A stretch of 64,000 bases of DNA, taken from positions 1 to 64,000 of the IMG/VR virus record IMGVR_UViG_3300031746_002125; one strand, given 5' to 3'. This document shows, in pieces, positions 1-64,000 of this stretch (positions are counted from its first letter, which is position 1; each line of letters starts with the position of its first letter). Below the pieces are notes generated by a model. That model saw only the letters and a program-made list of their open reading frames with translations. It was not told the origin of the DNA and ran no database searches. The translations under genes and the position numbers were made by a program. Source of the DNA: a virus.

Positions 1-111
1 GAATCTTTGCCGGATATAAATAAATCTACACTATCAGAGTTTGTCTCGAATCCTTTGATAAAAAGATCGAAAATATTCGCAACAAAATCTTTGCCAGACA
101 AGAAGAGATCT
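1..111. repeat. Exact ~110-bp duplication of 3256-3366 inside the giant gene
   Basis: GAATCTTTGCCGGATATAAATAAATCTACAC...AAGAAGAGATCT at both sites; ~868-934 also recurs at ~2358-2426. Confidence 0.9.
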
Positions 112-3100
112 GTATTAGCTATCTTTGTTTCATTTCCATGAACGAATAAATTTAATTCCTGCGACCCTATATTTTTACCAAATATTATTAAATCTATATT
201 TTTATTGTTTGCTTCGAAACCTTTTATAAATAGGTCTAGACTTTGGCTTTGTGAATCCTCTCCCGGTATAAATAAATCAATTAATTCGATTTGAGTATCT
301 TTGCCACGAACGAAGAGATTCAAATTATTAGTTTCTGAATCTTGCCCACCAACGAATAAATTTATATTATTATTAAAATTATTATGGCCAATAATTACCA
401 AATTCAAATTTTGAGAATTAGTATCTTTTCCATCTATAAAAAGATTACAATTATTATTAAAAGATTGATGTCCAAATACAAATAAGTCTATGTTGTCAGA
501 ATTCGTATCAAAACCAAGAATAATAAGATCTAGATTTTTATTTTCTGTATCTTTGCCGGAGATATACAAATTACAATTATTGTTTTGATTATCTTTGCCA
601 GAAATAAATAAATTAAGAAATGGATTTTCAGAATCATTGCCCAATATAAATAAACTTATATTATTTGTTTGCTGTTGATATCCATTGATAAATAGATCAA
701 TTAATACTGTTTGAGTATTTTTACCATTAATTATCAAGTCTATATTTTGATTATTTGTGTTAAAGCCTTCTATAAATAAGTCTAAGTTTTGATTTTGTGA
801 ATCCTTACCAAAAATTATTAGGTCAATATTTTGTGATTCAGAATTATGTCCATTAATAAATAGATCAATATCATTCGTAAATATTTCATGTCCAATAATC
901 GCTAGATCTAGATTTTCTGTATTTGAGTCTTTTCCTTGTATAAAAAGATCCAAAGATTCATTTGAGGATTCATATCCTGTAATTATTAAGTCAAGATTAT
1001 CAGTATTTATATCTCGCCCATTAATAAATAAATTTAATTGTTGTGATTCTGTCTCTTTCCCAGCAATAACCAGATCTATATTATCAGAATTTGTCTCAAA
1101 ACCTAAAATAAAGAGATCGAGAGACTGGCTGTTTGCTTGTTCTCCTATTATTATTAAATCTATTTGTTCAGATTGAGTCTCTTTTCCTTGAACAAACAAA
1201 TCGAGACCATTCGTTTGGCCATCAAAACTACTAACGAACAAGTCTATATTTTCATTTTTGGTATCGAAACCATTTATAAATAAATTTAAAATGGTATTAT
1301 CAATATCAATACCAAATGAACGTCTTATATTACTTGGATCAACGGATAAATTTATTTCATTAGAACCATCTAAATCATATCTCTTAAATATAGGAAATGA
1401 ATTTTGACCAAGGGGAAAAAATGTGCCAGTAAGATATAAATAATTTTGATGTTTATCTATAGTAAATGATATATCGGACAAAGATCCTAGCGGCGTACTC
1501 AAATCTATGATCGTTTCTATATTCGATCCATCTAGATTGGCTCTTTGAATTTTTTCACCAAAAGACCAATAAATTTTATTGTTTTCTGGATGTATTTTTA
1601 TTTGATTTATATAACAGTCTATTGAGGATAAAAATATTCCAGATGAAGAACCATCGAGATTACTTATTCCAATGTTTGTTGTGACATAGTCTTCAGTAAA
1701 AAATTGCCAATATAATTTATTGTTAATTTCATCAACCGCTGTAACACATGGGAAATTATCCGGCTGATTAATTATTGTTAATATATTATTGCCATCAAAA
1801 TCAGATCTAAAAATATTCTCAATTTCATCAGAATAGAATAAAAATCCACTACTATTATGTATACTGGGCCTATATCCCGACACTGGAATTATTGTTCTTA
1901 AAAATTTGCCGTCTATATTTGTGCTTTCTATTCCACTGGGATCACTAAAGAATATTTTATCATTAATTTTAGACACATTTAAATAATAAAAAATGTCAAA
2001 TTCGTTTAAAGACAATGAAAGGAATCGTAGATTTTTTCCATTAATTTTTGATTTATAAAGACTTGAATAATTATCTTTTTTATTTAAAAATGACCAATAC
2101 AACAAGGGTTCATTATTAATCTGTCTATGGCCATGAATGAAAAGATCTAATACACTTGTATTTGCCTGTTCACCAATTATGATTAAATCCAAATTATTAT
2201 TTTTAGATTCGTTTCCAATTATTATTAAATCAATGTTTTCGTTTTGCGCATCCTTGCCAAAAATAATAAGATCTAAGTTGTTTGTCTCGCTGTCTTTCCC
2301 GTGAACAAATAAATCTAATTCTTGATTTTTATTATCTTTTCCGTGTATAAATAGATTAATATCATTCGTAAATATTTCATGTCCAATAATCGCTAGATCT
2401 AGATTTTCTGTATTTGAGTCTTTTCCCTTAATAAATAGGTCTATGTTATTAGTTTTTGTATCTTTGCCAGACAAGAAAAGGTTTATGGTTTGGGTATTTG
2501 TTTCATTTCCCTTAATAAATAAATCAATTTGTTCAGTCTTATTATCTTTACCATGGATAAAGAGATCCAAACTATTAGTTTCGGAATCTTTTCCATCAAT
2601 AAATAAATCTACATCATTATTAAAATTATTATGACCAACAATTACTAAATTTAAATCTTGAGATGTTGTATCTTTTCCTCTTATAAAAAGATCTATATTA
2701 TTATTGAAATTATTATGGCCCGTAATTATTAAATCCAAATCCTGAGATACTATATTGTGTCCATGGATAAATAAATTTATGTCATTTGTAAATGTTTCAT
2801 GCCCAACAATATTAAGATCTATATTTTGAGTTTTTTGTTGATGCCCGTCTATAAATAAGTCAATTAAATTATTTTTATTATCTTTTCCAGGAATATATAG
2901 ATTAATATCCTGAACTTTTGTGTCTTGCCCCAAAATAAATAAGTTTAAATTACTGGATTGAGAATCTTTTCCATTAATAAAAAGATTAATATTTTGTGAT
3001 TCAGTCTCATTGCCTATAATAAAAAGATCAACATTATTTGTTGACGAACCCTTTCCATAAATAAATAAACCAAGTGATTCGGTTCGTATATCTTTACCAC

Positions 3101-4892
3101 GAATAGAAAGATCTATATTTTCAGAATTTATTTCAAAACCAAAAACAACAAGATCTAAATTTTTATTTTCTGTGTCTTTACCCGAAATATATAAATTACA
3201 AATATTGTTTTGATTATTTTTGCCATTTATGAATAAATTTATGTCATTATTTTTAGAATCTTTGCCGGATATAAATAAATCTACACTATCAGAGTTTGTC
3301 TCGAATCCTTTGATAAAAAGATCGAAAATATTCGCAACAAAATCTTTGCCAGACAAGAAGAGATCTATGGTTTGATTATTTGTCTCCAATCCCTTGATGA
3401 ATAGATCAATTTGTTCAGTCTGATTATTTTTCCCGGCAATAAAAAGGTCTATGTTATCAAAATTTATGTCAGAACCAAGAATAAATAAATCAAGAGATTG
3501 ATTGTTTGCTTGTTCCCCTCTTATTACTAAATCTATTTTTTCAGATTGGGTTTCTTTCCCGCGAACAAATAAATCGAGATCACTCGTTTGGCTGTCAAAA
3601 CTACTAACGAACAAGTCTATGTCATTGTTTTTTGTGTCGTACCCAACAATTATTAAGTTTAAATTATTATTTTCAGAAATTGGTCCTTTTATAAATAAAC
3701 CAAGAAAATTAGACGATGTATTTATGTTAGATATAAATAAAGTTAAACTATTGCTTTTGGAATCAAATCCATTTATAAAAAGATCTATATTATTATTGAA
3801 ATTATCTTTTCCAAAGACAAATAAATCTAAATTCTGTGATTTTGCATTTTTGCCCAAAATAATCAGGTCGATATCTCTGTTTTCAGAATTCTTTCCTGTT
3901 ATAAATAGATTTACGCTCTCGCTCTTTGTTTCATATCCCTTAATAGATAATAAAAGAATGGGGCTAGATAAGCCCATAGAATTAGTTCCGCCTGTTGTAA
4001 TAGCAACAAAACGGGTGTTTGGCGCAGGAATGCTGGTTTCACCGTCGTAATTACTTCCCCAGGCTACGATGGACCCGTCGCCCAGGAGACCCAGACTGTG
4101 GTACGCGCCCCCGGCGACGGCGATAAAACCACTGTTCGGCGCTGGGATGTCGGTTTGACCGTTCTCATTGTTTCCCCACGCCACGATGGACCCGTCGCCC
4201 AGGAGACCCAGACTGTGCCACAAGCCCGCCGCGACGGCGACGAAGCCCGTGTTGGGCGCGGGGACGTCGGTTTGACCGTAGAGATTCCATCCCCACGCCA
4301 CGATCGAGCCGTCGGTCTTGAGGCCCAGACCGTGCCACTTGCCCGCGGCTACGGCGATGAAACCCGCGTTGGGCGCGGGGACGTCGGTTTGACCGTAGAG
4401 ATTCCATCCCCACGCCACGATGGACCCGTCTGTCTTGATACCTAAACTATGAAAATAACCAGCGGCAATAGCAATAAAGCCGCTATTTGGCGATGGAATA
4501 TTGCATTGGCCATCTGTGTTTCTTCCCCACGCGACTATAGATCCATCGACCTTGAGACCCAGACTATGACTATAGCCTGCGGCGACGGCGACAAAGCCCG
4601 TATTGGGCGAAGGAACATTAAGTTGACCCCAATCGTTGCGACCCCATCCAACAACAGACCCATTATCTTTCAATCCTAGGCTATGGAAATATCCTTGGGC
4701 AATTGCGGCAAAATCAGAATTGGGAATAGGAACATTGGTTTGTCCGTAAGTATTATTTCCCCATGCTATAATTTTACTATTAATATTCGCGTGGCCGTGT
4801 ATGAAAAGATCTAAATTATTATTTATTGAAAGACTTGGTGTACCGACAGGATATCCTATAAAATCTAGGATACCTTTGAATCCTATAGCCAC
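1..4892 (-). CDS. Giant repeat-rich virion/adhesin-like protein, 3' end outside window (>1,630 aa): RCC1 propeller, 15-aa (D/N)LFIxG repeats, YWTD-like propeller, more 15-aa repeats
   Basis: GTG at 4892 after GGAGA RBS. Manual translation gives RCC1 repeats (HSLGLKxDGSIVAWGxNxxGQ, ~3965-4785), 45-nt repeats, and LYW/IYWS..IQRANLDGS blades (~1305-2110). Same frame is open at position 1. Absence from the ORF track fits no stop in the window. Confidence 0.85.
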   Translation of the reverse strand, partial: MAIGFKGILDFIGYPVGTPSLSINNNLDLFIHGHANINSKIIAWGNNTYGQTNVPIPNSDFAAIAQGYFHSLGLKDNGSVVGWGRNDWGQLNVPSPNTGFVAVAAGYSHSLGLKVDGSIVAWGRNTDGQCNIPSPNSGFIAIAAGYFHSLGIKTDGSIVAWGWNLYGQTDVPAPNAGFIAVAAGKWHGLGLKTDGSIVAWGWNLYGQTDVPAPNTGFVAVAAGLWHSLGLLGDGSIVAWGNNENGQTDIPAPNSGFIAVAGGAYHSLGLLGDGSIVAWGSNYDGETSIPAPNTRFVAITTGGTNSMGLSSPILLLSIKGYETKSESVNLFITGKNSENRDIDLIILGKNAKSQNLDLFVFGKDNFNNNIDLFINGFDSKSNSLTLFISNINTSSNFLGLFIKGPISENNNLNLIIVGYDTKNNDIDLFVSSFDSQTSDLDLFVRGKETQSEKIDLVIRGEQANNQSLDLFILGSDINFDNIDLFIAGKNNQTEQIDLFIKGLETNNQTIDLFLSGKDFVANIFDLFIKGFETNSDSVDLFISGKDSKNNDINLFINGKNNQNNICNLYISGKDTENKNLDLVVFGFEINSENIDLSIRGKDIRTESLGLFIYGKGSSTNNVDLFIIGNETESQNINLFINGKDSQSSNLNLFILGQDTKVQDINLYIPGKDNKNNLIDLFIDGHQQKTQNIDLNIVGHETFTNDINLFIHGHNIVSQDLDLIITGHNNFNNNIDLFIRGKDTTSQDLNLVIVGHNNFNNDVDLFIDGKDSETNSLDLFIHGKDNKTEQIDLFIKGNETNTQTINLFLSGKDTKTNNIDLFIKGKDSNTENLDLAIIGHEIFTNDINLFIHGKDNKNQELDLFVHGKDSETNNLDLIIFGKDAQNENIDLIIIGNESKNNNLDLIIIGEQANTSVLDLFIHGHRQINNEPLLYWSFLNKKDNYSSLYKSKINGKNLRFLSLSLNEFDIFYYLNVSKINDKIFFSDPSGIESTNIDGKFLRTIIPVSGYRPSIHNSSGFLFYSDEIENIFRSDFDGNNILTIINQPDNFPCVTAVDEINNKLYWQFFTEDYVTTNIGISNLDGSSSGIFLSSIDCYINQIKIHPENNKIYWSFGEKIQRANLDGSNIETIIDLSTPLGSLSDISFTIDKHQNYLYLTGTFFPLGQNSFPIFKRYDLDGSNEINLSVDPSNIRRSFGIDIDNTILNLFINGFDTKNENIDLFVSSFDGQTNGLDLFVQGKETQSEQIDLIIIGEQANSQSLDLFILGFETNSDNIDLVIAGKETESQQLNLFINGRDINTDNLDLIITGYESSNESLDLFIQGKDSNTENLDLAIIGHEIFTNDIDLFINGHNSESQNIDLIIFGKDSQNQNLDLFIEGFNTNNQNIDLIINGKNTQTVLIDLFINGYQQQTNNISLFILGNDSENPFLNLFISGKDNQNNNCNLYISGKDTENKNLDLIILGFDTNSDNIDLFVFGHQSFNNNCNLFIDGKDTNSQNLNLVIIGHNNFNNNINLFVGGQDSETNNLNLFVRGKDTQIELIDLFIPGEDSQSQSLDLFIKGFEANNKNIDLIIFGKNIGSQELNLFVHGNETKIANTDLFLSGKDFVANIFDLFIKGFETNSDSVDLFISGKD

Positions 4893-4894
4893 TT

Positions 4895-5026
4895 TTATTC
4901 TCCGTCAGTGGCTATAATTATATCAATAATTGGATGATCTTCTCCGACAGGATATCCAATGAAATCTAATAATCCTATTAAACCTCCGCTTTTAGTAATT
5001 CCTGTAAGATATCCAATAAAATCCAT
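4895..5026 (-). CDS. 43-aa protein with DFIGY motif twice
   Basis: MDFIGYLTGITKSGGLIGLLDFIGYPVGEDHP..., tightly packed between neighbours; shares LDFIGYPVG with the N-terminus of the giant gene. Confidence 0.7.
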   Translation of the reverse strand: MDFIGYLTGITKSGGLIGLLDFIGYPVGEDHPIIDIIIATDGE

Positions 5027-5027
5027 A

Positions 5028-5804
5028 TTAATTTGTATCCAATCCAGTAATAGCATCCGCATTAGATGTAGAAGTTATATTTTGAGTATATGCTGTGGTT
5101 GAATCATCTTCTTTAGTAACTGTTAAAACTGTTCCAGAAATAGACCATTTATTCATGAGTTTTCTAATAGCATTTAAAAGTGATCGAGCAGATTCTCCGC
5201 TTACGGCACCCATATCCCTTTTAAGTATAGCATCAGCAATCTCGGTTACAGCATCCGCAGCAAGTTCACTTGCTCCAATTGCATCGGCAGCAATAATATC
5301 AGATGTAATTACATTATTTGCCATTGCTCCAACATGCGCAGGCACTCGTCCACCAATTAAAGTATTAGGCACTCCACCAAAATATAATAGAAGATTAACA
5401 TCAGGAAGTCCAGCATAAACAGGAGCATATAAATTTGTACCCAGCCATTGAACAGCATTTACATCAAGTACATCTCCTCCTCCAATAAATGAATCATAAA
5501 TATTGGCCGAAACTATTTGAAATTCATGCCATACAGGAAGAGCGCCCAGTTCTTGTACTGAAACAAGAAGAATACCAAGAGTATTTGTGTCTGTTGCATC
5601 AAGTGTAAGTTCATACCAACCATTTTCTTCGTGAGAAAGTGTTTGCGCAGCATTCTTCTGTGCCCAGTTTCCAGAATTTTTCTTCAAACGGATATCTGGT
5701 TGAGTAAGAGTAAGAGCAGTTTCCGCTGTAAATCCATCACTACTATCTAAAAATGGACCAATCCCTACATCTACTGATGTTGATTGTTTTAACCATAAAG
5801 CCAT
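5028..5804 (-). CDS. Putative virion structural protein
   Basis: 258-aa ORF in the structural operon with RBS. Confidence 0.7.
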   Translation of the reverse strand: MALWLKQSTSVDVGIGPFLDSSDGFTAETALTLTQPDIRLKKNSGNWAQKNAAQTLSHEENGWYELTLDATDTNTLGILLVSVQELGALPVWHEFQIVSANIYDSFIGGGDVLDVNAVQWLGTNLYAPVYAGLPDVNLLLYFGGVPNTLIGGRVPAHVGAMANNVITSDIIAADAIGASELAADAVTEIADAILKRDMGAVSGESARSLLNAIRKLMNKWSISGTVLTVTKEDDSTTAYTQNITSTSNADAITGLDTN

Positions 5805-6047
5805 TTAAATTCTCCTTTGACGAAATTGATGCATCGAACGAGGGGCTTGGCTTTGACCCCCAAGAACTCGACTAGAATTATCCGTAATAGTAACTGTGTC
5901 AGAAAGAAATAGTGTAAGTATAAAACCAATATCAAGATCTATTTCTACCCACGGGTTACGATCATAAGTATATGTATCACCCGCGCGAAAATCTTCGGCG
6001 TCGGCGTCCCCCAATCTAATACTAGAATTGTGTCCGTCCCCAGCCAT
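5805..6047 (-). CDS. Small virion-associated protein, apparent continuation of 6062-6589
   Basis: RBS GAGGGAG; HNSSIRLGD..NPWVE. Confidence 0.6.
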   Translation of the reverse strand: MAGDGHNSSIRLGDADAEDFRAGDTYTYDRNPWVEIDLDIGFILTLFLSDTVTITDNSSRVLGGQSQAPRSMHQFRQRRI

Positions 6048-6061
6048 TAGATAACTCCCTC

Positions 6062-6589
6062 TTAACCAACAGGGTCGCCCCCCATACCTATCTCAATAAC
6101 CAAACGATCACCAGCTTGGGTTGTATAAGAACCAGCACTACAAAAAACACCATCGGCATCATTAATAGCTCTACTCTGAAAAAGAGTATCGCTCGCTTCA
6201 AGATAATCTCTTGTTACATTTAAAAGTGTTCTTCTAACGGTCGTTCCATTGCTTGCGATTATTCTAATCCCAAGTGTAAAAAACATATTATTACTAGGGT
6301 TAGTTTGTATAACCCTACAAACCGCATTTATTTTTACTAAAGGTGTATCTACTTCTCCAAAATCCCACGTTATACCAGCAACAAGCGGGGGAGATATATA
6401 TTGACGAAATAATATATCTTTATTAGTAAGATTTGAATCAGAGAAAGAAACTGTAGTCATTGCTAATCCACGTTTTGAAGTTCCACACAAACATCTTGCT
6501 AAAATAGATATGTCTTCCCACCCCGAATCTGGGGCAGGAGAAATAGGAACCGTTTCAGCGGCGGCACTTAAATATAAACGAGTGGCCAT
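6062..6589 (-). CDS. Putative virion structural protein
   Basis: MATRLYL...GDRLVIEIG; structural operon context. Confidence 0.7.
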   Translation of the reverse strand: MATRLYLSAAAETVPISPAPDSGWEDISILARCLCGTSKRGLAMTTVSFSDSNLTNKDILFRQYISPPLVAGITWDFGEVDTPLVKINAVCRVIQTNPSNNMFFTLGIRIIASNGTTVRRTLLNVTRDYLEASDTLFQSRAINDADGVFCSAGSYTTQAGDRLVIEIGMGGDPVG

Positions 6590-6592
6590 TTA

Positions 6593-7018
6593 TTAACTCA
6601 CAGTAAGAGTCCAGGTAATTTGAAGAGTATCCGCAGCACCTTTAACAAGAGCAGAAAAAGATGCAGACATCCACATATTACCGTTAGACGAAGCGTCAAA
6701 TATACCAGCTTCAGTTAATGTTCCAGTCCCATCTCCCGCAGCCCAATCTCCAATCATTGTTACAATTGCACCAGATCGAGTTTTACTTGTAAGAGCATTA
6801 CGATCAATTTCCGCTCCCAAAAGAGTGGCCCCTGGCGAACCTGTTCCAATTGCCATCCATCCTGGTTTTGGTAGAGTCGGGGTAGTTAAAATTTGATCCG
6901 CAATTCCATTTTTGCCTGCTGTTGTAACAGTATTGTGAACACTTTCATGTTTTATCCTACCATCGGGACTACGAAGTATAATGTGTACATTAGCTTTTAA
7001 TTTTATTTCTTCTATCAT
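6593..7018 (-). CDS. Tail/baseplate-type structural protein
   Basis: MAIGTG..LGAEIDR..GTLTEAGIFDASSNGNM resembles phage tail-associated proteins. Confidence 0.7.
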   Translation of the reverse strand: MIEEIKLKANVHIILRSPDGRIKHESVHNTVTTAGKNGIADQILTTPTLPKPGWMAIGTGSPGATLLGAEIDRNALTSKTRSGAIVTMIGDWAAGDGTGTLTEAGIFDASSNGNMWMSASFSALVKGAADTLQITWTLTVS

Positions 7019-7033
7019 ATAATCTCCATATAC

Positions 7034-7966
7034 TTATACACATTTATTCTCCATCCAAATTTTATAATCTGTGTCACTTTTTGATGAGTTGCATGATTTG
7101 CACATTAAATTCAAATTTTGTAAACAAAATAAATCTATAATTTCTCGTTCTGTCTTCGCTCTTTCTAGTGGAATAACATGATCTATTGATACGGTGCAAT
7201 TTTTATAATCGGTTTGACACATAGGACATTTATTTTCTTGCAGTTTTCTGGTATTTTCAAGATAATTATACAATTCTATTGGAGTATAATCTAAGTTTCT
7301 AAAACAGCCTTTTATTTTTATATTATTGTTTTTTGATATTTTATTGAAGGCGATCCAAATACGACTTCTCAAATTATCTGCAAATTTTTTAATAGGATTT
7401 TTACGATACTCTCTAATCCTTTTATTTTTATCTTTTCTTTGTTCTTCCTTCAGAGAATGTCTAATTGTTGAATCATTGCATTTTAAACAATGATGCATTT
7501 TGTCTTTATAATAATGTATTGTTTCTCCATGAATTTGGCACAAACTTAAAACCTTGCTGTTCGATATTTTTTTAATTATATTTTTTTGAGGCACTCCTTG
7601 AGAAGCTATTGCGGTTTTTAAACCCAGTTTCGATGCCGTTGAACTTATAGCCCTTTTCGTCCTATTAAGATTCTTCATACAAAATCTTGTGCCATGAAAC
7701 GGATAATTAATTTTTAAAAATTCCATTTCGTCTTTTGTCCAGCAATTTTTATTTAATCCCGCATTTGCTTTATTTCTTTGTATTGTTTTTTCATTTTTAA
7801 AACATCCGCAACTTTTGGAATGACCATTCTTTAAATGACCACTTGTTACTATTGTTTTATTGCCACAATCACACAAACAAAGCCATTTAGGAACCCCCCT
7901 TTTTGTTCTGCCAACATATTCAATTGGTGTTAATCTATTAAATTTTTGTCCAACTAAATTCTCCAT
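7034..7966 (-). CDS. HNH homing endonuclease
   Basis: N-terminal WLCLCDCG..SCGC; C-terminal CPMC..SIDHVIPL..NLNLMCKSCNSSK. Confidence 0.85.
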   Translation of the reverse strand: MENLVGQKFNRLTPIEYVGRTKRGVPKWLCLCDCGNKTIVTSGHLKNGHSKSCGCFKNEKTIQRNKANAGLNKNCWTKDEMEFLKINYPFHGTRFCMKNLNRTKRAISSTASKLGLKTAIASQGVPQKNIIKKISNSKVLSLCQIHGETIHYYKDKMHHCLKCNDSTIRHSLKEEQRKDKNKRIREYRKNPIKKFADNLRSRIWIAFNKISKNNNIKIKGCFRNLDYTPIELYNYLENTRKLQENKCPMCQTDYKNCTVSIDHVIPLERAKTEREIIDLFCLQNLNLMCKSCNSSKSDTDYKIWMENKCV

Positions 7967-8557
7967 CTAGAGCGTCTCCCAAAAACTTATCGAGTAACGA
8001 TCTTCCCGAAGCCCCACAGGAATCGGTCCCTGAATCAATCTCACTCGAAGTTTCAAAATTTCCTCTATGTCGTGGTTAACTATGGCGTATTTACATCGCA
8101 CAAGATCTGGCACGTCTGTTAGGAAAGTTTTCAAACGAACTACTCCCTCGGTTTTTTGAACAGAAATTCCAAAATTTTTCATTTCTACAGGAGCCCATTT
8201 AATTAACGCTTTAATACATTTAGCATTTTCTCTTTCAAGGAAGCCAACAGATTTACAATATGGACACTTTTGTCCGCGAGAGAAGGAAACAGGTCCACCA
8301 ATCTTATAAATTCCTGTTGATCTATTTCCTACAACGTCAAAAGTACAATTTGTACATGGTTCTATAATAGGATCAAATATCAAATAGACATTCTTTCCTA
8401 GTTGATTAATTAAAGCATCTATGCGAGACTGATAAATTTGTATAAGGTCATCGCTTATTTGTATCGAGGCATTGGGATCAAGAGCGGGACAAGAAATTTC
8501 TGGGGCTGGTTGTGATCCACGTATGTTTAAATTTAAATTATTTGTTAGTATTGCCAT
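7967..8557 (-). CDS. Putative head-completion protein with CxxC pairs
   Basis: Downstream of capsid genes; CTNC and CPYC. Function inferred from position. Confidence 0.5.
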   Translation of the reverse strand: MAILTNNLNLNIRGSQPAPEISCPALDPNASIQISDDLIQIYQSRIDALINQLGKNVYLIFDPIIEPCTNCTFDVVGNRSTGIYKIGGPVSFSRGQKCPYCKSVGFLERENAKCIKALIKWAPVEMKNFGISVQKTEGVVRLKTFLTDVPDLVRCKYAIVNHDIEEILKLRVRLIQGPIPVGLREDRYSISFWETL

Positions 8558-8566
8558 TAAACACGT

Positions 8567-9118
8567 TTAATATCTTCTATTTACTCTCTCAATTGGTAAT
8601 GCAAGTTGATCGTAGAACCACGCGACAGTAGAAATAGCACTATCACTAGGACCACGATATGCGCCCAAAACAGCTTTGCCAACTAATGCACTTGAGGCGG
8701 CGGTTAATTTATTAATTAATAATTCGTAGGATTTACATGGGCCTAATTTGAGGATGTCGGCGTAGCCTGCGAAACTCACAGACGTTGTAATTTGGGTATC
8801 TCCGTCGCGTATACTTACTCCTTGAGACAAAGCTATTCTAAAATCAGATTGATTTAAAAGACAACTTGCTTTTAGTGGCAACAATGCCTGAACTTGAATA
8901 TCCCCCAATATTATCGGATCTGGGACAATGGTAACGCCAGTAATATCAAACACATAATTATTACTTAAATCTATTTCATTAGAAACAAGAACTCCTGCCG
9001 TAATTAAAATTTTCTTGAGATAGATGTCAGTGTTCTTTTGTGGCAAATTTAAATCGCCGATCAATACTCTCAATATAGTTACCAAGTCTACGTCCCAACT
9101 CATTTTATATGTCTCCAT
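8567..9118 (-). CDS. Putative head-tail adaptor
   Basis: ILRVLIGDL..TD..L N-terminus resembles connector proteins; probable start at MSWDVD. Confidence 0.55.
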   Translation of the reverse strand: METYKMSWDVDLVTILRVLIGDLNLPQKNTDIYLKKILITAGVLVSNEIDLSNNYVFDITGVTIVPDPIILGDIQVQALLPLKASCLLNQSDFRIALSQGVSIRDGDTQITTSVSFAGYADILKLGPCKSYELLINKLTAASSALVGKAVLGAYRGPSDSAISTVAWFYDQLALPIERVNRRY

Positions 9119-9606
9119 ATTTTATCATTTTTGATATCCCTAATATTACGAGCACTAACGCCAAATATTATTGCTATTTCTTTATGTGTCAAATAGTTAT
9201 CTTTTAATAATTTTTTAATTATACTTACTTGTAAGTCGTTCAATTTAGAGGTTCCACATTTAGATCCTCTGTTGTCTGGAATATGAAAAGTTCCATGTTT
9301 AATAGAATCTTGTGCATTTTCAGATCTTGTTCCCCATCGCAAATTATTGATATTATTATTTAATTTATTGCCATCCAAATGTCTACAAACACAATTAATT
9401 GGTCTCGGACCAATAAATGCTTCTAGCATCAAAACATGAATATTTTTAATCGTTCCCAATCCATTCTTAGACAACCTAACATACAGATATCCATTATGGG
9501 TAAGTCTTTGCTTCAAAATTTTACCAGTTTTTATATTTTTGACAAAAGTTTTATTCGATATTTGGTAGATATTTTCATATCCACGTACATTTCTCCAAGT
9601 TTCCAT
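9100..9606 (-). CDS. NUMOD4-HNH homing endonuclease
   Basis: WRNVRGYENIYQISN; CRHLDGNKLNNNINNLRWGTRSEN; C-terminal HTH. Confidence 0.9.
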   Translation of the reverse strand: METWRNVRGYENIYQISNKTFVKNIKTGKILKQRLTHNGYLYVRLSKNGLGTIKNIHVLMLEAFIGPRPINCVCRHLDGNKLNNNINNLRWGTRSENAQDSIKHGTFHIPDNRGSKCGTSKLNDLQVSIIKKLLKDNYLTHKEIAIIFGVSARNIRDIKNDKIWRHIK

Positions 9607-9610
9607 CGTT

Positions 9611-9940
9611 TTAAATCCTTAAAATATAACTATCCTTATCTCTTGGGAATCCACCATCTTCTCCTTCTACCGATTGTAAAACAAAGTCTCCCTCAACAGA
9701 ATTACTAGAACCATCTTGCATTTTCCAGTGATATTGAACCTTACTCGCGGTCAATACGGCGATATTTCCAGTTGACCAGCCAAATTTTCCCGTCTCATCA
9801 ATCTCGGTACATCCACTGGAGGTGATAGTTTGTAAGATTCCGTCTTGCCACAACTCAATATTCACCGTCTCGCCAGTTGTAAAATCTCCAATAATTGAAA
9901 TCGGTTCTAATAATGAATATTCATATTCCACAAGAGCCAT
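9611..9940 (-). CDS. Acidic virion-associated protein
   Basis: Resembles the C-terminal half of 9942-10505 (V.IE.W..C.EI..T..W/F.T.N..QY.KM). Confidence 0.6.
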   Translation of the reverse strand: MALVEYEYSLLEPISIIGDFTTGETVNIELWQDGILQTITSSGCTEIDETGKFGWSTGNIAVLTASKVQYHWKMQDGSSNSVEGDFVLQSVEGEDGGFPRDKDSYILRI

Positions 9941-9941
9941 A

Positions 9942-10505
9942 TTACCTTCTCCTTTTTCTTTCTTTACCCACTTTTTTAGTTTTTAATATAAACTCTCCTT
10001 CGAACACTTCCGCTGTATTCGCCGTCATTTTAAACACATATTGATTCACTCTTCTTGTCAATGGGGGTAAATTAATAGTAGAGAAAGCCCACCGATCTGT
10101 GTTTCCTATTTCATAACAGTCAACATCTGATAAAGAAACTATAGAATTATTATCTATTACATCCCATACTTCTATTGTCACGCTCGAAGGATTAGTTGTG
10201 AATCTACCAATAATTTGTGGATTAAAATCACCATTTTTGAACAATTGATCTAACGTTATTCCAAAATTATCATCTCCAACCGATGGGGTTCCACGAATAA
10301 ATAGGTTGATATTATCCGTTAATTGTCCCGATCCTGGACAAACAAAAGTTCCTAAAAATTCGGTCCCACTTGTACCAAACCCAATTCCATCAACTACTTG
10401 TTCGATTAAGGGAAGAGTAAAATTACCAGAACCTTCGTCCACTAGTGTCCCATCTCTAACATCATAAGAAGAAGGGATAACCATATTTCCTGTGAATTCA
10501 GACAT
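9942..10505 (-). CDS. Acidic repeat protein (P..DV..G..FG.SG.EFTG) with C-terminal domain
   Basis: Repeat shared with four neighbouring genes. Confidence 0.7.
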   Translation of the reverse strand: MSEFTGNMVIPSSYDVRDGTLVDEGSGNFTLPLIEQVVDGIGFGTSGTEFLGTFVCPGSGQLTDNINLFIRGTPSVGDDNFGITLDQLFKNGDFNPQIIGRFTTNPSSVTIEVWDVIDNNSIVSLSDVDCYEIGNTDRWAFSTINLPPLTRRVNQYVFKMTANTAEVFEGEFILKTKKVGKERKRRR

Positions 10506-10516
10506 ATTTTATCTTT

Positions 10517-10699
10517 TTAACAAGTAAAAGTTCCAGTAAATTCTGTTCCACTACCACCAAATTCAATTCCATCTATTACTTGAGATGAACTTGGGGGAAT
10601 CATATTTCCGGTAAATTCAATGCCACTAGTTCCATACATAGTGCCCGCCTCAACATCATTTTCTGGGGGTAATATAATTGTGCCATTAAATTCTGACAT
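10517..10699 (-). CDS. Acidic repeat microprotein
   Basis: Two repeat units; RBS GGAG. Confidence 0.7.
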   Translation of the reverse strand: MSEFNGTIILPPENDVEAGTMYGTSGIEFTGNMIPPSSSQVIDGIEFGGSGTEFTGTFTC

Positions 10700-10708
10700 T
10701 ATAAACTC

Positions 10709-10924
10709 CTACTGAGCACCAAACCCAACACCATCTCTAACATCATCTGGAGACGGAACGATAAACACCCCCGTGAATTCATTTCCACTTCCGCCAAATT
10801 GAACACCACTTTCCACATCCCCAGTTGATGGTGGTATAAAATTCCCGGTAAATTCTATACCAGTGACAGGACCAAATTGTACTCCAGATCGTACATCATA
10901 TTCACTAGGAAATATTGCTGGCAT
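10709..10924 (-). CDS. Acidic repeat microprotein
   Basis: PSEYDVRSGVQFG..EFTG repeated. Confidence 0.7.
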   Translation of the reverse strand: MPAIFPSEYDVRSGVQFGPVTGIEFTGNFIPPSTGDVESGVQFGGSGNEFTGVFIVPSPDDVRDGVGFGAQ

Positions 10925-11013
10925 TATAATTACCTAATCAAGAGGGGATATTAAAATCTTTTACTATAATTAGATTCCCCCTTTATATTTCTTTTATATA
11001 AAACAACTTCCTA

Positions 11014-11391
11014 TTACGGCGCACCAAACGCTACACCAGATCGAACATCACCCTCCGTAGGTACAACGAACGTTCCTGTATACTGTGTGCCACTACCTCC
11101 GAAATCAACAGCCGCCTCAACATCTCCAACAGATGGAAGTGTTAAATTACCTGTTTCCGATGCGCCTTGATAGGTAACACCATCTCTAACATCATAATTC
11201 GATGGAAAATCAGTTGGTTCTGTTCCGGTAAATTCAGTTCCATCGGCACCATACTGAACACCGACAGCAACATTACCCGATGCAGGAAGAGTTACGGTTC
11301 CCGTAAACTCCGTCCCACTCTCTCCATAACCAACACCAAATTCCACATCATCATCTGATGGAACCACAAATGTACCTGTAAATTCTGACAT
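11014..11391 (-). CDS. Acidic repeat protein
   Basis: About five P..DV..GV.(Y/F)G repeats. Confidence 0.75.
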   Translation of the reverse strand: MSEFTGTFVVPSDDDVEFGVGYGESGTEFTGTVTLPASGNVAVGVQYGADGTEFTGTEPTDFPSNYDVRDGVTYQGASETGNLTLPSVGDVEAAVDFGGSGTQYTGTFVVPTEGDVRSGVAFGAP

Positions 11392-11415
11392 AACTTTTCT
11401 TCTTCTTAAAAAATA

Positions 11416-11991
11416 CTATAACACACCATAACCAACATTAAAACGCACATCGCCCTCTTCCGGAAGCACAAGAACTCCTGTTTGCGAACCATAATTATAT
11501 GTTACACCATATCGAACATCACCTTCTTCCGGGAAAATATCCCCATCTATAAATAAATTAATGTCATCAGTTATTAAACCCACACCAAAGACGAAAAGAT
11601 TTAAATTGTTATTTAACAGTTCGTTTCCTACTACGTTTAAATTAATACTGTCTGTAATAGAATTTCTACCATGTATGAAGAGATTTAAATTATCTGTTTC
11701 TGTAATGTGTCCGCTGATAAATAAATCTAAATTATTGTCTTGTGATTCTTTACCGTTTATAAATAATTCTACAGTATCATCACTGGCGCTAAAACCCCCA
11801 ATAAATAAATCAATACCCTGAACTTTTGTGTCATGCCCAAAAATAAATAGATCAATGATATCGGTTTGTGAGGTAAACCCATGAATAAATAATGTAATAT
11901 CACCACTTATTTGTGTTTCGACAGCAACACTAGATTGAACCCCTCCTATATCCATCCCTGGAACTTGTACTGCACCAATTTCCATTCCCAT
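11416..11991 (-). CDS. Repeat protein combining 15-aa DLFIxG and DVRYGV repeats
   Basis: Both repeat types visible in the translation. Confidence 0.75.
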   Translation of the reverse strand: MGMEIGAVQVPGMDIGGVQSSVAVETQISGDITLFIHGFTSQTDIIDLFIFGHDTKVQGIDLFIGGFSASDDTVELFINGKESQDNNLDLFISGHITETDNLNLFIHGRNSITDSINLNVVGNELLNNNLNLFVFGVGLITDDINLFIDGDIFPEEGDVRYGVTYNYGSQTGVLVLPEEGDVRFNVGYGVL

Positions 11992-11995
11992 ATAT

Positions 11996-12940
11996 TTATC
12001 CGTTTAAACCAGCATTAATTAAAGGACTTCCGGCAGCAGGGGTATAATCTGCTCCGCCGACTTCGTTTGTAAATTGCGGGGCAGAAGTAACTTCCCCCGT
12101 AAATGTTTCCGCGTTCGAATAGGCGGTTGTGTTACCATTGACACAATTATTCCTAGATACTACCCTGTCGCCACGACCAGCAGCGCCATTAAATCCGGTA
12201 GCACAATCATAAAATACATTATTAACAACAGCAAGCAGAGAAGTAGGTTCGTACGCCGAAAGGCCAATAGTAGTGTCTTTGGCGTCTCCGTCAACAGTAC
12301 AATTTATAATTACACCATGGGTTCCTACAAATATACCACTATCCGCATTACTAAAAAAAGTACATCCAACACAAACAAGGACGTTATTACTGAAAGCCCC
12401 GTCTGTCCCGTTATTGTAAAATTTACACGCAATAAAGATACTCAAAGCTGCCGCAATCTGTGCCCCTCTCTCCGTATTTGATGAAAATTCACAAGCTTCA
12501 TACAGAGATAAACGCGCAGTAATCCCGTTCACACCATTTGTATCAAACTTACAGTTCTTAAATGTCAAATGATTACAGTCCGTATTAACTCCATCGGCTA
12601 TAGCTCCCGTAAAGCGAAAATTCTTAAAAACATAATATATGGCTGTGTTAACAGCTATGGAATCCGCAACACAATTTGCACGGGCACTACTTCCCGTTAT
12701 GGTAGCCCTCCCGCCGTCCCCCTTGGTTGTGGTATACCCTTCAAACACAATCGGGGCTGTTTCAGTTCCTACAGTGTCAATCGTGGCAAGTTCTGCGTAA
12801 TTCCCGTCGGCTTTAACCCAAACCTTGTCGCCCGCCGCTACCGTATTCATCCCCTTGTCCACGGTAGCCCAAGCAAGAGCTTCTGATAAACCACTATTTA
12901 CGTCACTTCCAGAAGCCGCACTAACGTAATATGTTGACAT
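11996..12940 (-). CDS. Right-handed parallel beta-helix (pectate-lyase-like) protein
   Basis: YYVS..GSD.NSG start, NC.F.N repeats, DYTPAAGSPLINAG end. Confidence 0.8.
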   Translation of the reverse strand: MSTYYVSAASGSDVNSGLSEALAWATVDKGMNTVAAGDKVWVKADGNYAELATIDTVGTETAPIVFEGYTTTKGDGGRATITGSSARANCVADSIAVNTAIYYVFKNFRFTGAIADGVNTDCNHLTFKNCKFDTNGVNGITARLSLYEACEFSSNTERGAQIAAALSIFIACKFYNNGTDGAFSNNVLVCVGCTFFSNADSGIFVGTHGVIINCTVDGDAKDTTIGLSAYEPTSLLAVVNNVFYDCATGFNGAAGRGDRVVSRNNCVNGNTTAYSNAETFTGEVTSAPQFTNEVGGADYTPAAGSPLINAGLNG

Positions 12941-12943
12941 ATT

Positions 12944-13336
12944 TTAATCTCTTTCTTTTATCAGTTCTTTAAATCTATCATTCATATAAAACTTTTTAAA
13001 TTCTTCTTTTGAATATCTTATACCCCTAGCTTGACAAGGAATTCTCGTGGGGAAGTCAATTAGTGTGAATCTTTTCGAGATGGTGGTTGCATCTATTCCT
13101 AGTATTTCGGCCATTTGGGATAAAGATAAACCGAGATTATACATAAATTTAAGTATTGCGTCGTCGAATATTTGGTTGGCTTCGGACTTATTTCTAAGTT
13201 TTACTTTATTTTTTAATAGAATTTTATAAATTGTACTTTCACTTCTTCCATCCTGTAAAGCTATATTGGCGCAACTTAATTTTTTGTTTATGTATGAATC
13301 AATGATATCTGTATTATTCATAAAAAGATCTTTCAA
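12944..13336 (-). CDS. HTH DNA-binding protein
   Basis: Two HTH-like units, e.g. LSLSQMAEILGIDATTISKR. Confidence 0.65.
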   Translation of the reverse strand: MKDLFMNNTDIIDSYINKKLSCANIALQDGRSESTIYKILLKNKVKLRNKSEANQIFDDAILKFMYNLGLSLSQMAEILGIDATTISKRFTLIDFPTRIPCQARGIRYSKEEFKKFYMNDRFKELIKERD

Positions 13337-13421
13337 TCCTTATATTATTACACAATTAAATAAAAGAACCGAAACTAGGGTCGGGGCGGGACAAATAAGT
13401 GGGTGGGATTAGTGATTTGTT

Positions 13422-15200
13422 TTAATACAAAGGATAGATATAACGGAATTTGGGAGAAATCGCAATTTTAATTAGATCTCTTTCTTCAGCAAGTTGTTTT
13501 TCTGATTTATCAACATTTTTTATTCTTCGGCAACATGATTTGTGTTTTAATTGATTATCAGACGGATCAAAATAAGAATAACTATTAGAAGTTTTACCGG
13601 CCTTTTGCCATCCAGACATTCTATAGATTCCACCATTATGACCAACGGATGTATCGGCATAAGAAACCAATGTTTTAATATCTTTCATATTATTTCTTAT
13701 ATAATTTATACAAAGATTTATAAATGTAGATCCATACGGTCTTATTACATAAAATGGGACGCACAATCTTGTTAATTCCAATATATTTTTATCAAGATTT
13801 TTATTTGCTCCTCTCCCAAATGTTGCAATTCCGGTGATAATATTGCCAATTCTTGCAACCAATATCGTTGAGGCATTTGGTATTGTTCCAAGATAGTGTT
13901 CATATCTGATTGTATTTTTAATTTCGTCTCTTTGGCCTTTAAATAAAATAGATTTCGACGCATCAATTTTGCCACCAGAATTAAATAATAACGTATCATT
14001 TTCTGTCAAGCTAGAATTATTTAAAGCGTATTCGGGGAAAGCTTTCCATATTCTCCACCATGGATGTCCATTTAAATCAAATTTTTCTATTTCTTTATGT
14101 TCAGATTCGAGAATTACTAAGCCATTATTTTCATCATAAAATCGTTCGTCATGGTATACGGCTAACTTTTGAATATGTCCCTCTAAAGGTTTGTGTTTTG
14201 TTTCAACAGTTTTTAATATTATAGAAAATGGAATAATGTGATGACAGTGTAAATGTCCACCCATTTTAGATATTTGGCTTTTATAGTCATATTTATTAAA
14301 TAAATTTGTTCTCCAGTTAATATAATTAGAACCATGTCTAACCATATCTGCTATTTCAGTAATTCCACCTTTCCAATTCCAGTTATTTTCTCCTATGTTT
14401 TTTCTTGTTTCCTTATTTATAGATTCAAATCTTTTCTGTGTAAACCCCCTATTTTTATTAAAATGTTTATCTATTAACTCCAGTGTCATACCAAGATCAT
14501 CATACATTTTAATTAATTCTTGATCTGTTATATGGCTTGTCCCCTTGTTTTTTCTACTAGTTTCTGATAAAGATCTTGTTCCTTTGCCAGATTCTATAAG
14601 CCTACTTTTAACAAATGTTACACTTTTATTAATAATTTTTGAAATTGCAAGAGCATCTAGTCCATTGTTCCAATATAGGTCTACGACTTGTTCTATTGAT
14701 ATATCCTTACATCTATTTTGTTCCCACGGTTTCCTTATTTTAATATTTAATTTTTTTAATTTTCTTTTTATGGTATTGCCTGATGTGTTAAATTTTTTGC
14801 CTATCTCTATTAAAGATTTTTGTTGATCAACATATAAATTTATTAATATATCGTTATTAATTAGATCTGTCTTATGGGACTTTTCTTGTGCCATGGAACA
14901 ACCTCTTGTATTCTTGTGGGAGTCTTTTAAAATTCTATTTATTAAACCAACACTCCTGCCTAATTTTTCTGCTGTTTGTTTTAAAGTTAAACCTTGTTTC
15001 CAATATAGTTCGATAACCTTTTCTTCTTCTGGAATATTTTTACGCTCAATAACAGGTTTAACATTTATGCCAAGTTTTTTTAATCTTCTGCTAACACAAG
15101 ATTCGCTAACTTTTAAAAATTTTGCACAATCTCTTCCAGATAGAGAATCTTCTACATACAATTTTAATAAAAGTTTTTCATCTACGTCAATGATTTTCAT
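13422..15200 (-). CDS. Tandem HTH + HNH + Mom-like GNAT fusion
   Basis: About five HTH repeats; NWKGGIT..HCHHIIPF..NNGL HNH; HYL..ELTRL..LVSYAD..GH.GGIYR.SGW Mom-like motifs. Confidence 0.75.
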   Translation of the reverse strand: MKIIDVDEKLLLKLYVEDSLSGRDCAKFLKVSESCVSRRLKKLGINVKPVIERKNIPEEEKVIELYWKQGLTLKQTAEKLGRSVGLINRILKDSHKNTRGCSMAQEKSHKTDLINNDILINLYVDQQKSLIEIGKKFNTSGNTIKRKLKKLNIKIRKPWEQNRCKDISIEQVVDLYWNNGLDALAISKIINKSVTFVKSRLIESGKGTRSLSETSRKNKGTSHITDQELIKMYDDLGMTLELIDKHFNKNRGFTQKRFESINKETRKNIGENNWNWKGGITEIADMVRHGSNYINWRTNLFNKYDYKSQISKMGGHLHCHHIIPFSIILKTVETKHKPLEGHIQKLAVYHDERFYDENNGLVILESEHKEIEKFDLNGHPWWRIWKAFPEYALNNSSLTENDTLLFNSGGKIDASKSILFKGQRDEIKNTIRYEHYLGTIPNASTILVARIGNIITGIATFGRGANKNLDKNILELTRLCVPFYVIRPYGSTFINLCINYIRNNMKDIKTLVSYADTSVGHNGGIYRMSGWQKAGKTSNSYSYFDPSDNQLKHKSCCRRIKNVDKSEKQLAEERDLIKIAISPKFRYIYPLY

Positions 15201-15255
15201 ATTATATTATACACACATTGACAAAAAAATTTTGGTTATAATGAAAAAATTTTAC

Positions 15256-15289
15256 AAAAAAAAGAAATGGGGACCGAAATCCCCATTCC
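15256..15289 (-). terminator. Intrinsic terminator after major capsid gene
   Basis: GGAATGGGGA-TTTCGG-TCCCCATTTC followed by a T-run on the minus strand. Confidence 0.85.
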
Positions 15290-15329
15290 TGATCTTTAAA
15301 AGGATTATAACCCTTTATTTAATAATAGG

Positions 15330-16364
15330 TTACAGCGATCCTAAAATAACTCGTCTTGGATCTAAGACTGCGAATCCGATATTTTGCCATGCGTAAACGC
15401 CCGCCTTCCCCCGCCTGTGGAGGAACGGATCATCAAATACAGTAATTGGTTCTTTGACTGGCATAACGAAAGAATCTGATTTGCTGAGGTCGAGACCTAC
15501 TACGATTTCTTCGTCGCTTGTACCCATTGTAACACCAATGCTATCGGCGAAAATTTGGAATTCCTGTCCAACACCCAACTCAAAGAGAGGATGAAGATTA
15601 ACGCCGTAGATTTTTGCCAGTGGACCGCTATCGTCGTTGGCCAAGAAAATTTCTCGACGAGTTACGTCGTCGATGTCGTCAAGATCCCATTCCCTAATAT
15701 CCTCGAGGGCTTCCTCGCTAACATATAGATCGGTTAGTCGTCCACGATTTGGTGATGTACTATTTCCACCAGCAAGACGAGCCATTGTGGTTTTCATCAA
15801 ACTAACTAGACGCTTTGTGAATTGACCAGCCGTGGCACCACTATCGAACACTATAGGTGCTCCACCCTGATAATCAGTTCGTCCAGCGGCGGCAGAAATA
15901 AGTGCTCGCCAACCATCCGTATTCATTTTACGAATAAATCCATTTTGTAGAACTTCCATCGCTCGTGAAACTACATTCCATCGTGCAGCCCTAGCATAAT
16001 CCAGCAACCAATCTATAGAATTACCCATCTTATAGGTTTGTACTGTTATACTATCGCTAACAACGGTTCTTGTAGGAATAGCGCCTTCGCTCGAAATAGT
16101 ATATGCAACATATTGACCATCGTTGTGTTGCTGATACAAATCTAGAGGATATTCCGCTGTGGCACCCGGATCTAACGGTTCGGGAGTAAAAATATTGTCT
16201 AGAATATCACCATTTAATAGACCTTCACGAAGAGGAACCTGCAAAGCAGCAGCCAATGCCTGCATAGCAACAGTTCGTTCTTTTTCATCGTTAGATGCAG
16301 TTCTCTTTAATAGTTCGACCATTGCTTCAGTCGGTTTTTGAATTTTTCTATCTTTTGCTTTCAT
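15330..16364 (-). CDS. Major capsid protein (HK97 fold likely)
   Basis: 344 aa; follows protease/scaffold and cement genes; strong RBS; terminator; C-terminal GFAVLDPRRVILGS. Confidence 0.85.
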   Translation of the reverse strand: MKAKDRKIQKPTEAMVELLKRTASNDEKERTVAMQALAAALQVPLREGLLNGDILDNIFTPEPLDPGATAEYPLDLYQQHNDGQYVAYTISSEGAIPTRTVVSDSITVQTYKMGNSIDWLLDYARAARWNVVSRAMEVLQNGFIRKMNTDGWRALISAAAGRTDYQGGAPIVFDSGATAGQFTKRLVSLMKTTMARLAGGNSTSPNRGRLTDLYVSEEALEDIREWDLDDIDDVTRREIFLANDDSGPLAKIYGVNLHPLFELGVGQEFQIFADSIGVTMGTSDEEIVVGLDLSKSDSFVMPVKEPITVFDDPFLHRRGKAGVYAWQNIGFAVLDPRRVILGSL

Positions 16365-16383
16365 CTGTATTCACCCCCTTTTC

Positions 16384-16854
16384 TTAAATATCAATGTAAA
16401 TTTTAGCGAATCCATCCGCATCAACTGTCGTTTCAAACCTACCGATTACAGCAGCGCCAGAGTCTTGTGTAGTCTTAATAAGTCCGCTAGGACCAACATA
16501 AGCCACTCCACCCGTAGCTGGTGTGCCACTAAGCATATCGGTAACAAGCCAACCTTTTCTTAACAGTGCAACCTTTTCTCCTGGACGAACTTCCATATTA
16601 GCATAATTCTTGAAATCTCTTGTAGCACTCATCGCAGGATTAACTGGATGTAATAGGATACCTTTTGGTACAGCGCCCGAAGCGCTTGCCGCATATCGAA
16701 CAACGTTTGTAATATCGTCTAATGCAACACCCGAACCCTGGGTTTCAACGCACGCAATTCCACCTTCTTCTTGCGTGGCCTGTGCAGCAGCAGTTGACCA
16801 ATATTGAGAAATATCAGTTACTTCAGCATAATCACGATCTGGTCTAAGAGCCAT
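16384..16854 (-). CDS. Capsid cement/decoration protein
   Basis: Gly-rich 156 aa ending GRFETTVDADGFAKIYIDI, directly upstream of the capsid gene. Confidence 0.7.
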   Translation of the reverse strand: MALRPDRDYAEVTDISQYWSTAAAQATQEEGGIACVETQGSGVALDDITNVVRYAASASGAVPKGILLHPVNPAMSATRDFKNYANMEVRPGEKVALLRKGWLVTDMLSGTPATGGVAYVGPSGLIKTTQDSGAAVIGRFETTVDADGFAKIYIDI

Positions 16855-16856
16855 TC

Positions 16857-18296
16857 TTATTCACCCCCTTCTTTAACTTCTTCTTTAACTCGAAGCAAAC
16901 ATCTGGCAGTTGCGAGAGCAACCGCAGCGTTATCATCTTCTATATTTTCTGTTCCACCCTGAGCATCAACATCTTTAACAACTTCAACATCTTTTAACGA
17001 AGCAACAACCTCTTCTACAACTTTTTTTGTCTCTGTTTTTGTCTCACCGGCATATTTACAAATAGTAGCAAAGGTTTCATCTGATAATTCAGCAAGTTCT
17101 TTTAACGTAGCTTCCTTATCCTTTTCCTCAATAGCCTTTAGTTGAGATAGTTTTAAAAACCTCTCATTCGCCTTTTCGCGTTTCTTGATCTCTAATAGTT
17201 CTTTGCCAAATTCAACAGCTTTTGCTTTTACGGTTTCTAGTTCTTTTGTTATAGTGGCTTTATCTGTTTCTAAAGTTTTAATAGTTTCTAGAGCAACAGT
17301 AAGTTTAGCAGTTAGATCAGTATTTATTTGATTTTGTTCTTTTGCTTTTGTCTCGAAAGCAACAATTGCTTTTTCTGCTTCTTGCTTGTTTAGTTCTTTA
17401 AAAGACTCCATTTCTTTTAAAAGATGTGCAATCTGCGCATCTCTAGCAGTAACAGTAGATAAAGCCTCGTCTAGCTTTTTCTTCATCTCTTCGATCTCCA
17501 TAGTTTCAGCACCCCCTTTCAATTCAATTTTATCTGACACAGTTTTACTTGCAGCAATTCTTATAACTGAATCTGGATTAGCGGGATTTTCTACTAAACC
17601 CTGTCCACCAAATACAATATTTTTTAGAACTCTGCCCACCTTGTATCCTTTATATTCTCCAGAACCACCATATACTCGCAAATATTTAGTCAAAAACGAC
17701 GTACTTTCATCTCTTGCAACAATTCTCGATTCACCCTTAGCATCTTTAAAACTATAAGAAAAATCATTAAAGAAACATTCCATGGAAACAAACATTTGAC
17801 CAGAATTTGCTTTTTCAATTATGTCTTTAATTAAAATATCTATTACCGGCATTGATTTATAAAGAACGCCAGCAACTTCTATATCAAAATCTTTTGCTTC
17901 AACAGGAACATTAATTTCTTTTCCTGTTTTATCAACAAGACGACTTTTTATAATATGTCCCAATATAATTTTTGAATCATGTTGATAATCAATTGGCTTA
18001 TGAATCGGTGTATCTTTTGCGGTTATTAATTCTTCTGATAGAAAAACATCGTCATTTAAATTCCATCCAGTGCTTACCAAAACTGAAACTAACAAAGCTA
18101 AATCTGGCTGGTCCATGCCGGTCAAGTCTTTAAGTGAATCAAAATTAGCGTTACTTTTTAATGTTGCAATAAACTCATCAAATTCAATTTTGGTTAATTT
18201 TTTATCTGAGATAGAGCATGACGCAGACAGATTAATAACTGACTGATTTATTTTATCAGTTAGACCATCGGTTTTTTCGGTTTCATAGATTTTCAT
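16857..18296 (-). CDS. Prohead protease with coiled-coil scaffold
   Basis: STGWNLNDDVF, HKPIDYQH..ILGH, VSMEC, GLVENPANP; E/K-rich C-terminus; start taken at MKIYETE. Confidence 0.75.
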   Translation of the reverse strand: MKIYETEKTDGLTDKINQSVINLSASCSISDKKLTKIEFDEFIATLKSNANFDSLKDLTGMDQPDLALLVSVLVSTGWNLNDDVFLSEELITAKDTPIHKPIDYQHDSKIILGHIIKSRLVDKTGKEINVPVEAKDFDIEVAGVLYKSMPVIDILIKDIIEKANSGQMFVSMECFFNDFSYSFKDAKGESRIVARDESTSFLTKYLRVYGGSGEYKGYKVGRVLKNIVFGGQGLVENPANPDSVIRIAASKTVSDKIELKGGAETMEIEEMKKKLDEALSTVTARDAQIAHLLKEMESFKELNKQEAEKAIVAFETKAKEQNQINTDLTAKLTVALETIKTLETDKATITKELETVKAKAVEFGKELLEIKKREKANERFLKLSQLKAIEEKDKEATLKELAELSDETFATICKYAGETKTETKKVVEEVVASLKDVEVVKDVDAQGGTENIEDDNAAVALATARCLLRVKEEVKEGGE

Positions 18297-18408
18297 AGAA
18301 TATCCATTAATTGATACACAATAAATAAATAATAACTTTAAGAATAAAGACATTTCAACGATTTAATTAAAATTTATCTTTATTTTTTAATCATTTATTT
18401 AATTAAAA

Positions 18409-18942
18409 TTACCAATTATCCGGGAAACCCATTGACCCCGCAAAAATGGTGTGTAAATCGTTACGACTACTTTCTTTAGGAGTCCCTGTTTCGATGGTCC
18501 AATATGGTTTACGATCTGGTTCACAAGAATATAATCCACTTTGCCACGGAAAACCAATAATTCGCGTATGTCCTGCGATGCAACAACCTAATTGTTGTGA
18601 TATGTTTTTAGCAAATTTGTGCCCCTTTGTTCCAAAAAACGTTGCACATGATCTAAACCAAATAAGACTATTTTTATTAACAAGTGGTTTAAGCGTCTCT
18701 ATAAATGAATCCTGGATTGTCTGTTCCCCAATATAAACGTTGCCGGGAACCCCATGGCTCCATATTTGAATAACATCAATTAGATCTAAACCAAGTTTTT
18801 TCAATTCTATTTCGGCCTCAGTCCACGATTTCACACCAATAGATTTCCATCCAAATTGTATTTTCGAATAAATATTCCAAGATAGACCCTGGATTCCAGT
18901 ATCGCCCTTGTCGTATAAAATGATTTTTTGTTTACTTTTCAT
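18409..18942 (-). CDS. DUF4347-like protein
   Basis: IQIWSHGVPG..IWFRSCATF (HG...C pattern). Confidence 0.55.
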   Translation of the reverse strand: MKSKQKIILYDKGDTGIQGLSWNIYSKIQFGWKSIGVKSWTEAEIELKKLGLDLIDVIQIWSHGVPGNVYIGEQTIQDSFIETLKPLVNKNSLIWFRSCATFFGTKGHKFAKNISQQLGCCIAGHTRIIGFPWQSGLYSCEPDRKPYWTIETGTPKESSRNDLHTIFAGSMGFPDNW

Positions 18943-19162
18943 TTATAAAAACCTCCACCTCTTTATAAAACTTATCTTTAGTTTTTACTTCCTTACTTAC
19001 TAATCCACCATGAGAATCCGGATAATCCTTCGGGACCATCATATATTGAATCATTTGTTTCATACTATCTGGACCCACTGTTTCCACAGTATAACTAAAT
19101 CTTTTATATGGATTTCCATCATAATCGGTTCCTTTTAGAAAAACTCACCTCGTCTGCTTGTA

Positions 19163-19639
19163 CTATGGTTTTTCTGTTGGCCCATTTTTTACAACTTTTG
19201 TGTTAGCGCCAGCGGCATCGGCTTCGTCCAATGTAATATTAAATTCTTTACAAATAGTTTCGATCTCTTTAAACTCTGCCGAGGATTTTTGGTAGGTTTT
19301 TAACAAATTTTTTGCATGTTTCTCCAGGTGCGATTTTGCCCTTGCGTGAAAACCGACACTATCCTCAACGAGAACTTTTACAAGAGGCTCACGAGCCAGC
19401 GCATTGCGTAGGTGCGGAATATCAACTGTGCTGTCGGAAAGACCATCCGTAGCCGTCTTTACGTGGTGGGGTAAATGACGGAAGCGGGTTTCTACCATGT
19501 GTTCTGTTTTGGGATTTGGTGATTTGGTTGCGCCCCGTTCGATCAAGAAACACGAATCGTTGAAGGAACTATCTCCCCACCCTGCTTCGGTATATCTTTC
19601 TGCGGCTTCCTTTATAGATTCATAGAATTTTTCTGACAT
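19163..19639 (-). CDS. Hypothetical phage head-region protein
   Basis: RHLPHH..VDIPHLRNALAR motif; frame may continue to ~18935 (see findings). Confidence 0.65.
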   Translation of the reverse strand: MSEKFYESIKEAAERYTEAGWGDSSFNDSCFLIERGATKSPNPKTEHMVETRFRHLPHHVKTATDGLSDSTVDIPHLRNALAREPLVKVLVEDSVGFHARAKSHLEKHAKNLLKTYQKSSAEFKEIETICKEFNITLDEADAAGANTKVVKNGPTEKP

Positions 19640-20766
19640 AGATATTTTCCTTTCTTTTCAAACCATTCATTAAAATTACTAGTATGCTTAGACGAGTTAC
19701 AATTTCTACACATTAGATTTAAATTTTTTAAATCAAACAAAGATATAATTTCTTCCTTTGTTTTTGCTCTCTTTAATGGAATAACATGATCTATAGACAA
19801 TACACGTTCGTTATAGGAAATATGACAAATCGGGCATCTATTGTCCTGTAATTTTTTAATATTGTCCAAGTATTTATATAATTGTCTTCTGTTGTAAGGC
19901 AACAACTTCCACAAATTAGAATAACGATATTCTCTTTTAAAACACTTGCTAATAATTCCCCTTAATCTATTTTCAAGTTTATGCGAGAAAGAACAACAAC
20001 AAACCGAACAGACCAGGACATTATATTTGGTCTTATAATGTTTTGTATTGCCATGTTTTTTGCAAACAGCAATTATTTTACCATTTTGATCTATTCCTAC
20101 TATTTCTTTTGGACCATATTGATTTTTATATTTTGTCTTAAGCCCCAAAATATTGGCTTTTGATATAACAGATCTTATTCCCCTATTTAATTCATTACAG
20201 CAAAACTTAGATCCTTTTAAATAATAATTATTTTTTAAAAATTCTAATTCTTCATTGGTCCATGGATCTACAATATTTCTTATTGGTTCTATTTCTCTGC
20301 ACCAAGTAGACACAGATGCCCTACTAGCACCCAATTTTTTAGCTATATTCGCAAATGTTAATCCATGTTCTTTTCTTAATTTAATTGCTTCTATTTTTAG
20401 GTTATCATCAAAAGATTTTGCAGGATTGTTTTTATTTAGTTTAAATTTTTGCTCTTCGGTTAATACAACATCTCTGGTGTGTTTGCTAATTGATCCAACA
20501 TTTATTCCTGTGATATTTCTTATTTGATAATAAGATAATCCTTGCTGTCTCAATTCTCTAATTTGATTCCGCAAAGGTTCATTAATAATAATATTTTTTT
20601 TATTTTTAATATACATTTTATATCTTTGTTCATCTGTCATTTTTACATTTTTAGTATATCTAACAACAGTGGATCTATCTACTTTAACGATACTAGAAAT
20701 CTCTTGCTGAGATAATCCATCTTTCCTTAATTCAACAATTCTATCCCTAGCTTCCTGACTGATCAT
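19612..20766 (-). CDS. HTH-repeat HNH homing endonuclease
   Basis: Three HTH units; CPIC..SIDHVIPL..NLNLMCRNCNSSK. Confidence 0.85.
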   Translation of the reverse strand: MISQEARDRIVELRKDGLSQQEISSIVKVDRSTVVRYTKNVKMTDEQRYKMYIKNKKNIIINEPLRNQIRELRQQGLSYYQIRNITGINVGSISKHTRDVVLTEEQKFKLNKNNPAKSFDDNLKIEAIKLRKEHGLTFANIAKKLGASRASVSTWCREIEPIRNIVDPWTNEELEFLKNNYYLKGSKFCCNELNRGIRSVISKANILGLKTKYKNQYGPKEIVGIDQNGKIIAVCKKHGNTKHYKTKYNVLVCSVCCCSFSHKLENRLRGIISKCFKREYRYSNLWKLLPYNRRQLYKYLDNIKKLQDNRCPICHISYNERVLSIDHVIPLKRAKTKEEIISLFDLKNLNLMCRNCNSSKHTSNFNEWFEKKGKYLCQKNSMNL

Positions 20767-20859
20767 CCCTTAAACCGCCTCCAAAAATTAAAAAAATGTC
20801 CATACGACGTATTTGCCATCGCACACCCCAACATAACCCCAAATATATAATAATATATT

Positions 20860-22938
20860 TTATTCCTCAGAATTCATCAACGCCCAAGCGCTCGCAGCCA
20901 ATGATCTAATTTCTTTAAATACCGGAACCCTATTTTTAATTGTAGTATAATCGTTTTTTAATTCTTTGAAAATATTATAAAAATCATTTACCTTGCTATT
21001 ATCTGTCTCGCCGATTATTTTATCAATCTCGTCCTTATTTAATATACTATTATGATTTAAATTAGATAAAACAATAAATTTGATATTATTAAGTTCTTCT
21101 TTTTGGTCTTTTCCGAGACTTCTTATATTTTTTATTTTATTTTTATTTAAGAATATAGGATCAACCAACTCGTCTAATTGGTCCATAAAATCTTCTGCGA
21201 CCGTCCTTAAAATCGAAAGAACTTTTGGCGTGCGGACCTTTCTTGTTTTCAAATCTTTTGTGTTCCGGGGTCTTCCGGGACTTGTTATTCCTTCTTTCCT
21301 TGGCTGGTCTCCTCCGAGATTCTCCCCTCCTCCTTTTAAGCCTTCTAATTCAATCTGAGTTTGTCGTTGATGTTCCATAAGGCTCACAGGGCGATAATAT
21401 GGATTTGCCTTCTCAAGCAGTCCAGGATCTTTCTCCCTAATTCCGTTTTCAAATCTCATATTTTCTAATTCTATTTCAAAATCTTTTCCAAACACTTTTT
21501 GAACCGTTTCAACAGATACTATATTTCTGTCAAGCAATTGAATAACAAGAGATTTTTCCGCTACTTCGTCACGAAGAGACATGGTTTGAAATATCACGCG
21601 AGGAATCTTTTTAAATTGCATCGCATCAGCAACTAACTGTAATTCATTTTCAATCCAGGTGATGCATTTTAATCTAACATATTCCAGTCTTTCTACTAGT
21701 GTTTTTAACTGTACAAAAATGGTTTGTGAACTTCCGCTATTTGAATCACCTCCACCTATTAGAGAATCCGGTATCCCCAGCCCTCTTATTATATCTTTGT
21801 TAACGGATTCGTATTTTGCTGATCCGAGAATTTTATCTATGGGAGGATAATCTATTTTAAAATCAATCATATCATCCCAAACAAGATCCAGCACGCCTCC
21901 TCCAACATTGTGTTGAAGAATATTTATTAATTTGTTTACGGCGGCGGGCGTAGGAAATATTTGTTTATCTGAGTTGCCAAGTTTCCATAATCTAACGGCA
22001 TTAACAACACCGTCTAAAGCCGCCATATCCGCTTGCTTCATTTTATCTTTTAATAGAACTTCTTCTATAATCCCCATTAAAAATGGAGTTCCCCAGTCTT
22101 CCCAATCATCTTTTTTATAATAATCAACATAAATTTTATCTGGATCAAGAGCTATTAATTTGGTTCCTTTTTTAACGGCTTGTATAATTTCTATTGGAAG
22201 CATTTTAATAAATTCTTTTTCGGATTTTGTTTTAGGATTATTAATTGATTGAGCCAGTTCTGTAGAAATTCTCATTGCTAAAGATTGATTTCCAAAATAT
22301 CTACCTACAGCACCACCAATTTTTTCAATCATGGTTGGAGATAAAAATACATAACTCCATGGGATTTCTCTTTTATTTATTTTTGTATTATCTGGACCTA
22401 TTACCTCTGGTTGTTCACTAAATTTTCTTTCATCAACGGGTTCAGTATTATAATAATCTGCTTTGCTCATATCTTTGACGAGTGATCTTTTAATAATTGC
22501 TGTTTTTCTTCGAATGATCACGTTTGCGTCTCGCATTAAATATTTCATAAAATCATTGGCGCGAGATTCGAGATTAACTTTTTTTGCCCATTCTTTGTAA
22601 AATCTCTCTTGGCTTTTTATTGGATGTCGAAGGTCTAAACCTTCCGAAGCAAAGTCGCTCATTAAATCAATAATGTTTCTTATTAACCCATTTTTCTTAT
22701 AGATAGCCTGAGTAAGTTGAATTATTTCAGAGTGCGTTGTCGGCACCCTGTCTTCAGGACGGAAACGGTCTGTGTCCCAACGATTAAAGCCTGCCTTTAA
22801 ATTGATCTCGCGGGTACTATTGCCTATACTTCTTCCGCCCCCGCGACTTAAAAAACACGCCTCCGGAAGACTATAGTTTTCTAATTTGCCATCTGTTTGA
22901 TAGAGATTTTCTGGCTTTTTTATTTCTTCTTTGTCCAT
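20860..22938 (-). CDS. Portal protein
   Basis: 692 aa between TerL and protease; helical; YKKDDWEDWG.P. Confidence 0.75.
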   Translation of the reverse strand: MDKEEIKKPENLYQTDGKLENYSLPEACFLSRGGGRSIGNSTREINLKAGFNRWDTDRFRPEDRVPTTHSEIIQLTQAIYKKNGLIRNIIDLMSDFASEGLDLRHPIKSQERFYKEWAKKVNLESRANDFMKYLMRDANVIIRRKTAIIKRSLVKDMSKADYYNTEPVDERKFSEQPEVIGPDNTKINKREIPWSYVFLSPTMIEKIGGAVGRYFGNQSLAMRISTELAQSINNPKTKSEKEFIKMLPIEIIQAVKKGTKLIALDPDKIYVDYYKKDDWEDWGTPFLMGIIEEVLLKDKMKQADMAALDGVVNAVRLWKLGNSDKQIFPTPAAVNKLINILQHNVGGGVLDLVWDDMIDFKIDYPPIDKILGSAKYESVNKDIIRGLGIPDSLIGGGDSNSGSSQTIFVQLKTLVERLEYVRLKCITWIENELQLVADAMQFKKIPRVIFQTMSLRDEVAEKSLVIQLLDRNIVSVETVQKVFGKDFEIELENMRFENGIREKDPGLLEKANPYYRPVSLMEHQRQTQIELEGLKGGGENLGGDQPRKEGITSPGRPRNTKDLKTRKVRTPKVLSILRTVAEDFMDQLDELVDPIFLNKNKIKNIRSLGKDQKEELNNIKFIVLSNLNHNSILNKDEIDKIIGETDNSKVNDFYNIFKELKNDYTTIKNRVPVFKEIRSLAASAWALMNSEE

Positions 22939-22970
22939 AAATAATTCCTAATTCAATTGCAATGCAATCA

Positions 22971-23918
22971 CTATCCTATTGATACACAATTATTAAAATA
23001 TTCTTTCTTTTTATTCCATTCGTGTAAATTATTATCATTTTTACTAGAATTACAATTTTTACATAATAATGAAAGATTTTTTAAATCAAATAAATCTATA
23101 ATTTCTTTTTCGGTTTTGGCCGTTGCAAGAGGAATGATATGATCTATACTTATTTTACATTTATCGTAACAAACTTTGCACGATGGACATTTATTATTTT
23201 GTAATTTTTTAATATTTTCAAGATGATTAAATAAATCCTTAATGCCATAGCTCAGGTGACGAAAACACCCCTTGGTTTTTAAAGCATTGTTTTTTGATAT
23301 TCTTTTAAGGCCGTCTCCCATGCGATGCCTTAAATTGTGTGCAAATTTATTAATTGGATTTTCTAACCATTTTTTACGCCACTTTCTTTCCCTTTCTTTT
23401 CTTTTAATTCTTATTTCCTCTATTTCATCTCTTTTTTTAGCACAAAATTTTGCACACAATTGACATCTCAAACCATTATTCTTCTTATTTATTTGATGTT
23501 TACATATTCCGTGCTTAGGACAAGAGGCTAATGCGACCGTTTTACTGAGTAGATTGATTATTTCTCTGGGGCGTTTCCCATCTCTATATTTTGTATGCAA
23601 ACCAAGACGATTAATTTTATGCCTAGTTCTATATATAGATTTTTTTAATTTATTGGCACACCAAGTTGCGCCCTTTTCCGGATAAAATTCTGTTAGAATA
23701 TTCACCTCGGCTTTTGTCCAACTGGTTTTTTGTTCTATGTTAAAACATCCACAACTTTTTGTATTTCCATTTTGTAAACAATATCCTAAAATTACTTTTT
23801 CGTTTCCGCAATCGCACCTACATAACCATAGATATTGTCCATGACTATTTTTCCCACAACATTTAATCGGAGTCAATCTTCCAAATTTTTTCCCTGTTAA
23901 ATCAATTAATTTACCCAC
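22971..23918 (-). CDS. HNH homing endonuclease
   Basis: GTG start just after the TerL stop; DLTGKKFGRL..WLCRCDCG; SIDHIIPL..CKNCNSSK. Confidence 0.85.
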   Translation of the reverse strand: MGKLIDLTGKKFGRLTPIKCCGKNSHGQYLWLCRCDCGNEKVILGYCLQNGNTKSCGCFNIEQKTSWTKAEVNILTEFYPEKGATWCANKLKKSIYRTRHKINRLGLHTKYRDGKRPREIINLLSKTVALASCPKHGICKHQINKKNNGLRCQLCAKFCAKKRDEIEEIRIKRKERERKWRKKWLENPINKFAHNLRHRMGDGLKRISKNNALKTKGCFRHLSYGIKDLFNHLENIKKLQNNKCPSCKVCYDKCKISIDHIIPLATAKTEKEIIDLFDLKNLSLLCKNCNSSKNDNNLHEWNKKKEYFNNCVSIG

Positions 23919-23919
23919 T

Positions 23920-26031
23920 TTAAATTTTTTCTCCTTGTTTAATCCCCCCCAGCGCGTCGGAATATTTCTTTTTGTTCGTATTCTCCATTGCTCCACAACC
24001 TGCTCCTCGATAAAGTCCGTGGTTTGGGTTTGTCTTTATGAGTTGGAAGTTGCCCGGAACATCATCATAGCTTATCGGCATTGTTGGTGCAGCATCTATG
24101 GTGTAAACGTACTTGTGGGCGATCAATAGTGACGTGTACCTATCTTTCCTCAATCTACCCTTCTTCTGCCTGCCCTCCATAATCGCTCCTGTTATGACGC
24201 TAGGGGTCGAGAAATGTTCTTTCCCACTTGGGGTCTCGCTACGTTGGATGGTGCAAATTTCATTCTTTAATTCCTCAATATTATAAATATTTTCTTCGTA
24301 TGTGTCATTAGTAATATTAAGAGCCTTTTCAGCAATTAAAGAAGATTGCATGATAGTGACATCAAAGGCCGGAAACAATAATCTTTTTGTCTCAAATGAT
24401 TTGTGAAGAGCAGCGTTTGCATAAGCATTGAATTCCGAAGTAGGTTGAACGAGATGTAAAATATGCGGCCCATCCGTTTCACCATCGGTAGGTTTCAAAT
24501 GATCCACATCAATAATCTCGTAAACGGGAACCTCCCCCTTTTCTTTGTCGAGTCCCTTTTTTGATCGTAGCATTTCAGAAATTGGATATCCGCATCCCTG
24601 ACTATCCATTTCAATTCTAATTGGTTCAAATAATCTAATCAATTCTCTAATTTTTGAACAACAATAATCATAATAATCTATTTTTTCATCTATTAAACCA
24701 CCCTTTTTCTTTTTATTAAATTCTGGTTTATTTATAGCCCAACAATAAACAACCCTGTAATGATTAGGCCATGCTTCTAAAATGGTGATACCAAATCTGT
24801 CGCTTTCTGCTCCGGGGTCTATTCCAAAAATATATTTTCTTCCTCTAATTCCTCGCATCATTGGCGTAAAGATAACTTCGCCATCCGGTGTCATTATAGA
24901 TTTATTCGGAGTTGTGGTGCATGATTCAATTAAACTTCTACAAAAATAACCGTCCGAATCTTTAACAAATAATCCTTCGTACTCCATTAAATAGATATTC
25001 TTTGGAAGTGTAGCCTTCGCATTAGCCAACATTCTTTTGTCAAGCAAACCTTCTGGCAAAAAAGAACTGGGTATTCTAATTATTGCATAATCTTTATAAT
25101 TAAAATTCTTGGGAATATTATTAAATCCACCAAATATTTCTGATATTTTGTTAATGTCTCCTTTGCTTTCTATTATTTTTTTCCACATATCAAATTTTTG
25201 TGCGAAATGATTAAATTGATAATATGCGGTTCCAGCACATATTATTTGATTTCCATCTTTTTGTGGTTCAATAATTTGTTGTTTTATATCATCGTTTATA
25301 TTCAATGCTTTTAATCTTTTTTCTATAGCTAAATGTTTTGCGGTATCAACAGGAGTTTTAGTTGTCGAAGCAAACCCCTGAACCACAGTGTTAAAAATCT
25401 CCTCTGGAATTGATGAATATTCATCGGCTATAATTGTTGAAGCTCTAAATCCCCTAATTTTTTCTCCCGTTCCTAGTGGCAATGCAGTTATTATAGATTG
25501 CCCAATACGAAAATAACAGAGATCAACATTTTGGCGCGGACCAGCAGTTTTTCCTCCACCGATAATACTACGTAAAACGGGAGCGTTGCTCCATATTGTT
25601 TCTATATAACTAAATACAATCCTTGCTTGGCGCAAGCCTGCTCCAATAATTACAACTTTACTTCCTTGGTCAAGAAGTGCTCTTAAAATTGCATATGTAG
25701 CAAGACAAAAGCTTTTTGCGCCACCTCTCGCCGCAACAAGCAAAGGAAGTGGTGTTTTCCAAAGTATTTGAAGAATTGCAATCTGATAAGGAAAAAGCTC
25801 GATGTTAAGAATATATTTTGCAGTCCACGCTATATTGTCTATATTAAGCATTTCTTTAACGATATATTTATCTAAACGTTCACCAGAAGTTTTTAGGTCA
25901 GAAAAAATATGCTCGTCGATTATCGGGGTAGTTTCTCTGTATGGAAAAAGATAAGAAAATTCACCCTGATACCCAGTAAGAATATCTTGTATTTCAGCAG
26001 AAATTTCTTGTTTTATTCCGATATTATCCAT
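23920..26031 (-). CDS. terL: Terminase large subunit
   Basis: PYQ, Walker A ARGGAKS, KIRGFRASTIIADE Walker B, nuclease GIDP..D..KDRY. Confidence 0.9.
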   Translation of the reverse strand: MDNIGIKQEISAEIQDILTGYQGEFSYLFPYRETTPIIDEHIFSDLKTSGERLDKYIVKEMLNIDNIAWTAKYILNIELFPYQIAILQILWKTPLPLLVAARGGAKSFCLATYAILRALLDQGSKVVIIGAGLRQARIVFSYIETIWSNAPVLRSIIGGGKTAGPRQNVDLCYFRIGQSIITALPLGTGEKIRGFRASTIIADEYSSIPEEIFNTVVQGFASTTKTPVDTAKHLAIEKRLKALNINDDIKQQIIEPQKDGNQIICAGTAYYQFNHFAQKFDMWKKIIESKGDINKISEIFGGFNNIPKNFNYKDYAIIRIPSSFLPEGLLDKRMLANAKATLPKNIYLMEYEGLFVKDSDGYFCRSLIESCTTTPNKSIMTPDGEVIFTPMMRGIRGRKYIFGIDPGAESDRFGITILEAWPNHYRVVYCWAINKPEFNKKKKGGLIDEKIDYYDYCCSKIRELIRLFEPIRIEMDSQGCGYPISEMLRSKKGLDKEKGEVPVYEIIDVDHLKPTDGETDGPHILHLVQPTSEFNAYANAALHKSFETKRLLFPAFDVTIMQSSLIAEKALNITNDTYEENIYNIEELKNEICTIQRSETPSGKEHFSTPSVITGAIMEGRQKKGRLRKDRYTSLLIAHKYVYTIDAAPTMPISYDDVPGNFQLIKTNPNHGLYRGAGCGAMENTNKKKYSDALGGIKQGEKI

Positions 26032-26516
26032 CTATCCTTTTCTTTTCTTACAACAGACTCAAAAATACTTTGTGCATATTGTCTTCCTGTATTCCCAACA
26101 GGAACAATATGAACATCATATTCAACACCAAGAGATGTAAGCCACTGAACGATTGCTTTTCCCGGTACTCCACGGGTAAATTGAGGTGGACTAAGATTGA
26201 AAATATCGGTTGTTAATTGTCCCTCTATTAGAATATATTTATATTTTATTCCTCTCATTCGTTCCATTTCTTCTTCAAACAAATCTCTTTTCCCATAATT
26301 TACCCAGATCTCGCTAAAATCTGCTTTTCTTTCAATAGCTAAAATATCGGTGTAACCTTTCAGAGAATAGTCTCCCGTCTTTAATGTTGCAATTTCCATT
26401 CCGAGACAACGAGGTGGACGCCTTTCTGGTTTGTGGGCCTTAAATTCCCAACCAAAGCCCTCTTTATCACGCGAATCCCTCATAACCATATATTCTGGCA
26501 ACACCAATCTACCCAT
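26013..26516 (-). CDS. ERCC4-domain nuclease
   Basis: DSRDK..LKTGDYS..IERK motif. Confidence 0.85.
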   Translation of the reverse strand: MGRLVLPEYMVMRDSRDKEGFGWEFKAHKPERRPPRCLGMEIATLKTGDYSLKGYTDILAIERKADFSEIWVNYGKRDLFEEEMERMRGIKYKYILIEGQLTTDIFNLSPPQFTRGVPGKAIVQWLTSLGVEYDVHIVPVGNTGRQYAQSIFESVVRKEKDRWIISE

Positions 26517-27417
26517 TATCCGACTCCTCTTCTATAATATCTTCTCCGTCTAATATAAGTGGTTCGAACGATCCGTCAGACAATTCTTGCGGTTTGCGCC
26601 AATTTTCTTTTATATCATCCGACGCTATCTTTGTCAAACTTGCGTAACGGCCCTGCTTTGTTCTCTCGGCCTCGGAAGATTGGAGAATCGCAACAAGATT
26701 AAAAAACGATTCTTTTCCACCTCTTAATTCATCAATCCTGTCTTTTCTGGTTGCCGCCAAATTTGAATATATTTTATCGCGCCCCGTAACAAGTTTATCA
26801 TATCTTTCACTTACTTTTGCAAAATCGGATCTTTTCTGGTCAAGTAATCTATATTGTTGAATCCTTAATTGTTTTACATCCTTGTCTTCATCCTCTTTAA
26901 TTGGATTATTAGCAGACCATCCGGTCAATTCTGTTATTTCTTCTTGAAAAGATTTCATTAAAATAAGTTGTCTGTTTATAAGAATTCTATGTTTCAAAAA
27001 TTCATCGAGTTGAAAATATTCGCTCATTACTAAATCAGAAAATTGAACGCACAAATTACCATATTCTTCTATATACACGTCTATCTCATCATCAGTAAAT
27101 TGGCTTTTTAAAATAATATAGAGATGACTTTCTTTGAAGCGTTTTCTAAACCATTCCGCCTGTTCTGAATCTCCCAGACCTGGGGGAGGAATGGAGAATG
27201 CTTTTGTTATTTCTTTTGTAGGGGAAACGGATTCTATTTTTTTATTAATTCCAAGTTTTCTTCTAGTTCTTCTTATTGTCTCCAAATTCCACTTATAATT
27301 ATAGTGATGTAAAAGTTCTTCTTGTATTTTTTTGTCTGGAACACCATCTTTACATAACTTAATACATAATTCAAGTGCTTTCGGGTTATTACTTAGTTTT
27401 TGAAAAATTTCAGGCAT
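26509..27417 (-). CDS. Putative terminase small subunit
   Basis: N-terminal HTH plus coiled coil upstream of TerL; positional inference. Confidence 0.45.
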   Translation of the reverse strand: MPEIFQKLSNNPKALELCIKLCKDGVPDKKIQEELLHHYNYKWNLETIRRTRRKLGINKKIESVSPTKEITKAFSIPPPGLGDSEQAEWFRKRFKESHLYIILKSQFTDDEIDVYIEEYGNLCVQFSDLVMSEYFQLDEFLKHRILINRQLILMKSFQEEITELTGWSANNPIKEDEDKDVKQLRIQQYRLLDQKRSDFAKVSERYDKLVTGRDKIYSNLAATRKDRIDELRGGKESFFNLVAILQSSEAERTKQGRYASLTKIASDDIKENWRKPQELSDGSFEPLILDGEDIIEEESDNG

Positions 27418-27952
27418 TGAGATATTCCCATAATGAACTAGTATTTTTTATTGGAAATGATAGCCGACTATTTCTTTTGTTGTTGTTCTGCTCTTTTTTA
27501 GTTCTCCATTGACAATTTTTTGGAGAATATCCTTCTTTTAATTTATAATTATCTATTCTATCTAAAGATTTTCCAATTGGTCTTTCTCCCATGTCGGAAA
27601 GAAAATTTATAAACCCATTGTTTTTTGGCAACCATCTATTGCAAACAGTAATTCCACGTCCACCATAATCTTTATAATTTGGGCATTTTGAATCTGTACA
27701 CCTTTGAACCATTTGACTCCACGAAATATGCGTAGGAGATTTAAGCCCGGTTCTTGCATGACCATGTTTTATTTTTTCTTTATATAGACACCCACAACTT
27801 CTTGTGCCTCCGTCCTTTAAATGATTGCTACTAACTATCTTTTCATTACCACAATCACACTTGCACAACCAAGTTGCGTTTCTACTAGAATCTGTTCCCA
27901 CTCTTTTTCTAGCTACTAATTTTCCGAATCTTTTCCCAGTCAAATCATTCAT
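27410..27952 (-). CDS. HNH-type homing endonuclease
   Basis: [36 protein letters not shown]. Confidence 0.85.
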   Translation of the reverse strand: MNDLTGKRFGKLVARKRVGTDSSRNATWLCKCDCGNEKIVSSNHLKDGGTRSCGCLYKEKIKHGHARTGLKSPTHISWSQMVQRCTDSKCPNYKDYGGRGITVCNRWLPKNNGFINFLSDMGERPIGKSLDRIDNYKLKEGYSPKNCQWRTKKEQNNNKRNSRLSFPIKNTSSLWEYLNA

Positions 27953-28487
27953 TATTGATCTCTTTTAAAATCAACGATATATAATCTCGAACCTCTTGTA
28001 ATAGACTTTTTTTAATTTTTTTGCCATCTAAAAGATCCTTAAATGGTTCGACAAGATGCGAAGGTAAATTATTAAGAATAAGTTCTTTAGTATCTTCTGC
28101 TTCAAGACTAAGAAATGGATCTGCCTCTGGAGATGACGAAGCTAAAAATTTAGTTTTATCTGAAACACGAACATTATCTATAGAGACTGCGTTCACAAGA
28201 TTAATTCGGTTTTGCGTAAGATGCTGGTTATTTATATCTGGTCTAAAATATTTATCTCTTTTAAGATTTTTAAGTCTATTTGTAACATGAGAATTGAGAT
28301 AGTGTTCCAGTTCTCCGCATTCGGGTCTGTATCTAGAAAGTGCGTCTAAACATAAAACCCATATTTCTTGATATATGTCTGAAGGATCAAAATATGCAAA
28401 TTTATGTTTTTGTTTTCTGGATTTCGCTATTTTATTTATTATCGGTTGGGCTTTTGTTAACAATTCTTGTGATATTTTCGTCTTCAT
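27945..28487 (-). CDS. Sigma70-family (region 2) factor-like protein
   Basis: DIYQE..L.ALSRY..LEHYL..NRLKNLKRD. Confidence 0.65.
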   Translation of the reverse strand: MKTKISQELLTKAQPIINKIAKSRKQKHKFAYFDPSDIYQEIWVLCLDALSRYRPECGELEHYLNSHVTNRLKNLKRDKYFRPDINNQHLTQNRINLVNAVSIDNVRVSDKTKFLASSSPEADPFLSLEAEDTKELILNNLPSHLVEPFKDLLDGKKIKKSLLQEVRDYISLILKEINNE

Positions 28488-28623
28488 CTTTTTTTAGCGC
28501 CTTGTCCTCAAACACCTCTTCAATATTAAAATTTTTGTCATCCTCTTGTTTTAAATCATCCAATACCTTGGCGCTTGCTGATTGCGTTTCTTTTACAGTT
28601 AGATTGCATTTCAATTTGGTCAT
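28432..28623 (-). CDS. Small hypothetical protein, first gene of late operon
   Basis: ATG 5 nt after GTGTATAAC. Confidence 0.5.
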   Translation of the reverse strand: MTKLKCNLTVKETQSASAKVLDDLKQEDDKNFNIEEVFEDKALKKDEDENITRIVNKSPTDNK

Positions 28624-28781
28624 ATAAAGTTATACACCAAGATAGTCCTATAATATAGTAGTTCATTTCTATAATTTTGTTTCATAAAAATTCGAGAATT
28701 GCGTATAATGCAAAGGAATAATGTATGTAAACAGGAAAGTTAAAGATATGCTTTATTATTTGTTCTTATTAAGAAATACTT

Positions 28782-29180
28782 ATGAATCCTATTTTTGAAC
28801 TTATTTTAGTCAAGAATACTTTACCGTACCTTTTTCCATACTCTATAATAGCAAAGACTATAACAGGGAATAATGGTCTTTATGTAGAACGATCACGAAT
28901 TATTGGAAATTATAAAAATCAAGTAATAGCTGAAAAGGCCAAGAAAAATTTCGAACACCTTTTAATAAACGAAATTTTGCCTCCAGAATTCGAAGATTAT
29001 AAACAGTGGCAAAATTGTAAAAGAACTCCTTATGATAGTTTTTCGGACAATTTATCGCACATTAAACATCCAGAATGGTATAATCCAATAAAAGCCCTAG
29101 AAAAAAGAATGAAAAGTGGTAAAGAGGGGGATTTGCCACCAAAATTACCGCCATCAAAAAAAAGAAAGATTATATTATAA
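28782..29180 (+). CDS. Hypothetical protein
   Basis: 132-aa ORF starting the plus-strand block. Confidence 0.6.
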   Translation: MNPIFELILVKNTLPYLFPYSIIAKTITGNNGLYVERSRIIGNYKNQVIAEKAKKNFEHLLINEILPPEFEDYKQWQNCKRTPYDSFSDNLSHIKHPEWYNPIKALEKRMKSGKEGDLPPKLPPSKKRKIIL

Positions 29181-29181
29181 A

Positions 29182-29880
29182 ATGATAAATTTAATTTGTG
29201 GAAAATTTGAAGAAATAGAAATTAAAGATAAAATCAATTTGTCTTTCCATGATTTTCCCGATAATGAAAAAGTTAAATATGAAAATTATGACGACAATTT
29301 AAAAATTGATGATTATATTAATTTATTAAATACATGGATAAAAAAAGCTTGTTTAATTACTTCTGGACCCGTATTCATAAGTTTTTCACAAAAATATACA
29401 TATTTTATAGAACAAATAATTGTTAATAATAATATTTCATTAATACAAAGAATTTACTGGCACTTCACCTTCGGCCAAGCTAATAAAAGACGCTATACAC
29501 CAAGTTTACGTCCGATATACTGGCTTAACTCCAATATAATTTATGAAGATAAAATAAAAATTGCCTCTATGCGTATAATCAAATATAAAGATAAGAGGGC
29601 TAATCCTTTAGGAAAGCTTCCAGATAATATGTGGGAATTCCCAAGAGTGTGCGGGACTTTTAAACAGAAAAGAAAGTGGCATAAAAATCAATTCCCAGAA
29701 GAATTAATGGAAAGAATAATATTGGGGCATAGTAAAGAAAATGAAGTCGTATGTGACGGCTTTGTTGGGAGCGGAACCACGGCAATAGTTTGTAAAAGAT
29801 TAAATAGGAACTGTATAGGAATAGACTGTAGCCAATTCTACTTAGATAAAGTAAAAGAAGAATTACAAAAAATAAAATAA
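29182..29880 (+). CDS. N4-C/N6-A DNA methyltransferase (beta class)
   Basis: Motif IV variant DFPDN; H.NQFPEEL..; motif I DGFVGSGTT; GID. Confidence 0.85.
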   Translation: MINLICGKFEEIEIKDKINLSFHDFPDNEKVKYENYDDNLKIDDYINLLNTWIKKACLITSGPVFISFSQKYTYFIEQIIVNNNISLIQRIYWHFTFGQANKRRYTPSLRPIYWLNSNIIYEDKIKIASMRIIKYKDKRANPLGKLPDNMWEFPRVCGTFKQKRKWHKNQFPEELMERIILGHSKENEVVCDGFVGSGTTAIVCKRLNRNCIGIDCSQFYLDKVKEELQKIK

Positions 29881-29895
29881 AAGAAATATTAATTT

Positions 29896-30414
29896 ATGGG
29901 TACATATAAAAATACTCAAATTGAATCTCGGCATTTAATAGAATATAAAAATAAGTTCTGGTCAAAGGTTAATAAAAAAACAGAAAAAGATTGTTGGGAA
30001 TGGATAAGCTGGAAGACTAGGGGAAAATGGAGATATGGAATATTTCAAATACATACAAAAAATCAAAAAATGCAAATTAGGGCACATCGTGCTTCTTGGT
30101 ATTATTTTTATGGAGTTCTTCCTTCTTCGGATATATTTGTGTGTCATAGTTGCGATAACCCATCTTGTGTGAATCCATCACATTTATTTTTAGGAACGCC
30201 CAAAGATAATACACAGGATATGGTAAATAAAAAACGAAGTCCTCTTGGCATTAAAAACGGTAAAACTAAACTAAACGAATTACAAATTAAAATAATAAAA
30301 TATTTATTAAAAGATGGATATTTGACACAAAGAGAAATTGGAGAAATATTTGATGTATCTCAAAGTACAATCTGGCAAATAGCTAATCGTGTAACATGGA
30401 AGGATGTAGAATAA
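29896..30414 (+). CDS. HNH homing endonuclease
   Basis: FWSKV..CWEW..AHR..VCHSCDNPSCVNPSHLFLGT.KDN. Confidence 0.9.
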   Translation: MGTYKNTQIESRHLIEYKNKFWSKVNKKTEKDCWEWISWKTRGKWRYGIFQIHTKNQKMQIRAHRASWYYFYGVLPSSDIFVCHSCDNPSCVNPSHLFLGTPKDNTQDMVNKKRSPLGIKNGKTKLNELQIKIIKYLLKDGYLTQREIGEIFDVSQSTIWQIANRVTWKDVE

Positions 30415-30785
30415 TGGATAAAAAAACTTTTGAAATAATTGAAAAACTCCTTGAGCAATGGCAAAAATTATTAAAGTTAAATGCTAGGGCTTCGCTTGAG
30501 AAAGCATCCTTATTAAAAGGTGGTCTTAAAAAGAGAGTAAAATTAGAGGGTAAAGCTATTACTTTTGATTACAACACAACAAAAATACAAACCCAAATTC
30601 AAAAACAATTAATAGAACTATTACCAGAACATGAAATTTTAATTTTAAGCGAACCAACTGAAATTTTAGACTTTGACTGGAAGGTAGAAGACTATCTTGA
30701 ATTATACGCGAACCATTATAATCTCGTTGTTGTAAAGTTATTAGAGACAGTAGAAAGATTAAAATGTCAATTAAACAATGTTTAA
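30414..30785 (+). CDS. Hypothetical protein
   Basis: ORF overlapping the upstream stop (MDKKTF). Confidence 0.55.
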   Translation: MDKKTFEIIEKLLEQWQKLLKLNARASLEKASLLKGGLKKRVKLEGKAITFDYNTTKIQTQIQKQLIELLPEHEILILSEPTEILDFDWKVEDYLELYANHYNLVVVKLLETVERLKCQLNNV

Positions 30786-31012
30786 AGTTAAAATGTGCAA
30801 TTTGTGGAGATCAAATAAAAAAAGAAAAGATAACTCTATTTAAAAAAATAAATATTTGCAAAAATTGCGTTTATAGAATATTGACATTGTATGTTCATTT
30901 GAATCCAATAAATTTATTATGTCCTTTTTGTAATGGTAAAAAGAAAAAAACAAAATGTAGTTATTGTGATATATCCAAAAAAATGGAATTGTTTAAATAT
31001 GAAAATATATAG
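30764..31012 (+). CDS. Small zinc-finger protein
   Basis: Four CxxC pairs. Confidence 0.55.
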   Translation: MSIKQCLKLKCAICGDQIKKEKITLFKKINICKNCVYRILTLYVHLNPINLLCPFCNGKKKKTKCSYCDISKKMELFKYENI

Positions 31013-31020
31013 GAAATAAA

Positions 31021-31638
31021 ATGCCAAGATATTCTAAAGAAAGTATTGATCATTTTTTCGATTATGGTTTATTTCCATCCAAGAGAATAATGTACATTGG
31101 ATCGGCAAAAGAAGATTTAGATGGATCCGAATCTGGCATAGACTATTTAATGACAGAAAAAACTATAAAAGGTGTAACATATCTTAATACAGTATCAGAA
31201 AAACCAATAATTATAATAATGGATAGTCCTGGCGGGGACTGGTATCACAGTCTTGCAATATACGATATAATAAAATCAACCAGGTGCCACATAACAATAA
31301 TTGCCGTGGGATATTGTTGTAGTGCTGGATCTGTTGTTTTGCAGGCCGCTGATTTACGAGTAATATCCCCTAGCTGTATGTTCTTAATACATGACGGAAC
31401 AACAGAATTATCAGACCATACCAGAAATGTAGAATCGCAAGCACAACAATCTAAATTGGACAGAAAGAGGATGTACGAGATATATGAGGGAAAAATGAAA
31501 GAAAAAAATCCCAAGATAACAATTAAACAAATTGAAAAGTTGTGTACAATCGACAAAATATATTCCCCCCAAGAAGCAATAGATGTTGGTTTGGCCGACG
31601 AACTTTTGGGAGATATTAATCTTTATATAAAGGAATAA
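31021..31638 (+). CDS. clpP: ClpP-like protease subunit
   Basis: MDSPGG..AIYD..CSAGSV..FLIH..SPQEAIDVGLAD. Confidence 0.85.
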   Translation: MPRYSKESIDHFFDYGLFPSKRIMYIGSAKEDLDGSESGIDYLMTEKTIKGVTYLNTVSEKPIIIIMDSPGGDWYHSLAIYDIIKSTRCHITIIAVGYCCSAGSVVLQAADLRVISPSCMFLIHDGTTELSDHTRNVESQAQQSKLDRKRMYEIYEGKMKEKNPKITIKQIEKLCTIDKIYSPQEAIDVGLADELLGDINLYIKE

Positions 31639-31667
31639 TTAAGTGGAACATATTAATTCAATCAGTT

Positions 31668-32624
31668 GTGATAAATAAAAATATGAACGCGACTGATACG
31701 TATGATATTTATAAAATAATATGTCTCATAAATAATAAATTTTATATAGGAAGTAGTATAAATATAAATAAAAGATTAAAAGCACATGTGAATTTATTAA
31801 AACGCAATAAACATCCAAATAAACGACTACAAAATGCTTGGGACGAATGTGGCGAGAAAAATTTTAAATTTGAGATTATTGAAACTGTCTATGACATAAA
31901 TCAATTGTTGATAAGAGAAAAATGGTGGATTGACACTACCAATTGCTGTAATAGAAAGATAGGATTTAATATTTCTCATGATCCTCATAAAATCAATAAT
32001 GGAAGATTTATTGATTTAACTGGACAGAAATTTGGGGAACTGACTGTTGATAAATATATGGGACAAAGCAAATGGTTGTGTAGGTGCGATTGTGGTAAAG
32101 AAAAGATAGTTCTTTGCTGTAATTTAAGAAATGGTAATACTAAAAGTTGCGGGTGTAAAGAAGGAAATTTAAAACATGGCCATAGTCAAACAAAGATTTA
32201 TAATATATGGAGAGACATGAATCAGAGATGTAATAATAAAAATAATAAAGGTTATAAAAATTATGGGAAAAGAAAGATTAAGGTATGTTATAGGTGGTCT
32301 AATAAAAATCCCAGAGGATTTGAAAATTTTTATAAAGATGTTGGCGATCCACCAAAAGGAAAATCAATAAATAGAATAAATAATAGTGTAGGGTATTTCT
32401 CAAGTAATTGGCGATGGGCAACAAGTGCTCAGATAAATAGAAACATGAGAAGCAATAGAAATTATTTTTTAAACAATAAAAAACAGTGTCTAGTAGATAT
32501 AGCAAAGGAATACGATATTCATATAAATACATTAAGGCATAGATTAGATAAACTTGGCTTATCTATAGAAGAAGCAATAACAAGACCAATAGACAAAAGA
32601 TATTCTCACGGGAAAAGGGGGTGA
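31668..32624 (+). CDS. GIY-YIG endonuclease fused to an HNH-like domain
   Basis: IYKI..FYIGSS..RL..H; then DLTGQKFG..SCGC..IKVC.RW..SINRINN. Confidence 0.85.
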   Translation: MINKNMNATDTYDIYKIICLINNKFYIGSSININKRLKAHVNLLKRNKHPNKRLQNAWDECGEKNFKFEIIETVYDINQLLIREKWWIDTTNCCNRKIGFNISHDPHKINNGRFIDLTGQKFGELTVDKYMGQSKWLCRCDCGKEKIVLCCNLRNGNTKSCGCKEGNLKHGHSQTKIYNIWRDMNQRCNNKNNKGYKNYGKRKIKVCYRWSNKNPRGFENFYKDVGDPPKGKSINRINNSVGYFSSNWRWATSAQINRNMRSNRNYFLNNKKQCLVDIAKEYDIHINTLRHRLDKLGLSIEEAITRPIDKRYSHGKRG

Positions 32625-32627
32625 CTG

Positions 32628-33161
32628 GTGGATTTTAAGACTTTTCAGGAAGAATCTCGAAGGACGGCAACTTATCCTGGTTTAAATGAGTCTATTGAAT
32701 ATCCATTGATGGGGTTAATTGGGGAAATGGGTGAGCTTTCTGAGAAATTTAAAAAAGTTTTGCGTGACAACAATGGTGCGATGTCTCAAGATAGAATTGA
32801 TGGAATAATTGGTGAATTGGGCGACCTTTGTTGGTATCTGTTCCAAATATATTCTGAATTAAAGATTGATCTTCAAAATAATTATACAGAGATGTCCATT
32901 GATAAAAATAAATTAAATTCTACACTAAGTGTTCTTGTGGCCATAAATTGCTGCGTGTCAGATATAGCCATATATTGTTTGTCTAGCAATAAAACATTAA
33001 TTGGTGAATTAACAAATAATGCAAATACTTTAATTTCTCTTATAAAAGAAGTATGTAGGTTATGTAATGTATCAATAGAAGAAGTTATGGATTATAATAT
33101 TAAAAAATTACAGGATAGATTAAAAAGAGGAGTAATAAAAGGGGATGGGGATAAAAGGTAG
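32628..33161 (+). CDS. MazG-like nucleotide pyrophosphohydrolase
   Basis: GLIGEMGELSEKFKK..ELGDLCWY..NIKKLQDR..G.GD.R. Confidence 0.85.
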   Translation: MDFKTFQEESRRTATYPGLNESIEYPLMGLIGEMGELSEKFKKVLRDNNGAMSQDRIDGIIGELGDLCWYLFQIYSELKIDLQNNYTEMSIDKNKLNSTLSVLVAINCCVSDIAIYCLSSNKTLIGELTNNANTLISLIKEVCRLCNVSIEEVMDYNIKKLQDRLKRGVIKGDGDKR

Positions 33162-33658
33162 TGTGGAGAGATATAATAAATTTTAAAAATAAGTACGAGA
33201 TATCTAATGCGGGCGAAATTCGTAATAAAAATACTGGAAGAATTTTATGCCCAAGCAAAGACGGTAGTGGATATTTAAGAATTGGTTTGTGTAAAAACGG
33301 AAAGATGAAATCCTTTTCGGTTCATAGGTTGGTTTTGGAATCATTTATCGGTCCTTGTCCACCGGGAATGGAATCTTGCCATAACGATGGAAATATATAC
33401 AATAATGATGTAAATAATTTAAGGTTCGATACTCATCAAAATAATAATAGAGACAAAATCAAACATAATACAATTTTTAGACCAAAGGGATCTAGACATC
33501 CTCGTTCAAAATTAAATGAGTTACAGGTTAGAATAATAAAATATTTACTTAAAGATAATAAATTAACATTAATGGAAATAAGTAGAATATTCTTTGTTTC
33601 TAAAAGAACTATTGAACATATTAAATATGGAACAGCATGGAAACATGTAGGAATATAG
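33161..33658 (+). CDS. NUMOD4-HNH homing endonuclease
   Basis: YEISNAG..VHRLVLESF..CHNDGN..NNL. Confidence 0.9.
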   Translation: MWRDIINFKNKYEISNAGEIRNKNTGRILCPSKDGSGYLRIGLCKNGKMKSFSVHRLVLESFIGPCPPGMESCHNDGNIYNNDVNNLRFDTHQNNNRDKIKHNTIFRPKGSRHPRSKLNELQVRIIKYLLKDNKLTLMEISRIFFVSKRTIEHIKYGTAWKHVGI

Positions 33659-33948
33659 TGTATAAACAAAATATGGGAACAGAAATAGAAAATGAAAAAT
33701 CTTATCCGGAATTGATTCGTACATTCTTAAATTATTTCTGGGTATCTCTTCCAAAAGAGTGGGTCGTCGAAACTAAATTTGAAGGATACTTTTTAAATGT
33801 CAAAATTGTCTCCGACAAAGTTGTTGCCGGAAAACAATTTTATTTAAGACGACGATACTCACACGATATAATGAAAAAGTTTCAAGATACCGTAGACGAT
33901 CTGGCTTGCGACTGTGCGCAAGAAGTGATTTCCGCAATGAAAAAATAG
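33637..33948 (+). CDS. Hypothetical protein
   Basis: ORF in operon; start uncertain. Confidence 0.55.
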   Translation: METCRNIVYKQNMGTEIENEKSYPELIRTFLNYFWVSLPKEWVVETKFEGYFLNVKIVSDKVVAGKQFYLRRRYSHDIMKKFQDTVDDLACDCAQEVISAMKK

Positions 33949-33949
33949 T

Positions 33950-34267
33950 ATGAACAAGCAACTAGTGAAACTTTTATTGTTTAAATGGAAGCAACTTGTT
34001 CCATATGCCTCAATACAAAGAACATTTATAGAGAATATTAAAATAAATTCGGAAACATCGTCGCCATTTGATATGCGTTGTTTTGATCCCTTGTTAGAAA
34101 TTAGTGTTTTACAAGATAAAATTATAGAACAATGTCCAAAATTTTTATGGATTAAAACCGAATGTGATCTACCACAAAACCTATGCGACGACGATTGGAC
34201 AGAAATATATGCAAGATTCAATTATATGCTAATAGAAAAGGTTAAAAAAATTGTGTATAAACATTGA
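33950..34267 (+). CDS. Hypothetical protein, weakly similar to 30414-30785
   Basis: LL..WKQL..; Q..IIE..P..L..Y..(F/Y)N. Confidence 0.55.
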   Translation: MNKQLVKLLLFKWKQLVPYASIQRTFIENIKINSETSSPFDMRCFDPLLEISVLQDKIIEQCPKFLWIKTECDLPQNLCDDDWTEIYARFNYMLIEKVKKIVYKH

Positions 34268-34286
34268 TAGGGATTAGTGATGATAT

Positions 34287-34874
34287 TTGAGAACATTTCT
34301 ATACCACCTGTGGTCTAAATTTATAACCTTTATAGGCGATATAAAATTCTTTGGATGGAAACAACCATTCTGGTTCGTTTTTAACGCTTCGGGGTATAAA
34401 TTAAAAGGAGAACATTATAGAGAAGTAATCAAATTAATCAAGGACGGTGATATTCTATTATCTAGATCGTTACAATATATAGATACATATCTTATCCCTG
34501 GTTATTGGACTCACGCCGGGCTGTTCTACGGAGGAGACAAAAAACAAGTAATTCACGCAATAAGTGATGGAGTTCTAGTAGAGGATATAATTAATTTTAT
34601 GAGAACGGACGAATTATTGATATTAAGGGCTCCACAAGAGCATGTTGAAAGAGCATTGGCCTTAGCCAAATCGGTGGTTGGAAAAGAATACGATTTTATT
34701 TTTGACTTTAATAATTCTAATAGGTTTAGTTGTTCCGAACTTATTTATTTCTGCTACCCCAAATTAATAAAACCGCGAAAAAAATTCGGAAAAACAATAG
34801 TGGTTGCAGACGACATATTGTATTCAAGAAATTTTGATATTATTTGGGATTCTAGATTTAATGGGGGTCAATAG
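34287..34874 (+). CDS. Permuted papain-like NlpC/P60 (YiiX/YebB) protein
   Basis: GDILL..THAG..GKEYDF..FSCSELI. Confidence 0.85.
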
Positions 34875-35486
34875 CGCCTTTTCTATTGACCACCCAAGTA
34901 TATCAATCCTACTTGCCAAAGTTCCTGTGGGGAGGCCATGTTCTTCTTCAAAGGCCGACCTGCATTGTGTTTTGTCATTAAATGTTTCTAAACGATTACT
35001 TCGTTGATTTCTAGCCTGCTCTTTTCTTGTAGCCCAGCGGCAATTTTCTTTGCAATAATCTCCATTATTATCTATTCTATCAAGGGACATTCCTTCTGGT
35101 GGGTCTCCCATATCTGTGTAAAAGTTTGCAAATCCATTCTTTGTATTAGACCATCGCTCACAAACCTTAATACCTCTTGCTCCCCAAGATTTCTTTCTAG
35201 GATTTTTACATCTGTTCTTCATTCCTGACCATACTCTATATGCTCTTGATATTTTATAGTCTATTGTGTGTCCGTGTTTTAAGTTGTTTGTTTTATATTT
35301 CTCTATTCTTAAGCACCCACAGCTTTTGGTTGTTCCTCTTTTTAAATCGACTCCAGTTGCAGAAGTTTCTTTACCACAATCACATTTACACAACCAAATA
35401 ACATCCCTGCTTTTACTTCGTCCATTTTGCTTAAGAACAACTAGCCGAGTAAATCTCTGTCCTGTCAAATCAATTATTTTTCTCAT
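34824..35486 (-). CDS. HNH-type homing endonuclease
   Basis: [31 protein letters not shown]. Confidence 0.9.
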
Positions 35487-35494
35487 TATAAACC

Positions 35495-35902
35495 TTAAAA
35501 CACATTGTAAGGAAGTAGATAGTGGTCTAGATTAATTTCATTATAAACTAATTCGTAACCATCTTTCATATTTTTATTTTTAAAAATCATCAATTCTCTT
35601 ATGGTTTTTCCACACCCAAAAGCAGCGAATGTTTCAATATTGGCCCCTAAAGATTTCTTCCATCCATTTAACAGTAAAATTCCTTTGCAAAGATTCACGA
35701 CCGAATTCAGGTCTTTCTTCATGCAAGTATTAAAAGTAAGGTGAGTATCATTTTCTTCCGCAGGGCTCCAAATTTTATACCCCCTGTTTCTTAATAACTT
35801 AGCCGCAAGACGGAAGGCCGGATAATTAAATTCTGGGAGCCCACTCATTGGTCCGGCTAAGTACCACTCGAACTTATAATCTTTCTTTTTAAACCACTTC
35901 AT
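35495..35902 (-). CDS. DUF4406 / nucleoside 2-deoxyribosyltransferase-like protein
   Basis: [32 protein letters not shown]. Confidence 0.8.
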
Positions 35903-35919
35903 AAAAATATCCTAATCCA

Positions 35920-36450
35920 TTAAATATGACCTGTATATTTATTATTTTTTATATCGGAGACTATTCTTTGAGAAATACTATATAGTCTTCCAATTTCTTT
36001 TTGGGTCAATAAACGTTCTTTTAATAATTTTGTGATCTCTAAAAATTTTATTCTATTTATTTTTGCCCATTTGCATTTTGATCCAAGACGACTTGGAGGA
36101 AGTTTAAATGTCCCATGACCCTTGCTATCTTGCGAATTTTCTTTTTGTGTTCCCCACCGCAAATTGTTCAGTTTATTATTATTTGGATTACCGTCCAAGT
36201 GTCTACAAACAGCACCAATAAATGGTTTTGGTCCAACAAAAGTTGCGAGAACCAACTTGTGAATTCTAAAAGTTTTTGATATACTATTTTTAGAAAGACT
36301 AAGATATAAATATCCGTTTTTGTCTTCTGTTGGTTTTAAAATTCTTTCATTATCACACTTTACACTTATTAATCTTTTAATTAACCCAAGATTAGAAGCT
36401 TGGTATAATCCAATATAATCTGGAATATCTTTCCATACTTCCTTGATCAC
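35920..36450 (-). CDS. NUMOD4-HNH homing endonuclease
   Basis: WKDIPDYIGLYQASNLG; CRHLDGNPNNNKLNNLRWGT. Confidence 0.9.
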   Translation of the reverse strand: MIKEVWKDIPDYIGLYQASNLGLIKRLISVKCDNERILKPTEDKNGYLYLSLSKNSISKTFRIHKLVLATFVGPKPFIGAVCRHLDGNPNNNKLNNLRWGTQKENSQDSKGHGTFKLPPSRLGSKCKWAKINRIKFLEITKLLKERLLTQKEIGRLYSISQRIVSDIKNNKYTGHI

Positions 36451-36552
36451 CTTATTCTATCCACCAATCTTTTTGTGTTTATTGTCAATTACACCAAAAA
36501 CAAAAATTTTATAAAATAAACACCAGCCATACCAAAATATCATAATCTTCTC

Positions 36553-36954
36553 CTAATCCTCTATTCCAAAAATTTCTTTAACATTTTTCAATGTTTCTTC
36601 ATAATTTTCGGGGGTGGGATTTTCTGGAACCCTAAATCCTTTGTCGTCTATAAAAATATCTGCATTAGGTTTTCCATTTTCAAACCACACAGTATCATAA
36701 ATAAGATTATTCGTATTTAACCAATCCTTTACCATGTTTGCTAATAAAAACGGCGCAGTATTTTTGGAAACCACACTTGGTGAACAACGACAACTATGTA
36801 TAATTATATCCCCAAATTTATGTAGCTCTTCAAGAAATTCTTTGGCTCCTGGTAGTGGGTCGCCAAACTGGTAAATGTCTTTCCATTGGTCGTATGTGGC
36901 AATAGTTTTATCTAGGTCTACTGCAATTACTAACCTTCTATTATATTTACGCAT
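36553..36954 (-). CDS. HAD-superfamily hydrolase
   Basis: IAVDLDKTI..GKP.AD.FIDDK. Confidence 0.8.
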   Translation of the reverse strand: MRKYNRRLVIAVDLDKTIATYDQWKDIYQFGDPLPGAKEFLEELHKFGDIIIHSCRCSPSVVSKNTAPFLLANMVKDWLNTNNLIYDTVWFENGKPNADIFIDDKGFRVPENPTPENYEETLKNVKEIFGIED

Positions 36955-38173
36955 TAACCGTTTCTTTTACTATTTCACCGTCGCTGATAATAACCTGACA
37001 CTCTTTGCCCTTGCCGACTCGTTCTATCCAGACCTGCGCATCCATTTTCGAGGCCATCTTGGAAACCATCGCCAGATTCTTCTCGTCAAGCAAAGATCCG
37101 TCTCGGATTAGAAGGATTTTCAATTTAGGATTCATGACCAAACCCATCGCAACCGAAACTTTAATCCTTTCACCCTGAGATATTTGATCGAACGGTATCC
37201 CATTAAACGTCACGGCCTCTTCGTCAAAAGCCAATCCCTTTATTGGGAAATTAGCCTTTTCCAACATCTGTTGTTTAGTAGCGTCTATATTTATCAGAGC
37301 AAGAGATGCCGCTTCCGATTTTCCTCTTAGTTCCTGTAGAGCTATTTCTAAAAGCTTTTTAGCATCGTTAGCCCTTATCGACTTGTTAACTTCTTCGGCT
37401 GAATTAATTTGAGACTGTATATTAGATACATCTATCTTTTGGAAATCTTTTATGGTCGTTTCATCTTTTATCATATAGGTTTCTATCTTGGTTTTTTCTC
37501 CTGTTATTTGTTTAATTTGTTCATCTAGTTTTGCGATCCTTAGTTTATTATGTTCCAAAGATCTTTTTGCATCATCTAATTTTTGATTTTCCGCAAGAGC
37601 AGACATTAATTTATTAGAAAGCGCCACAACAGACACTTCTTTATCTGGAACATCCTTGCAATAAGAAATACTTTCATATTGTGCCTTGAGTTCTTTGCCC
37701 CTTCTATTAATATCTGTTCTGGAATCAAACGCCTCTTTGCGGCTCTTGTTCAATTCTGTAAAATCAAGTCCAACCAACTTTTTAAGAGTTTCAATCCTTT
37801 TCTTGTCATCCATTCTAAAAAATTCAGACGGATCGAAAGATAGATTCCCCACTATCTTGTCAAGCATAGCTTGTGGAGTAGGGAACGTAGCCCCTTCCTT
37901 ACTCTTGACCACGAGACTGGTTCCATTTTTTGTAAATGTTCTTATTACCTGTATATCACCAAGGTCAAGAACAATCCTGGCCTTTTCTTGTCCATTCCTT
38001 ATTGGTTGACCAGGAATATGCTTTGAACCACCAAGGGCGTATTCGATAGAATCGAGAATGCTTGACTTGCCATTCCCGTTATCTCCCCCTATCACGACCA
38101 TGTTACCATCGGGCTTGATTTCAATAGCCTTAAGACATTTTATATTTTCTGCTTCTAACGATACGATTTTCAT
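36947..38173 (-). CDS. SMC/Rad50-like ATPase
   Basis: GDNGNGKSS Walker A, coiled coil, SQGE signature, LLIRDGSLLD. Confidence 0.85.
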   Translation of the reverse strand: MKIVSLEAENIKCLKAIEIKPDGNMVVIGGDNGNGKSSILDSIEYALGGSKHIPGQPIRNGQEKARIVLDLGDIQVIRTFTKNGTSLVVKSKEGATFPTPQAMLDKIVGNLSFDPSEFFRMDDKKRIETLKKLVGLDFTELNKSRKEAFDSRTDINRRGKELKAQYESISYCKDVPDKEVSVVALSNKLMSALAENQKLDDAKRSLEHNKLRIAKLDEQIKQITGEKTKIETYMIKDETTIKDFQKIDVSNIQSQINSAEEVNKSIRANDAKKLLEIALQELRGKSEAASLALINIDATKQQMLEKANFPIKGLAFDEEAVTFNGIPFDQISQGERIKVSVAMGLVMNPKLKILLIRDGSLLDEKNLAMVSKMASKMDAQVWIERVGKGKECQVIISDGEIVKETVNA

Positions 38174-38177
38174 TGTT

Positions 38178-40234
38178 CTACACCAATTCTTTCTCAACCG
38201 TTTCCATTAAATCTTTTGTAATTTCTGCTCTTTTGTTCATATCCCAGGTTTCTTTATTAATTTGTTTATTTTCATAAAAAACTTTATCAATTTGAATATT
38301 ATTGATTATCATTGTTCTACCCACGTTTATCAGGGCGTCTTCTAGCGAATCATTTGAACCACCTATTCTATAGATTGGAGGATCGTAATTTTTACCGGCT
38401 TCAAAATCATCTGTCCACCAATAATAACTATTTTCTCTTTTGTCTTCTTTAAAAATATATACATTCATTCCTTGTATTCCTTTATACGGATTTCCCTATT
38501 TTCTTAATACAAGATTCATTAAATTCTTCTTGAGGTTCTTCGTCTAGAAATTCAAAGACTTTGGCTTTATTTGGTCGTTTAAAACGAGATTTTAGAATTT
38601 TTAAATAATTTCTTTTTAAATAAAGATAAACATATTTTTTATAAAGATAGATTAAAATATTAGATAAAATATAAATTGTATTAAATATACAAAGTATTTC
38701 AATTAACATTACTATTACCCTTTAATTTTTCTTGAGTGGTCCAACGCCCGCATCATATGGAGACTTGCCGTGATCAATATATTCGTCGCCCTTCTTTTGT
38801 TCCTGTACCATCGCATAATCTATTGCTTCTCGAACCGTAGCAAAAGTTGGTTCCATTCTCGGTCCACCACTAGTTTCAAGCAATCTCCACCCTCTTCCGG
38901 TAACAGACCATCTAAAATTACATCTTCCGGTATAACTTTTCTTGGTATTTTGGGCTTCGAGCCATTCCAGTCTTTGGTGGTCATTTTCAAGCATAAGATC
39001 ATAACTATTTCTTGGATCTAAAGTATCATCACCCATTACTTCATTCTCCTATCATCTTTATCTGCAAACAACACATGGTCACAGTTATCTAATTTTTCTT
39101 TTTTGTCATTTTTATCATTGATTATATTTTCCGGCCAACTAAAATGACATCTCAAACATTCTCTGCGAAGATGTTCTTTCAACACAGGATCTCCATCCTC
39201 CTTATATTCTCTAAGATAATCTGATGAAAATCGCACCTTTTCCATATGATAAACTTTAACTTCTTCGTGCCCACACTTTGGACACTTAATATTTGGATTA
39301 AAATCTTTCATGCCCAAGTATCCTTCCCGCATCGTTTACAATTTTTGCGCCAAGGCTTTTGTACTTCTCCAATACCATTAGAAGCAAGACACGTTAGATA
39401 TCTAATTGTCCATTTGTGGCCTAAAACAAGGCACCAAAATTTCATCCAACATCCCCATTTTCTTTAATTTTTTGATCTTCGTAAGGGGCGATTAATTTTC
39501 TGGAAATTTCTGTCTTGCAACATTCGAGTGCCCCAATAATCGAATTAAACCGAGCATAAGATTTTTCTCCTCCGATATTTGTGTTCGTTAATCTTTTCGC
39601 TATCTTAAAAATTATATAATTTAATTTGCCACAAAGCACATCATTGCCACGATATTCATCCAATAGTCGTAATGTCAATTCATCTATCAATGGATCTAAT
39701 TCTTTTCTTGCAGACTTTAATATATAAGGCATCTATTTCCCCAAGATAAACGATTTAAATACTACAAAAAGATCTACAAACCACATCCCTAGTTTTCCAA
39801 ACGGCCCCCTAGTACATTTGTCACAAAAGTAGAATTCACGAAGAGAAAGATTGGTTGCTTGAATAGGCTCGTTACATATTCCACATTTAAATACATCTTT
39901 TGTTACTGTTCTATTTTTTCTTTTCTTCGGTTTTGGTGGTGGAAACGGTCTATCTGGATTAACCTTCAACCAACCGTCCTCTGTCGCCGATTTCTTTCGT
40001 TTTTGTGAGATTTTCTTTTTAGCCATTGCTAACTTCCACCTCCTTAGTAACTAGAGCAAGATCGCCGACCGGAAAATATTCAGGGCGATTTCTTTGCGGC
40101 CTACCCTTTCCTAGACTAAGAGAAACAGAAGAACCATCTTCTGATAGACTCTTAATTCTACCCGCTTTACCAACTACACCAGAACATACGTCACACCGAA
40201 CAACTCGAACAACTTCACCCACTTTAAAACCCAT
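38178..40234 (-). other. Cluster of small hypothetical CDSs (38178-38468, 38482-38709, 38722-39036, 39036-39332, 39442-39732, 39733-40026, 40019-40234)
   Basis: Tightly packed minus-strand ORFs with RBSs; several have CxxC; 39442 has MPYI..G.LNY..GALEC.K.E..R..PYED.KI..NGDV. Confidence 0.65.
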
Positions 40235-40243
40235 AAATTTCTC

Positions 40244-40882
40244 CTAAACAACACTCTTGTATATCTTCTTATTTTTGACATTAGAAATTGTAGTCTCTGA
40301 AACACCAAATTGTTTTCCTATTTCTTTTAAAGTTAATTTTCCTTCTTCTGTTAATTTTCTAATTTCTCTTATTTGGTCATCTTTTAGTTTTGATAAATAG
40401 TGTTTTGATCCCATTTGAAATGTTCCATGATTTATTGCGTCTCGACAATTTTCTTTTCCTGTTCCTAATTTTAAATTACATAATCTATTATCTGTCCTAA
40501 CTCCATTCAAATGTCTACATTCCAGTCCTGGAAAATATAAATTACCGAAAGCCTCTAAAACCAATTTATGAATTTTAAAATATTTTGCCTTTCCATTTTT
40601 ACACAAACTAATTCTTAGGTATCCATGAGATTCTTTTCTTGGTTTCAAAATTTTTTCTTGATTTAAATATTTTTGTGGATCTTTTAATACTCTTCTAATG
40701 CTTGTTCTATTAATTTTTGTTTGTCTAGATATTTCAGATTGCGACAAATTATTATTGTTTAATAATAAGATATTATTTATTTGATCGTCTGTAAATTTTT
40801 TAACAAGTCTCTTTATTCTACCAAGATCAGAAACTTGATATAATCCTTCATACCCAACCACATCTTTCCAAATCTCTATCAT
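40244..40882 (-). CDS. NUMOD4-HNH endonuclease with inserted HTH
   Basis: WKDVVGYEGLYQVSDLG; LSQSEISRQTKINRTSIRR insert; CRHLNGVRTDNRL.NL. Confidence 0.9.
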   Translation of the reverse strand: MIEIWKDVVGYEGLYQVSDLGRIKRLVKKFTDDQINNILLLNNNNLSQSEISRQTKINRTSIRRVLKDPQKYLNQEKILKPRKESHGYLRISLCKNGKAKYFKIHKLVLEAFGNLYFPGLECRHLNGVRTDNRLCNLKLGTGKENCRDAINHGTFQMGSKHYLSKLKDDQIREIRKLTEEGKLTLKEIGKQFGVSETTISNVKNKKIYKSVV

Positions 40883-40901
40883 CTCAATATTATACGAAAA
40901 A

Positions 40902-43382
40902 CTACCACCCTTTTATTTTTTTAATTTCTTTTATTATTGAAATCAAATGATCGCAAACTATTGATTTTTTACTAGCTTCAACACCATACCCAACAATATT
41001 TCCAGGAATCTTGCTTATTGGCAAGTTAGCCTTACACACAAAATTGAGTTCTTCAAGTGAAAGTTGTACTTGTTCTAATAGATCATTAAGAATCTCTGGT
41101 TGATGGTTTTGTGTTTTATAAATTGGAGCTTTAGCTTTCGTCATAAATTAATCTCACTTTCTTATGTTAATAACAGACTTTTCTTGGGGGTTAAAATATG
41201 TCGTTCGCCCAAAGCCTTTTCAGAAATTTGTTTCCACGCATCGTTGTCGGTATCAACCACACCAAAAGATTTAATATGTTTTGTATTAATAAATTCTTTT
41301 TGACAAACCAAATAAAGGGGATTCATATCTTTTAATTGAGCAGCCGCCAAACCATCTTTACCACCTTCTCCTTTATGGGGGAATAAAACTAAAGATCTTT
41401 CTACGGGAATTATAGCATCGACAGTTATTAATTCTCTAAAATCATCCGGAGATTTATCAATCTCAAAAAATTTACTATCACCATCTTTGAAATCTACCCT
41501 ATACCAACTCATATTTTTCCTTTCTATTATTTCACTATTTCCAAACACTGAACCACATTATGACCAGACAAATCTTTTATATCACTCGTGTCGGGATCTA
41601 AAATCTTTTTTTTCTTTGCGTCATATACGATTGCATGAACATTACATTTTGGTCCTAAATTAAGATCTATTTTCGCAACAATTAAAATAGAATTATTTTT
41701 TAAATCTTTAAGCCTATTAAATTTTATAAATCTTGATTTAATATTAAATTCGTCATCTAAAAATCTTTTTATTGAATGTGATTCGTTTCTAAAATTAGGT
41801 GAACCTATTGTAAAACGAGCCATTTCCTTTACGTGTTCATAACATGTTCCGCCGACCATAGCCACACAAGCAACACTACACCCGTCTCCGTCCAATTGTT
41901 TAACTAAATTCATAGAAAAATCTCTCTATCTTAAACAAACATATCTTATCAACAAACCGACATATTCGAACTTTTTTAATTTTATCTTGCCGAAACAATA
42001 ATTTATACGCTGTCCAGAAAGCCATAAAAAGAAAATAATGTTCAGATAAAATTACGTAATCCCGTAACGGTTCTCCATAAGAACAACCTTCTATTGGATA
42101 TTGTACATTATATTTTTTCATTTATGCATCCCTAATTTTTTGAGTATCCATATCTTCCCATATATCTGGATATTGCCAATCTATTATTTGGTTCTGCCAA
42201 TCACGAGCAAATTTAGCAGCCAACGCATAATGTTGTCCATCGTCTAAATATATGTCTCCTGATTTGGGATCTGTTTCAAAACCACACAGAGCAACAGTTT
42301 TATCATTAACTTTACGAATCCTTATACTCATTTATTTATTGTCCATTAAAAATCTATGTACACCAACGGCACGGTCTAGATTAGTATTGTGTTCATCTAA
42401 AATTCCACATATTTGTCCAGCGGTTGGAATTTGTTTTTCAATAAAATCAGCAGCTTCATTCATTAATTTTTGAGTAGCTGTTTGATAAAATTCTAAATCT
42501 CCACCCTGAAAAGTAACATTAGACCAACGACGAAGCCTTTGGGACAAAGCTAACTTTTGTCCCTTTTTATTATCAAAGTCATCCTCTTTTACGTTAGCTA
42601 TAAATATTCCTTTATCCACGACCAGTACACCCTGGACAACAACAAGTAGGTTTTTCTGCTTGCATTTCTTCTATTAATTCTTTTAAAGACGATCTTACTT
42701 TTCCATTATAGGATTTGTCTGCTACTGATTCTAATACTTTAATAATACCATATTCTCCGATTATTGTTGACAATAATCTATCACACAAATCATCCATTCA
42801 TCTTCTCCATAAATTGTTGTGCAAATTCTTCCGATGCGGTGTCCGCATCAAATTTATCAAATGGTTTTTCGAAAAAATTGTTGTCTAATAAATAGCTTGT
42901 TAAATATTCTTTTAATTGTGTCTGCAATTCCTCTTGTGAAAAGAAGGTCATAACATCTGTCTTGGCTATAGTTATACGTAAACAATCCTTATAAATATGA
43001 AATTCTGGATGACTTTCTGGTAATTCGAAGAACATTATTCCACACGGAGTAGAACAATTTTTACAGCCGGGATATTTTTGAACAATATACCATCTTTTTT
43101 CAGTTCCAATATTTGGAGCGCGTAATTTAAAAAATTCACCACTTAATAAACAACCACATTCACACATTATAATACCTCGGACGGACGAAAAATCCCGGTG
43201 TTTCCTGGGGTTATCATCTTAAACCAACGCCCAGGGTAAATCCTATTATCTATATCCACATCTCCAACTATACAACCACAATTTTTGCACCATCTTACTG
43301 TATAGTCTTCGTCATAGCTCTGACGAAAACGAGCTATAACTATTAAATCATGATTTTTTGAATTACACATTTTCAACTCCAC
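40902..43382 (-). other. Cluster of small hypothetical CDSs, including a peptidase-C39-like ORF 41527-41913
   Basis: Coupled ORFs; 41527 has Q..DGCSVAC..HAIVYD..ILDP. Confidence 0.6.
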
Positions 43383-43734
43383 TTTTCATTACCCTGTAGG
43401 TATCTTCGTCTTTGTGGGTAGTTGAAACTTCTAAAAACACAACATTTAAACAATTTGGATTATAAAAACTATGAGCCTGACAAGGAAGTATCGTCACCGA
43501 CTCTCCCTTAATTAAAATATCCGTTACTTTAGTTCCATCTTTCTCGAACCTATCGAGATGAAGTTCGCCACTTAAAATAAAGAATGTTTCTTGTTTATCT
43601 CTGTGCCATTGAAGTGACAACCTACTTTCTGGAACAAGTGTCATTATCTTGGCACAATATTTATCATTGTTAACGATGATTTCTTCTGTTCCCCAGTTCT
43701 TTTTAACAAGAATAGTTTTTTCAATTTTGTTCAT
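43363..43734 (-). CDS. Cupin (mannose-6-phosphate isomerase-like)
   Basis: KNWG.E..YCAK..SLQWH..K.ETF..G..H.F..EVST.H..ED.YR. Confidence 0.8.
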   Translation of the reverse strand: MNKIEKTILVKKNWGTEEIIVNNDKYCAKIMTLVPESRLSLQWHRDKQETFFILSGELHLDRFEKDGTKVTDILIKGESVTILPCQAHSFYNPNCLNVVFLEVSTTHKDEDTYRVMKSGVENV

Positions 43735-46013
43735 TTCTACTCGATTCAAGAACCGCGACATCGGGTTCCATTAAAACCATAGAGCCACTTATAAAATCGA
43801 ACAACAATCCGTCGCGTAGTCTTACTGCATAAATTGTCGAACGAGACTTTAAAACATCATAAAACGAAGTATTTATTCTGATATACAATTCGTTATTAAG
43901 CCAAAAGCATTCTCCTCGCTTGATACTACTTAATAATAATTCATTATGATTTTTAGGAACATAAACTTTCATTTAAAATATTCTCCAAATCTTTTAATTC
44001 TTGGCTATAGTTTGGGCCAGTATAAATAAAACCGTGAGAGGCGGCAATACTCCATATAGTCGCGTATCGTGGATCATTTTCAACCAATTTTAATTTATCA
44101 ACCAAAGCCTTCGCCGCATCTTTTAATTTCATGCTATACTCTGTTATCATAACACCTCTTTTCATTCGTCTTACATCGTTCCAGGCCGCATCGGAAGGTA
44201 CTTCTACGGGAGGAGTAACGTGTTGAAAATAAAATTTAGTTTCTTTTGGAGGAACAACGCCAACAGTATTTTTGGGACCACAATTTGGACGTGGTTTAAC
44301 ATTCTCTGTTTGCATTTTTTGCTCGGCTTTATCCATAGCTTTTCCAAGAGTCTCTCTAAATGAACATCGTACACAATGTTTCGAAGACCACGCTTTCCCA
44401 CATTTGGAGCATGGAAGATTATCTTCGACTGGAATTCTTAAAGCCCAATATCCATTTGGCCGACACACCCATTCACCAAAATCAATTGATTTCCCTTTAC
44501 TATCTTCTACTTCTAAAAATCGTCCACTTTGATGAGAGGGGGGACCATCGAAAACAATATCTATATAATCACTCATTTTTATCTCTCTAAAAAATCAATC
44601 CATATTGCCACCAACAAAGCCAATGGCCCCCAAAACAAAAATTCAAACCAAGAAATATATCTACCTTTTGGAAAACATTTTATTTGTATTAAACCACCAC
44701 AAACCCCACATAAAATCCATGTAATAAGAAACAAACAAAAATAGATAAACATTTATTCTCCCCTAATAACTCCTTGGTCCCATATCAACCACGCCTCGTC
44801 CAGAGTTTTCGCTTTTACAAACACACTAATAACCTCACAACAACCACCAAGGTTTTCACAAATGAGAAACCAACCATCTCTACAATTAATATTCTTATTT
44901 GAAAACTCTACTTTTTCAAGCCTAAATTGACTTCCACAAGGGCACGGTCGATGTAACATTTTAGGTTTTTTATATTCTACGGTTTTACCTATTGACCCAA
45001 ATATCTTCCTGTTATTATTAAAAACAGCCAAAATTGCATCAGCGGCTTTGATAGGCCAAATAGTTCCTTCTTTTGGGGGTATGACAGAATTTATAATTTT
45101 TATCAATCTTTCTCTATTTGGCAATTTAACAGATTTTATAATATCGTCAGCAAACTCGTTTAATAAATAGTCTTCTATATCAGAAACAACACGAGGAAGT
45201 TCTTTTAATTGAACTTTTCTCCATGTTCGTTGAATACTCTTCACTATTGCGTCACGCATTTTTCTTTTCCCTTTTTATGAATTCTTTTATATCTGTTATA
45301 CCAAACCATCTCCCACCCTTTTCGTCAGAAATAAATGGCATACGATATAAATCCTTCGTGAACAATGGACAAATAATAAATTTAATTTGAGTATCTGGAA
45401 TATTTTTAATCATTTCTTCAGCGATTAAATTATTAGAATCGTTTGGAATACAATACATAGTAATTTTTTTCATTATTTCCTCTTCTTTCCACTTGTTTCC
45501 CTGACCATTAAAACGAGCCGATCTTTAATTAATTCTTTTACATCCTCTTCTGTTGCATCAATCAATAGTCTACAATGGGTAAAATTTAATTCCACTAAAT
45601 CTGGGGAAATATTATATTTTACAAGAAGTTCTTGTGCATATTTTTCGAATTTAATTTTATTTAAATACTTAAAACTTATTTCTACCATTTATTTACTCAC
45701 AACTAAACTAAATTAGCCCGACACAAAAGTATTTTCATATTAAATCTTTATAAATAAAATTTACAACGAATCTGTCGTTTTTGCTTCTACACATAGCTAA
45801 TGCGGCGTCCTTTTCGTATCCAAATGTTTTCTGGCCAACATTTCCCACGGAGTAATAGACTCTGCAAGGGCGTAAATCTTTTGTAGCTCTTTTACTCTTT
45901 CCTTTATTTTTTCTTCGGCTTTCATAATCAATTATACGATTAATTGGGTGATTATTTTTATATTTATTGAAATAGTAGATATCGGACCTTAATTTATTGA
46001 AACGTGTTTCCAT
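43721..46013 (-). other. Cluster of small hypothetical CDSs (43721-43972, 43953-44576, 44753-45259, 45252-45473, 45473-45688, 45735-46013)
   Basis: Coupled minus-strand ORFs; 43721 resembles 61223-61453 (I..G.CF..E.Y.R..VRL.DG). Confidence 0.6.
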
Positions 46014-46522
46014 CTTTCTCTGTTTTTGATTTTTGAAATTGTTTGGGGTACTACTTTAAAAATATTACTAATTTCTTTTTGGGTTAAATATCCGTCTTCT
46101 AACAATCTATTAATTACTCTAATTTTCCAATCATTTAATTTTGCTCCGGGATTTTCTTCTCCAATTTTATAAAGCCAAATAGGGTCTTGAATACATCTCC
46201 CGTGCTTAACCATGTCCTTTTGATTGTTCTTATGGGTATCACATCTTAGATTTTCAATTAAATTATTTTTAGGGTTTCCATCGTTGTGACATATTTCCAT
46301 TCCTTGCGGGCAAGGATCGAAAAAGGATTCAAACATCAATCTATGTAGAAGAAAATTTCTTCCCCTATCATTATTATATAATCTGACATATAAATACCCG
46401 CCGCTTCCTATATATGGTTTAATAATTCTTTTTCTTGGGCTTTTCTTCCCTGCTATTCCTTTTACAAGAGAAGTCTCTGAAATTTGATATAGTCCTTCGT
46501 AGCCTGGAATATCTTTCCACAT
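45989..46522 (-). CDS. NUMOD4-HNH homing endonuclease
   Basis: WKDIPGYEGLYQIS; CHNDGNPKNNLIENL. Confidence 0.9.
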   Translation of the reverse strand: MWKDIPGYEGLYQISETSLVKGIAGKKSPRKRIIKPYIGSGGYLYVRLYNNDRGRNFLLHRLMFESFFDPCPQGMEICHNDGNPKNNLIENLRCDTHKNNQKDMVKHGRCIQDPIWLYKIGEENPGAKLNDWKIRVINRLLEDGYLTQKEISNIFKVVPQTISKIKNRERWKHVSIN

Positions 46523-46645
46523 ATCTAATTATACGAATAAACGAGTAATTATTTTGAGAAAAGAGGGTGAATAGTGTGGTTCAAAGAATCTTGATTTATA
46601 CTTTGAAGACGATTTGATATCCGGCTTAGTCTTCGCCCCCAGCAG

Positions 46646-46896
46646 TTTTCGGACCATAGGCTTCGAATTATCGGACGGCATATAACTACCACACCCTTAT
46701 CGGACCTAATTGGCCAGACGCCAATTATAGGACCGCCCATTATCGGACGAGCATATAGAGAAGGTTATCGGGCTTATACTTATAGGACGTGGACGCGGGG
46801 AGGGAAAAAGATTATGGGAGCACGGGATATAGGACTATACATTATGGGACGATGTGCCGCTCGTGCCGATGCCAAAAACATGCTCGGTTATCGGAC
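46646..46896 (+). repeat. Array of 9-mer TTATCGGAC-type direct repeats
   Basis: Copies at 46646, 46668, 46697, 46725, 46740, 46765, 46780, 46812, 46827, 46842, 46888. Confidence 0.9.
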
Positions 46897-46918
46897 GATA
46901 AAAATTTTTTATTTTCGT

Positions 46919-46946
46919 TTGCTTACCTGCGATTCTATTCTACAAT
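46919..46946 (+). promoter_or_regulatory. Sigma70-type promoter
   Basis: TTGCTT-16-TACAAT with an AT-rich UP element. Confidence 0.6.
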
Positions 46947-47214
46947 TAGGTTGGCAATAGGGCCGACAAGGAGAAGAAAATGGTACTAGGAATAACAATC
47001 GGAACGGGCGCGGTGGTGATGATGGTGATTATGATGATTAAGACCAGCTTAGAAAATGCTGGCAACACCTACGGGCGGCGGAGCGTTTGCGGACGTTCGG
47101 CTCGGTGGAACAGGAGGGTGCGATAATGTTTACAATGATCGGACTAGGATTTCTCATGGTGGTTATCGGAGCGGTGAAGGTGTGGTGGGAATTATCGGAA
47201 TAAAGGAGAGCTTT

Positions 47215-47370
47215 ATGTGGACGCTAGTTATCTGGACATCGCCGAACGACAGCGCATCCTACGATTATCGGACGAGAATGGAAGCGTTGGCTATCGGACG
47301 TAATTGCATCGACGCCTATGCAGTTGAATTATACGGACCTGACGGCGAGTATGAAGGATTTTCGGACTAG
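47215..47370 (+). CDS. Small early protein
   Basis: AAGGAG RBS; MWTLVIWTSP; preceded by two short hydrophobic ORFs. Confidence 0.6.
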   Translation: MWTLVIWTSPNDSASYDYRTRMEALAIGRNCIDAYAVELYGPDGEYEGFSD

Positions 47371-47381
47371 GAGGTGCTGTG

Positions 47382-47621
47382 ATGATGAAAGCAACACTTG
47401 AAGTTTTCTGGCCAAGCGACCCAACATTTTCGGACGCTGACAAGGTTTCGCGGTACGATAATCTTTGGGACGATTGTGTGATGATAGACGCGAGAATAGC
47501 AGCCCTTTGTGGTGGACACGCCATCGCGACACTATCGGACGGCTACCGGGTCGAATACATCTCGGACGATTGCGAGCCGACTGGTTATCGGACTAAAGGC
47601 GTACCATGTGAAACGGTCTGA
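47382..47621 (+). CDS. Small early protein
   Basis: AGGAGGT RBS; followed by a terminator. Confidence 0.7.
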   Translation: MMKATLEVFWPSDPTFSDADKVSRYDNLWDDCVMIDARIAALCGGHAIATLSDGYRVEYISDDCEPTGYRTKGVPCETV

Positions 47622-47638
47622 TTATCGGACGAAGGACC

Positions 47639-47663
47639 GGGCCGAATTATCGGCCCTTCTTTT
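47639..47663 (+). terminator. Intrinsic terminator
   Basis: GGGCCGA-ATTA-TCGGCCC-TTCTTTT. Confidence 0.8.
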
Positions 47664-47677
47664 GCGCTGATCGGTTT

Positions 47678-47868
47678 GGTCCTATAAAAATCACTGCTTG
47701 TAAAATCGTAACTTAACTGCGAATTATGGGACCAGGCATATATTACTTCGTTTATGTGCGTTTCCTGCGGGATGTTATCGAATCATGCAAATAATATCGA
47801 AGAATTCCTATAATAATTGAGACATTATCATTAAAAATCAACATTTTATTGGCCTATCCTCGTATAAT
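47678..47868 (+). repeat. ~190-bp degenerate non-coding repeat, copy 1 (others ~49074-49276, ~49824-50030)
   Basis: Shared blocks GGTCCTATAA, AAATCGTAA..AACTGC, TATATTA(A)CTTCG, AATAAT, ATAATAA..ACAT. Confidence 0.85.
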
Positions 47869-47873
47869 ATATT

Positions 47874-48389
47874 ATGGGAACTATCCGGGAAATAAAGGTT
47901 ACAGGACGTAATTATGAATTATCGGTCCTTGTCGATGAAGAAGATTATCAGACGTTAAGGTTATGGGAATATGGTTTGTCCAGAATTATAGGACTTGATA
48001 CAACCTACATACAGACTTATAAAAAGGGCAAAAGGGGTTATCTCCATCGTCTTATTATGGGGGTTTCGGACGCGACAACGTCCATTTTCGTAGATCATAT
48101 TGACCATAATGGGCTTAATAATTCTAGGACCAACCTACGTATTACCAATAATAAGGGTAATCAGCGCAATTCGCGCAAACGATTATCGACAAAACGAACA
48201 AGCTCCTATAAAGGAGTTTATTTTTCTCACAATAATAAGATGAACCCCTGGTTAGCATCCATTCATCTATCGGACAGTAGAACACATCTGGGATATTATA
48301 GGACCGAAATAGAAGCGGCTCACGCCTATAATAAGGCCGCTATCGAGCATTTCGGCGACATGGCCAACCCGAACATTCTCGGACCATAA
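47874..48389 (+). CDS. HNH-AP2 homing endonuclease
   Basis: YLHRLIMG..VDHIDHNGLNNSRTNLR; SSYKGV..W.A.I..LG..EAA.AYNKAA. Confidence 0.9.
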   Translation: MGTIREIKVTGRNYELSVLVDEEDYQTLRLWEYGLSRIIGLDTTYIQTYKKGKRGYLHRLIMGVSDATTSIFVDHIDHNGLNNSRTNLRITNNKGNQRNSRKRLSTKRTSSYKGVYFSHNNKMNPWLASIHLSDSRTHLGYYRTEIEAAHAYNKAAIEHFGDMANPNILGP

Positions 48390-48417
48390 AATTTTTCAGA
48401 TTTTTATTATTTGGACC

Positions 48418-48446
48418 TTGACTTTTGTATGGTTCCCGCCTATACT
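48418..48446 (+). promoter_or_regulatory. Sigma70-type promoter
   Basis: TTGACT-17-TATACT. Confidence 0.85.
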
Positions 48447-48501
48447 CCTACAGTAGTACGGGACAACGAAATGATGTTTTTTTCGGACGGGGGAAAGGGC
48501 G

Positions 48502-48807
48502 ATGAAAAGGCCGCTATTATCAGACGACATGGTGGATATGAAGTTAGCTAGTCTGGAAAAATTGCAGTATCGCTTGGAATTAACGGGGCCGATAATGTTC
48601 TGGAAAGCAGAAGTGATCGGACCATTCGGCTCGGAGTTTTTCGGACGGTCCAGTAACGGGCCAACGACCGATAAAGCTATCGAGCGACTTAAATTGCAGC
48701 TTGAACGAATCGGGTTTATCGGACTACTGATTGAAAGCCCGATAATCGGAAAAGATTATTCGGACGACGATCTGTTATCGGACGAAGAAGTCCCTGACGA
48801 GTTATAG
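48502..48807 (+). CDS. Small early protein
   Basis: ORF downstream of the promoter; acidic tail. Confidence 0.65.
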   Translation: MKRPLLSDDMVDMKLASLEKLQYRLELTGPIMFWKAEVIGPFGSEFFGRSSNGPTTDKAIERLKLQLERIGFIGLLIESPIIGKDYSDDDLLSDEEVPDEL

Positions 48808-48826
48808 GACGATAAGGGGGTGTAAA

Positions 48827-49027
48827 GTGTTGCTGAAAAAAAGAACGTATTTCTTGACGAATGTTATCGGCGAATCTTGTTTGGTCCGAGTATTCGTTGC
48901 GACGGCAAACGCAAACATCGTCTTTATGGGACGCCAGAATTTCCTTCCGATAAGACGTGCCTTTTCCGAGCAAGGGGAAACGACATTAGCGGACGATGAC
49001 GAGGGCGAAGAGTGGAAAGACCGATAA
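48827..49027 (+). CDS. Small early protein
   Basis: AAGGGGG RBS; ends DDDEGEEWKDR. Confidence 0.6.
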   Translation: MLLKKRTYFLTNVIGESCLVRVFVATANANIVFMGRQNFLPIRRAFSEQGETTLADDDEGEEWKDR

Positions 49028-49300
49028 ACTAGCGGGACAAAGAAGTTATAGGACTAGGGAACCGATCGGCCTTGGTCCTATAATTTGCGCCTACGGCACA
49101 GTTATAGGACTCCCTTATAATGTTAAAATCGTAATTAAACTGCTTTTTATAGGACGTGGCATATATTACTTCGCCTGCGAGCGTTTCCTTCGGGACATTC
49201 TAGGATCATGCCAATAATAACGAAACTGCCCATAATAATAAAGACATGCCGATTGAAAAACGATATATTATCAGACTAAAAGATTTTCTTGTCGGGCGAC

Positions 49301-49329
49301 TTGACTTCGGCGGTCGGCTTGCATATAAT
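49301..49329 (+). promoter_or_regulatory. Sigma70-type promoter
   Basis: TTGACT-17-TATAAT. Confidence 0.9.
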
Positions 49330-49402
49330 TCAATATGACCGAACGCGATAGCCTATAGTGTTATGGGCGAGCGTAAAGTCGATCCATTATAGGAGCTCCA
49401 AT

Positions 49403-49735
49403 ATGTCGGCAACCGCAGTAGTTTCAAGCCCAGTAACCACCAGCAAAGTTCACGAAAAGGAATTTTTGACGACCGCGCAGGACTACGCGCGTGACCGCAA
49501 GGGCATAGATTGGCTATCGTCCCAACCCAACCCAGACGAGGCTATCGACCGCGTTATGAAGGTTATTGGCCGCCTTCAGAATATGGTTGCCAACGGTTCG
49601 GACTATACTCCAGCCGCGCAGCTCGGCTTCGGGTCCGCTAACGCCTCAACCATCGCGTCCGGTATTCTCGGCGCAGGCTTGACGGGTTCGCAGATTCGCA
49701 AGCTGTTCGCAACCGTAGGCAAGCCGAAGGCATAA
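49403..49735 (+). CDS. Monocistronic GC-rich early protein (110 aa)
   Basis: Own promoter, AGGAG RBS, own terminator. Confidence 0.8.
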   Translation: MSATAVVSSPVTTSKVHEKEFLTTAQDYARDRKGIDWLSSQPNPDEAIDRVMKVIGRLQNMVANGSDYTPAAQLGFGSANASTIASGILGAGLTGSQIRKLFATVGKPKA

Positions 49736-49769
49736 TTTTCGGACCTCGACGACTTATCGAGGAACGAAT

Positions 49770-49808
49770 TATCGGACGGGAGACGCGGGTTTCTCGTCCG
49801 ATATTTTT
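49770..49808 (+). terminator. Intrinsic terminator
   Basis: TATCGGACGGGAGAC-GCGG-GTTTCTCGTCCGATA-TTTTT. Confidence 0.85.
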
Positions 49809-50030
49809 GCGCGGATTTATATGGTCCTATAATTTTCACTGCATGGTAAATCGTAAAATAACTGCAATTATAGGACGTGGATTATATTAACTTCGTTTGT
49901 GCAAGATTTTCTAAGACATTCTCGGATAATACCAATAATATCAACTATGCCTATAATAAAGAGAACATATCGATTGAATAAATAGATATTATAGGAATCC
50001 CATAATTTTTATTGGGTTCGGACGTATAAT

Positions 50031-50129
50031 TATAGGACCGAAGAAGAAGCGGCAACAGCCTATAATAAAGCAGCTATCGAATTATTCGGACCTATTGCCT
50101 TCCTCAATATATTACCGGACCAAAAATAA
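50031..50129 (+). pseudogene. 3' remnant of an HNH-AP2 gene
   Basis: Translates YRTEEEAATAYNKAAIELFGPIAFLNILPDQK*, versus YRTEIEAAHAYNKAAIEHFGDMANPNILGP in 47874; no start codon. Confidence 0.85.
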
Positions 50130-50155
50130 TTTTTTTGATTTCTGGTTATAAGACC

Positions 50156-50184
50156 TTGACATTTCGGTTCTGCAAGCATATAAT
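50156..50184 (+). promoter_or_regulatory. Consensus sigma70 promoter
   Basis: TTGACA-17-TATAAT. Confidence 0.9.
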
Positions 50185-50391
50185 ATAATAGTATTTTCGG
50201 ACAAAAGAAGGTTGATCTGGACGAGTTTTCGGACGACGGGAAGATGGGCGATATGCGCACTTTTTCTTCTTATAGGACTAATTATTAGGACTACGATTTT
50301 ATCGGAGGTTCCATATAATTTCTGTCTTGGCATCGTATTATTCAAAGACTTATCGGGTGGTGCCAATAATCATTTTATTTTACCCAAAGGC

Positions 50392-50420
50392 TTGACTATC
50401 GTTGACTACGAGCATATAAT
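50392..50420 (+). promoter_or_regulatory. Sigma70 promoter of the ncRNA candidate
   Basis: TTGACT-17-TATAAT. Confidence 0.9.
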
Positions 50421-50424
50421 TAGA

Positions 50425-51048
50425 TAGCCGAATGCGCAGCGACCCGATAACTTCGGGAACGGTCGATAATTCGACCCGATATAGGCTTATTATATGCCAT
50501 AAGCCCGCACGGTTCGGTTAGTCTGATAAGGGCGAGTAGCGCAAGGTAAAGTAGTTCTTTACTTGAAGCGCCAGCGAAGGGTTTTGTTATCGGCCCTGAC
50601 TTCGGGCAATGCCCGATAAAAGGTTCTCATTCGGACGGGAGCGTCCGATAAGGACGGAAGCCCGATAATAAGTCCGCGCTATCTAGGGCGCACTCCCTAG
50701 TGAGAGTCCGATAAGTTGTTCGGACAAGGGCGCAAGTCCCCTAGTCAGTCCCATAATCAATTCATGGAAGTCTCCCGACAAGAGCAGAATTAAAGTGGGG
50801 TCTCAACTGGTTATCGGCGGCGCGTCTGTCAACCCGAATAACTTGGGCGATAACTAAGTTCTTATCGGTCCAACGGATTCTCGAAGTATTATTGAAGCGA
50901 TACTCCTTCCATTGAAGCTATGGTCAAGTCTTGTGCAACGATTCGCTCGCGTAATTATCGGGTCTTGTAAGCAAGTCAAAGCTTACTTCGGTCTATTGTC
51001 GAGCGATAGTGTGAGACTTCAATCGCTGGTGGATGCCGCTTTCGGCTA
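50425..51048 (+). ncRNA. Large structured ncRNA candidate (~620 nt), family unassigned
   Basis: Starts 4-5 nt after the -10 box; no ORF of 60 aa or more; GC-enriched; complementary ends; >10 hairpins and long-range helices. Confidence 0.75.
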
Positions 51049-51360
51049 AGGTCGATTGTTCGGGTTCGATAACTGGTCAATAATACTCAAACCAACTTTC
51101 AATTCAAAGGGCATGATTATCGGATGAAGTTTTGGTCCGAAAAGATTCTGCCCTTCTCGTCCAATAACTCTCCAGTCCAAAAGCTACGACCCATAAATAA
51201 GGGCAAAAACACGGGAAAAGGTCAAAGTCCAAATAAAGAAAAACTGCCTGCAATTTTTTCGCAGAGTCAGAATCTTTTTTGGATCAATGAGATTTCCGGG
51301 GTCCGGCTCTTTTTAGAGCTCCTTGGGTTTGCGCCAGGATTCGCGGTATTATTGGATGTT

Positions 51361-51434
51361 TTCCGTATAAGTGTAATGGTAGCACACTTCTGGGCATACC
51401 GGAAGAAGTCTAGGTTCGACCCCTAGTACGGAAA
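51361..51434 (+). tRNA. Atypical tRNA-like RNA with CAT-centred enlarged anticodon loop
   Basis: TTCCGTA/TACGGAA acceptor; D arm GTG-TAATGGTAG-CAC; CTTCT-GGGCATACC-GGAAG; T arm CTAGG-TTCGACC-CCTAG. Confidence 0.7.
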
Positions 51435-51465
51435 ATTATTATTGGGCTTCGTCGTATAATGGTTC

Positions 51466-51918
51466 ATGGGATCGGTCTGTCTAAAACACAACAAAGAAAG
51501 AGACGCTTCAAGGCATTGTCCAGAATGTCGCAAAGATTATACCCTTAGTGAAAAGGGACGTAAGGCGATTACGGAGTACGAAAATTCCAAAAAGAGAAAA
51601 GAGTCCAAAAAAAGAAACAGGTCAACCGATAAAACAAAGTACTCGGACGGACAAAGACAAAGGGAATACCTCAATACACCAGAAGGAAGGTTGAAGTACG
51701 GAGCAAGAAACTCTGTACATTACGCAATCAAAAGGGGTAACTTAACCAAGCTCCCCTGTCAAATATGTGGGAACCCAAAGTCCGAGGCCCATCACTATCT
51801 AGGTCATTCCAAGGAACATAGATTACATGTAGTGTTCCTCTGCAAAAAGCATCATTACCAAGCCGACCACGATCCGGCCTTTAACGAAACTCTCAAACCA
51901 GACGGCCTCATCGTCTAA
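51466..51918 (+). CDS. HNH-like endonuclease ending inside tRNA-Glu
   Basis: PCQICG..SEAHH..V.FLCKKHH..H. Confidence 0.8.
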   Translation: MGSVCLKHNKERDASRHCPECRKDYTLSEKGRKAITEYENSKKRKESKKRNRSTDKTKYSDGQRQREYLNTPEGRLKYGARNSVHYAIKRGNLTKLPCQICGNPKSEAHHYLGHSKEHRLHVVFLCKKHHYQADHDPAFNETLKPDGLIV

Positions 51919-51976
51919 TTGGCTAGGATAGTACCCTTTCAAGGTACAGATACGAGTTCGAGTCTCGTTGAGGCTA
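51904..51976 (+). tRNA. tRNA-Glu(TTC)
   Basis: GGCCTCA/TGAGGCT acceptor; GTACC-CTTTCAA-GGTAC; ACGAG-TTCGAGT-CTCGT; no encoded CCA. Confidence 0.92.
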
Positions 51977-52015
51977 TAAACCAATGTTCATTTTTTAAGA
52001 GGAGGTCTGCGCAAA

Positions 52016-52183
52016 ATGAAAGTAGTTATGTCAGTGAATGTAGGAAAATACGGAGAGGGCAAGGTAGTTGAAATTGTCCAAGCGGCTTCGGACTGGGTAA
52101 GGACCAAGAAAGGAACGTATCTGCAAAAGGACTTCGTTCGAGAAATTGGAGGAAATTCGATAGGGAAGGAAGTTGTGATCTAG
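52016..52183 (+). CDS. 55-aa hypothetical protein
   Basis: AGGAGGT RBS; MKVVMSVNVGKYGEG... Confidence 0.65.
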   Translation: MKVVMSVNVGKYGEGKVVEIVQAASDWVRTKKGTYLQKDFVREIGGNSIGKEVVI

Positions 52184-52207
52184 AGTCGCGTTCCGTCCGC
52201 GATTCGT

Positions 52208-52320
52208 TTGCTGTGAGTGTGTGTCGGAGTCATAATTTAGATTCCGGAAGGATAGACACGTCACGCGGTCGGGCTCCGTACCGACCAGTGAAATTAGTTG
52301 TTCGATTCAACTACAGCAAA
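52208..52320 (+). ncRNA. tRNA-like RNA with expanded D arm and 8-nt anticodon-position loop
   Basis: TTGCTGT/ACAGCAA acceptor; AGTTG-TTCGATT-CAACT T arm; GGTCGG-GCTCCGTA-CCGACC arm; nested D-arm helices. Confidence 0.7.
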
Positions 52321-52350
52321 TTATTATTGGACAAGTTAGTATAATGTCTC

Positions 52351-52914
52351 ATGGAAGAGGTATGTCCGGTCAAAACAAGGGAAATCAAGTTGGGCGGAAG
52401 CAAGGGTCTGTCTACAATAGTCGATGAATCGGACTTTGTTTCCCTCAATCTTGGTTCATACCGATGGTGCCCAACGGTAAGTCCCACCTTGACGTATGCG
52501 GTAGCCAATAACGGAAAACGTCAAGTAATCTATCTCCATCGTCTGATAATGGGACTTATAAGTGGTCCTCGGTCTGTGTGCGTAGACCACATCGACCACA
52601 ACGGTCTCAATAATTCCAGAAGCAATCTGCGCATAACAAACCAAAGCGGGAATATGAGAAACGTGCGCAAAAAATATGCAAACAAAAGCGCTTCTCCTTA
52701 TAAGGGAGTTACACGGAGATTAAAAGCCAAATCAAATCCGTGGAAAGCGAAGATTCGACAAGGAAACAAAACCAAACACCTTGGAGTCTATCCAACAGAA
52801 ATCGAAGCGGCACAAGCATATAACAAGGCGGCGATCGAACTTTTCGGCGAGTTCGCGTGTCTAAATAAACTCCCCTGGTTGAAAAGGAGAAGCCATGAGT
52901 CGTGTCTACAATAA
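52351..52914 (+). CDS. HNH-AP2 homing endonuclease
   Basis: VDHIDHNGLNNSRSNLR; YKGV..WKAKI..LGVY..EAAQAYNKAA. Confidence 0.9.
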   Translation: MEEVCPVKTREIKLGGSKGLSTIVDESDFVSLNLGSYRWCPTVSPTLTYAVANNGKRQVIYLHRLIMGLISGPRSVCVDHIDHNGLNNSRSNLRITNQSGNMRNVRKKYANKSASPYKGVTRRLKAKSNPWKAKIRQGNKTKHLGVYPTEIEAAQAYNKAAIELFGEFACLNKLPWLKRRSHESCLQ

Positions 52915-53356
52915 GTTAGAGAATCCGGCTTTACAGTTCTCTCTTTTACATAGAGTGGGGAGAGAATTTTGTGAAAGGGTAGTAAAAGGAAAAAGATTCA
53001 AGGAAGATAGTCTGACCGAGATTGCTGGTAACGGCGTGTATGGGTTTCAAAGCAGAAGACAAAAACGAGAGGTATCCTCGATGGTTCAAACAATTGACGG
53101 AACCGGACTCAAGAAGGCGAAGAAAACTGCTTGTAAACCAAGGAAAGAGGTTTGCAAATTAGTAACCAGTTTTCAGGCATATTGGGCAAGTCTCGATCCC
53201 GAAGAGAAGAAGCGGAGAAAAGACGAGCAGGACAAAAGAATTAGGGCTAGGAACAGAAACAGAAGGGCGATATACGGGCGTCGAAAAGTTGTTGTATTCA
53301 CGACCAACCAAACCAGAGGAAAGAGAGGTGGATTAACAACTACTCCCAGGACTTAA
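52895..53356 (+). CDS. Basic hypothetical protein
   Basis: AGGAG RBS; K/R-rich. Confidence 0.6.
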   Translation: MSRVYNKLENPALQFSLLHRVGREFCERVVKGKRFKEDSLTEIAGNGVYGFQSRRQKREVSSMVQTIDGTGLKKAKKTACKPRKEVCKLVTSFQAYWASLDPEEKKRRKDEQDKRIRARNRNRRAIYGRRKVVVFTTNQTRGKRGGLTTTPRT

Positions 53357-53857
53357 ATCATTAAGAATACCGAAATCACACAATTCTATAACAGCTTCGT
53401 TATAGGCTTTCGCCGCTTCTTTCTCTGTCCGAAAACTTCCTAGATATTTATTTTTTCCATCTATCCTAATACACGCCTGCCAGGGTTTTAATTTGCTATG
53501 AATGGTGTGTCGGGAAACACCCTTGTATCTCGAAGAAGTTTTCAATAATGTTTTATGACAATTGCGAGAGTTGCCGCTATTATTAGTGATTCGCAAATTG
53601 TTCTTTGAATTATTGAGACCATTATGGTCTATATGATCGACATAAACAAAACAGGGCGAATTTACAACTCCCATGATAAGACGATGTAAATACACATTTT
53701 TGTCCTTTTTATAGGTTATAATATATGTCGTCTTATATCCCGGTATCCTACTCCACGAGTATTCCCACAGCCGAAGTCTCCAATAGTCCTCTTCGTCCAC
53801 GAAGGTAGTCACTTCATAATCACGTCCATACACCTTCATTTCCCGAATTTGTTCCAT
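53333..53857 (-). CDS. HNH-AP2 homing endonuclease, paralog of 47874
   Basis: VDEEDY..LRLWEY; VDHIDHNGLNN; AP2 domain. Confidence 0.9.
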   Translation of the reverse strand: MEQIREMKVYGRDYEVTTFVDEEDYWRLRLWEYSWSRIPGYKTTYIITYKKDKNVYLHRLIMGVVNSPCFVYVDHIDHNGLNNSKNNLRITNNSGNSRNCHKTLLKTSSRYKGVSRHTIHSKLKPWQACIRIDGKNKYLGSFRTEKEAAKAYNEAVIELCDFGILNDLSPGSSC

Positions 53858-53929
53858 AATCCAATTATACCAACAACCGCAATTATTCTTTTGTCAAGCA
53901 TAAAACCGAGAAGTAGGATTTATTGAAAC

Positions 53930-54002
53930 GGCCCGTTAGTTTAATAGCTTAAAACCGCTACCTTATAAGTAGCAGAACACGGAGCGTAACCGTGACGGGC
54001 CA
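53930..54002 (+). tRNA. tRNA-Ile(TAT) with atypical D and T loops
   Basis: GGCCCGT/ACGGGCC; GCTAC-CTTATAA-GTAGC; CACGG-AGCGTAA-CCGTG. Confidence 0.8.
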
Positions 54003-54083
54003 TTGTTTAAGGAGAATTAAAATGAAGATTTTTTGTTTGACGTTTTTAATTACCTTGAGTCTGTGGTTTGGGGGAGGCTGTTT

Positions 54084-54832
54084 ATGAGAACTATCAAATT
54101 AAGAACAGAAGAAGGTATGACCGACCAAGAAATCAGAGAAACAGCTAGGAAGTCTCCTAACGGGGAATACGCGACTGAAATATGTAAGGGTTGCGGTTCT
54201 TACAAAGTAGACCCAGAAGGAAATCTGACAAAAGCAAAAATTGTTGGCACTTGTCGAGAATGTGTAGTTCTAGTCTAAAACTCCTCAAGAAGAATCAGAC
54301 GTTTTCTTGGGGTTCGTTTTTGGGCTAAAAACCCATATAAAAGGAGAAGAGAATGATCGTATCCGCAATTAAGACCATTGAAAAGGTCGCAAATGGCATC
54401 CCTCTCCAGTTTTTGTCAAAAGAAGAGAGAGGATGTGTCCATTATTTCTTTGGCGATGATTTTGTTTATGTTAAGGCTTCTCTTTTTATGAAACGACTCA
54501 TAAGTCTTTGCGCGTAAACGACTTACAGAAGAAAGGTAAGAAAAATGACAAACTTTTGGGCCTATTTCATCCTCGGACTATGTGTGGGAATCGGAATTGA
54601 ACTAATCTTCCGTCCAATAGAGCGAATTTTCAGGAAGTAAGCTTAAGTCGGCCAATCACTAGAATCTTTTGTCCCGCTTAGGGCCTTTTTCTCATAAAGT
54701 GGCATTTCCAGGTCAAAAACGGACATCTCAGAGGGAAAATATGAGTAATGACCAGATATTATCATGGCTTTTCTTCTTTTTCTTAATGTTTATTGTTTAT
54801 TGGCATTGGTTTTTGGAGGAAAAGAAGCAATA
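54084..54832 (+). other. Several microprotein ORFs (54084-54278, 54353-54517, 54545-54640, 54740-54832), two hydrophobic
   Basis: Each has a purine-rich RBS; boundaries approximate. Confidence 0.5.
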
Positions 54833-55178
54833 ATGTAGTTCCAGAAGATAATCCGTAACTATATTTCAGCCTTTTAAGTAAAAAAAGAGATAAATAAAGC
54901 CATTATTCAAGTCTTTTAGGGCATTTTTTCGGACCCTTTTTGTGTATAAAAACGTTGTTCCCAGCCTCAGAACGCCATTTTTCGGACCATCATAAAGCAT
55001 TAGCGGTCCTTCAAAGAGTATTCGGGCAATAGCAAAGTGATATCAAAAAGATACAGAGTCCGGCTCTTTGTCTGGTACACCACCGAGACCCATTTTTCAC
55101 CACTTCAAACCACTAAACCCGTATTTCTTAGAACACACTTCTTCGACAAAAGTATGGGTGCTAGACGTATAATATAGG

Positions 55179-55670
55179 ATGGAGGAGAAGTGGGCAAACG
55201 TGGTTTCGGCTAACGATTATTACATTATTTCTACTAACGGAGTGGTAGAAAATATCAATACCGGAAGAACTATCAAAGTCAAAATAGGCACCAACGGTTA
55301 TCCCGATGTCCAGTTAATGAAAGATGGAAAACGTAAAGATTTCAGACTTCATCGTCTAGTGTTGGAAGCCTTTGTTAGTCCTCGTCCTCCAGGAATGGAA
55401 TGCCGTCATTTGGACGGAAACCGCCTTAATTATTCCCTTGATAACCTAAAGTGGGATACAAGATCAGAAAACATGCGAAACAAAACTGGGCATGGAACAA
55501 CCAATAAAGGATCAAAACACTGGAAAGCTAAATTAAATGAGAAACAGGTCATAGAAATACAAGAACTATTAAAGATGGGAGTATCTTGTATTGAAATTGC
55601 CAAAAGATTCAACGTTAGTAGACAATGTGTTTCTAATATAAAGTTTAATAGAATATGGAAACACCTCTAG
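55179..55670 (+). CDS. NUMOD4-HNH homing endonuclease
   Basis: LHRLVLEAF..CRHLDGNRLN..NLKW.TRSEN; HTH. Confidence 0.9.
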   Translation: MEEKWANVVSANDYYIISTNGVVENINTGRTIKVKIGTNGYPDVQLMKDGKRKDFRLHRLVLEAFVSPRPPGMECRHLDGNRLNYSLDNLKWDTRSENMRNKTGHGTTNKGSKHWKAKLNEKQVIEIQELLKMGVSCIEIAKRFNVSRQCVSNIKFNRIWKHL

Positions 55671-55794
55671 AATAATCCCTAAATCATAGTAGTACACATC
55701 TATTTGTATAGGTCTACAACAGAATCTATCGTTTTGCGCCTACCCTTTTGTTTAGACGTTAAACGATTGGTTTTGTCAAAAGGAGATAGAAGAC

Positions 55795-56086
55795 ATGAAC
55801 AGAATAATGGTAGTCACTGGGATGATTGTAGCCATGTTCTTGGCTATCGTAGGTTGCACGGAACAAGAGCGGGCAAAGAATTTTGGAGGTTCAACAACCG
55901 TCGAATTGCCTGAAGGCAAAAAAACTCGTGATGGTTACGTGGAAAAACTCGGAAATCTGGTTTCTGACGCGGGATATGAAAGAAGGCGACTTGGTTGAGA
56001 CCTACAATTTCGCCGAGAAAAGTGCGTGGGGCATTTTGGAAGGCAGCGTCACCATCAAGGAACACCCGTCGTCGAGACCGTGGTAA
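55795..56086 (+). pseudogene. Lipoprotein gene frameshifted at an A7 run
   Basis: Lipobox IVG|C; deleting one A at 55918-55924 joins ..ELPEGKK to LVMVTWKNSEIWFLTR.. Confidence 0.75.
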
Positions 56087-56138
56087 ATCTCCGGCTGGAG
56101 TATGTGGCGAAGAATCCGAAACCACACAGGAGAAAAGC

Positions 56139-57023
56139 ATGAGTACAACAATTTCACTTGAACCGTTCAAGCCGTCAAAACCAACGGAACATTGGTGTGC
56201 GGAATGCGATTGCAAAATCGTCAACAGTGAGGATGGCAAAAGCGGCTCATTTTTCACCGTTTTTGGACATGTCTTTTCGAAGGAATCTCGGCAGTACGAC
56301 GGGGAATATGTTGGTGTCATGTTCGCCGTATGTAGCGATTGTATAAACGAAAGAACCCGGAAACACACCTCTCAAGTCGAGTGTACGACAAAGAACCCGA
56401 AGCCGTAGAGGAGATAAAATGTTGACACGATTCCAGATTAAACAACGGGAAAAAAGAGCATATATCAAGTTGCTCAACCGGCTGCGAAAACCCAACGGCC
56501 TTTATAGGCCAGAAGATGTCTGGATTGTTTCAGTTATAGGAACAGCCCTTGGATTTTCTTCAGACCACATAATGGTCCTGGAAAGAGCGGCTGTGACTCA
56601 AAGTCGATAACTGCAAATCGTAGTCGGCTGTATTTTAATTTCACTTCTAAAGAAAATGAAACATATCACATCATCATCTACGGTACGGCCCTAAACCTCG
56701 ATTCCAGCCTCTTGAGACTTTTCTGTCTGGCGTGGTTGAAGGGTAGGAATTCCTGGAAATAGGGTTTCTTTTAAGGAGATCACAACGTGGTTTACAATAT
56801 CGTTACCGTTCCTGTCCCTGAAGAATTGTGTCAAAAAATGGTTAGGGGCATTGAAACGATGAGTGATGTGTGGGACGCTTATGATATCCTCAAGAATCAG
56901 GTCAAGAAAGATGAGGCAAATGTTGCCCTTGCTCGTCCTTTGCATATGGAACTAGAGCGTCCAAGTCTGGATGAATCTATGATCGACGCCGACGCTCACG
57001 ATTATCGTTCGCCCGGTTGTTAG
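56139..57023 (+). other. Small hypothetical CDSs (56139-56408, 56419-56610, 56787-57023)
   Basis: AGGAG RBSs. Confidence 0.6.
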
Positions 57024-57027
57024 TAAA

Positions 57028-57124
57028 TGGCCGTTAGCTTAAAGCTTCCGAATGGTACGCCCATCGGACGGTAAAGCCTCGGATGATTACCGGGAGATTA
57101 TGGGTTCAAATCCCATACGGCCAA
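57028..57124 (+). tRNA. tRNA-Ile(GAT)-like RNA with a 22-nt hairpin in the D loop
   Basis: TGGCCGT/ACGGCCA; GCTT/AAGC D stem; CTCGG-ATGATTA-CCGGG; ATGGG-TTCAAAT-CCCAT. Confidence 0.8.
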
Positions 57125-57307
57125 TTTCCATGTTCACTGAATTACACTTTGTTCAAAAGGGAGAAAGTATGCCAATAAGCGAAAGTCGTGCGGTTATGGT
57201 TCGAAGCGTAAAATCACGCATAACCTTGTGTTCCGATCACCAATGCGAGACAAAAGAATGTGGCTGTGATTCTGGTGTCTGTCCGGCTGCAACTGGAGAA
57301 TAAAAAT

Positions 57308-57896
57308 ATGAAAATAACAGAAATAGAAAAAGGGTGTTGTGGAGGAGGATGGACTCCTGTTTACGCGAACTGGAAAGATGGAATGATTGTGGCTACATCC
57401 AAATATCTACCGAATGAAATCCAGATATGGAGATTTAGTTATCCGGATTTAGCCAAAGAAAATTGGTCAAGGGGTCAACATTGGTTTCTAGATTATTGCG
57501 GATCAGATAAAGCTTTTTGGGCCACAGGAAGAGCCGCAAAAGCTATGTCTATGCAAATTTCTGATTTCAAAAGAGAAGAAAAATGATTAGAAAACAACGC
57601 AAAGCACTCATAAAAGAAATCCAGGACATTCTACGTTCCCAGGAAAAGTAATGTCAAGATGCAATGCTTGGCACAATGGTCGTTTTAACGATGGTATACG
57701 GGAGATTTTATCTCCAGATGGTGAATATATTGACTTAAACCCGTACAATCGCTGTAGCGACCCGTTTGTCTTTAACACTTTCCGTTTGAGGGAAGGAAAA
57801 GAAACAAGAGGGGTAGGAAAACCAAGTAAAAAACACAAGGAGAATAAAAAGAATTCGACATCCGTGACGAAAAAAAACGAGCTTGTTCAATACTAA
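57308..57896 (+). other. Small hypothetical CDSs (57308-57586; ~57583-57896)
   Basis: Coupled plus-strand ORFs. Confidence 0.55.
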
Positions 57897-57923
57897 GTGA
57901 GTAAACCATGAAACTTTATCATT

Positions 57924-58227
57924 GTGAGCTACCACCTTAAGGTCGTGTGGTTTCTTGCTTCAACGAGTCGCTAACGCAACTCTCCACAAGCGTAAATTCC
58001 CCTCGCTCCGAGGGATATGTATTTTGGGTACAAAACGCAAATCTCTTTATATTTTTCGCAGCCAGTATATCTCTATCGTGATTTTCATTACAAAGCGGAC
58101 ACTTCCAATTACGATCAGACAGCCGTAGATTCTTGTTGTGGTGTCCGCAGGGACACAGCCGACTAGACGGATCGAATCTTCCAATGATTAAAAGATTTTT
58201 TCCATACCAATCGCATTTGTACGATAA
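57924..58227 (-). mobile_element. tnpB: IS200/IS605- or IS607-family remnant: TnpB C-terminus and right end
   Basis: LSYKCDWYG..PSSRLCPCG..LSDRNWKCPLC..HDRDILAAKNI; end sequence GAAACCACACGACCTTAAGGTGGTAGCTCAC. Confidence 0.85.
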
Positions 58228-58239
58228 AGGAGAACAAAA

Positions 58240-59420
58240 ATGGCTACCATCGAGGAAACAGCAACGGGATGTATTGGAGCACATTCATATAGAGACTTTG
58301 CCAAAAAACATGGGTATAGTCATATAGAAGTCCTCAATTGGTGTAGTTCGGCTGGAGATTGGCAATTTATAATAAGTAAAAATGGGAAACGGTGGAGGAT
58401 TCTTTACCAAGAAAATAATTTTCCTAGACCGGGTTTTTCTCATACTGTTGGTGACGAAATATACGAAGGCACCCCAGAAGAAGTCTTTCAGACTATTTAT
58501 GGACTAGAAAGGAAAACATAATGTTCCCCAACACCAAAACAAATGAATCACAAGACAAATTTAAGAAATTGGCCGACGATTTTCAAGAGATTGTCGATGA
58601 CTTATTTCTTAATATCAAATATTTGATGTTCGATCTGGAAGCTACCCGTCGAGAAAATATGGAACTTAAACAAAGACTTTTAGATCAAGAAAAAGGATTA
58701 AACCGTGAAACTCTATCGTTGTAGAAAATGCGGCCAGTCATTTAACACAACCTTCGAAGGTAACTTGTGCCTCGCCTGTTTGTCAAACAAAGTTGAACTT
58801 GAGTCCGATCTTTCCTGGCATCCATTAAAACAAATAAAATTATGGTTGTATGATCTATTAACATGGGAACTACAAAATAAAATTTCCATGCTAGAGTCAC
58901 AAATGGTTAATAGAACAGAAAGAATAGAAGCCCTAGAAAATAGGATTAAAAAATGATTAAAGTTCATTGTAGAACAAATTTGGACGGATACGAAAGAGCA
59001 GAATGGCCAACGGAGATGTGTTGTAGGCCAGTGGTTGGCGATAGAGTAGCTTCTAATAATAACAAAGGAAATTTACATATCGTGTCTGTGATTCATCACC
59101 AGACTATTAAGGGTGAATTCGTAGGTGGTTTGAGTGGATCATCGGATTATTGTTATCTTGAAGTTGAACTTAACAGGGGTTATTAAATGAAATTACAAAT
59201 AGTATTTAAAATGCCCGACTGGGATGAACAACTTAAAAATCAACTTCCCATACCAGACGAAGTTGAAATAAGGGAAATGGGAACAACACTAGAAGATGAA
59301 ATGGAATTTAGGATCTCAAGTATCAAAAAAATAATAAGTGAAAAATGGCTTAAGTATAGTGAATGCGTTACCATTGACTTTGATATAGAAAAAGGAACGG
59401 CTACGGTTGTCGAAAGGTAA
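58240..59420 (+). other. Small hypothetical CDSs (58240-58521, 58521-58724, 58705-58956, 58953-59186, 59187-59420)
   Basis: Translationally coupled ORFs. Confidence 0.65.
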
Positions 59421-59424
59421 AAAA

Positions 59425-59937
59425 ATGGAAATCGTAGTTTCTTCTCGCCAAGCCGTCTGCGGAGTAATACAAAAAATCCAAAAAGACAAGCCAGACATCA
59501 AAGTGATTTGTGTGTCGATAACCGATCCGAAGTCAGAACCAGTTAATCTTCCTTTATTGGATCTCGACATACTCCGACTTCAATTCCATGATTTGGACCA
59601 AACATACCCAATTTCTGGTCCCGCAATTGTTTTATTTAATACTGATATGGCTCACGAGATCAAGGGTTTTATGGAGGAGAGAATTGACTGGGTAGAAAAT
59701 TCCAGTTTCGGGGTTGATGATTTAATTATTGTAGTACATTGTGAAGCTGGAATTTCTAGAAGCGCGGGTGTCGCGGGAGCTTTGGCAAAACATTTCTTTG
59801 GGAATGACGATATTTTCTTCAGAAGTCCATATTTACCCAATAGATTGACGTATAGTATATTATTAAATCTTTTGAGTGGAAAGGAAAATCAAATTCCAAA
59901 TGTAATTATATGCAATGAGGATTCTAATGTTTTTTAA
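59425..59937 (+). CDS. Protein tyrosine/dual-specificity phosphatase-like
   Basis: VHCEAGISRSA (HCx5R); LRLQFHD. Confidence 0.85.
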   Translation: MEIVVSSRQAVCGVIQKIQKDKPDIKVICVSITDPKSEPVNLPLLDLDILRLQFHDLDQTYPISGPAIVLFNTDMAHEIKGFMEERIDWVENSSFGVDDLIIVVHCEAGISRSAGVAGALAKHFFGNDDIFFRSPYLPNRLTYSILLNLLSGKENQIPNVIICNEDSNVF

Positions 59938-60577
59938 TAAAGAGATTTGGAAGTATATTCCTGGATACAGAGAATTACACCAAGCCTCTAATTTTGGTCG
60001 AATAAAATCTTTTAGAACAAAATTCAATAATAAACAAATGTTAATAACAGTATCACTAATTGATCAAAACTTTTCAACTTCAGAAATAGCCAAGGTAACT
60101 GGCATTAGTAAAACTCACATATTAAGAATACGAAATAATCCCAAAGAACATTTAAATAATGGAAAAATTTTAAAAGCAACTTTAGGATCGCATGGTTATT
60201 TGTATGTTACGTTGCGTAGTAATAAAAAATATTTGGTCCATAGATTAGTGTTAGAAACTTTTGTTGGTCCATGTCCTGCGGAAATGGAATGTAGGCACTT
60301 GAACGGTATCAAAACTGATAATAGGCTAGATAATTTATGTTGGGGAACACGTTCAGAGAATATGCAAGATAAAAATAGGCACGGTACAAACATCTCTGGA
60401 GACCATAAAGGAATTAAAAATGGAATGTCTAAATTAAACGAAGAAAAAGTTAAAAAAATCAAGAAATTATTAAAAGAAGATAAATTAACACAAAAAGAAA
60501 TTGCAAAATTATTTAATGTGAGTGCATGTACAATATCCGCTATTAAAAATGGTAGAGTTTGGAAATATGTGGATTGA
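59927..60577 (+). CDS. NUMOD4-HNH endonuclease with inserted HTH
   Basis: WKYIPGY..QASNFGRIKS; STSEIAKVTGISKTHI; CRHLNGIKTDNRLDNL. Confidence 0.9.
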   Translation: MFFNKEIWKYIPGYRELHQASNFGRIKSFRTKFNNKQMLITVSLIDQNFSTSEIAKVTGISKTHILRIRNNPKEHLNNGKILKATLGSHGYLYVTLRSNKKYLVHRLVLETFVGPCPAEMECRHLNGIKTDNRLDNLCWGTRSENMQDKNRHGTNISGDHKGIKNGMSKLNEEKVKKIKKLLKEDKLTQKEIAKLFNVSACTISAIKNGRVWKYVD

Positions 60578-62430
60578 TAATAATTTTGTAAATGCAATAA
60601 TCCATAAGGGGAAAAGGAGTTCGATGTTTATGTCCCAGAATAAACCAGTTCTTGTAGATCATAAAGAACACGGTAAGGGGCTCGTGATAACCACAAATCA
60701 AGCGGAAGACAAAAGCACAAGAATATTTATTGTGTGGCAAGATGTGGAACAGTCATCCGCTTTGTGTGGGTGGTATATCTTTAATGAAACAGATTTCATA
60801 AAGGATTAAAAATGTATTTCTTAATTTGGATTTTTGAAACTTGTGAACCGGGTCGATGTTATGGGCCGATGGAGTTAATGGAATGCGATAATAAACTTCG
60901 TCAATATGCTCAAGAAGAAATTAAAAATGGAAATCTATTGGATGAATACGCAGAAGAATATCGGTATATCAATTCTAACAATGGAGAAGGATGGTACATC
61001 ATTAAATCAGAGGAGATATAATATGAATTCTGGTGAAATAGCAAAAAGAAACGCATACAGAGAAGGAGATACCATTGCCATTTATGGAAATGCGTATCGT
61101 ATAACCAAAATTTTTGAAACAGAAGTTTTTGGAATCCAAGTAGTTGAAAATGGTGGGTGTGTGTTAAGTAGTACGAATTATTTGTTAGATTTAAGGTTAG
61201 ATGGGTGGAGGCTTGTTATATCATGAAAATAGAAATGCCCAATACTGCAAAAAAAGTTCCCGTAGATTCAATTATGATTGGACAGTGTTTTCTTCATGGC
61301 GACGAAGTTTATATGAGAACTGATGGATCGTTCTCTGGCGGTGATGGTTGTTATTCTATTAGAATAGTTAGACTTTTAGACGGAGCAGAAGATGGCCTGC
61401 AAGCAGATGCCCAAGTAGTGCCAATAAAAATGAAATGCGTAAAAGATTGTTAATTAGCTTAGTCTGGTTAAAGCGCGATTCTTATAAAATCGAGACCAAT
61501 GGTTCAAATCCATTACGGCCTATTTTAATAACTCATCTTCTATTTCCATATGACAATTAGAACAAAGTAAATCACACTAAAAAGGAGATATTTCATGTTT
61601 GAAGTCTACGACAACGGAAAATTGGCTAGTCATTTGTACCAGGACGTTGATAACAGTTGGGAGCATCCTGAATGTGAAACCTTTGAAGAAGCCCAAAGAT
61701 ATTGTAAAGAATGGTTGGGAAACTATTCTTCATTGTGTCCAACCGAACCCAACAAAGTAGTTGACTATTCGGGATGTGGAGATACAATAGAAATAAGGAA
61801 AATAAAATGATAGATGAACAATTGGAAGTTGGTACATTAGTTAAAACAATGTCAACGGATGGTAAAATATGTTTGTATGGTAGAATTAAAGAAATAAAAG
61901 AAGATTTCTATTATATCAGAGTTAATCCTGAGTACCACTATCATGCCGAAGTTATTGTAAGATATGTAAATGAAATAATCTTTTGTCGTGGACCTAATTA
62001 TCTTCTTTGAACAAAAAGGATTTCCGGGAATACGAGAATATAAAATGATCCTACCAACATATGCAAATAAAGACCACCCGGTTTTTATGACAAAGACGGC
62101 GAGGCGGCTTTTGTAGGTGTGGAAGATGAATCAGGATTTTATGTTTATTCTCTGTCTGGAAAGTTGCTGGCAAGTAATCCGTCGAGAGAAGTCTTCGAGA
62201 AAATCGTTGACATTTACATATAGGAAAATAAAATGATAGCATTTACATTAACCAAAGAAAGTCTTATTTTACACGAGGACAATCGTTACATTCCCGGTCT
62301 ACGAAGATTCGTGGAAGATGTAATAGGTCTTAGGGCACCGGGTCCAGTCTTTAATCATTTTTTTATAAACACAAAAGAAGATTATCTTCGCATCAAAGCG
62401 TGGTTAGTAGCAATGGGGGAAATAAAATGA
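60567..62430 (+). other. Small hypothetical CDSs (60567-60809, 60812-61021, 61023-61226, 61223-61453, 61595-61810, 61807-62010, 62233-62430)
   Basis: Coupled plus-strand ORFs. Confidence 0.6.
61448..61522 (+). pseudogene. tRNA-Ile(TAT) lacking a matching 5' acceptor strand
   Basis: Intact D arm GCTT-AGTCTGGTTA-AAGC, CGATT-CTTATAA-AATCG and AATGG-TTCAAAT-CCATT; 3' ACGGCCT has no partner. Confidence 0.75.
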
Positions 62431-63023
62431 TCTTCGTAGGAGATGTTCACGGGAGGTCGGATGAATATCTTAAAATAATAGCTCGACACAAAAGTTCGGT
62501 ACAAGTCGGCGACATGGGGTTTTCGTATAATCATTTTAGAGACCTTGATCCAATTGGGAAAAATCATGTATTTATAGGTGGTAATCACGACAATTATGAT
62601 ATGATTGATTCTTGCCCCAATTATCTTGGGAGATTTGGCCAAGGATATAACAAGGAGATAGGCGGATTTTTCTATGTGTCTGGGGCTTATAGTATAGATC
62701 AGCATCTAAGAACAGAAGGAAGATCATGGTGGAGGAATGAAGAACTTTCATATGATGAATCCTCTCGTTGCCTTAGCAAATACATTGCCCACCAACCAGA
62801 TGTAGTTGTATCACATGATTGTCCTGGCATAGTAGCCTCATCAATGTTTGGTAAAACCGATAGAACTAGAACCAGACAATTATTAAGCGAGATGTTTGCT
62901 ATATGGAAGCCAAGATACCATTTCTTCGGTCATTGGCACGAATCAAAAAGAATGGAAATCAATGGTACTAAATTTATTTGTCTGGCAGAGTTAGAAACAT
63001 TTGATTCAAAGGAACTAAAATGA
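62427..63023 (+). CDS. Calcineurin-like metallophosphoesterase
   Basis: GDVHG, GD.G, GNHD, SH, GHWH. Confidence 0.9.
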   Translation: MIFVGDVHGRSDEYLKIIARHKSSVQVGDMGFSYNHFRDLDPIGKNHVFIGGNHDNYDMIDSCPNYLGRFGQGYNKEIGGFFYVSGAYSIDQHLRTEGRSWWRNEELSYDESSRCLSKYIAHQPDVVVSHDCPGIVASSMFGKTDRTRTRQLLSEMFAIWKPRYHFFGHWHESKRMEINGTKFICLAELETFDSKELK

Positions 63024-63934
63024 AATACAGAGAAGCCTTAGAAATGATGAAAACATTCACAGAAGAACAATTAGATTGTGACGTAACAATAGAACTTGAA
63101 TATGCCGATGAGTGCCTATCTGCTGAACTACGTATCTGTGGCGAAAATCACACGATGTTGGATGAAGGTCATCCCGTAATTTTTACGGTTCATGCCTAAG
63201 AAGGAGAAAGACAATGTTAATAAAACAAGATTTGTTGGAAGTAAGGGAACAGATTCAAGAAGATTTGGATTGTATTCTCGGAAACTACGGATCAAAAAGA
63301 TATAACGATCTTTTAACAGATATGGATCAAGCCGTCGTAGATAGATTTGAAGTATTGTTTTCTAAATTGATAGACGCTACGGTTGATGTTGAGGAATAAA
63401 AATGGAAATGACATATCTCCAAAAACAAATTCTATCAGCGGTTGGTTTATTGACCGCTATTGGAATTCCTGCAACCCAAGAGATGATAGAAAGAGTAATA
63501 AAAACTGCGGGAGAGGCTTTGGAAGATGAACTATTGTGTGAATGGGTTATTAAATATGCGCCGATCGTTTCCCCAGAGGAAAAATAAAAATGAAAAATTC
63601 AAATGTAGTCGAAATAGCCTTTGCTTTGTGCGCTTGTTTTATATTTGTTGTAATAGGATACTTTTTAAGCAATTTTGTACTCATTAAATTATGGGCTTGG
63701 TTCGTAGTTCCCGTATTCGCTGTTACACAAATATCTATGGTTCAAAGTATGGGACTAACTTTGATAATTGGATATGTACTAAGATCAAGTTTGATGGTAG
63801 ATGGAAAGAAAAAACTCAAGAAAGAATTCGAAGATAAAAGCCCGTTTGAAATATCGGGTATTCTATTTGGATATGCTATTCTTGCCCCTTTATTTGTGTG
63901 GTTTATGGGTTATGTCATAACTCTGTTTTTATAA
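63020..63934 (+). other. Small hypothetical CDSs, including membrane protein 63590-63934
   Basis: RBS-led ORFs; the last has about three hydrophobic segments. Confidence 0.6.
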
Positions 63935-64000
63935 AGGAGAATAAAATGAAGTTCGAAACTGTAAATCAAGATCAGGTAATGTTTGTGTCACGCAAAGGTA

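Follow-up and report, generated by a model that had tools for sequence, protein, structure and literature searches.

An oriented 9-bp word repeated along the early genes of a phage and its possible use as a stoperator-like field

The window analysed here is a 64,000-nt stretch of DNA from an uncultured large phage, taken from a 72,449-bp (72.4-kb) record. It contains a point from which leftward and rightward gene arms diverge, a series of rightward genes and promoter-like sites, and a large structured RNA with tRNA genes on its 3' side (Table 1). The gap at the divergence point and its left flank are 53–70% A+T in 100-nt windows, and repeats begin at 46,646. The zone had been said to begin at the transcription strand switch, which is what the ORF strand map shows, and the composition profile places the cumulative GC-skew minimum at the same position. 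The first small ORF is preceded by a Shine–Dalgarno-like AAGGAG, and a similar hydrophobic peptide was found by eye in G010, a complete relative of 165.5 kb. A PHROG search with the 80-aa ORF returned no match. Read by eye, the first promoter-like site lies near 46,925–46,955, 3' of the first dense cluster of repeats, and a consensus promoter scan of the + strand over 46,300–47,100 found none. In G010, the first cluster of 9–10 copies is likewise 5' of the first promoter-like site.

Table 1. Features of the divergence point, the rightward early block and the adjoining RNA genes (positions in the window)
Feature	Position	Strand	Remarks
Divergence gap, leftward versus rightward gene arms	46523..46645	.	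A+T-rich; cumulative GC-skew minimum
Oriented TTATCGGAC field	46646..50307	+	49 + / 12 − copies within 1 mismatch (tally of match list); conserved in relatives
First dense cluster	46646..46896	+	9 copies with at most 1 mismatch in 250 bp; non-coding
Small ORF, hydrophobic N-terminal half	46980..47126	+	First of several short ORFs in the field
80-aa ORF, GGAGG in front	47379..47621	+	Word in two frames: FSD, LSD, ISD versus GYRT
Regulatory cassette copy 1, ~200–250 bp	47630..47880	+	Hairpin, TTTTGCGC, conserved blocks, −10-like boxes
Terminator-like hairpin	47639..47656	+	Half-word TTATCGG within 3' arm and loop
HNH-AP2 homing-endonuclease-type gene, mobile	47874..48389	+	PHROG 99, E 1e-32
Sigma-70-like promoter	48418..48446	+	10/12
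Gene A, conserved 101-aa protein, VxGPFHSxxYG family	48502..48807	+	Homologues in 24 loci
Regulatory cassette copies 2, 3	49,040–49,300; 49,770–50,010		Repeat search
Sigma-70-like promoter	49301..49329	+	11/12; ahead of gene B
Gene B, conserved 110-aa helical protein, YTPxxELGFGSxNA	49403..49735	+	Conserved in relatives
Terminator-like hairpin, 15 pairs	49770..49803	+	Word and its complement
AP2-domain gene fragment	50029..50110	+	73% identity to 48,295–48,376
Sigma-70-like promoter	50156..50184	+	12/12
Sigma-70-like promoter	50392..50420	+	11/12; directly ahead of structured RNA
Structured non-coding RNA, ~780 nt, ends approximate	50421..51200	+	Own promoter
tRNA-Met	51360..51435	+	ARAGORN; first of three tRNA genes 3' of RNA

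The repeated word is TTATCGGAC, an asymmetric, non-palindromic 9-mer of pattern TTWTNGGAC. Strict counts of this pattern gave 32 copies on the + strand and 3 on the − strand in zone A (46,640–50,430), none and 5 in zone B (50,431–51,240), and 10 and 5 in the remaining 67.8 kb of the record. Local Markov nulls for the + strand of zone A had means of 0.33, 1.0 and 4.3 at orders 1, 2 and 3, and a mean of 11.0 with a maximum of 25 at order 4 (300 simulations), so the field reported in the first-pass annotation stands out above local composition at each order. Its estimate of about 50 + strand copies also agrees with our 49 copies anchored on TNGGAC. When one mismatch was allowed, 3 + and 9 − matches were tallied in 50,308–51,240, and 23 of the 96 matches in the window fell outside 46,646–51,240. 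The copies, at ~8 sites per kb, occur in coding and non-coding DNA alike, as had been noted, and in all three reading frames. Logos of the copies revealed no consensus in the flanks; the 9-mer alone is conserved.

Three cassettes (mean column identity 75% when aligned) repeat within the zone, each a terminator plus promoter-like unit of ~200 bp that contains the word, and contigs of other runs skip or replace parts of the zone. One of them, in run X3, joins 47,411 to 48,325 and so skips most of the HNH-AP2 gene. Both observations would suit a word that is merely part of a duplicated regulatory cassette or of a recombination seam, a by-product we regard as highly improbable: most copies lie outside the three cassettes, copies also fall within conserved codons, the flanks lack any consensus, and the identical word occurs in phages without detectable DNA similarity. 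The AP2 proteins had been put forward as readers of the word; since they are mobile HNH-AP2 endonucleases, one of them absent from the X3 contig stretch, they are unlikely to read a conserved field.

Conservation was assessed in 28 metagenome loci of related phages, on contigs of up to ~180 kb. Upstream of and through gene B, these loci carry 547 + and 52 − copies of the word; downstream of gene B the count is 31 + and 26 − over 86 kb. Exact forward and reverse copies of TTATCGGAC in four viral records number 20/2, 4/36, 1/16 and 14/3, and the reversed control word occurs 0–1 times in the same records. In each of the relatives the word is in sense orientation with respect to genes A and B. Apart from a single 44-nt blastn match, the zone in the window has almost no DNA similarity to the relatives' loci. 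A strand-biased field, with its word and its position unchanged, is conserved across the relatives while its flanks diverge. In G010, 28 of the 39 TTWTNGGAC copies (both strands) are within the first 5 kb and no other 5-kb bin holds more than one copy per strand; there, too, the field sets in where the cumulative GC skew is lowest, at the strand switch, and the skew maximum and the convergence of the genes lie ~84 kb away, half-way round. A polar chromosome word of the Chi or KOPS kind was rejected, as the genome-wide flipping bias is absent both from the rest of our record and from the bins of G010.

The modal spacing of the word is 25 nt (exactly 25 in 35 of 475 intervals, 24–28 in 98 of 475), and clusters of the same word in Bacillaceae are spaced at 21–23 bp. 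A step of 25 bp does not correspond to a whole number of helical turns, which counts against a protein reading the word on DNA. Intergenic clusters of the word, ~500 bp long and made of direct and then inverted copies, also occur in a second phage lineage that is unrelated to the first. BLAST and profile searches found no regulator common to the two lineages.

Genes A and B are only ~30–45% identical to most of their relatives. Gene A carries the word at conserved columns and in all three frames, with 58 copies across 24 sequences. Its AlphaFold2 model (pLDDT 76.9) has the order alpha-beta-beta-beta-alpha-beta, that is, the alpha-beta-beta-beta-alpha order of a dsRNA-binding domain (dsRBD) plus a fourth strand. 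The structural matches are weak, with a best Foldseek E of 0.04 and VIA Z scores of at most 5.4, under the tool's stated noise level; dsRBD and HicB-N rows are tied, and about half of the best 50 VIA rows are dsRNA-binding domains. Pfam and PHROG searches with gene A gave no match. Gene B, modelled with a pLDDT of 85.4, had neither a family nor a fold match, and it forms the downstream boundary of the field in the relatives. Profile and structure searches revealed no DNA-binding family or fold for either protein.

Zone B was described in the first-pass annotation as the place where the polarity of the field flips, near 50.4 kb. Reverse copies do outnumber forward copies between 50.4 and 51.2 kb, but they are few, and the 5 observed lie within the range of the order-4 null (mean 2.0, maximum 8); the half-word TTATCGG is present 5 times on each strand. 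No + strand ORF of at least 50 aa exists between 50,428 and 51,123, and the fold z of the region is −5.15. Of 232 base pairs in the RNA, 62 show double (compensatory) changes, compared with 21.6 ± 3.4 in shuffled and 5–12 in slid alignments. Eight of ten reverse-like copies are base-paired in this covariation-supported structure, several of them with forward-like partners. The helices that pair the word with its complement are the invariant ones in sequence: in helices 9, 15 and 30, 12 of 16, 9 of 12 and 8 of 11 pairs never vary. Rfam searches gave no match in the window at gathering score, none in 46,400–51,500 at E up to 5, and none in the loci of five relatives at E up to 1. Following gene B in the relatives is a large structured non-coding element of ~950 nt, positioned like the zone B RNA, with a conserved GUCCGAUAAG hairpin; one relative has a tRNA-Asp gene ~1 kb 3' of gene B. 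A covariance model built on the relatives' RNA (R1, 149 positions) finds locus L255 at E 0.002 and, with filters off, the window at an E of only 0.27. Zone B is a separate structured-RNA gene. Since its reverse copies belong to this structure and the relatives have no reversed field, the apparent flip is not a reversal of the field, and the polarity switch is confirmed only in part.

The same results bear on the proposal that the words point toward a terminus near 50.4 kb and would mark the end of the genome or the start of packaging, or serve to control injection or to protect ends in the manner of Chi, which we now consider very improbable. The arrangement of + copies to the left and − copies to the right would suit Chi-like guarding of two ends, but the right-hand copies are part of the RNA structure. 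In four large contigs (160,023, 165,526, 165,642 and 139,974 bp) one end falls no more than 1.6 kb from gene B; here repeats make contig breaks expected. Unitig depth in run X1 is 34–37 over 48,336–55,027 versus 15–25 beside it, although contig depth is a sum over strains and gives no copy number. The public runs analysed are assembled contigs, which cannot show virion termini. The two ends of G010 overlap by 127 bp and so close the contig, and the large terminase weakly matches a T4-type family, T4 being a phage that packages by headful. Nothing ties a genome end, packaging start or first-injected DNA to this zone.

The oriented field itself, its strand bias, the fact that it runs in the same direction as genes A and B, its conservation beside diverging flanks, its 25-nt spacing and the strong sigma-70-like promoters inside it are direct observations. 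We infer from them protein binding, with DNA rather than RNA as the target and transcription as the process affected. A directional protein-binding field, as first suggested, is the most economical reading, and we tentatively favour, at somewhat less than even chances, a stoperator-like field whose orientation-dependent occupancy controls early transcription. Zone A would be a lineage-conserved landing field that starts at the divergence point of the gene arms and extends over the opening 3.7 kb of the early operons in the rightward arm. A single, putative sequence-specific protein would recognise the individual words in double-stranded DNA, with one unit for every ~25 bp, and the fixed orientation in which it faces RNA polymerase would let it control early transcription. 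The 25-nt spacing is what adjacent footprints predict. Because the first cluster lies 5' of the first promoter-like site (by eye, in the window and in G010), DNA is favoured over RNA, and a duplex-DNA reader is the simplest explanation for the direct-then-inverted clusters of the second lineage. The reader may also contact the zone B RNA, since the invariant helices there consist of the word paired with its complement.

Alternatively, the signal might operate at the RNA level, the words acting as UUAUCGGAC on early transcripts; we hold this unlikely. An RNA-binding protein, possibly gene A, would coat, stabilise, silence or process early RNA, or the words would pair with GUCCGAUAA copies in the large RNA next to them. 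The field keeps to the sense strand of both conserved genes and stops with the early block, its spacing is out of helical phase, and the neighbouring RNA offers the complement, in the relatives' hairpin and in 9 reverse-like copies in the window, with the word/anti-word helices being those invariant in sequence; the frequency of dsRNA-binding domains among the VIA rows for gene A points the same way. That fold match is, however, weak and tied with HicB-N-like folds, the first 9–10 copies precede any recognisable promoter, the second lineage has both orientations inside 500 bp, and most reverse copies in the large RNA are already paired internally. The 10:1 strand bias and the end of the field at the last early gene suit an RNA-level signal equally well. 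A more specific version, in which the ~50 UUAUCGGAC words on early transcripts would combine with the GUCCGAUAA words and with the invariant helices of the neighbouring ~0.8–1-kb RNA into a phage-encoded RNA–RNA–protein switch that a dsRBD-like gene A could read, strikes us as improbable. If true, such a switch would set the timing of the early block as a whole or turn it off, or else tie up an RNA-binding factor of the host. Alternatively, given that two unrelated lineages share the word, both might be exploiting a conserved host protein that binds it.

The position of the field also recalls a replication origin or copy-control array, in which the words would be iterons for an initiator beside an A+T-rich unwinding region, the large field would titrate or organise that initiator, and a replication primer could derive from the structured RNA. 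We judge this, too, unlikely. The coincidence of field start, skew minimum and strand switch in both the window and G010 fits such an origin, as do same-orientation direct repeats next to the A+T-rich gap and an iteron-like spacing here and in the Bacillaceae clusters; the direct-plus-inverted clusters of the second lineage resemble origins that load two helicases. But GC skew follows gene orientation here and so cannot separate replication from transcription, a field of 20–60 sites over 3–5 kb far exceeds known iteron origins, and it occupies just one side of the switch. Neither an initiator nor a helicase loader adjoins it, the neighbouring genes having no replication-family match; no DnaA box (TTWTNCACA) is present in 45.8–47.2 kb or in the equivalent part of G010, and the DnaA C-terminal domain (PF08299) is absent from 5 phage records.

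Among known systems, iteron arrays such as the lambda origin in gene O, P1 incC/incA and R6K share with the oriented field direct repeats of one orientation by an A+T-rich stretch, a spacing of 21–25 bp, possible overlap with coding sequence and location at the GC-skew minimum. The field differs in that its sites are tenfold more numerous and extend over kilobases, all to one side of the switch; its word is only 9 bp, and it has no recognised initiator gene. The RNA of zone B and the ~950-nt element of the relatives resemble GOLLD and ROOL, the large ornate phage-associated RNAs found beside tRNA genes, in being large, highly structured and non-coding, and the RNA in the window lies just 5' of tRNA genes; unlike these two Rfam families, however, zone B has no Rfam match and its helices derive partly from the word of the field and its complement. 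The promoter-early stem-loop (PeSL) cassettes of T4-type phages are similar to the three cassettes between the small early genes, a likeness that explains the long repeats only and not the 9-mer field. T7 short-repeat arrays fit poorly with a 3.7-kb field that overlays genes.

The closest parallel is with the operator/stoperator sites of Cluster A mycobacteriophages, bound by repressors such as L5 gp71 and that of TipsytheTRex; these are more than 20 asymmetric sites that are oriented with transcription and lose their effect when turned round (PMC9283540). Stoperators are 13 bp rather than 9 bp long, number 20–30 over the whole genome rather than ~8 per kb in one 3–5-kb block of one arm, and occupy promoters and short intergenic gaps, whereas field sites also lie inside codons. 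Cluster A phages have a cognate repressor with HTH and stoperator domains where the reader of the field is a putative protein, and the field word, unlike stoperators, serves two unrelated lineages. Both are short asymmetric words in many copies, oriented with transcription (here judged from ORFs and promoters) and placed in and downstream of early promoter regions, and in both a monomer-type reader would be expected; the field would then be comparable to the repressor–stoperator system of Cluster A, concentrated on one early block.

Copies of the 9-mer TTWTNGGAC (the word) crowd the plus strand of the window from 46,640 to 50,430 (zone A). The first-pass annotation had claimed roughly 50 plus-strand copies in this field, and 49 plus-strand and 12 minus-strand copies within one mismatch of TTATCGGAC were tallied from the match list between 46,646 and 50,307; only 23 of the 96 such matches in the window fall in the ~59 kb outside 46,646–51,240. 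The strict word occurs 32 times on the plus and 3 times on the minus strand in zone A, 0 and 5 times in zone B (50,431–51,240), and 10 and 5 times over the rest of the record, in agreement with its reported rarity elsewhere. Markov nulls of orders 1 to 4, trained on zone A itself, gave mean expectations of 0.3 to 11 plus-strand copies, and the highest count in 300 order-4 simulations was 25. Since the observed number exceeds that produced by local composition, we conclude that the field is real. Position-specific counts confine the conservation to the nine letters of the word. As annotated, the field begins where ORF orientation switches, and the cumulative GC skew, proposed earlier as a check, reaches its minimum at the same point.

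The window, which contains no N, is the initial 64 kb of one 72,449-bp virus record (CheckV completeness 43%) that is present in 13 public runs of sediment metagenomes, in all of them in contig form; no RNA run is among those listed. The record encodes a major-head-like protein, a T4-type large terminase N-domain, DNA methyltransferases, a Mom-family domain and numerous HNH and GIY-YIG endonucleases; blastn of 46,400–51,500 against the INPHARED phages returned no match. Several other features of the window were recorded. Positions 1–3500 have a G+C content of 26–29%, lack any ORF of at least 70 aa and carry an exact 33-nt repeat with copies around 890 and 2381, an offset of 1,491 bp. A 592-aa minus-strand ORF combines several HTH or sigma-70 region 4-like motifs with a Mom-family domain at its C terminus (E 9e-23); it is a possible DNA-modification enzyme carrying its own DNA-binding part. 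A terminase-like minus-strand ORF of 703 aa matches the large-terminase families in their N-terminal ATPase part only and is overlapped by a 341-aa ORF with an HNH domain; an interruption or fusion of the terminase gene is possible. Between 42,000 and 58,000, contigs from other sediment runs (X2–X4) omit or swap stretches, and the early block is a mosaic between strains. For example, 47,411 to 48,325 is missing, 48,750 to 49,137 is replaced by 603 other letters, and HNH genes near 52.2–52.9 kb are among the differing stretches.

Dense one-strand arrays, first found by scanning with a two-copy pattern, are present in several viral contigs. In four viral records the exact word occurs 20/2, 4/36, 1/16 and 14/3 times (forward/reverse), compared with 0–1 for a control word (the 9-mer read backwards), and is concentrated in a single zone of 1.5–4.4 kb in each. 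Two small conserved genes, A and B, lie inside the relatives' arrays, and the window has both. Scans with a gene B alignment yielded 6 viral and 44 metagenome loci, among them five near-identical strains of the phage in the window. Across those 28 of the 44 metagenome loci that have the most flanking DNA, the word occurs 547 times on the plus and 52 times on the minus strand between the start of the locus and the end of gene B (103.7 kb), compared with 31 and 26 downstream of gene B (86.1 kb), where 25 of the 31 plus-strand copies come from the window's own strains. All 16 viral loci with at least 20 one-strand copies have gene A except L053, itself the second piece of a contig possessing both genes, and 14 also have gene B. 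A three-copy pattern was found in 80 stretches of viral contigs versus 16 for the control word. Since blastn of the window's zone against the first 239 loci gave a single 44-nt match, the word has been held despite divergence of the DNA around it.

In a complete relative, G010 (165,526 bp, rated 100% complete, ends overlapping by 127 bp), the genes form two divergent arms meeting near 84 kb. Its array opens one of these arms and coincides with the lowest point of the cumulative GC skew. The field lies on one side of the strand switch only. With the array at the skew minimum in both phages, an origin or copy-control array is a serious alternative to a field of transcriptional control sites; a role in marking the genome end, as had been suggested, is unsupported, and the contigs of the public runs, aligned to the window, revealed no termini. 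Separately, the contigs behind L245, L256, L335 and L303 (160,023, 165,526, 165,642 and 139,974 bp) each have an end no more than 1.6 kb from gene B, which could reflect either assembly breaks at repeats or real ends. A further locus (L172, 3941–5810), in a record titled Candidatus Heimdallarchaeota MAG chromosome, carries 16 same-strand copies and a gene A homologue; its archaeal label could reflect a phage region or admixture in binning or assembly.

The preferred distance between neighbouring copies is 25 nt (of 475 spacings, 35 are exactly 25 and 98 are 24–28). The first 9–10 copies are non-coding and lie upstream of the first promoter-like site (read by eye), with short ORFs bearing Shine–Dalgarno-like sites downstream; the layout in G010, whose peptide was read by eye, matches. 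Further on, the word runs through coding DNA: 24 gene A sequences contain 58 plus-strand copies, which use each of the three frames and fall on conserved columns reading LSD or FSD, (V/I)IGx, (F/Y)YGT, FGT and FIGR, indicating that the nucleotide word shapes the protein. Gene B shows no enrichment, its 41 sequences containing 10 plus-strand and 24 reverse copies. Also present in the zone are four strong sigma-70-like promoters, two terminator-like hairpins partly composed of the word, and three copies of a regulatory cassette, in which a hairpin is followed by TTTTGCGC, a conserved AAATCGTAA..AACTGC..TTATAGGAC..GGCATATATT block and a TATAAT-like box. The three copies resemble mobile regulatory cassettes sited between early genes.

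Coordinates of features in the window, its relatives and the second lineage
Feature	Record or locus	Position	Strand	Remark
Gene A	window	48,502-48,807	+	101 aa
Gene B	window	49,403-49,735	+	110 aa
Sigma-70-like promoter	window	48,418	+	
Sigma-70-like promoter	window	49,301	+	
Sigma-70-like promoter	window	50,156	+	12 of 12
Sigma-70-like promoter	window	50,392	+	
Regulatory cassette, ~200-250 bp	window	47630-47880		mean column identity 75% (three copies)
Regulatory cassette	window	49040-49300		
Regulatory cassette	window	49770-50010		
592-aa ORF	window	13422-15200	-	
703-aa terminase-like ORF	window	22971-26031	-	
~950-nt element	L242	6311-7229		alignments A3, A4 (also the seven below)
~950-nt element	L243	6295-7207		
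~950-nt element	L245	6295-7181		
~950-nt element	L244	6329-7290		
~950-nt element	four more			
Second-lineage cluster	G011:C1	10279-10705		
Second-lineage cluster	G011:C1	14061-14918		
Second-lineage cluster	G012:C1	5045-5474		
Second-lineage cluster	G013:C1	54777-55064		
Second-lineage cluster	G015:C1	1-1650		

The first-pass annotation had described a flip in polarity near 50.4 kb. Reverse copies do outnumber forward ones there (3 plus, 9 minus within one mismatch of TTATCGGAC in 50,308–51,240), but pairing and covariation in zone B indicate a structured-RNA gene and not a reversal of the field. No plus-strand ORF of at least 50 aa was found between the promoter at 50,392–50,420 (11-of-12) and 51,124, and the zone B fold beats 20 of 20 shuffles (z −5.15). 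In an alignment of the window with three strains that are 83–87% identical (L299, L301, L302), RNAalifold predicted 232 pairs, with 95.8% of cells paired. Changes on both sides occur in 62 of these pairs, compared with 21.6 ± 3.4 after shuffling (0 of 500 shuffles reach 62) and 5–12 when partners were slid. Eight of the 10 reverse-like copies in zone B are paired, several to forward-like partners, and the invariant helices (9, 15 and 30) are those formed by word and anti-word. With the word recurring in such helices, a signal read at the RNA level is a serious alternative for the field itself. Eight related phages have a conserved non-coding element of ~950 nt at the same place, directly after gene B. 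Its first 382 alignment columns contain 96 predicted pairs, 36 with compensatory changes, and a conserved GUCCGAUAAG hairpin lies within it. A covariance model of part of this element detected locus L255 and not the window's RNA, and Rfam gave no family in the window's zone or the relatives' loci except a tRNA-Asp in L050. The relatives' element is a candidate new large phage RNA, and the RNA neighbouring the field, partly made from the field's word, may represent a new class of large, structured RNA in phages.

The word is also used by a second, unrelated lineage of phages (G011–G015, 28–98 kb, almost all genes on the same strand), in intergenic clusters of ~500 bp in which direct copies come first and inverted copies after them; the control word occurs 0–2 times per record. 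Neighbours of these compact clusters (radical SAM, AAA/BCS1, HD) showed nothing recurrent. The three-copy pattern was found in at least 120 stretches of bacterial genomes from many phyla, a raw count made without the control word, and whole-genome counts in five bacteria were 1.0–9 times control. Given these modest counts and the 16 viral control stretches, we make no claim of a universal word and draw no conclusion from the bacterial hits. Among these hits, five Bacillaceae loci (L140, L212, L205, L130, L230) carry intergenic (A/T)TATCGGACA arrays of 4–7 copies at 21–23-bp spacing (chance uncontrolled), which often follow a terminator hairpin and are present as tandem duplicates. A small protein whose CxxCH motif suggests haem binding (cytochrome c by eye) adjoins the array in five Bacillaceae species, four of which also have an ABC-transporter ATPase gene (FtsE-like by eye) nearby. 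Seven bacterial loci with word copies adjoin proteins that we take from their sequence to be AlbA_2/Schlafen-like.

Which protein might read the word was also considered. Genes A and B had no match in Pfam or PHROG. The gene A model (alpha-beta-beta-beta-alpha-beta, pLDDT 76.9) matched double-stranded RNA-binding domains best, tied with HicB N-domains, at Z ≤5.4, below the noise level of the tool; fold searches with the helical gene B model gave no match. The AP2 proteins, previously listed as candidate binders, were dropped, being mobile HNH-AP2 genes of which one is missing from the contig of another run. The DnaA box starts with the same five letters as the word, TTWTN; DnaA was rejected, since the surroundings lack a DnaA box and five phage records lack the DnaA C-domain. 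CsrA-type GGA sites, primase sites, Mom target sites and pairing with rRNA were entertained as possible identities of the word, but no sign in their favour emerged. Strings of the word or its complement, as DNA or RNA, occur in 237 papers; the 20 listed, judged by title and abstract, concern primers, siRNAs and the like, none of them relevant. BLAST and 80 family profiles revealed no regulator common to the two lineages. Since the families they share are structural or tail-fibre-like only, plus one weak match (E 3e-5), the reader is possibly encoded by the host, in which case the word would offer a handle on the hosts of these phages.

The economical interpretation is that the field consists of predicted protein-binding sites. 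We favour a putative duplex-DNA-binding protein acting on early transcription, because the field is co-oriented with transcription and starts ahead of the first promoter, and because the clusters of the second lineage are of mixed orientation. Since the field marks the first genes throughout a lineage of large phages, all uncultured, a role in controlling the onset of infection is probable, and the reader of the word, once found, would define a new orientation-dependent control module. Few signals are written through coding genes in three frames and stay unchanged while their surroundings diverge. Among known systems, stoperators (PMC9283540) offer the nearest precedent. Two stoperator features, intergenic placement and genome-wide spread, are missing here, suggesting that the field is a variant of the stoperator system and not a member of it.

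What the first reader, a model, noticed from the sequence alone, without database searches (positions are those of the whole stretch)
50425..51048. Candidate novel ~620-nt highly structured phage ncRNA
Seen: begins right after TTGACT-17-TATAAT; ORF-free; GC-enriched. Ends pair: TAGCCGAA(50425)/TTCGGCTA(51041) plus GCG/CGC. Long-range helices: GAAGTCTC(50767)/GAGACTTC(51013), TCGCTCG(50943)/CGAGCGA(51000), GGTTATCG(50809)/CGATAACT(50848) enclosing two hairpins. Local hairpins at 50443, 50461, 50484, 50546, 50602, 50631, 50683, 50706, 50728 (GCAA tetraloop) and 50967. It lies upstream of a tRNA cluster. Established: GOLLD and ROOL are large phage ncRNAs often near tRNAs. I cannot assign this one to a family.
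Basis: partly seen in the sequence, partly recalled or inferred. Interest (0 to 1): 0.85.

Follow-up and report, generated by a model that had tools for sequence, protein, structure and literature searches.

The report
New large structured phage RNA
This ORF-free stretch of an uncultured large sediment phage is very probably a real, large, folded non-coding RNA gene that matches no catalogued RNA family, sits before the phage's tRNA genes, and has no known function.

Summary
The core claim holds; the proposed architecture does not. A consensus sigma-70 promoter (50392-50420) heads an ORF-free stretch of about 940 nt that runs to tRNA-Met (51360).

- **3' part (50725-51161).** Three natural variants (window, L070, L071) keep its fold. 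26 of 128 predicted pairs show compensatory changes, against 1-3 in slid controls and 0 of 500 shuffles.
- **5' part (50427-50724).** It is identical in all three variants, so no comparative test is possible.
The terminal helix 50425/51041 and the helices 50767/51013 and 50809/50848 are not kept in the variants. The helix 50943/51000 is kept.
- **Origin of many stems.** Many stems are sense/antisense copies of a 10-nt motif (aaTTATCGGACg). This motif fills the upstream early operon on one strand and is conserved across the phage family.
- **Known families.** Rfam gives no match, including GOLLD, ROOL, OLE, RNase P, tmRNA and introns.
- **Relatives.** Related 160-180 kb phages carry covariation-supported RNAs of about 0.9 kb in the same slot (small conserved ORF, then RNA, then tRNAs). 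BLAST and two covariance models find no homology between those RNAs and the window's RNA.
- **Not tested.** Expression could not be tested, and function is unknown.

The parts
46646..50283 (+). Context: a dense array of the dispersed motif aaTTATCGGACg on one strand only. There are 49 T-N-GGAC copies on the + strand, inside small ORFs in all three frames and between them.
   Evidence: The frames were read. The same cluster occurs in relatives.
49403..49735 (+). Small conserved ORF of 110 aa with an LGFGS motif. In relatives it lies directly upstream of the large RNA. Here it has its own promoter (49301-49329) and a terminator-like hairpin (49770-49803).
   Evidence: (11 homologues, 57% mean column identity). 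No PHROG match for the longer GTG-start form 49358-49735. No Pfam match for 49403-49735.
50299..50319 (+). Motif-type promoter-like site: the motif, a 6-nt spacer, then TATAAT. It lies upstream of the sigma-70 promoter.
   Evidence: The same layout sits directly before the start codons of two HNH genes, at 51439 and 52324.
50392..50420 (+). Sigma-70-type promoter TTGACT-17-TATAAT.
   Evidence: 11 of 12. Identical in L070 and L071.
50427..50724 (+). Module A: an array of short hairpins rich in the antisense motif GUCCGAUAA. The block 50386-50724 is identical in all three variants apart from one substitution, while its flanks diverge.
   Evidence: MFE against motif-preserving shuffles z -3.2, 2 of 200 as good. 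Fold. No covariation test is possible.
50725..51161 (+). Module B: the covariation-supported fold. Helices: 50738-50749/50806-50817, 50885-50896/51076-51087, 50908-50936/51009-51033, 50943-50954/50996-51006, 50966-50971/50982-50987, and the hairpin 51107-51155.
   Evidence: 26 of 128 pairs compensatory, against 1-3 in six slid controls and 9.4 +/- 2.3 in shuffles (0 of 500 as high).
51162..51359 (+). A-rich tail up to the tRNA. The hairpin 51305-51320 keeps pairing through two double changes in L071. No convincing intrinsic terminator.
   Evidence: weak terminator-like hit; alignment read by eye. The 100-aa ORF 51124-51426 overlaps the tRNA, and 1-2-nt indels in L070 and L071 break its frame.
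51360..51435 (+). tRNA-Met (CAT), the first gene downstream.

Best explanation
SHOWN
- The interval is most of a non-coding gene on the + strand. A consensus sigma-70 promoter (50392-50420) is followed by an ORF-free body of about 730 nt (50427 to about 51161).
- The body's 3' 440 nt has a fold that is maintained by compensatory substitutions.
- An A-rich tail then leads to tRNA-Met at 51360.
- It fills a genomic slot that is conserved in a family of uncultured 160-180 kb phages. The order is: end of a motif-studded early operon, small LGFGS ORF, large structured RNA, tRNA genes.
- Many of its helices are made by pairing sense and antisense copies of the family's 10-nt motif.

INFERRED
- Host RNA polymerase makes the RNA early and abundantly.
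- The RNA folds into a stable, free-standing particle of 0.7-0.9 kb. RNase P cleavage at the tRNA 5' end is one way it could get its 3' end.
- It acts in trans as an RNA scaffold or decoy of the GOLLD/ROOL kind. It may work with the neighbouring small protein or the phage tRNAs, rather than as a leader or a DNA site.
- The rapid, compensated sequence turnover suggests that shape matters more than sequence.

HOW SURE
- That this is a real structured RNA element: about 0.85.
- That it works as a free-standing trans-acting particle: about 0.4.
For: - **Promoter.** 11 of 12 consensus positions with a 17-bp spacer, and invariant in 3 of 3 variants.
- **No coding signal.** ORFs are at most 45 aa, and indels of 1-3 nt separate the variants.
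- **Covariation, module B.** 26 of 128 pairs changed on both sides among 3 sequences, against 1-3 in slid controls and 0 of 500 shuffles. 95.3% of cells are paired.
- **Long-range helix.** A 12-pair helix spanning 200 nt carries 6 compensated pairs.
- **Strand.**
  - 16-18 of the 128 pairs are G-U on the + strand.
  - Alifold gives -106.6 on + against -98.5 on -.
  - In relatives the asymmetry is large: -76.9 against -43.2, and -33.0 against -10.2.
- **Synteny.**
  - In 3 of 3 distant relatives examined (G002, G004, G005), the motif cluster is followed by a GC-rich 0.5-1 kb with the motif flipped.
  - 8 of 8 loci found with the small ORF carry a long ORF-free stretch downstream of it, conserved within several sequence types.
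  - That region is structured. 18 of 72 pairs are compensatory in domain 1 and 25 of 52 in domain 2.
  - It ends in a terminator-like hairpin in L084. It is followed by a tRNA in L079 and in G015 (read).
- **Not a known family.**
Against: - No expression data exist, so neither the ends nor the existence of a discrete transcript is shown.
- Only three variants were available, and they are mosaics of two alleles per segment. The 26 compensated pairs therefore reflect few independent events.
- The structure tested was predicted from these same sequences.
- Module A is invariant. Its identity may reflect recent exchange, because breakpoints sit at 50384-50386 and the region is full of HNH homing endonucleases. 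It need not reflect constraint.
- Module B folds no better than motif-preserving shuffles as a single sequence (z +0.1).
- The - strand folds almost as well in the window clade.
- One Logan contig of run X4 joins 50683 to 51199, and other contigs skip or replace parts. The modules can therefore occur apart.
- No terminator separates the RNA from tRNA-Met, which fits a leader as well as a free RNA.
- Neither covariance model nor BLAST links the window's RNA to the relatives' RNAs. The 'same slot' argument rests on synteny only.
Confidence: 0.5

Rival explanations
1. It is a structured 5' leader or precursor of the phage tRNA operon. The promoter at 50392 exists to express tRNA-Met and the genes after it. 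The folded 0.9 kb upstream acts only in cis, for example in stability, processing order or timing, and is discarded after RNase P cleavage.
For: - No convincing terminator lies between 50420 and tRNA-Met at 51360.
- tRNAs follow the equivalent region in relatives. L079 has a tRNA at 4786-4856, and G015 has a tRNA-like stretch right after its RNA (read).
- From recall: the T4 tRNA cluster is processed from long precursors that also yield stable RNAs.
Against: - A leader of 0.9 kb with a maintained long-range fold is far more than processing needs.
- A motif-type promoter-like site lies directly before the tRNA, near 51337-51357 (read). That would let the tRNA be made on its own.
- In L084 the relatives' RNA ends in a terminator-like hairpin with a T run.
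- In L070 and L071 the stretch aligned to tRNA-Met is replaced while the RNA is kept.
Confidence: 0.2
2. It is a motif-directed regulator. The RNA carries 9 or more copies of GUCCGAUAA, the exact complement of the UUAUCGGAC copies (about 50) in the upstream early mRNAs. It would either pair with those mRNAs to switch them off, or soak up a protein that reads the motif.
For: - Motif orientation flips exactly where the RNA begins. T-N-GGAC runs at 7-14 copies per kb on + over 46-50 kb (9 in 50-51 kb). On the - strand it is 4 in 50-51 kb and 6 in 51-52 kb.
- The same flip occurs in G002, G004 and G005.
- The motif is family-wide although the surrounding sequences are not.
Against: - In the covariation-supported folds the antisense copies are mostly inside intramolecular helices, often paired with a sense copy. 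They are not displayed in loops.
- The motif also acts as an upstream promoter-like element. Its main role may therefore be on DNA.
- No binding protein has been identified.
Confidence: 0.12
3. It is a DNA-level element. The motif array and its inverted copies would be protein-binding sites, such as origin iterons, a regulator array or a recombination hot spot. The hairpins would be a by-product.
For: - Both strands fold well.
- Eleven motif copies stand 15-62 bp apart in the non-coding 46646-46890, at the point where gene direction diverges and the cumulative GC skew is lowest.
- Recombination breakpoints cluster in the region.
Against: - Compensatory changes preserve pairing between positions up to 200 nt apart, which protein sites do not need.
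- 16-18 G-U pairs would be A-C mismatches on the other strand.
- In relatives the fold is strongly strand-specific.
Confidence: 0.08
4. There is no function. It is a junk spacer made of decayed motif copies and mobile-element scars, and it folds by chance.
For: - Module B is no more stable than motif-preserving shuffles.
- An HNH gene fragment lies just upstream at 50029-50110.
- The content differs among close strains.
Against: - 26 compensated pairs against 1-3 in controls.
- A consensus promoter is kept intact in 3 of 3 variants.
- An equivalent structured region is kept across phages whose terminases are only 57-62% identical.
Confidence: 0.05

Closest known systems
GOLLD RNA (Rfam RF01998)
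   Same: It is large, highly structured and phage- or prophage-encoded, often beside tRNA islands. It has a better conserved 3' region and a variable 5' region, and its function is unknown. These points come from passages of bioRxiv 10.1101/2024.12.08.627333 read. One GOLLD described there lies next to a Met-tRNA.
   Different: No covariance-model match in the window or in 7 relatives at E<=1. There is no evidence here of multimer formation. The helices here are built from a dispersed genome motif.
ROOL RNA (Rfam RF03087)
   Same: Same kind: a phage or prophage RNA of about 600 nt near tRNA islands, with no known protein partner and unknown function (passages read).
   Different: No covariance-model match. 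There is no sequence or structural likeness that I could test.
The ~0.9-kb RNAs in the same slot of related phages (G002, G004, G009, G016, L079, L081 and L083 type; G005/G011 type; G015 type), apparently undescribed
   Same: They share the genomic position (after the LGFGS ORF and the motif cluster, before tRNAs), the strand and the GC enrichment. They also share the flipped motif copies, helices made of motif/antimotif pairs, and strong covariation.
   Different: - No detectable homology. BLAST gives only motif-sized matches of 10-23 nt at E>=0.23.
- Model R1 does not hit the candidate, and model R2 hits none of the 17 relatives' loci at E<1.
- In relatives the RNA directly follows the ORF and may share its transcript. 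Here a terminator, repeats and an HNH remnant intervene, and the RNA has its own consensus promoter.
Candidate structured RNAs mined from IMG/VR (Fremin et al. 2023, PMC10690425)
   Same: The same data source and the same kind of evidence (covariation in viral intergenic regions).
   Different: Those candidates are 29-151 bases long (passage read). None is described as a large RNA of this kind. Their lists are in supplements that I could not open, so single hairpins of this locus may be among them.

Membership tests
GOLLD (RF01998) | Match to the family covariance model (sequence plus structure of the conserved 3' region). | tested here: not met
   cmscan over the window at the gathering threshold gave tRNAs only. 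At E<=10 over 50000-51500 there was no GOLLD match. At E<=1 over 7 relatives' loci there was none.
GOLLD (RF01998) | Phage or prophage location next to tRNA genes, and length of about 800 nt. | tested here: met
   Viral contig. tRNA-Met lies directly downstream. The non-coding unit is 730-930 nt.
ROOL (RF03087) | Match to the family covariance model. | tested here: not met
OLE, RNase P RNA, tmRNA, group I and II introns, HEARO, 6S (Rfam 15) | Match to any of these covariance models, or a tmRNA call by ARAGORN. | tested here: not met
   Searches found no such match. ARAGORN found no tmRNA.
Large RNA of the related phages (G002 type, model R1) | Match to the domain-1 covariance model built from 7 relatives. 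| tested here: not met
   Strong hits came only in L085 and L086, with L078 at E 0.004. The only window hits, at E 0.56 and 5.5, lie outside the candidate.
Large RNA of the related phages (G002 type) | Position: downstream of the LGFGS ORF and the motif cluster, upstream of tRNAs, on the same strand. | tested here: met
Structured non-coding RNA in general | Base pairs maintained by compensatory substitutions beyond controls. | tested here: met
   Module B: 26 of 128 pairs against 1-3 in slid controls, and 0 of 500 shuffles as high. Module A could not be tested because it does not vary.
Structured non-coding RNA in general | A discrete transcript with defined ends. | not testable with these tools
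   No RNA run is listed for this sequence.

The most novel reading that the evidence does not exclude
This phage family keeps a hypervariable 'RNA slot'. At one fixed genome position, different lineages carry large structured RNAs of 0.7-1 kb that have no detectable homology to one another. All are assembled from sense and antisense copies of one 10-nt motif. The same motif studs the adjacent early mRNAs about 50 times on one strand and also serves as a promoter element. The RNA would be a multivalent antisense or decoy 'timer'. Its fast, compensated sequence turnover would reflect an arms race or lineage-specific tuning.
Probability: 0.1. Interest if true: 0.85.

Novelty: new member of a known kind. 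Interest (0 to 1): 0.62.

Why it matters
Large structured RNAs without a known function are rare. GOLLD, ROOL, OLE and raiA are the main examples, and each has opened new RNA structural biology, including the recent cryo-EM nanocages.

This work adds the following:
- One covariation-supported RNA in the window, plus at least one further well-supported ~0.9-kb RNA family in related phages.
- All come from an uncultured family of 160-180 kb sediment and freshwater phages whose terminase is at most 26% identical to that of any cultured phage.
- The link to a family-wide, strand-specific 10-nt motif, and the finding that one genomic slot holds RNAs without detectable homology, give concrete hypotheses to test. 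The candidates are decoy, antisense timer and scaffold.
- A strong sigma-70 promoter makes the RNA easy to express and to study in vitro.

If it turns out to be only a tRNA leader, the interest falls to that of an unusually elaborate precursor.

Tried and rejected
- **Cultured phages.** INPHARED blastn with 50380-51100 gave no match.
- **Related genomes, DNA.** blastn of 50380-51360 against 5 related genomes gave only 13-24-nt matches at E>=0.07.
- **Small ORF as a single query.** No relatives were found. An alignment of four sequences was needed.
- **HNH neighbour as an anchor.** It returned 8 distant loci. I did not examine them further, because HNH genes are mobile.
- **Exact 24-nt patterns in viral contigs.** 0 hits, twice. 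The same pattern as found 2 contigs in metagenome contigs.
- **Cross-searches between RNA types.**
  - R1 against the window found nothing in the candidate.
  - R1 against 5 more genomes gave 0 of 5.
  - R2 against the 17 relatives' loci searched gave nothing below E 6.3.
  - BLAST with word size 7 found nothing significant.
- **By-eye blocks.** I saw shared blocks between the window and G004/G005: TCCCATAAYCAAT, CATGGAAG, GTGGGGTC and ATTGTCG...GATAG. I considered them evidence of homology but rejected them as proof, because no statistic supports them.
- **Expression.** No RNA holder is listed for 50300-51500. Only contigs of DNA runs could be laid, and they cannot show transcripts.
- **Parts without contig cover.** No conclusion drawn.
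- **Small ORF function.**
  - No PHROG match for the 49358-49735 form and no Pfam match.
  - Nothing usable from the ESM Atlas.
  - The AlphaFold2 model from 11 sequences had mean pLDDT 57.3 and pTM 0.31. That is too poor to search with, so no fold search was run.
- **Motif as a general promoter.** Rejected. The logo of 49 copies shows no fixed downstream element, and only about 8 copies are followed by a -10-like hexamer.
- **The 100-aa ORF 51124-51426.** Rejected as a gene. It overlaps the tRNA, and indels in L070 and L071 break its frame.
- **Supplements.** Those of PMC10690425, which list its candidate RNAs, could not be opened. Overlap of single hairpins with that catalogue is therefore unchecked.
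- **'Not in print'.** This rests on two searches, Rfam 15, and passages read. It is not an exhaustive survey.

Full report
**What the window is.** The window is the first 64 kb of a 72,449-bp IMG/VR viral contig rated 43% complete. Its large terminase has 53 tblastn-confirmed relatives (52 distinct loci) in IMG/VR. Many lie on contigs of 160-180 kb, some with terminal repeats. No cultured phage is closer than 26% identity. Near-identical DNA occurs in sediment metagenome runs, and none is listed as RNA. Most of the genome has GC of about 0.26-0.37. The block 46.5-58 kb is 0.38-0.50 and holds small ORFs, several HNH endonuclease genes and tRNAs.

**The observation.**
- The promoter TTGACT-17-TATAAT is real (50392-50420, 11 of 12).
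- The interval has no ORF above 45 aa.
- It folds better than dinucleotide shuffles, z -5.0 on + and -4.2 on -.
- A motif with consensus aaTTATCGGACg (logo of 49 copies) stands on the + strand at 7-14 copies per kb from 46.6 to 50.3 kb. It occurs inside ORFs in all three frames and between them.
- At 50.4 kb the motif flips to the other strand.
- With every motif copy held in place, shuffles reduce the signal. The whole interval gives z -2.5, 50425-50724 gives z -3.2, and 50725-51206 gives z +0.1.
- Thermodynamics alone therefore cannot decide the question.

**Natural variants.**
- An exact 24-nt pattern found two metagenome contigs, L070 and L071. They match 50299-51368 at 86% identity and 50299-51201 at 83%.
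- The alignment (A1; identity profile) is a mosaic.
  - 50386-50724 (promoter plus 'module A') is identical in all three, apart from one substitution.
  - The left flank is 60% identical.
  - From 50740 on, successive segments exist as two alleles only 64-72% identical, shared in changing pairs.
- Contigs of four further runs show the same modularity. Alignments begin at 50384. One contig joins 50683 to 51199. Others replace 50908-51062 with 135 other letters.
- Breakpoints next to many HNH genes suggest exchange by homing-associated gene conversion. The perfect identity of module A is therefore not proof of constraint.

**Covariation in the window clade.**
- RNAalifold on 50725-51206 of the three sequences predicts 128 pairs, and 26 keep pairing through changes on both sides.
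- Counting on that structure gives 95.3% of cells paired. The 26 compensated pairs compare with 9.4 +/- 2.3 in shuffles (0 of 500 as high) and 1-3 when partners are slid by 1-3 columns.
- The best helices, in window coordinates, are:
  - 50885-50896 with 51076-51087: 12 pairs, 6 compensated.
  - 50908-50936 with 51009-51033: 23 pairs, 8 compensated.
- 50943-50954 with 50996-51006: 11 pairs, 4 compensated.
- 16-18 of the 128 pairs are G-U on the + strand. Alifold prefers + only modestly (-106.6 against -98.5).
- Caveats: there are three sequences, two alleles per segment, and the structure was derived from the same data.

**The family context.**
- The motif cluster is family-wide. Forward/reverse counts of TTATNGGAC are 24/7 in G002 (control 5/6), 5/29 in G004 (4/1) and 7/20 in G005 (5/2). 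Almost all copies lie within one 3-5 kb stretch.
- In each of these three genomes the cluster is followed by a GC-rich 0.5-1 kb (GC 0.52-0.56) in which the motif is flipped.
- Reading those regions showed a conserved order. A sigma-70 promoter comes first, 10 of 12 in L082. Then comes a structured leader of a few hundred nt (A9). Then comes a 105-115-aa ORF homologous to window 49403-49735. Last comes about 0.9 kb with no ORF.
- A profile of the ORF fetched 8 loci. BLAST with the G004 RNA found 3 more among 20 records.
- The G002-type RNA is clearly structured.
  - Domain 1 has 18 of 72 pairs compensated among 7 sequences, against 1-3 in slid controls and 0 of 500 shuffles.
  - Domain 2 has 25 of 52.
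  - The strand preference is strong.
- It ends in a terminator-like hairpin in L084.
- Rfam has no match to it even at E<=1.

**Is the window's RNA the same family?** I could not show it.
- Model R1 (G002 type) does not hit the candidate, nor 5 further genomes. Two of those five do carry the ORF followed by other long ORF-free, motif-rich sequence.
- Model R2 (window type) hits no relative at E<1.
- BLAST finds motif-sized matches only.
- The slot therefore holds at least four sequence types: G002-like, G005/G011, G015 and the window. Either they have diverged beyond recognition or they are of separate origin.
- In the supported folds, antisense motif copies are largely inside helices and are often paired with a sense copy.

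**Interpretation.**
- The most economical reading is a genuine non-coding RNA gene of 0.7-0.9 kb, made from a strong host-type promoter. It belongs to the same kind as GOLLD and ROOL, which are large, structured, phage-borne, beside tRNAs and of unknown function (passages read). It is not a member of either family.
- I rank free-standing trans action above a pure tRNA leader for four reasons. The fold is maintained over long range. The relatives' RNA ends in a terminator-like hairpin in L084. The RNA is kept in L070 and L071 although the tRNA-Met stretch is replaced there. A separate promoter-like site stands before the tRNA.
- The motif-antisense idea is attractive but weakly supported.
- A DNA-level role fits the motif array but not the compensated long-range pairs.

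**Novelty and score.**
- Nothing in Rfam 15 or in the two literature searches describes it.
- The IMG/VR catalogue of Fremin et al. holds only elements of 29-151 bases, and I could not see its supplements.
- I rate it a new member of a known kind, with interest 0.62. It is a solid, testable new large RNA with an unusual link to a genome-wide motif, but it has no expression data and no function.

Noticed in passing
window 46646-50283 (+), flipped in 50440-51611; also G002 50043-53709, G004 3659-9103, G005 64396-67735: A strand-specific 10-nt motif (aaTTATCGGACg) occurs about every 75 bp through a 3.7-kb early operon. It occurs in all reading frames and between genes, and it is conserved across a phage family whose local sequences are otherwise unalignable. 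Eleven copies stand 15-62 bp apart in the non-coding 46646-46890, at the divergence point of transcription. Its function is unknown. Candidates are a regulator site, a roadblock array, an RNA processing signal or origin iterons.
   Followed up: partly
window 47724, 49102, 49147, 49868, 50009, 50299, 51439, 52324 (+): Eight motif copies are followed after 5-7 nt by a TATAAT- or TATATT-like hexamer. At 51439 and 52324 the ATG of an HNH endonuclease gene starts 5 nt after the hexamer, which suggests a phage-specific promoter class that gives leaderless mRNAs.
   Followed up: partly
L082 3839-4900, L084 3825-4850, L083, L081, L079, L085 1518-2300, L086 (-): A conserved ORF-free RNA of about 0.9 kb lies downstream of the small ORF in related phages. 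Covariation is strong (18 of 72 and 25 of 52 pairs compensated) and there is no Rfam match. It looks like an undescribed large RNA family in its own right. It may share a transcript with the ORF and a structured 5' leader (A9).
   Followed up: partly
window 49403-49735 (+) and homologues: A small protein family of 105-126 aa, with invariant GFGS, T-P and Y residues, is always next to the large RNA. It has no Pfam match, and the 49358-49735 form has no PHROG match. The AlphaFold2 model is helical but of low confidence. It is a possible partner of the RNA.
   Followed up: partly
window 47660-47850, 49085-49280, 49805-50000: Three copies of a repeat unit of about 190 nt, 72-79% alike (families D2 and D4). 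Each contains a flipped motif and a motif-type promoter-like site. They lie after terminators and before genes or sigma-70 promoters. They are also present in L070 and L071.
   Followed up: no
window 50029-50110: An 82-nt remnant 73% identical to the 3' end of the HNH-AP2 endonuclease gene at 47874-48389 (family D1). It is a scar of a mobile endonuclease just upstream of the RNA's promoters.
   Followed up: no
L088 (G011) 549-872 (-): The small-ORF homologue in this complete relative has one in-frame TAG. The cause could be a sequencing error, a pseudogene or recoding. I did not examine it.
   Followed up: no
window 57028-57124, 61454-61515, 51360-51435 and 53930-54002: The two tRNA finders disagree. 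Rfam lists tRNA matches at 57028-57124 (97 nt, perhaps with an insert) and 61454-61515 that ARAGORN does not call. ARAGORN calls tRNA-Met at 51360 and tRNA-Ile(TAT) at 53930, which Rfam does not list at its gathering threshold.
   Followed up: no
L070 3367-3450 and L071 9560-9719 (-), aligned to window 51360-51435: In both variants the stretch aligned to tRNA-Met is a different sequence, and ARAGORN calls no tRNA there. The gene next to the RNA is therefore exchangeable between strains.
   Followed up: no
window 13422-15200 (-): A 592-aa ORF combines matches to a D5-like regulator or HNH endonuclease (N-terminal part) with a Mom-like DNA modification protein (residues 424-591).
   Followed up: no
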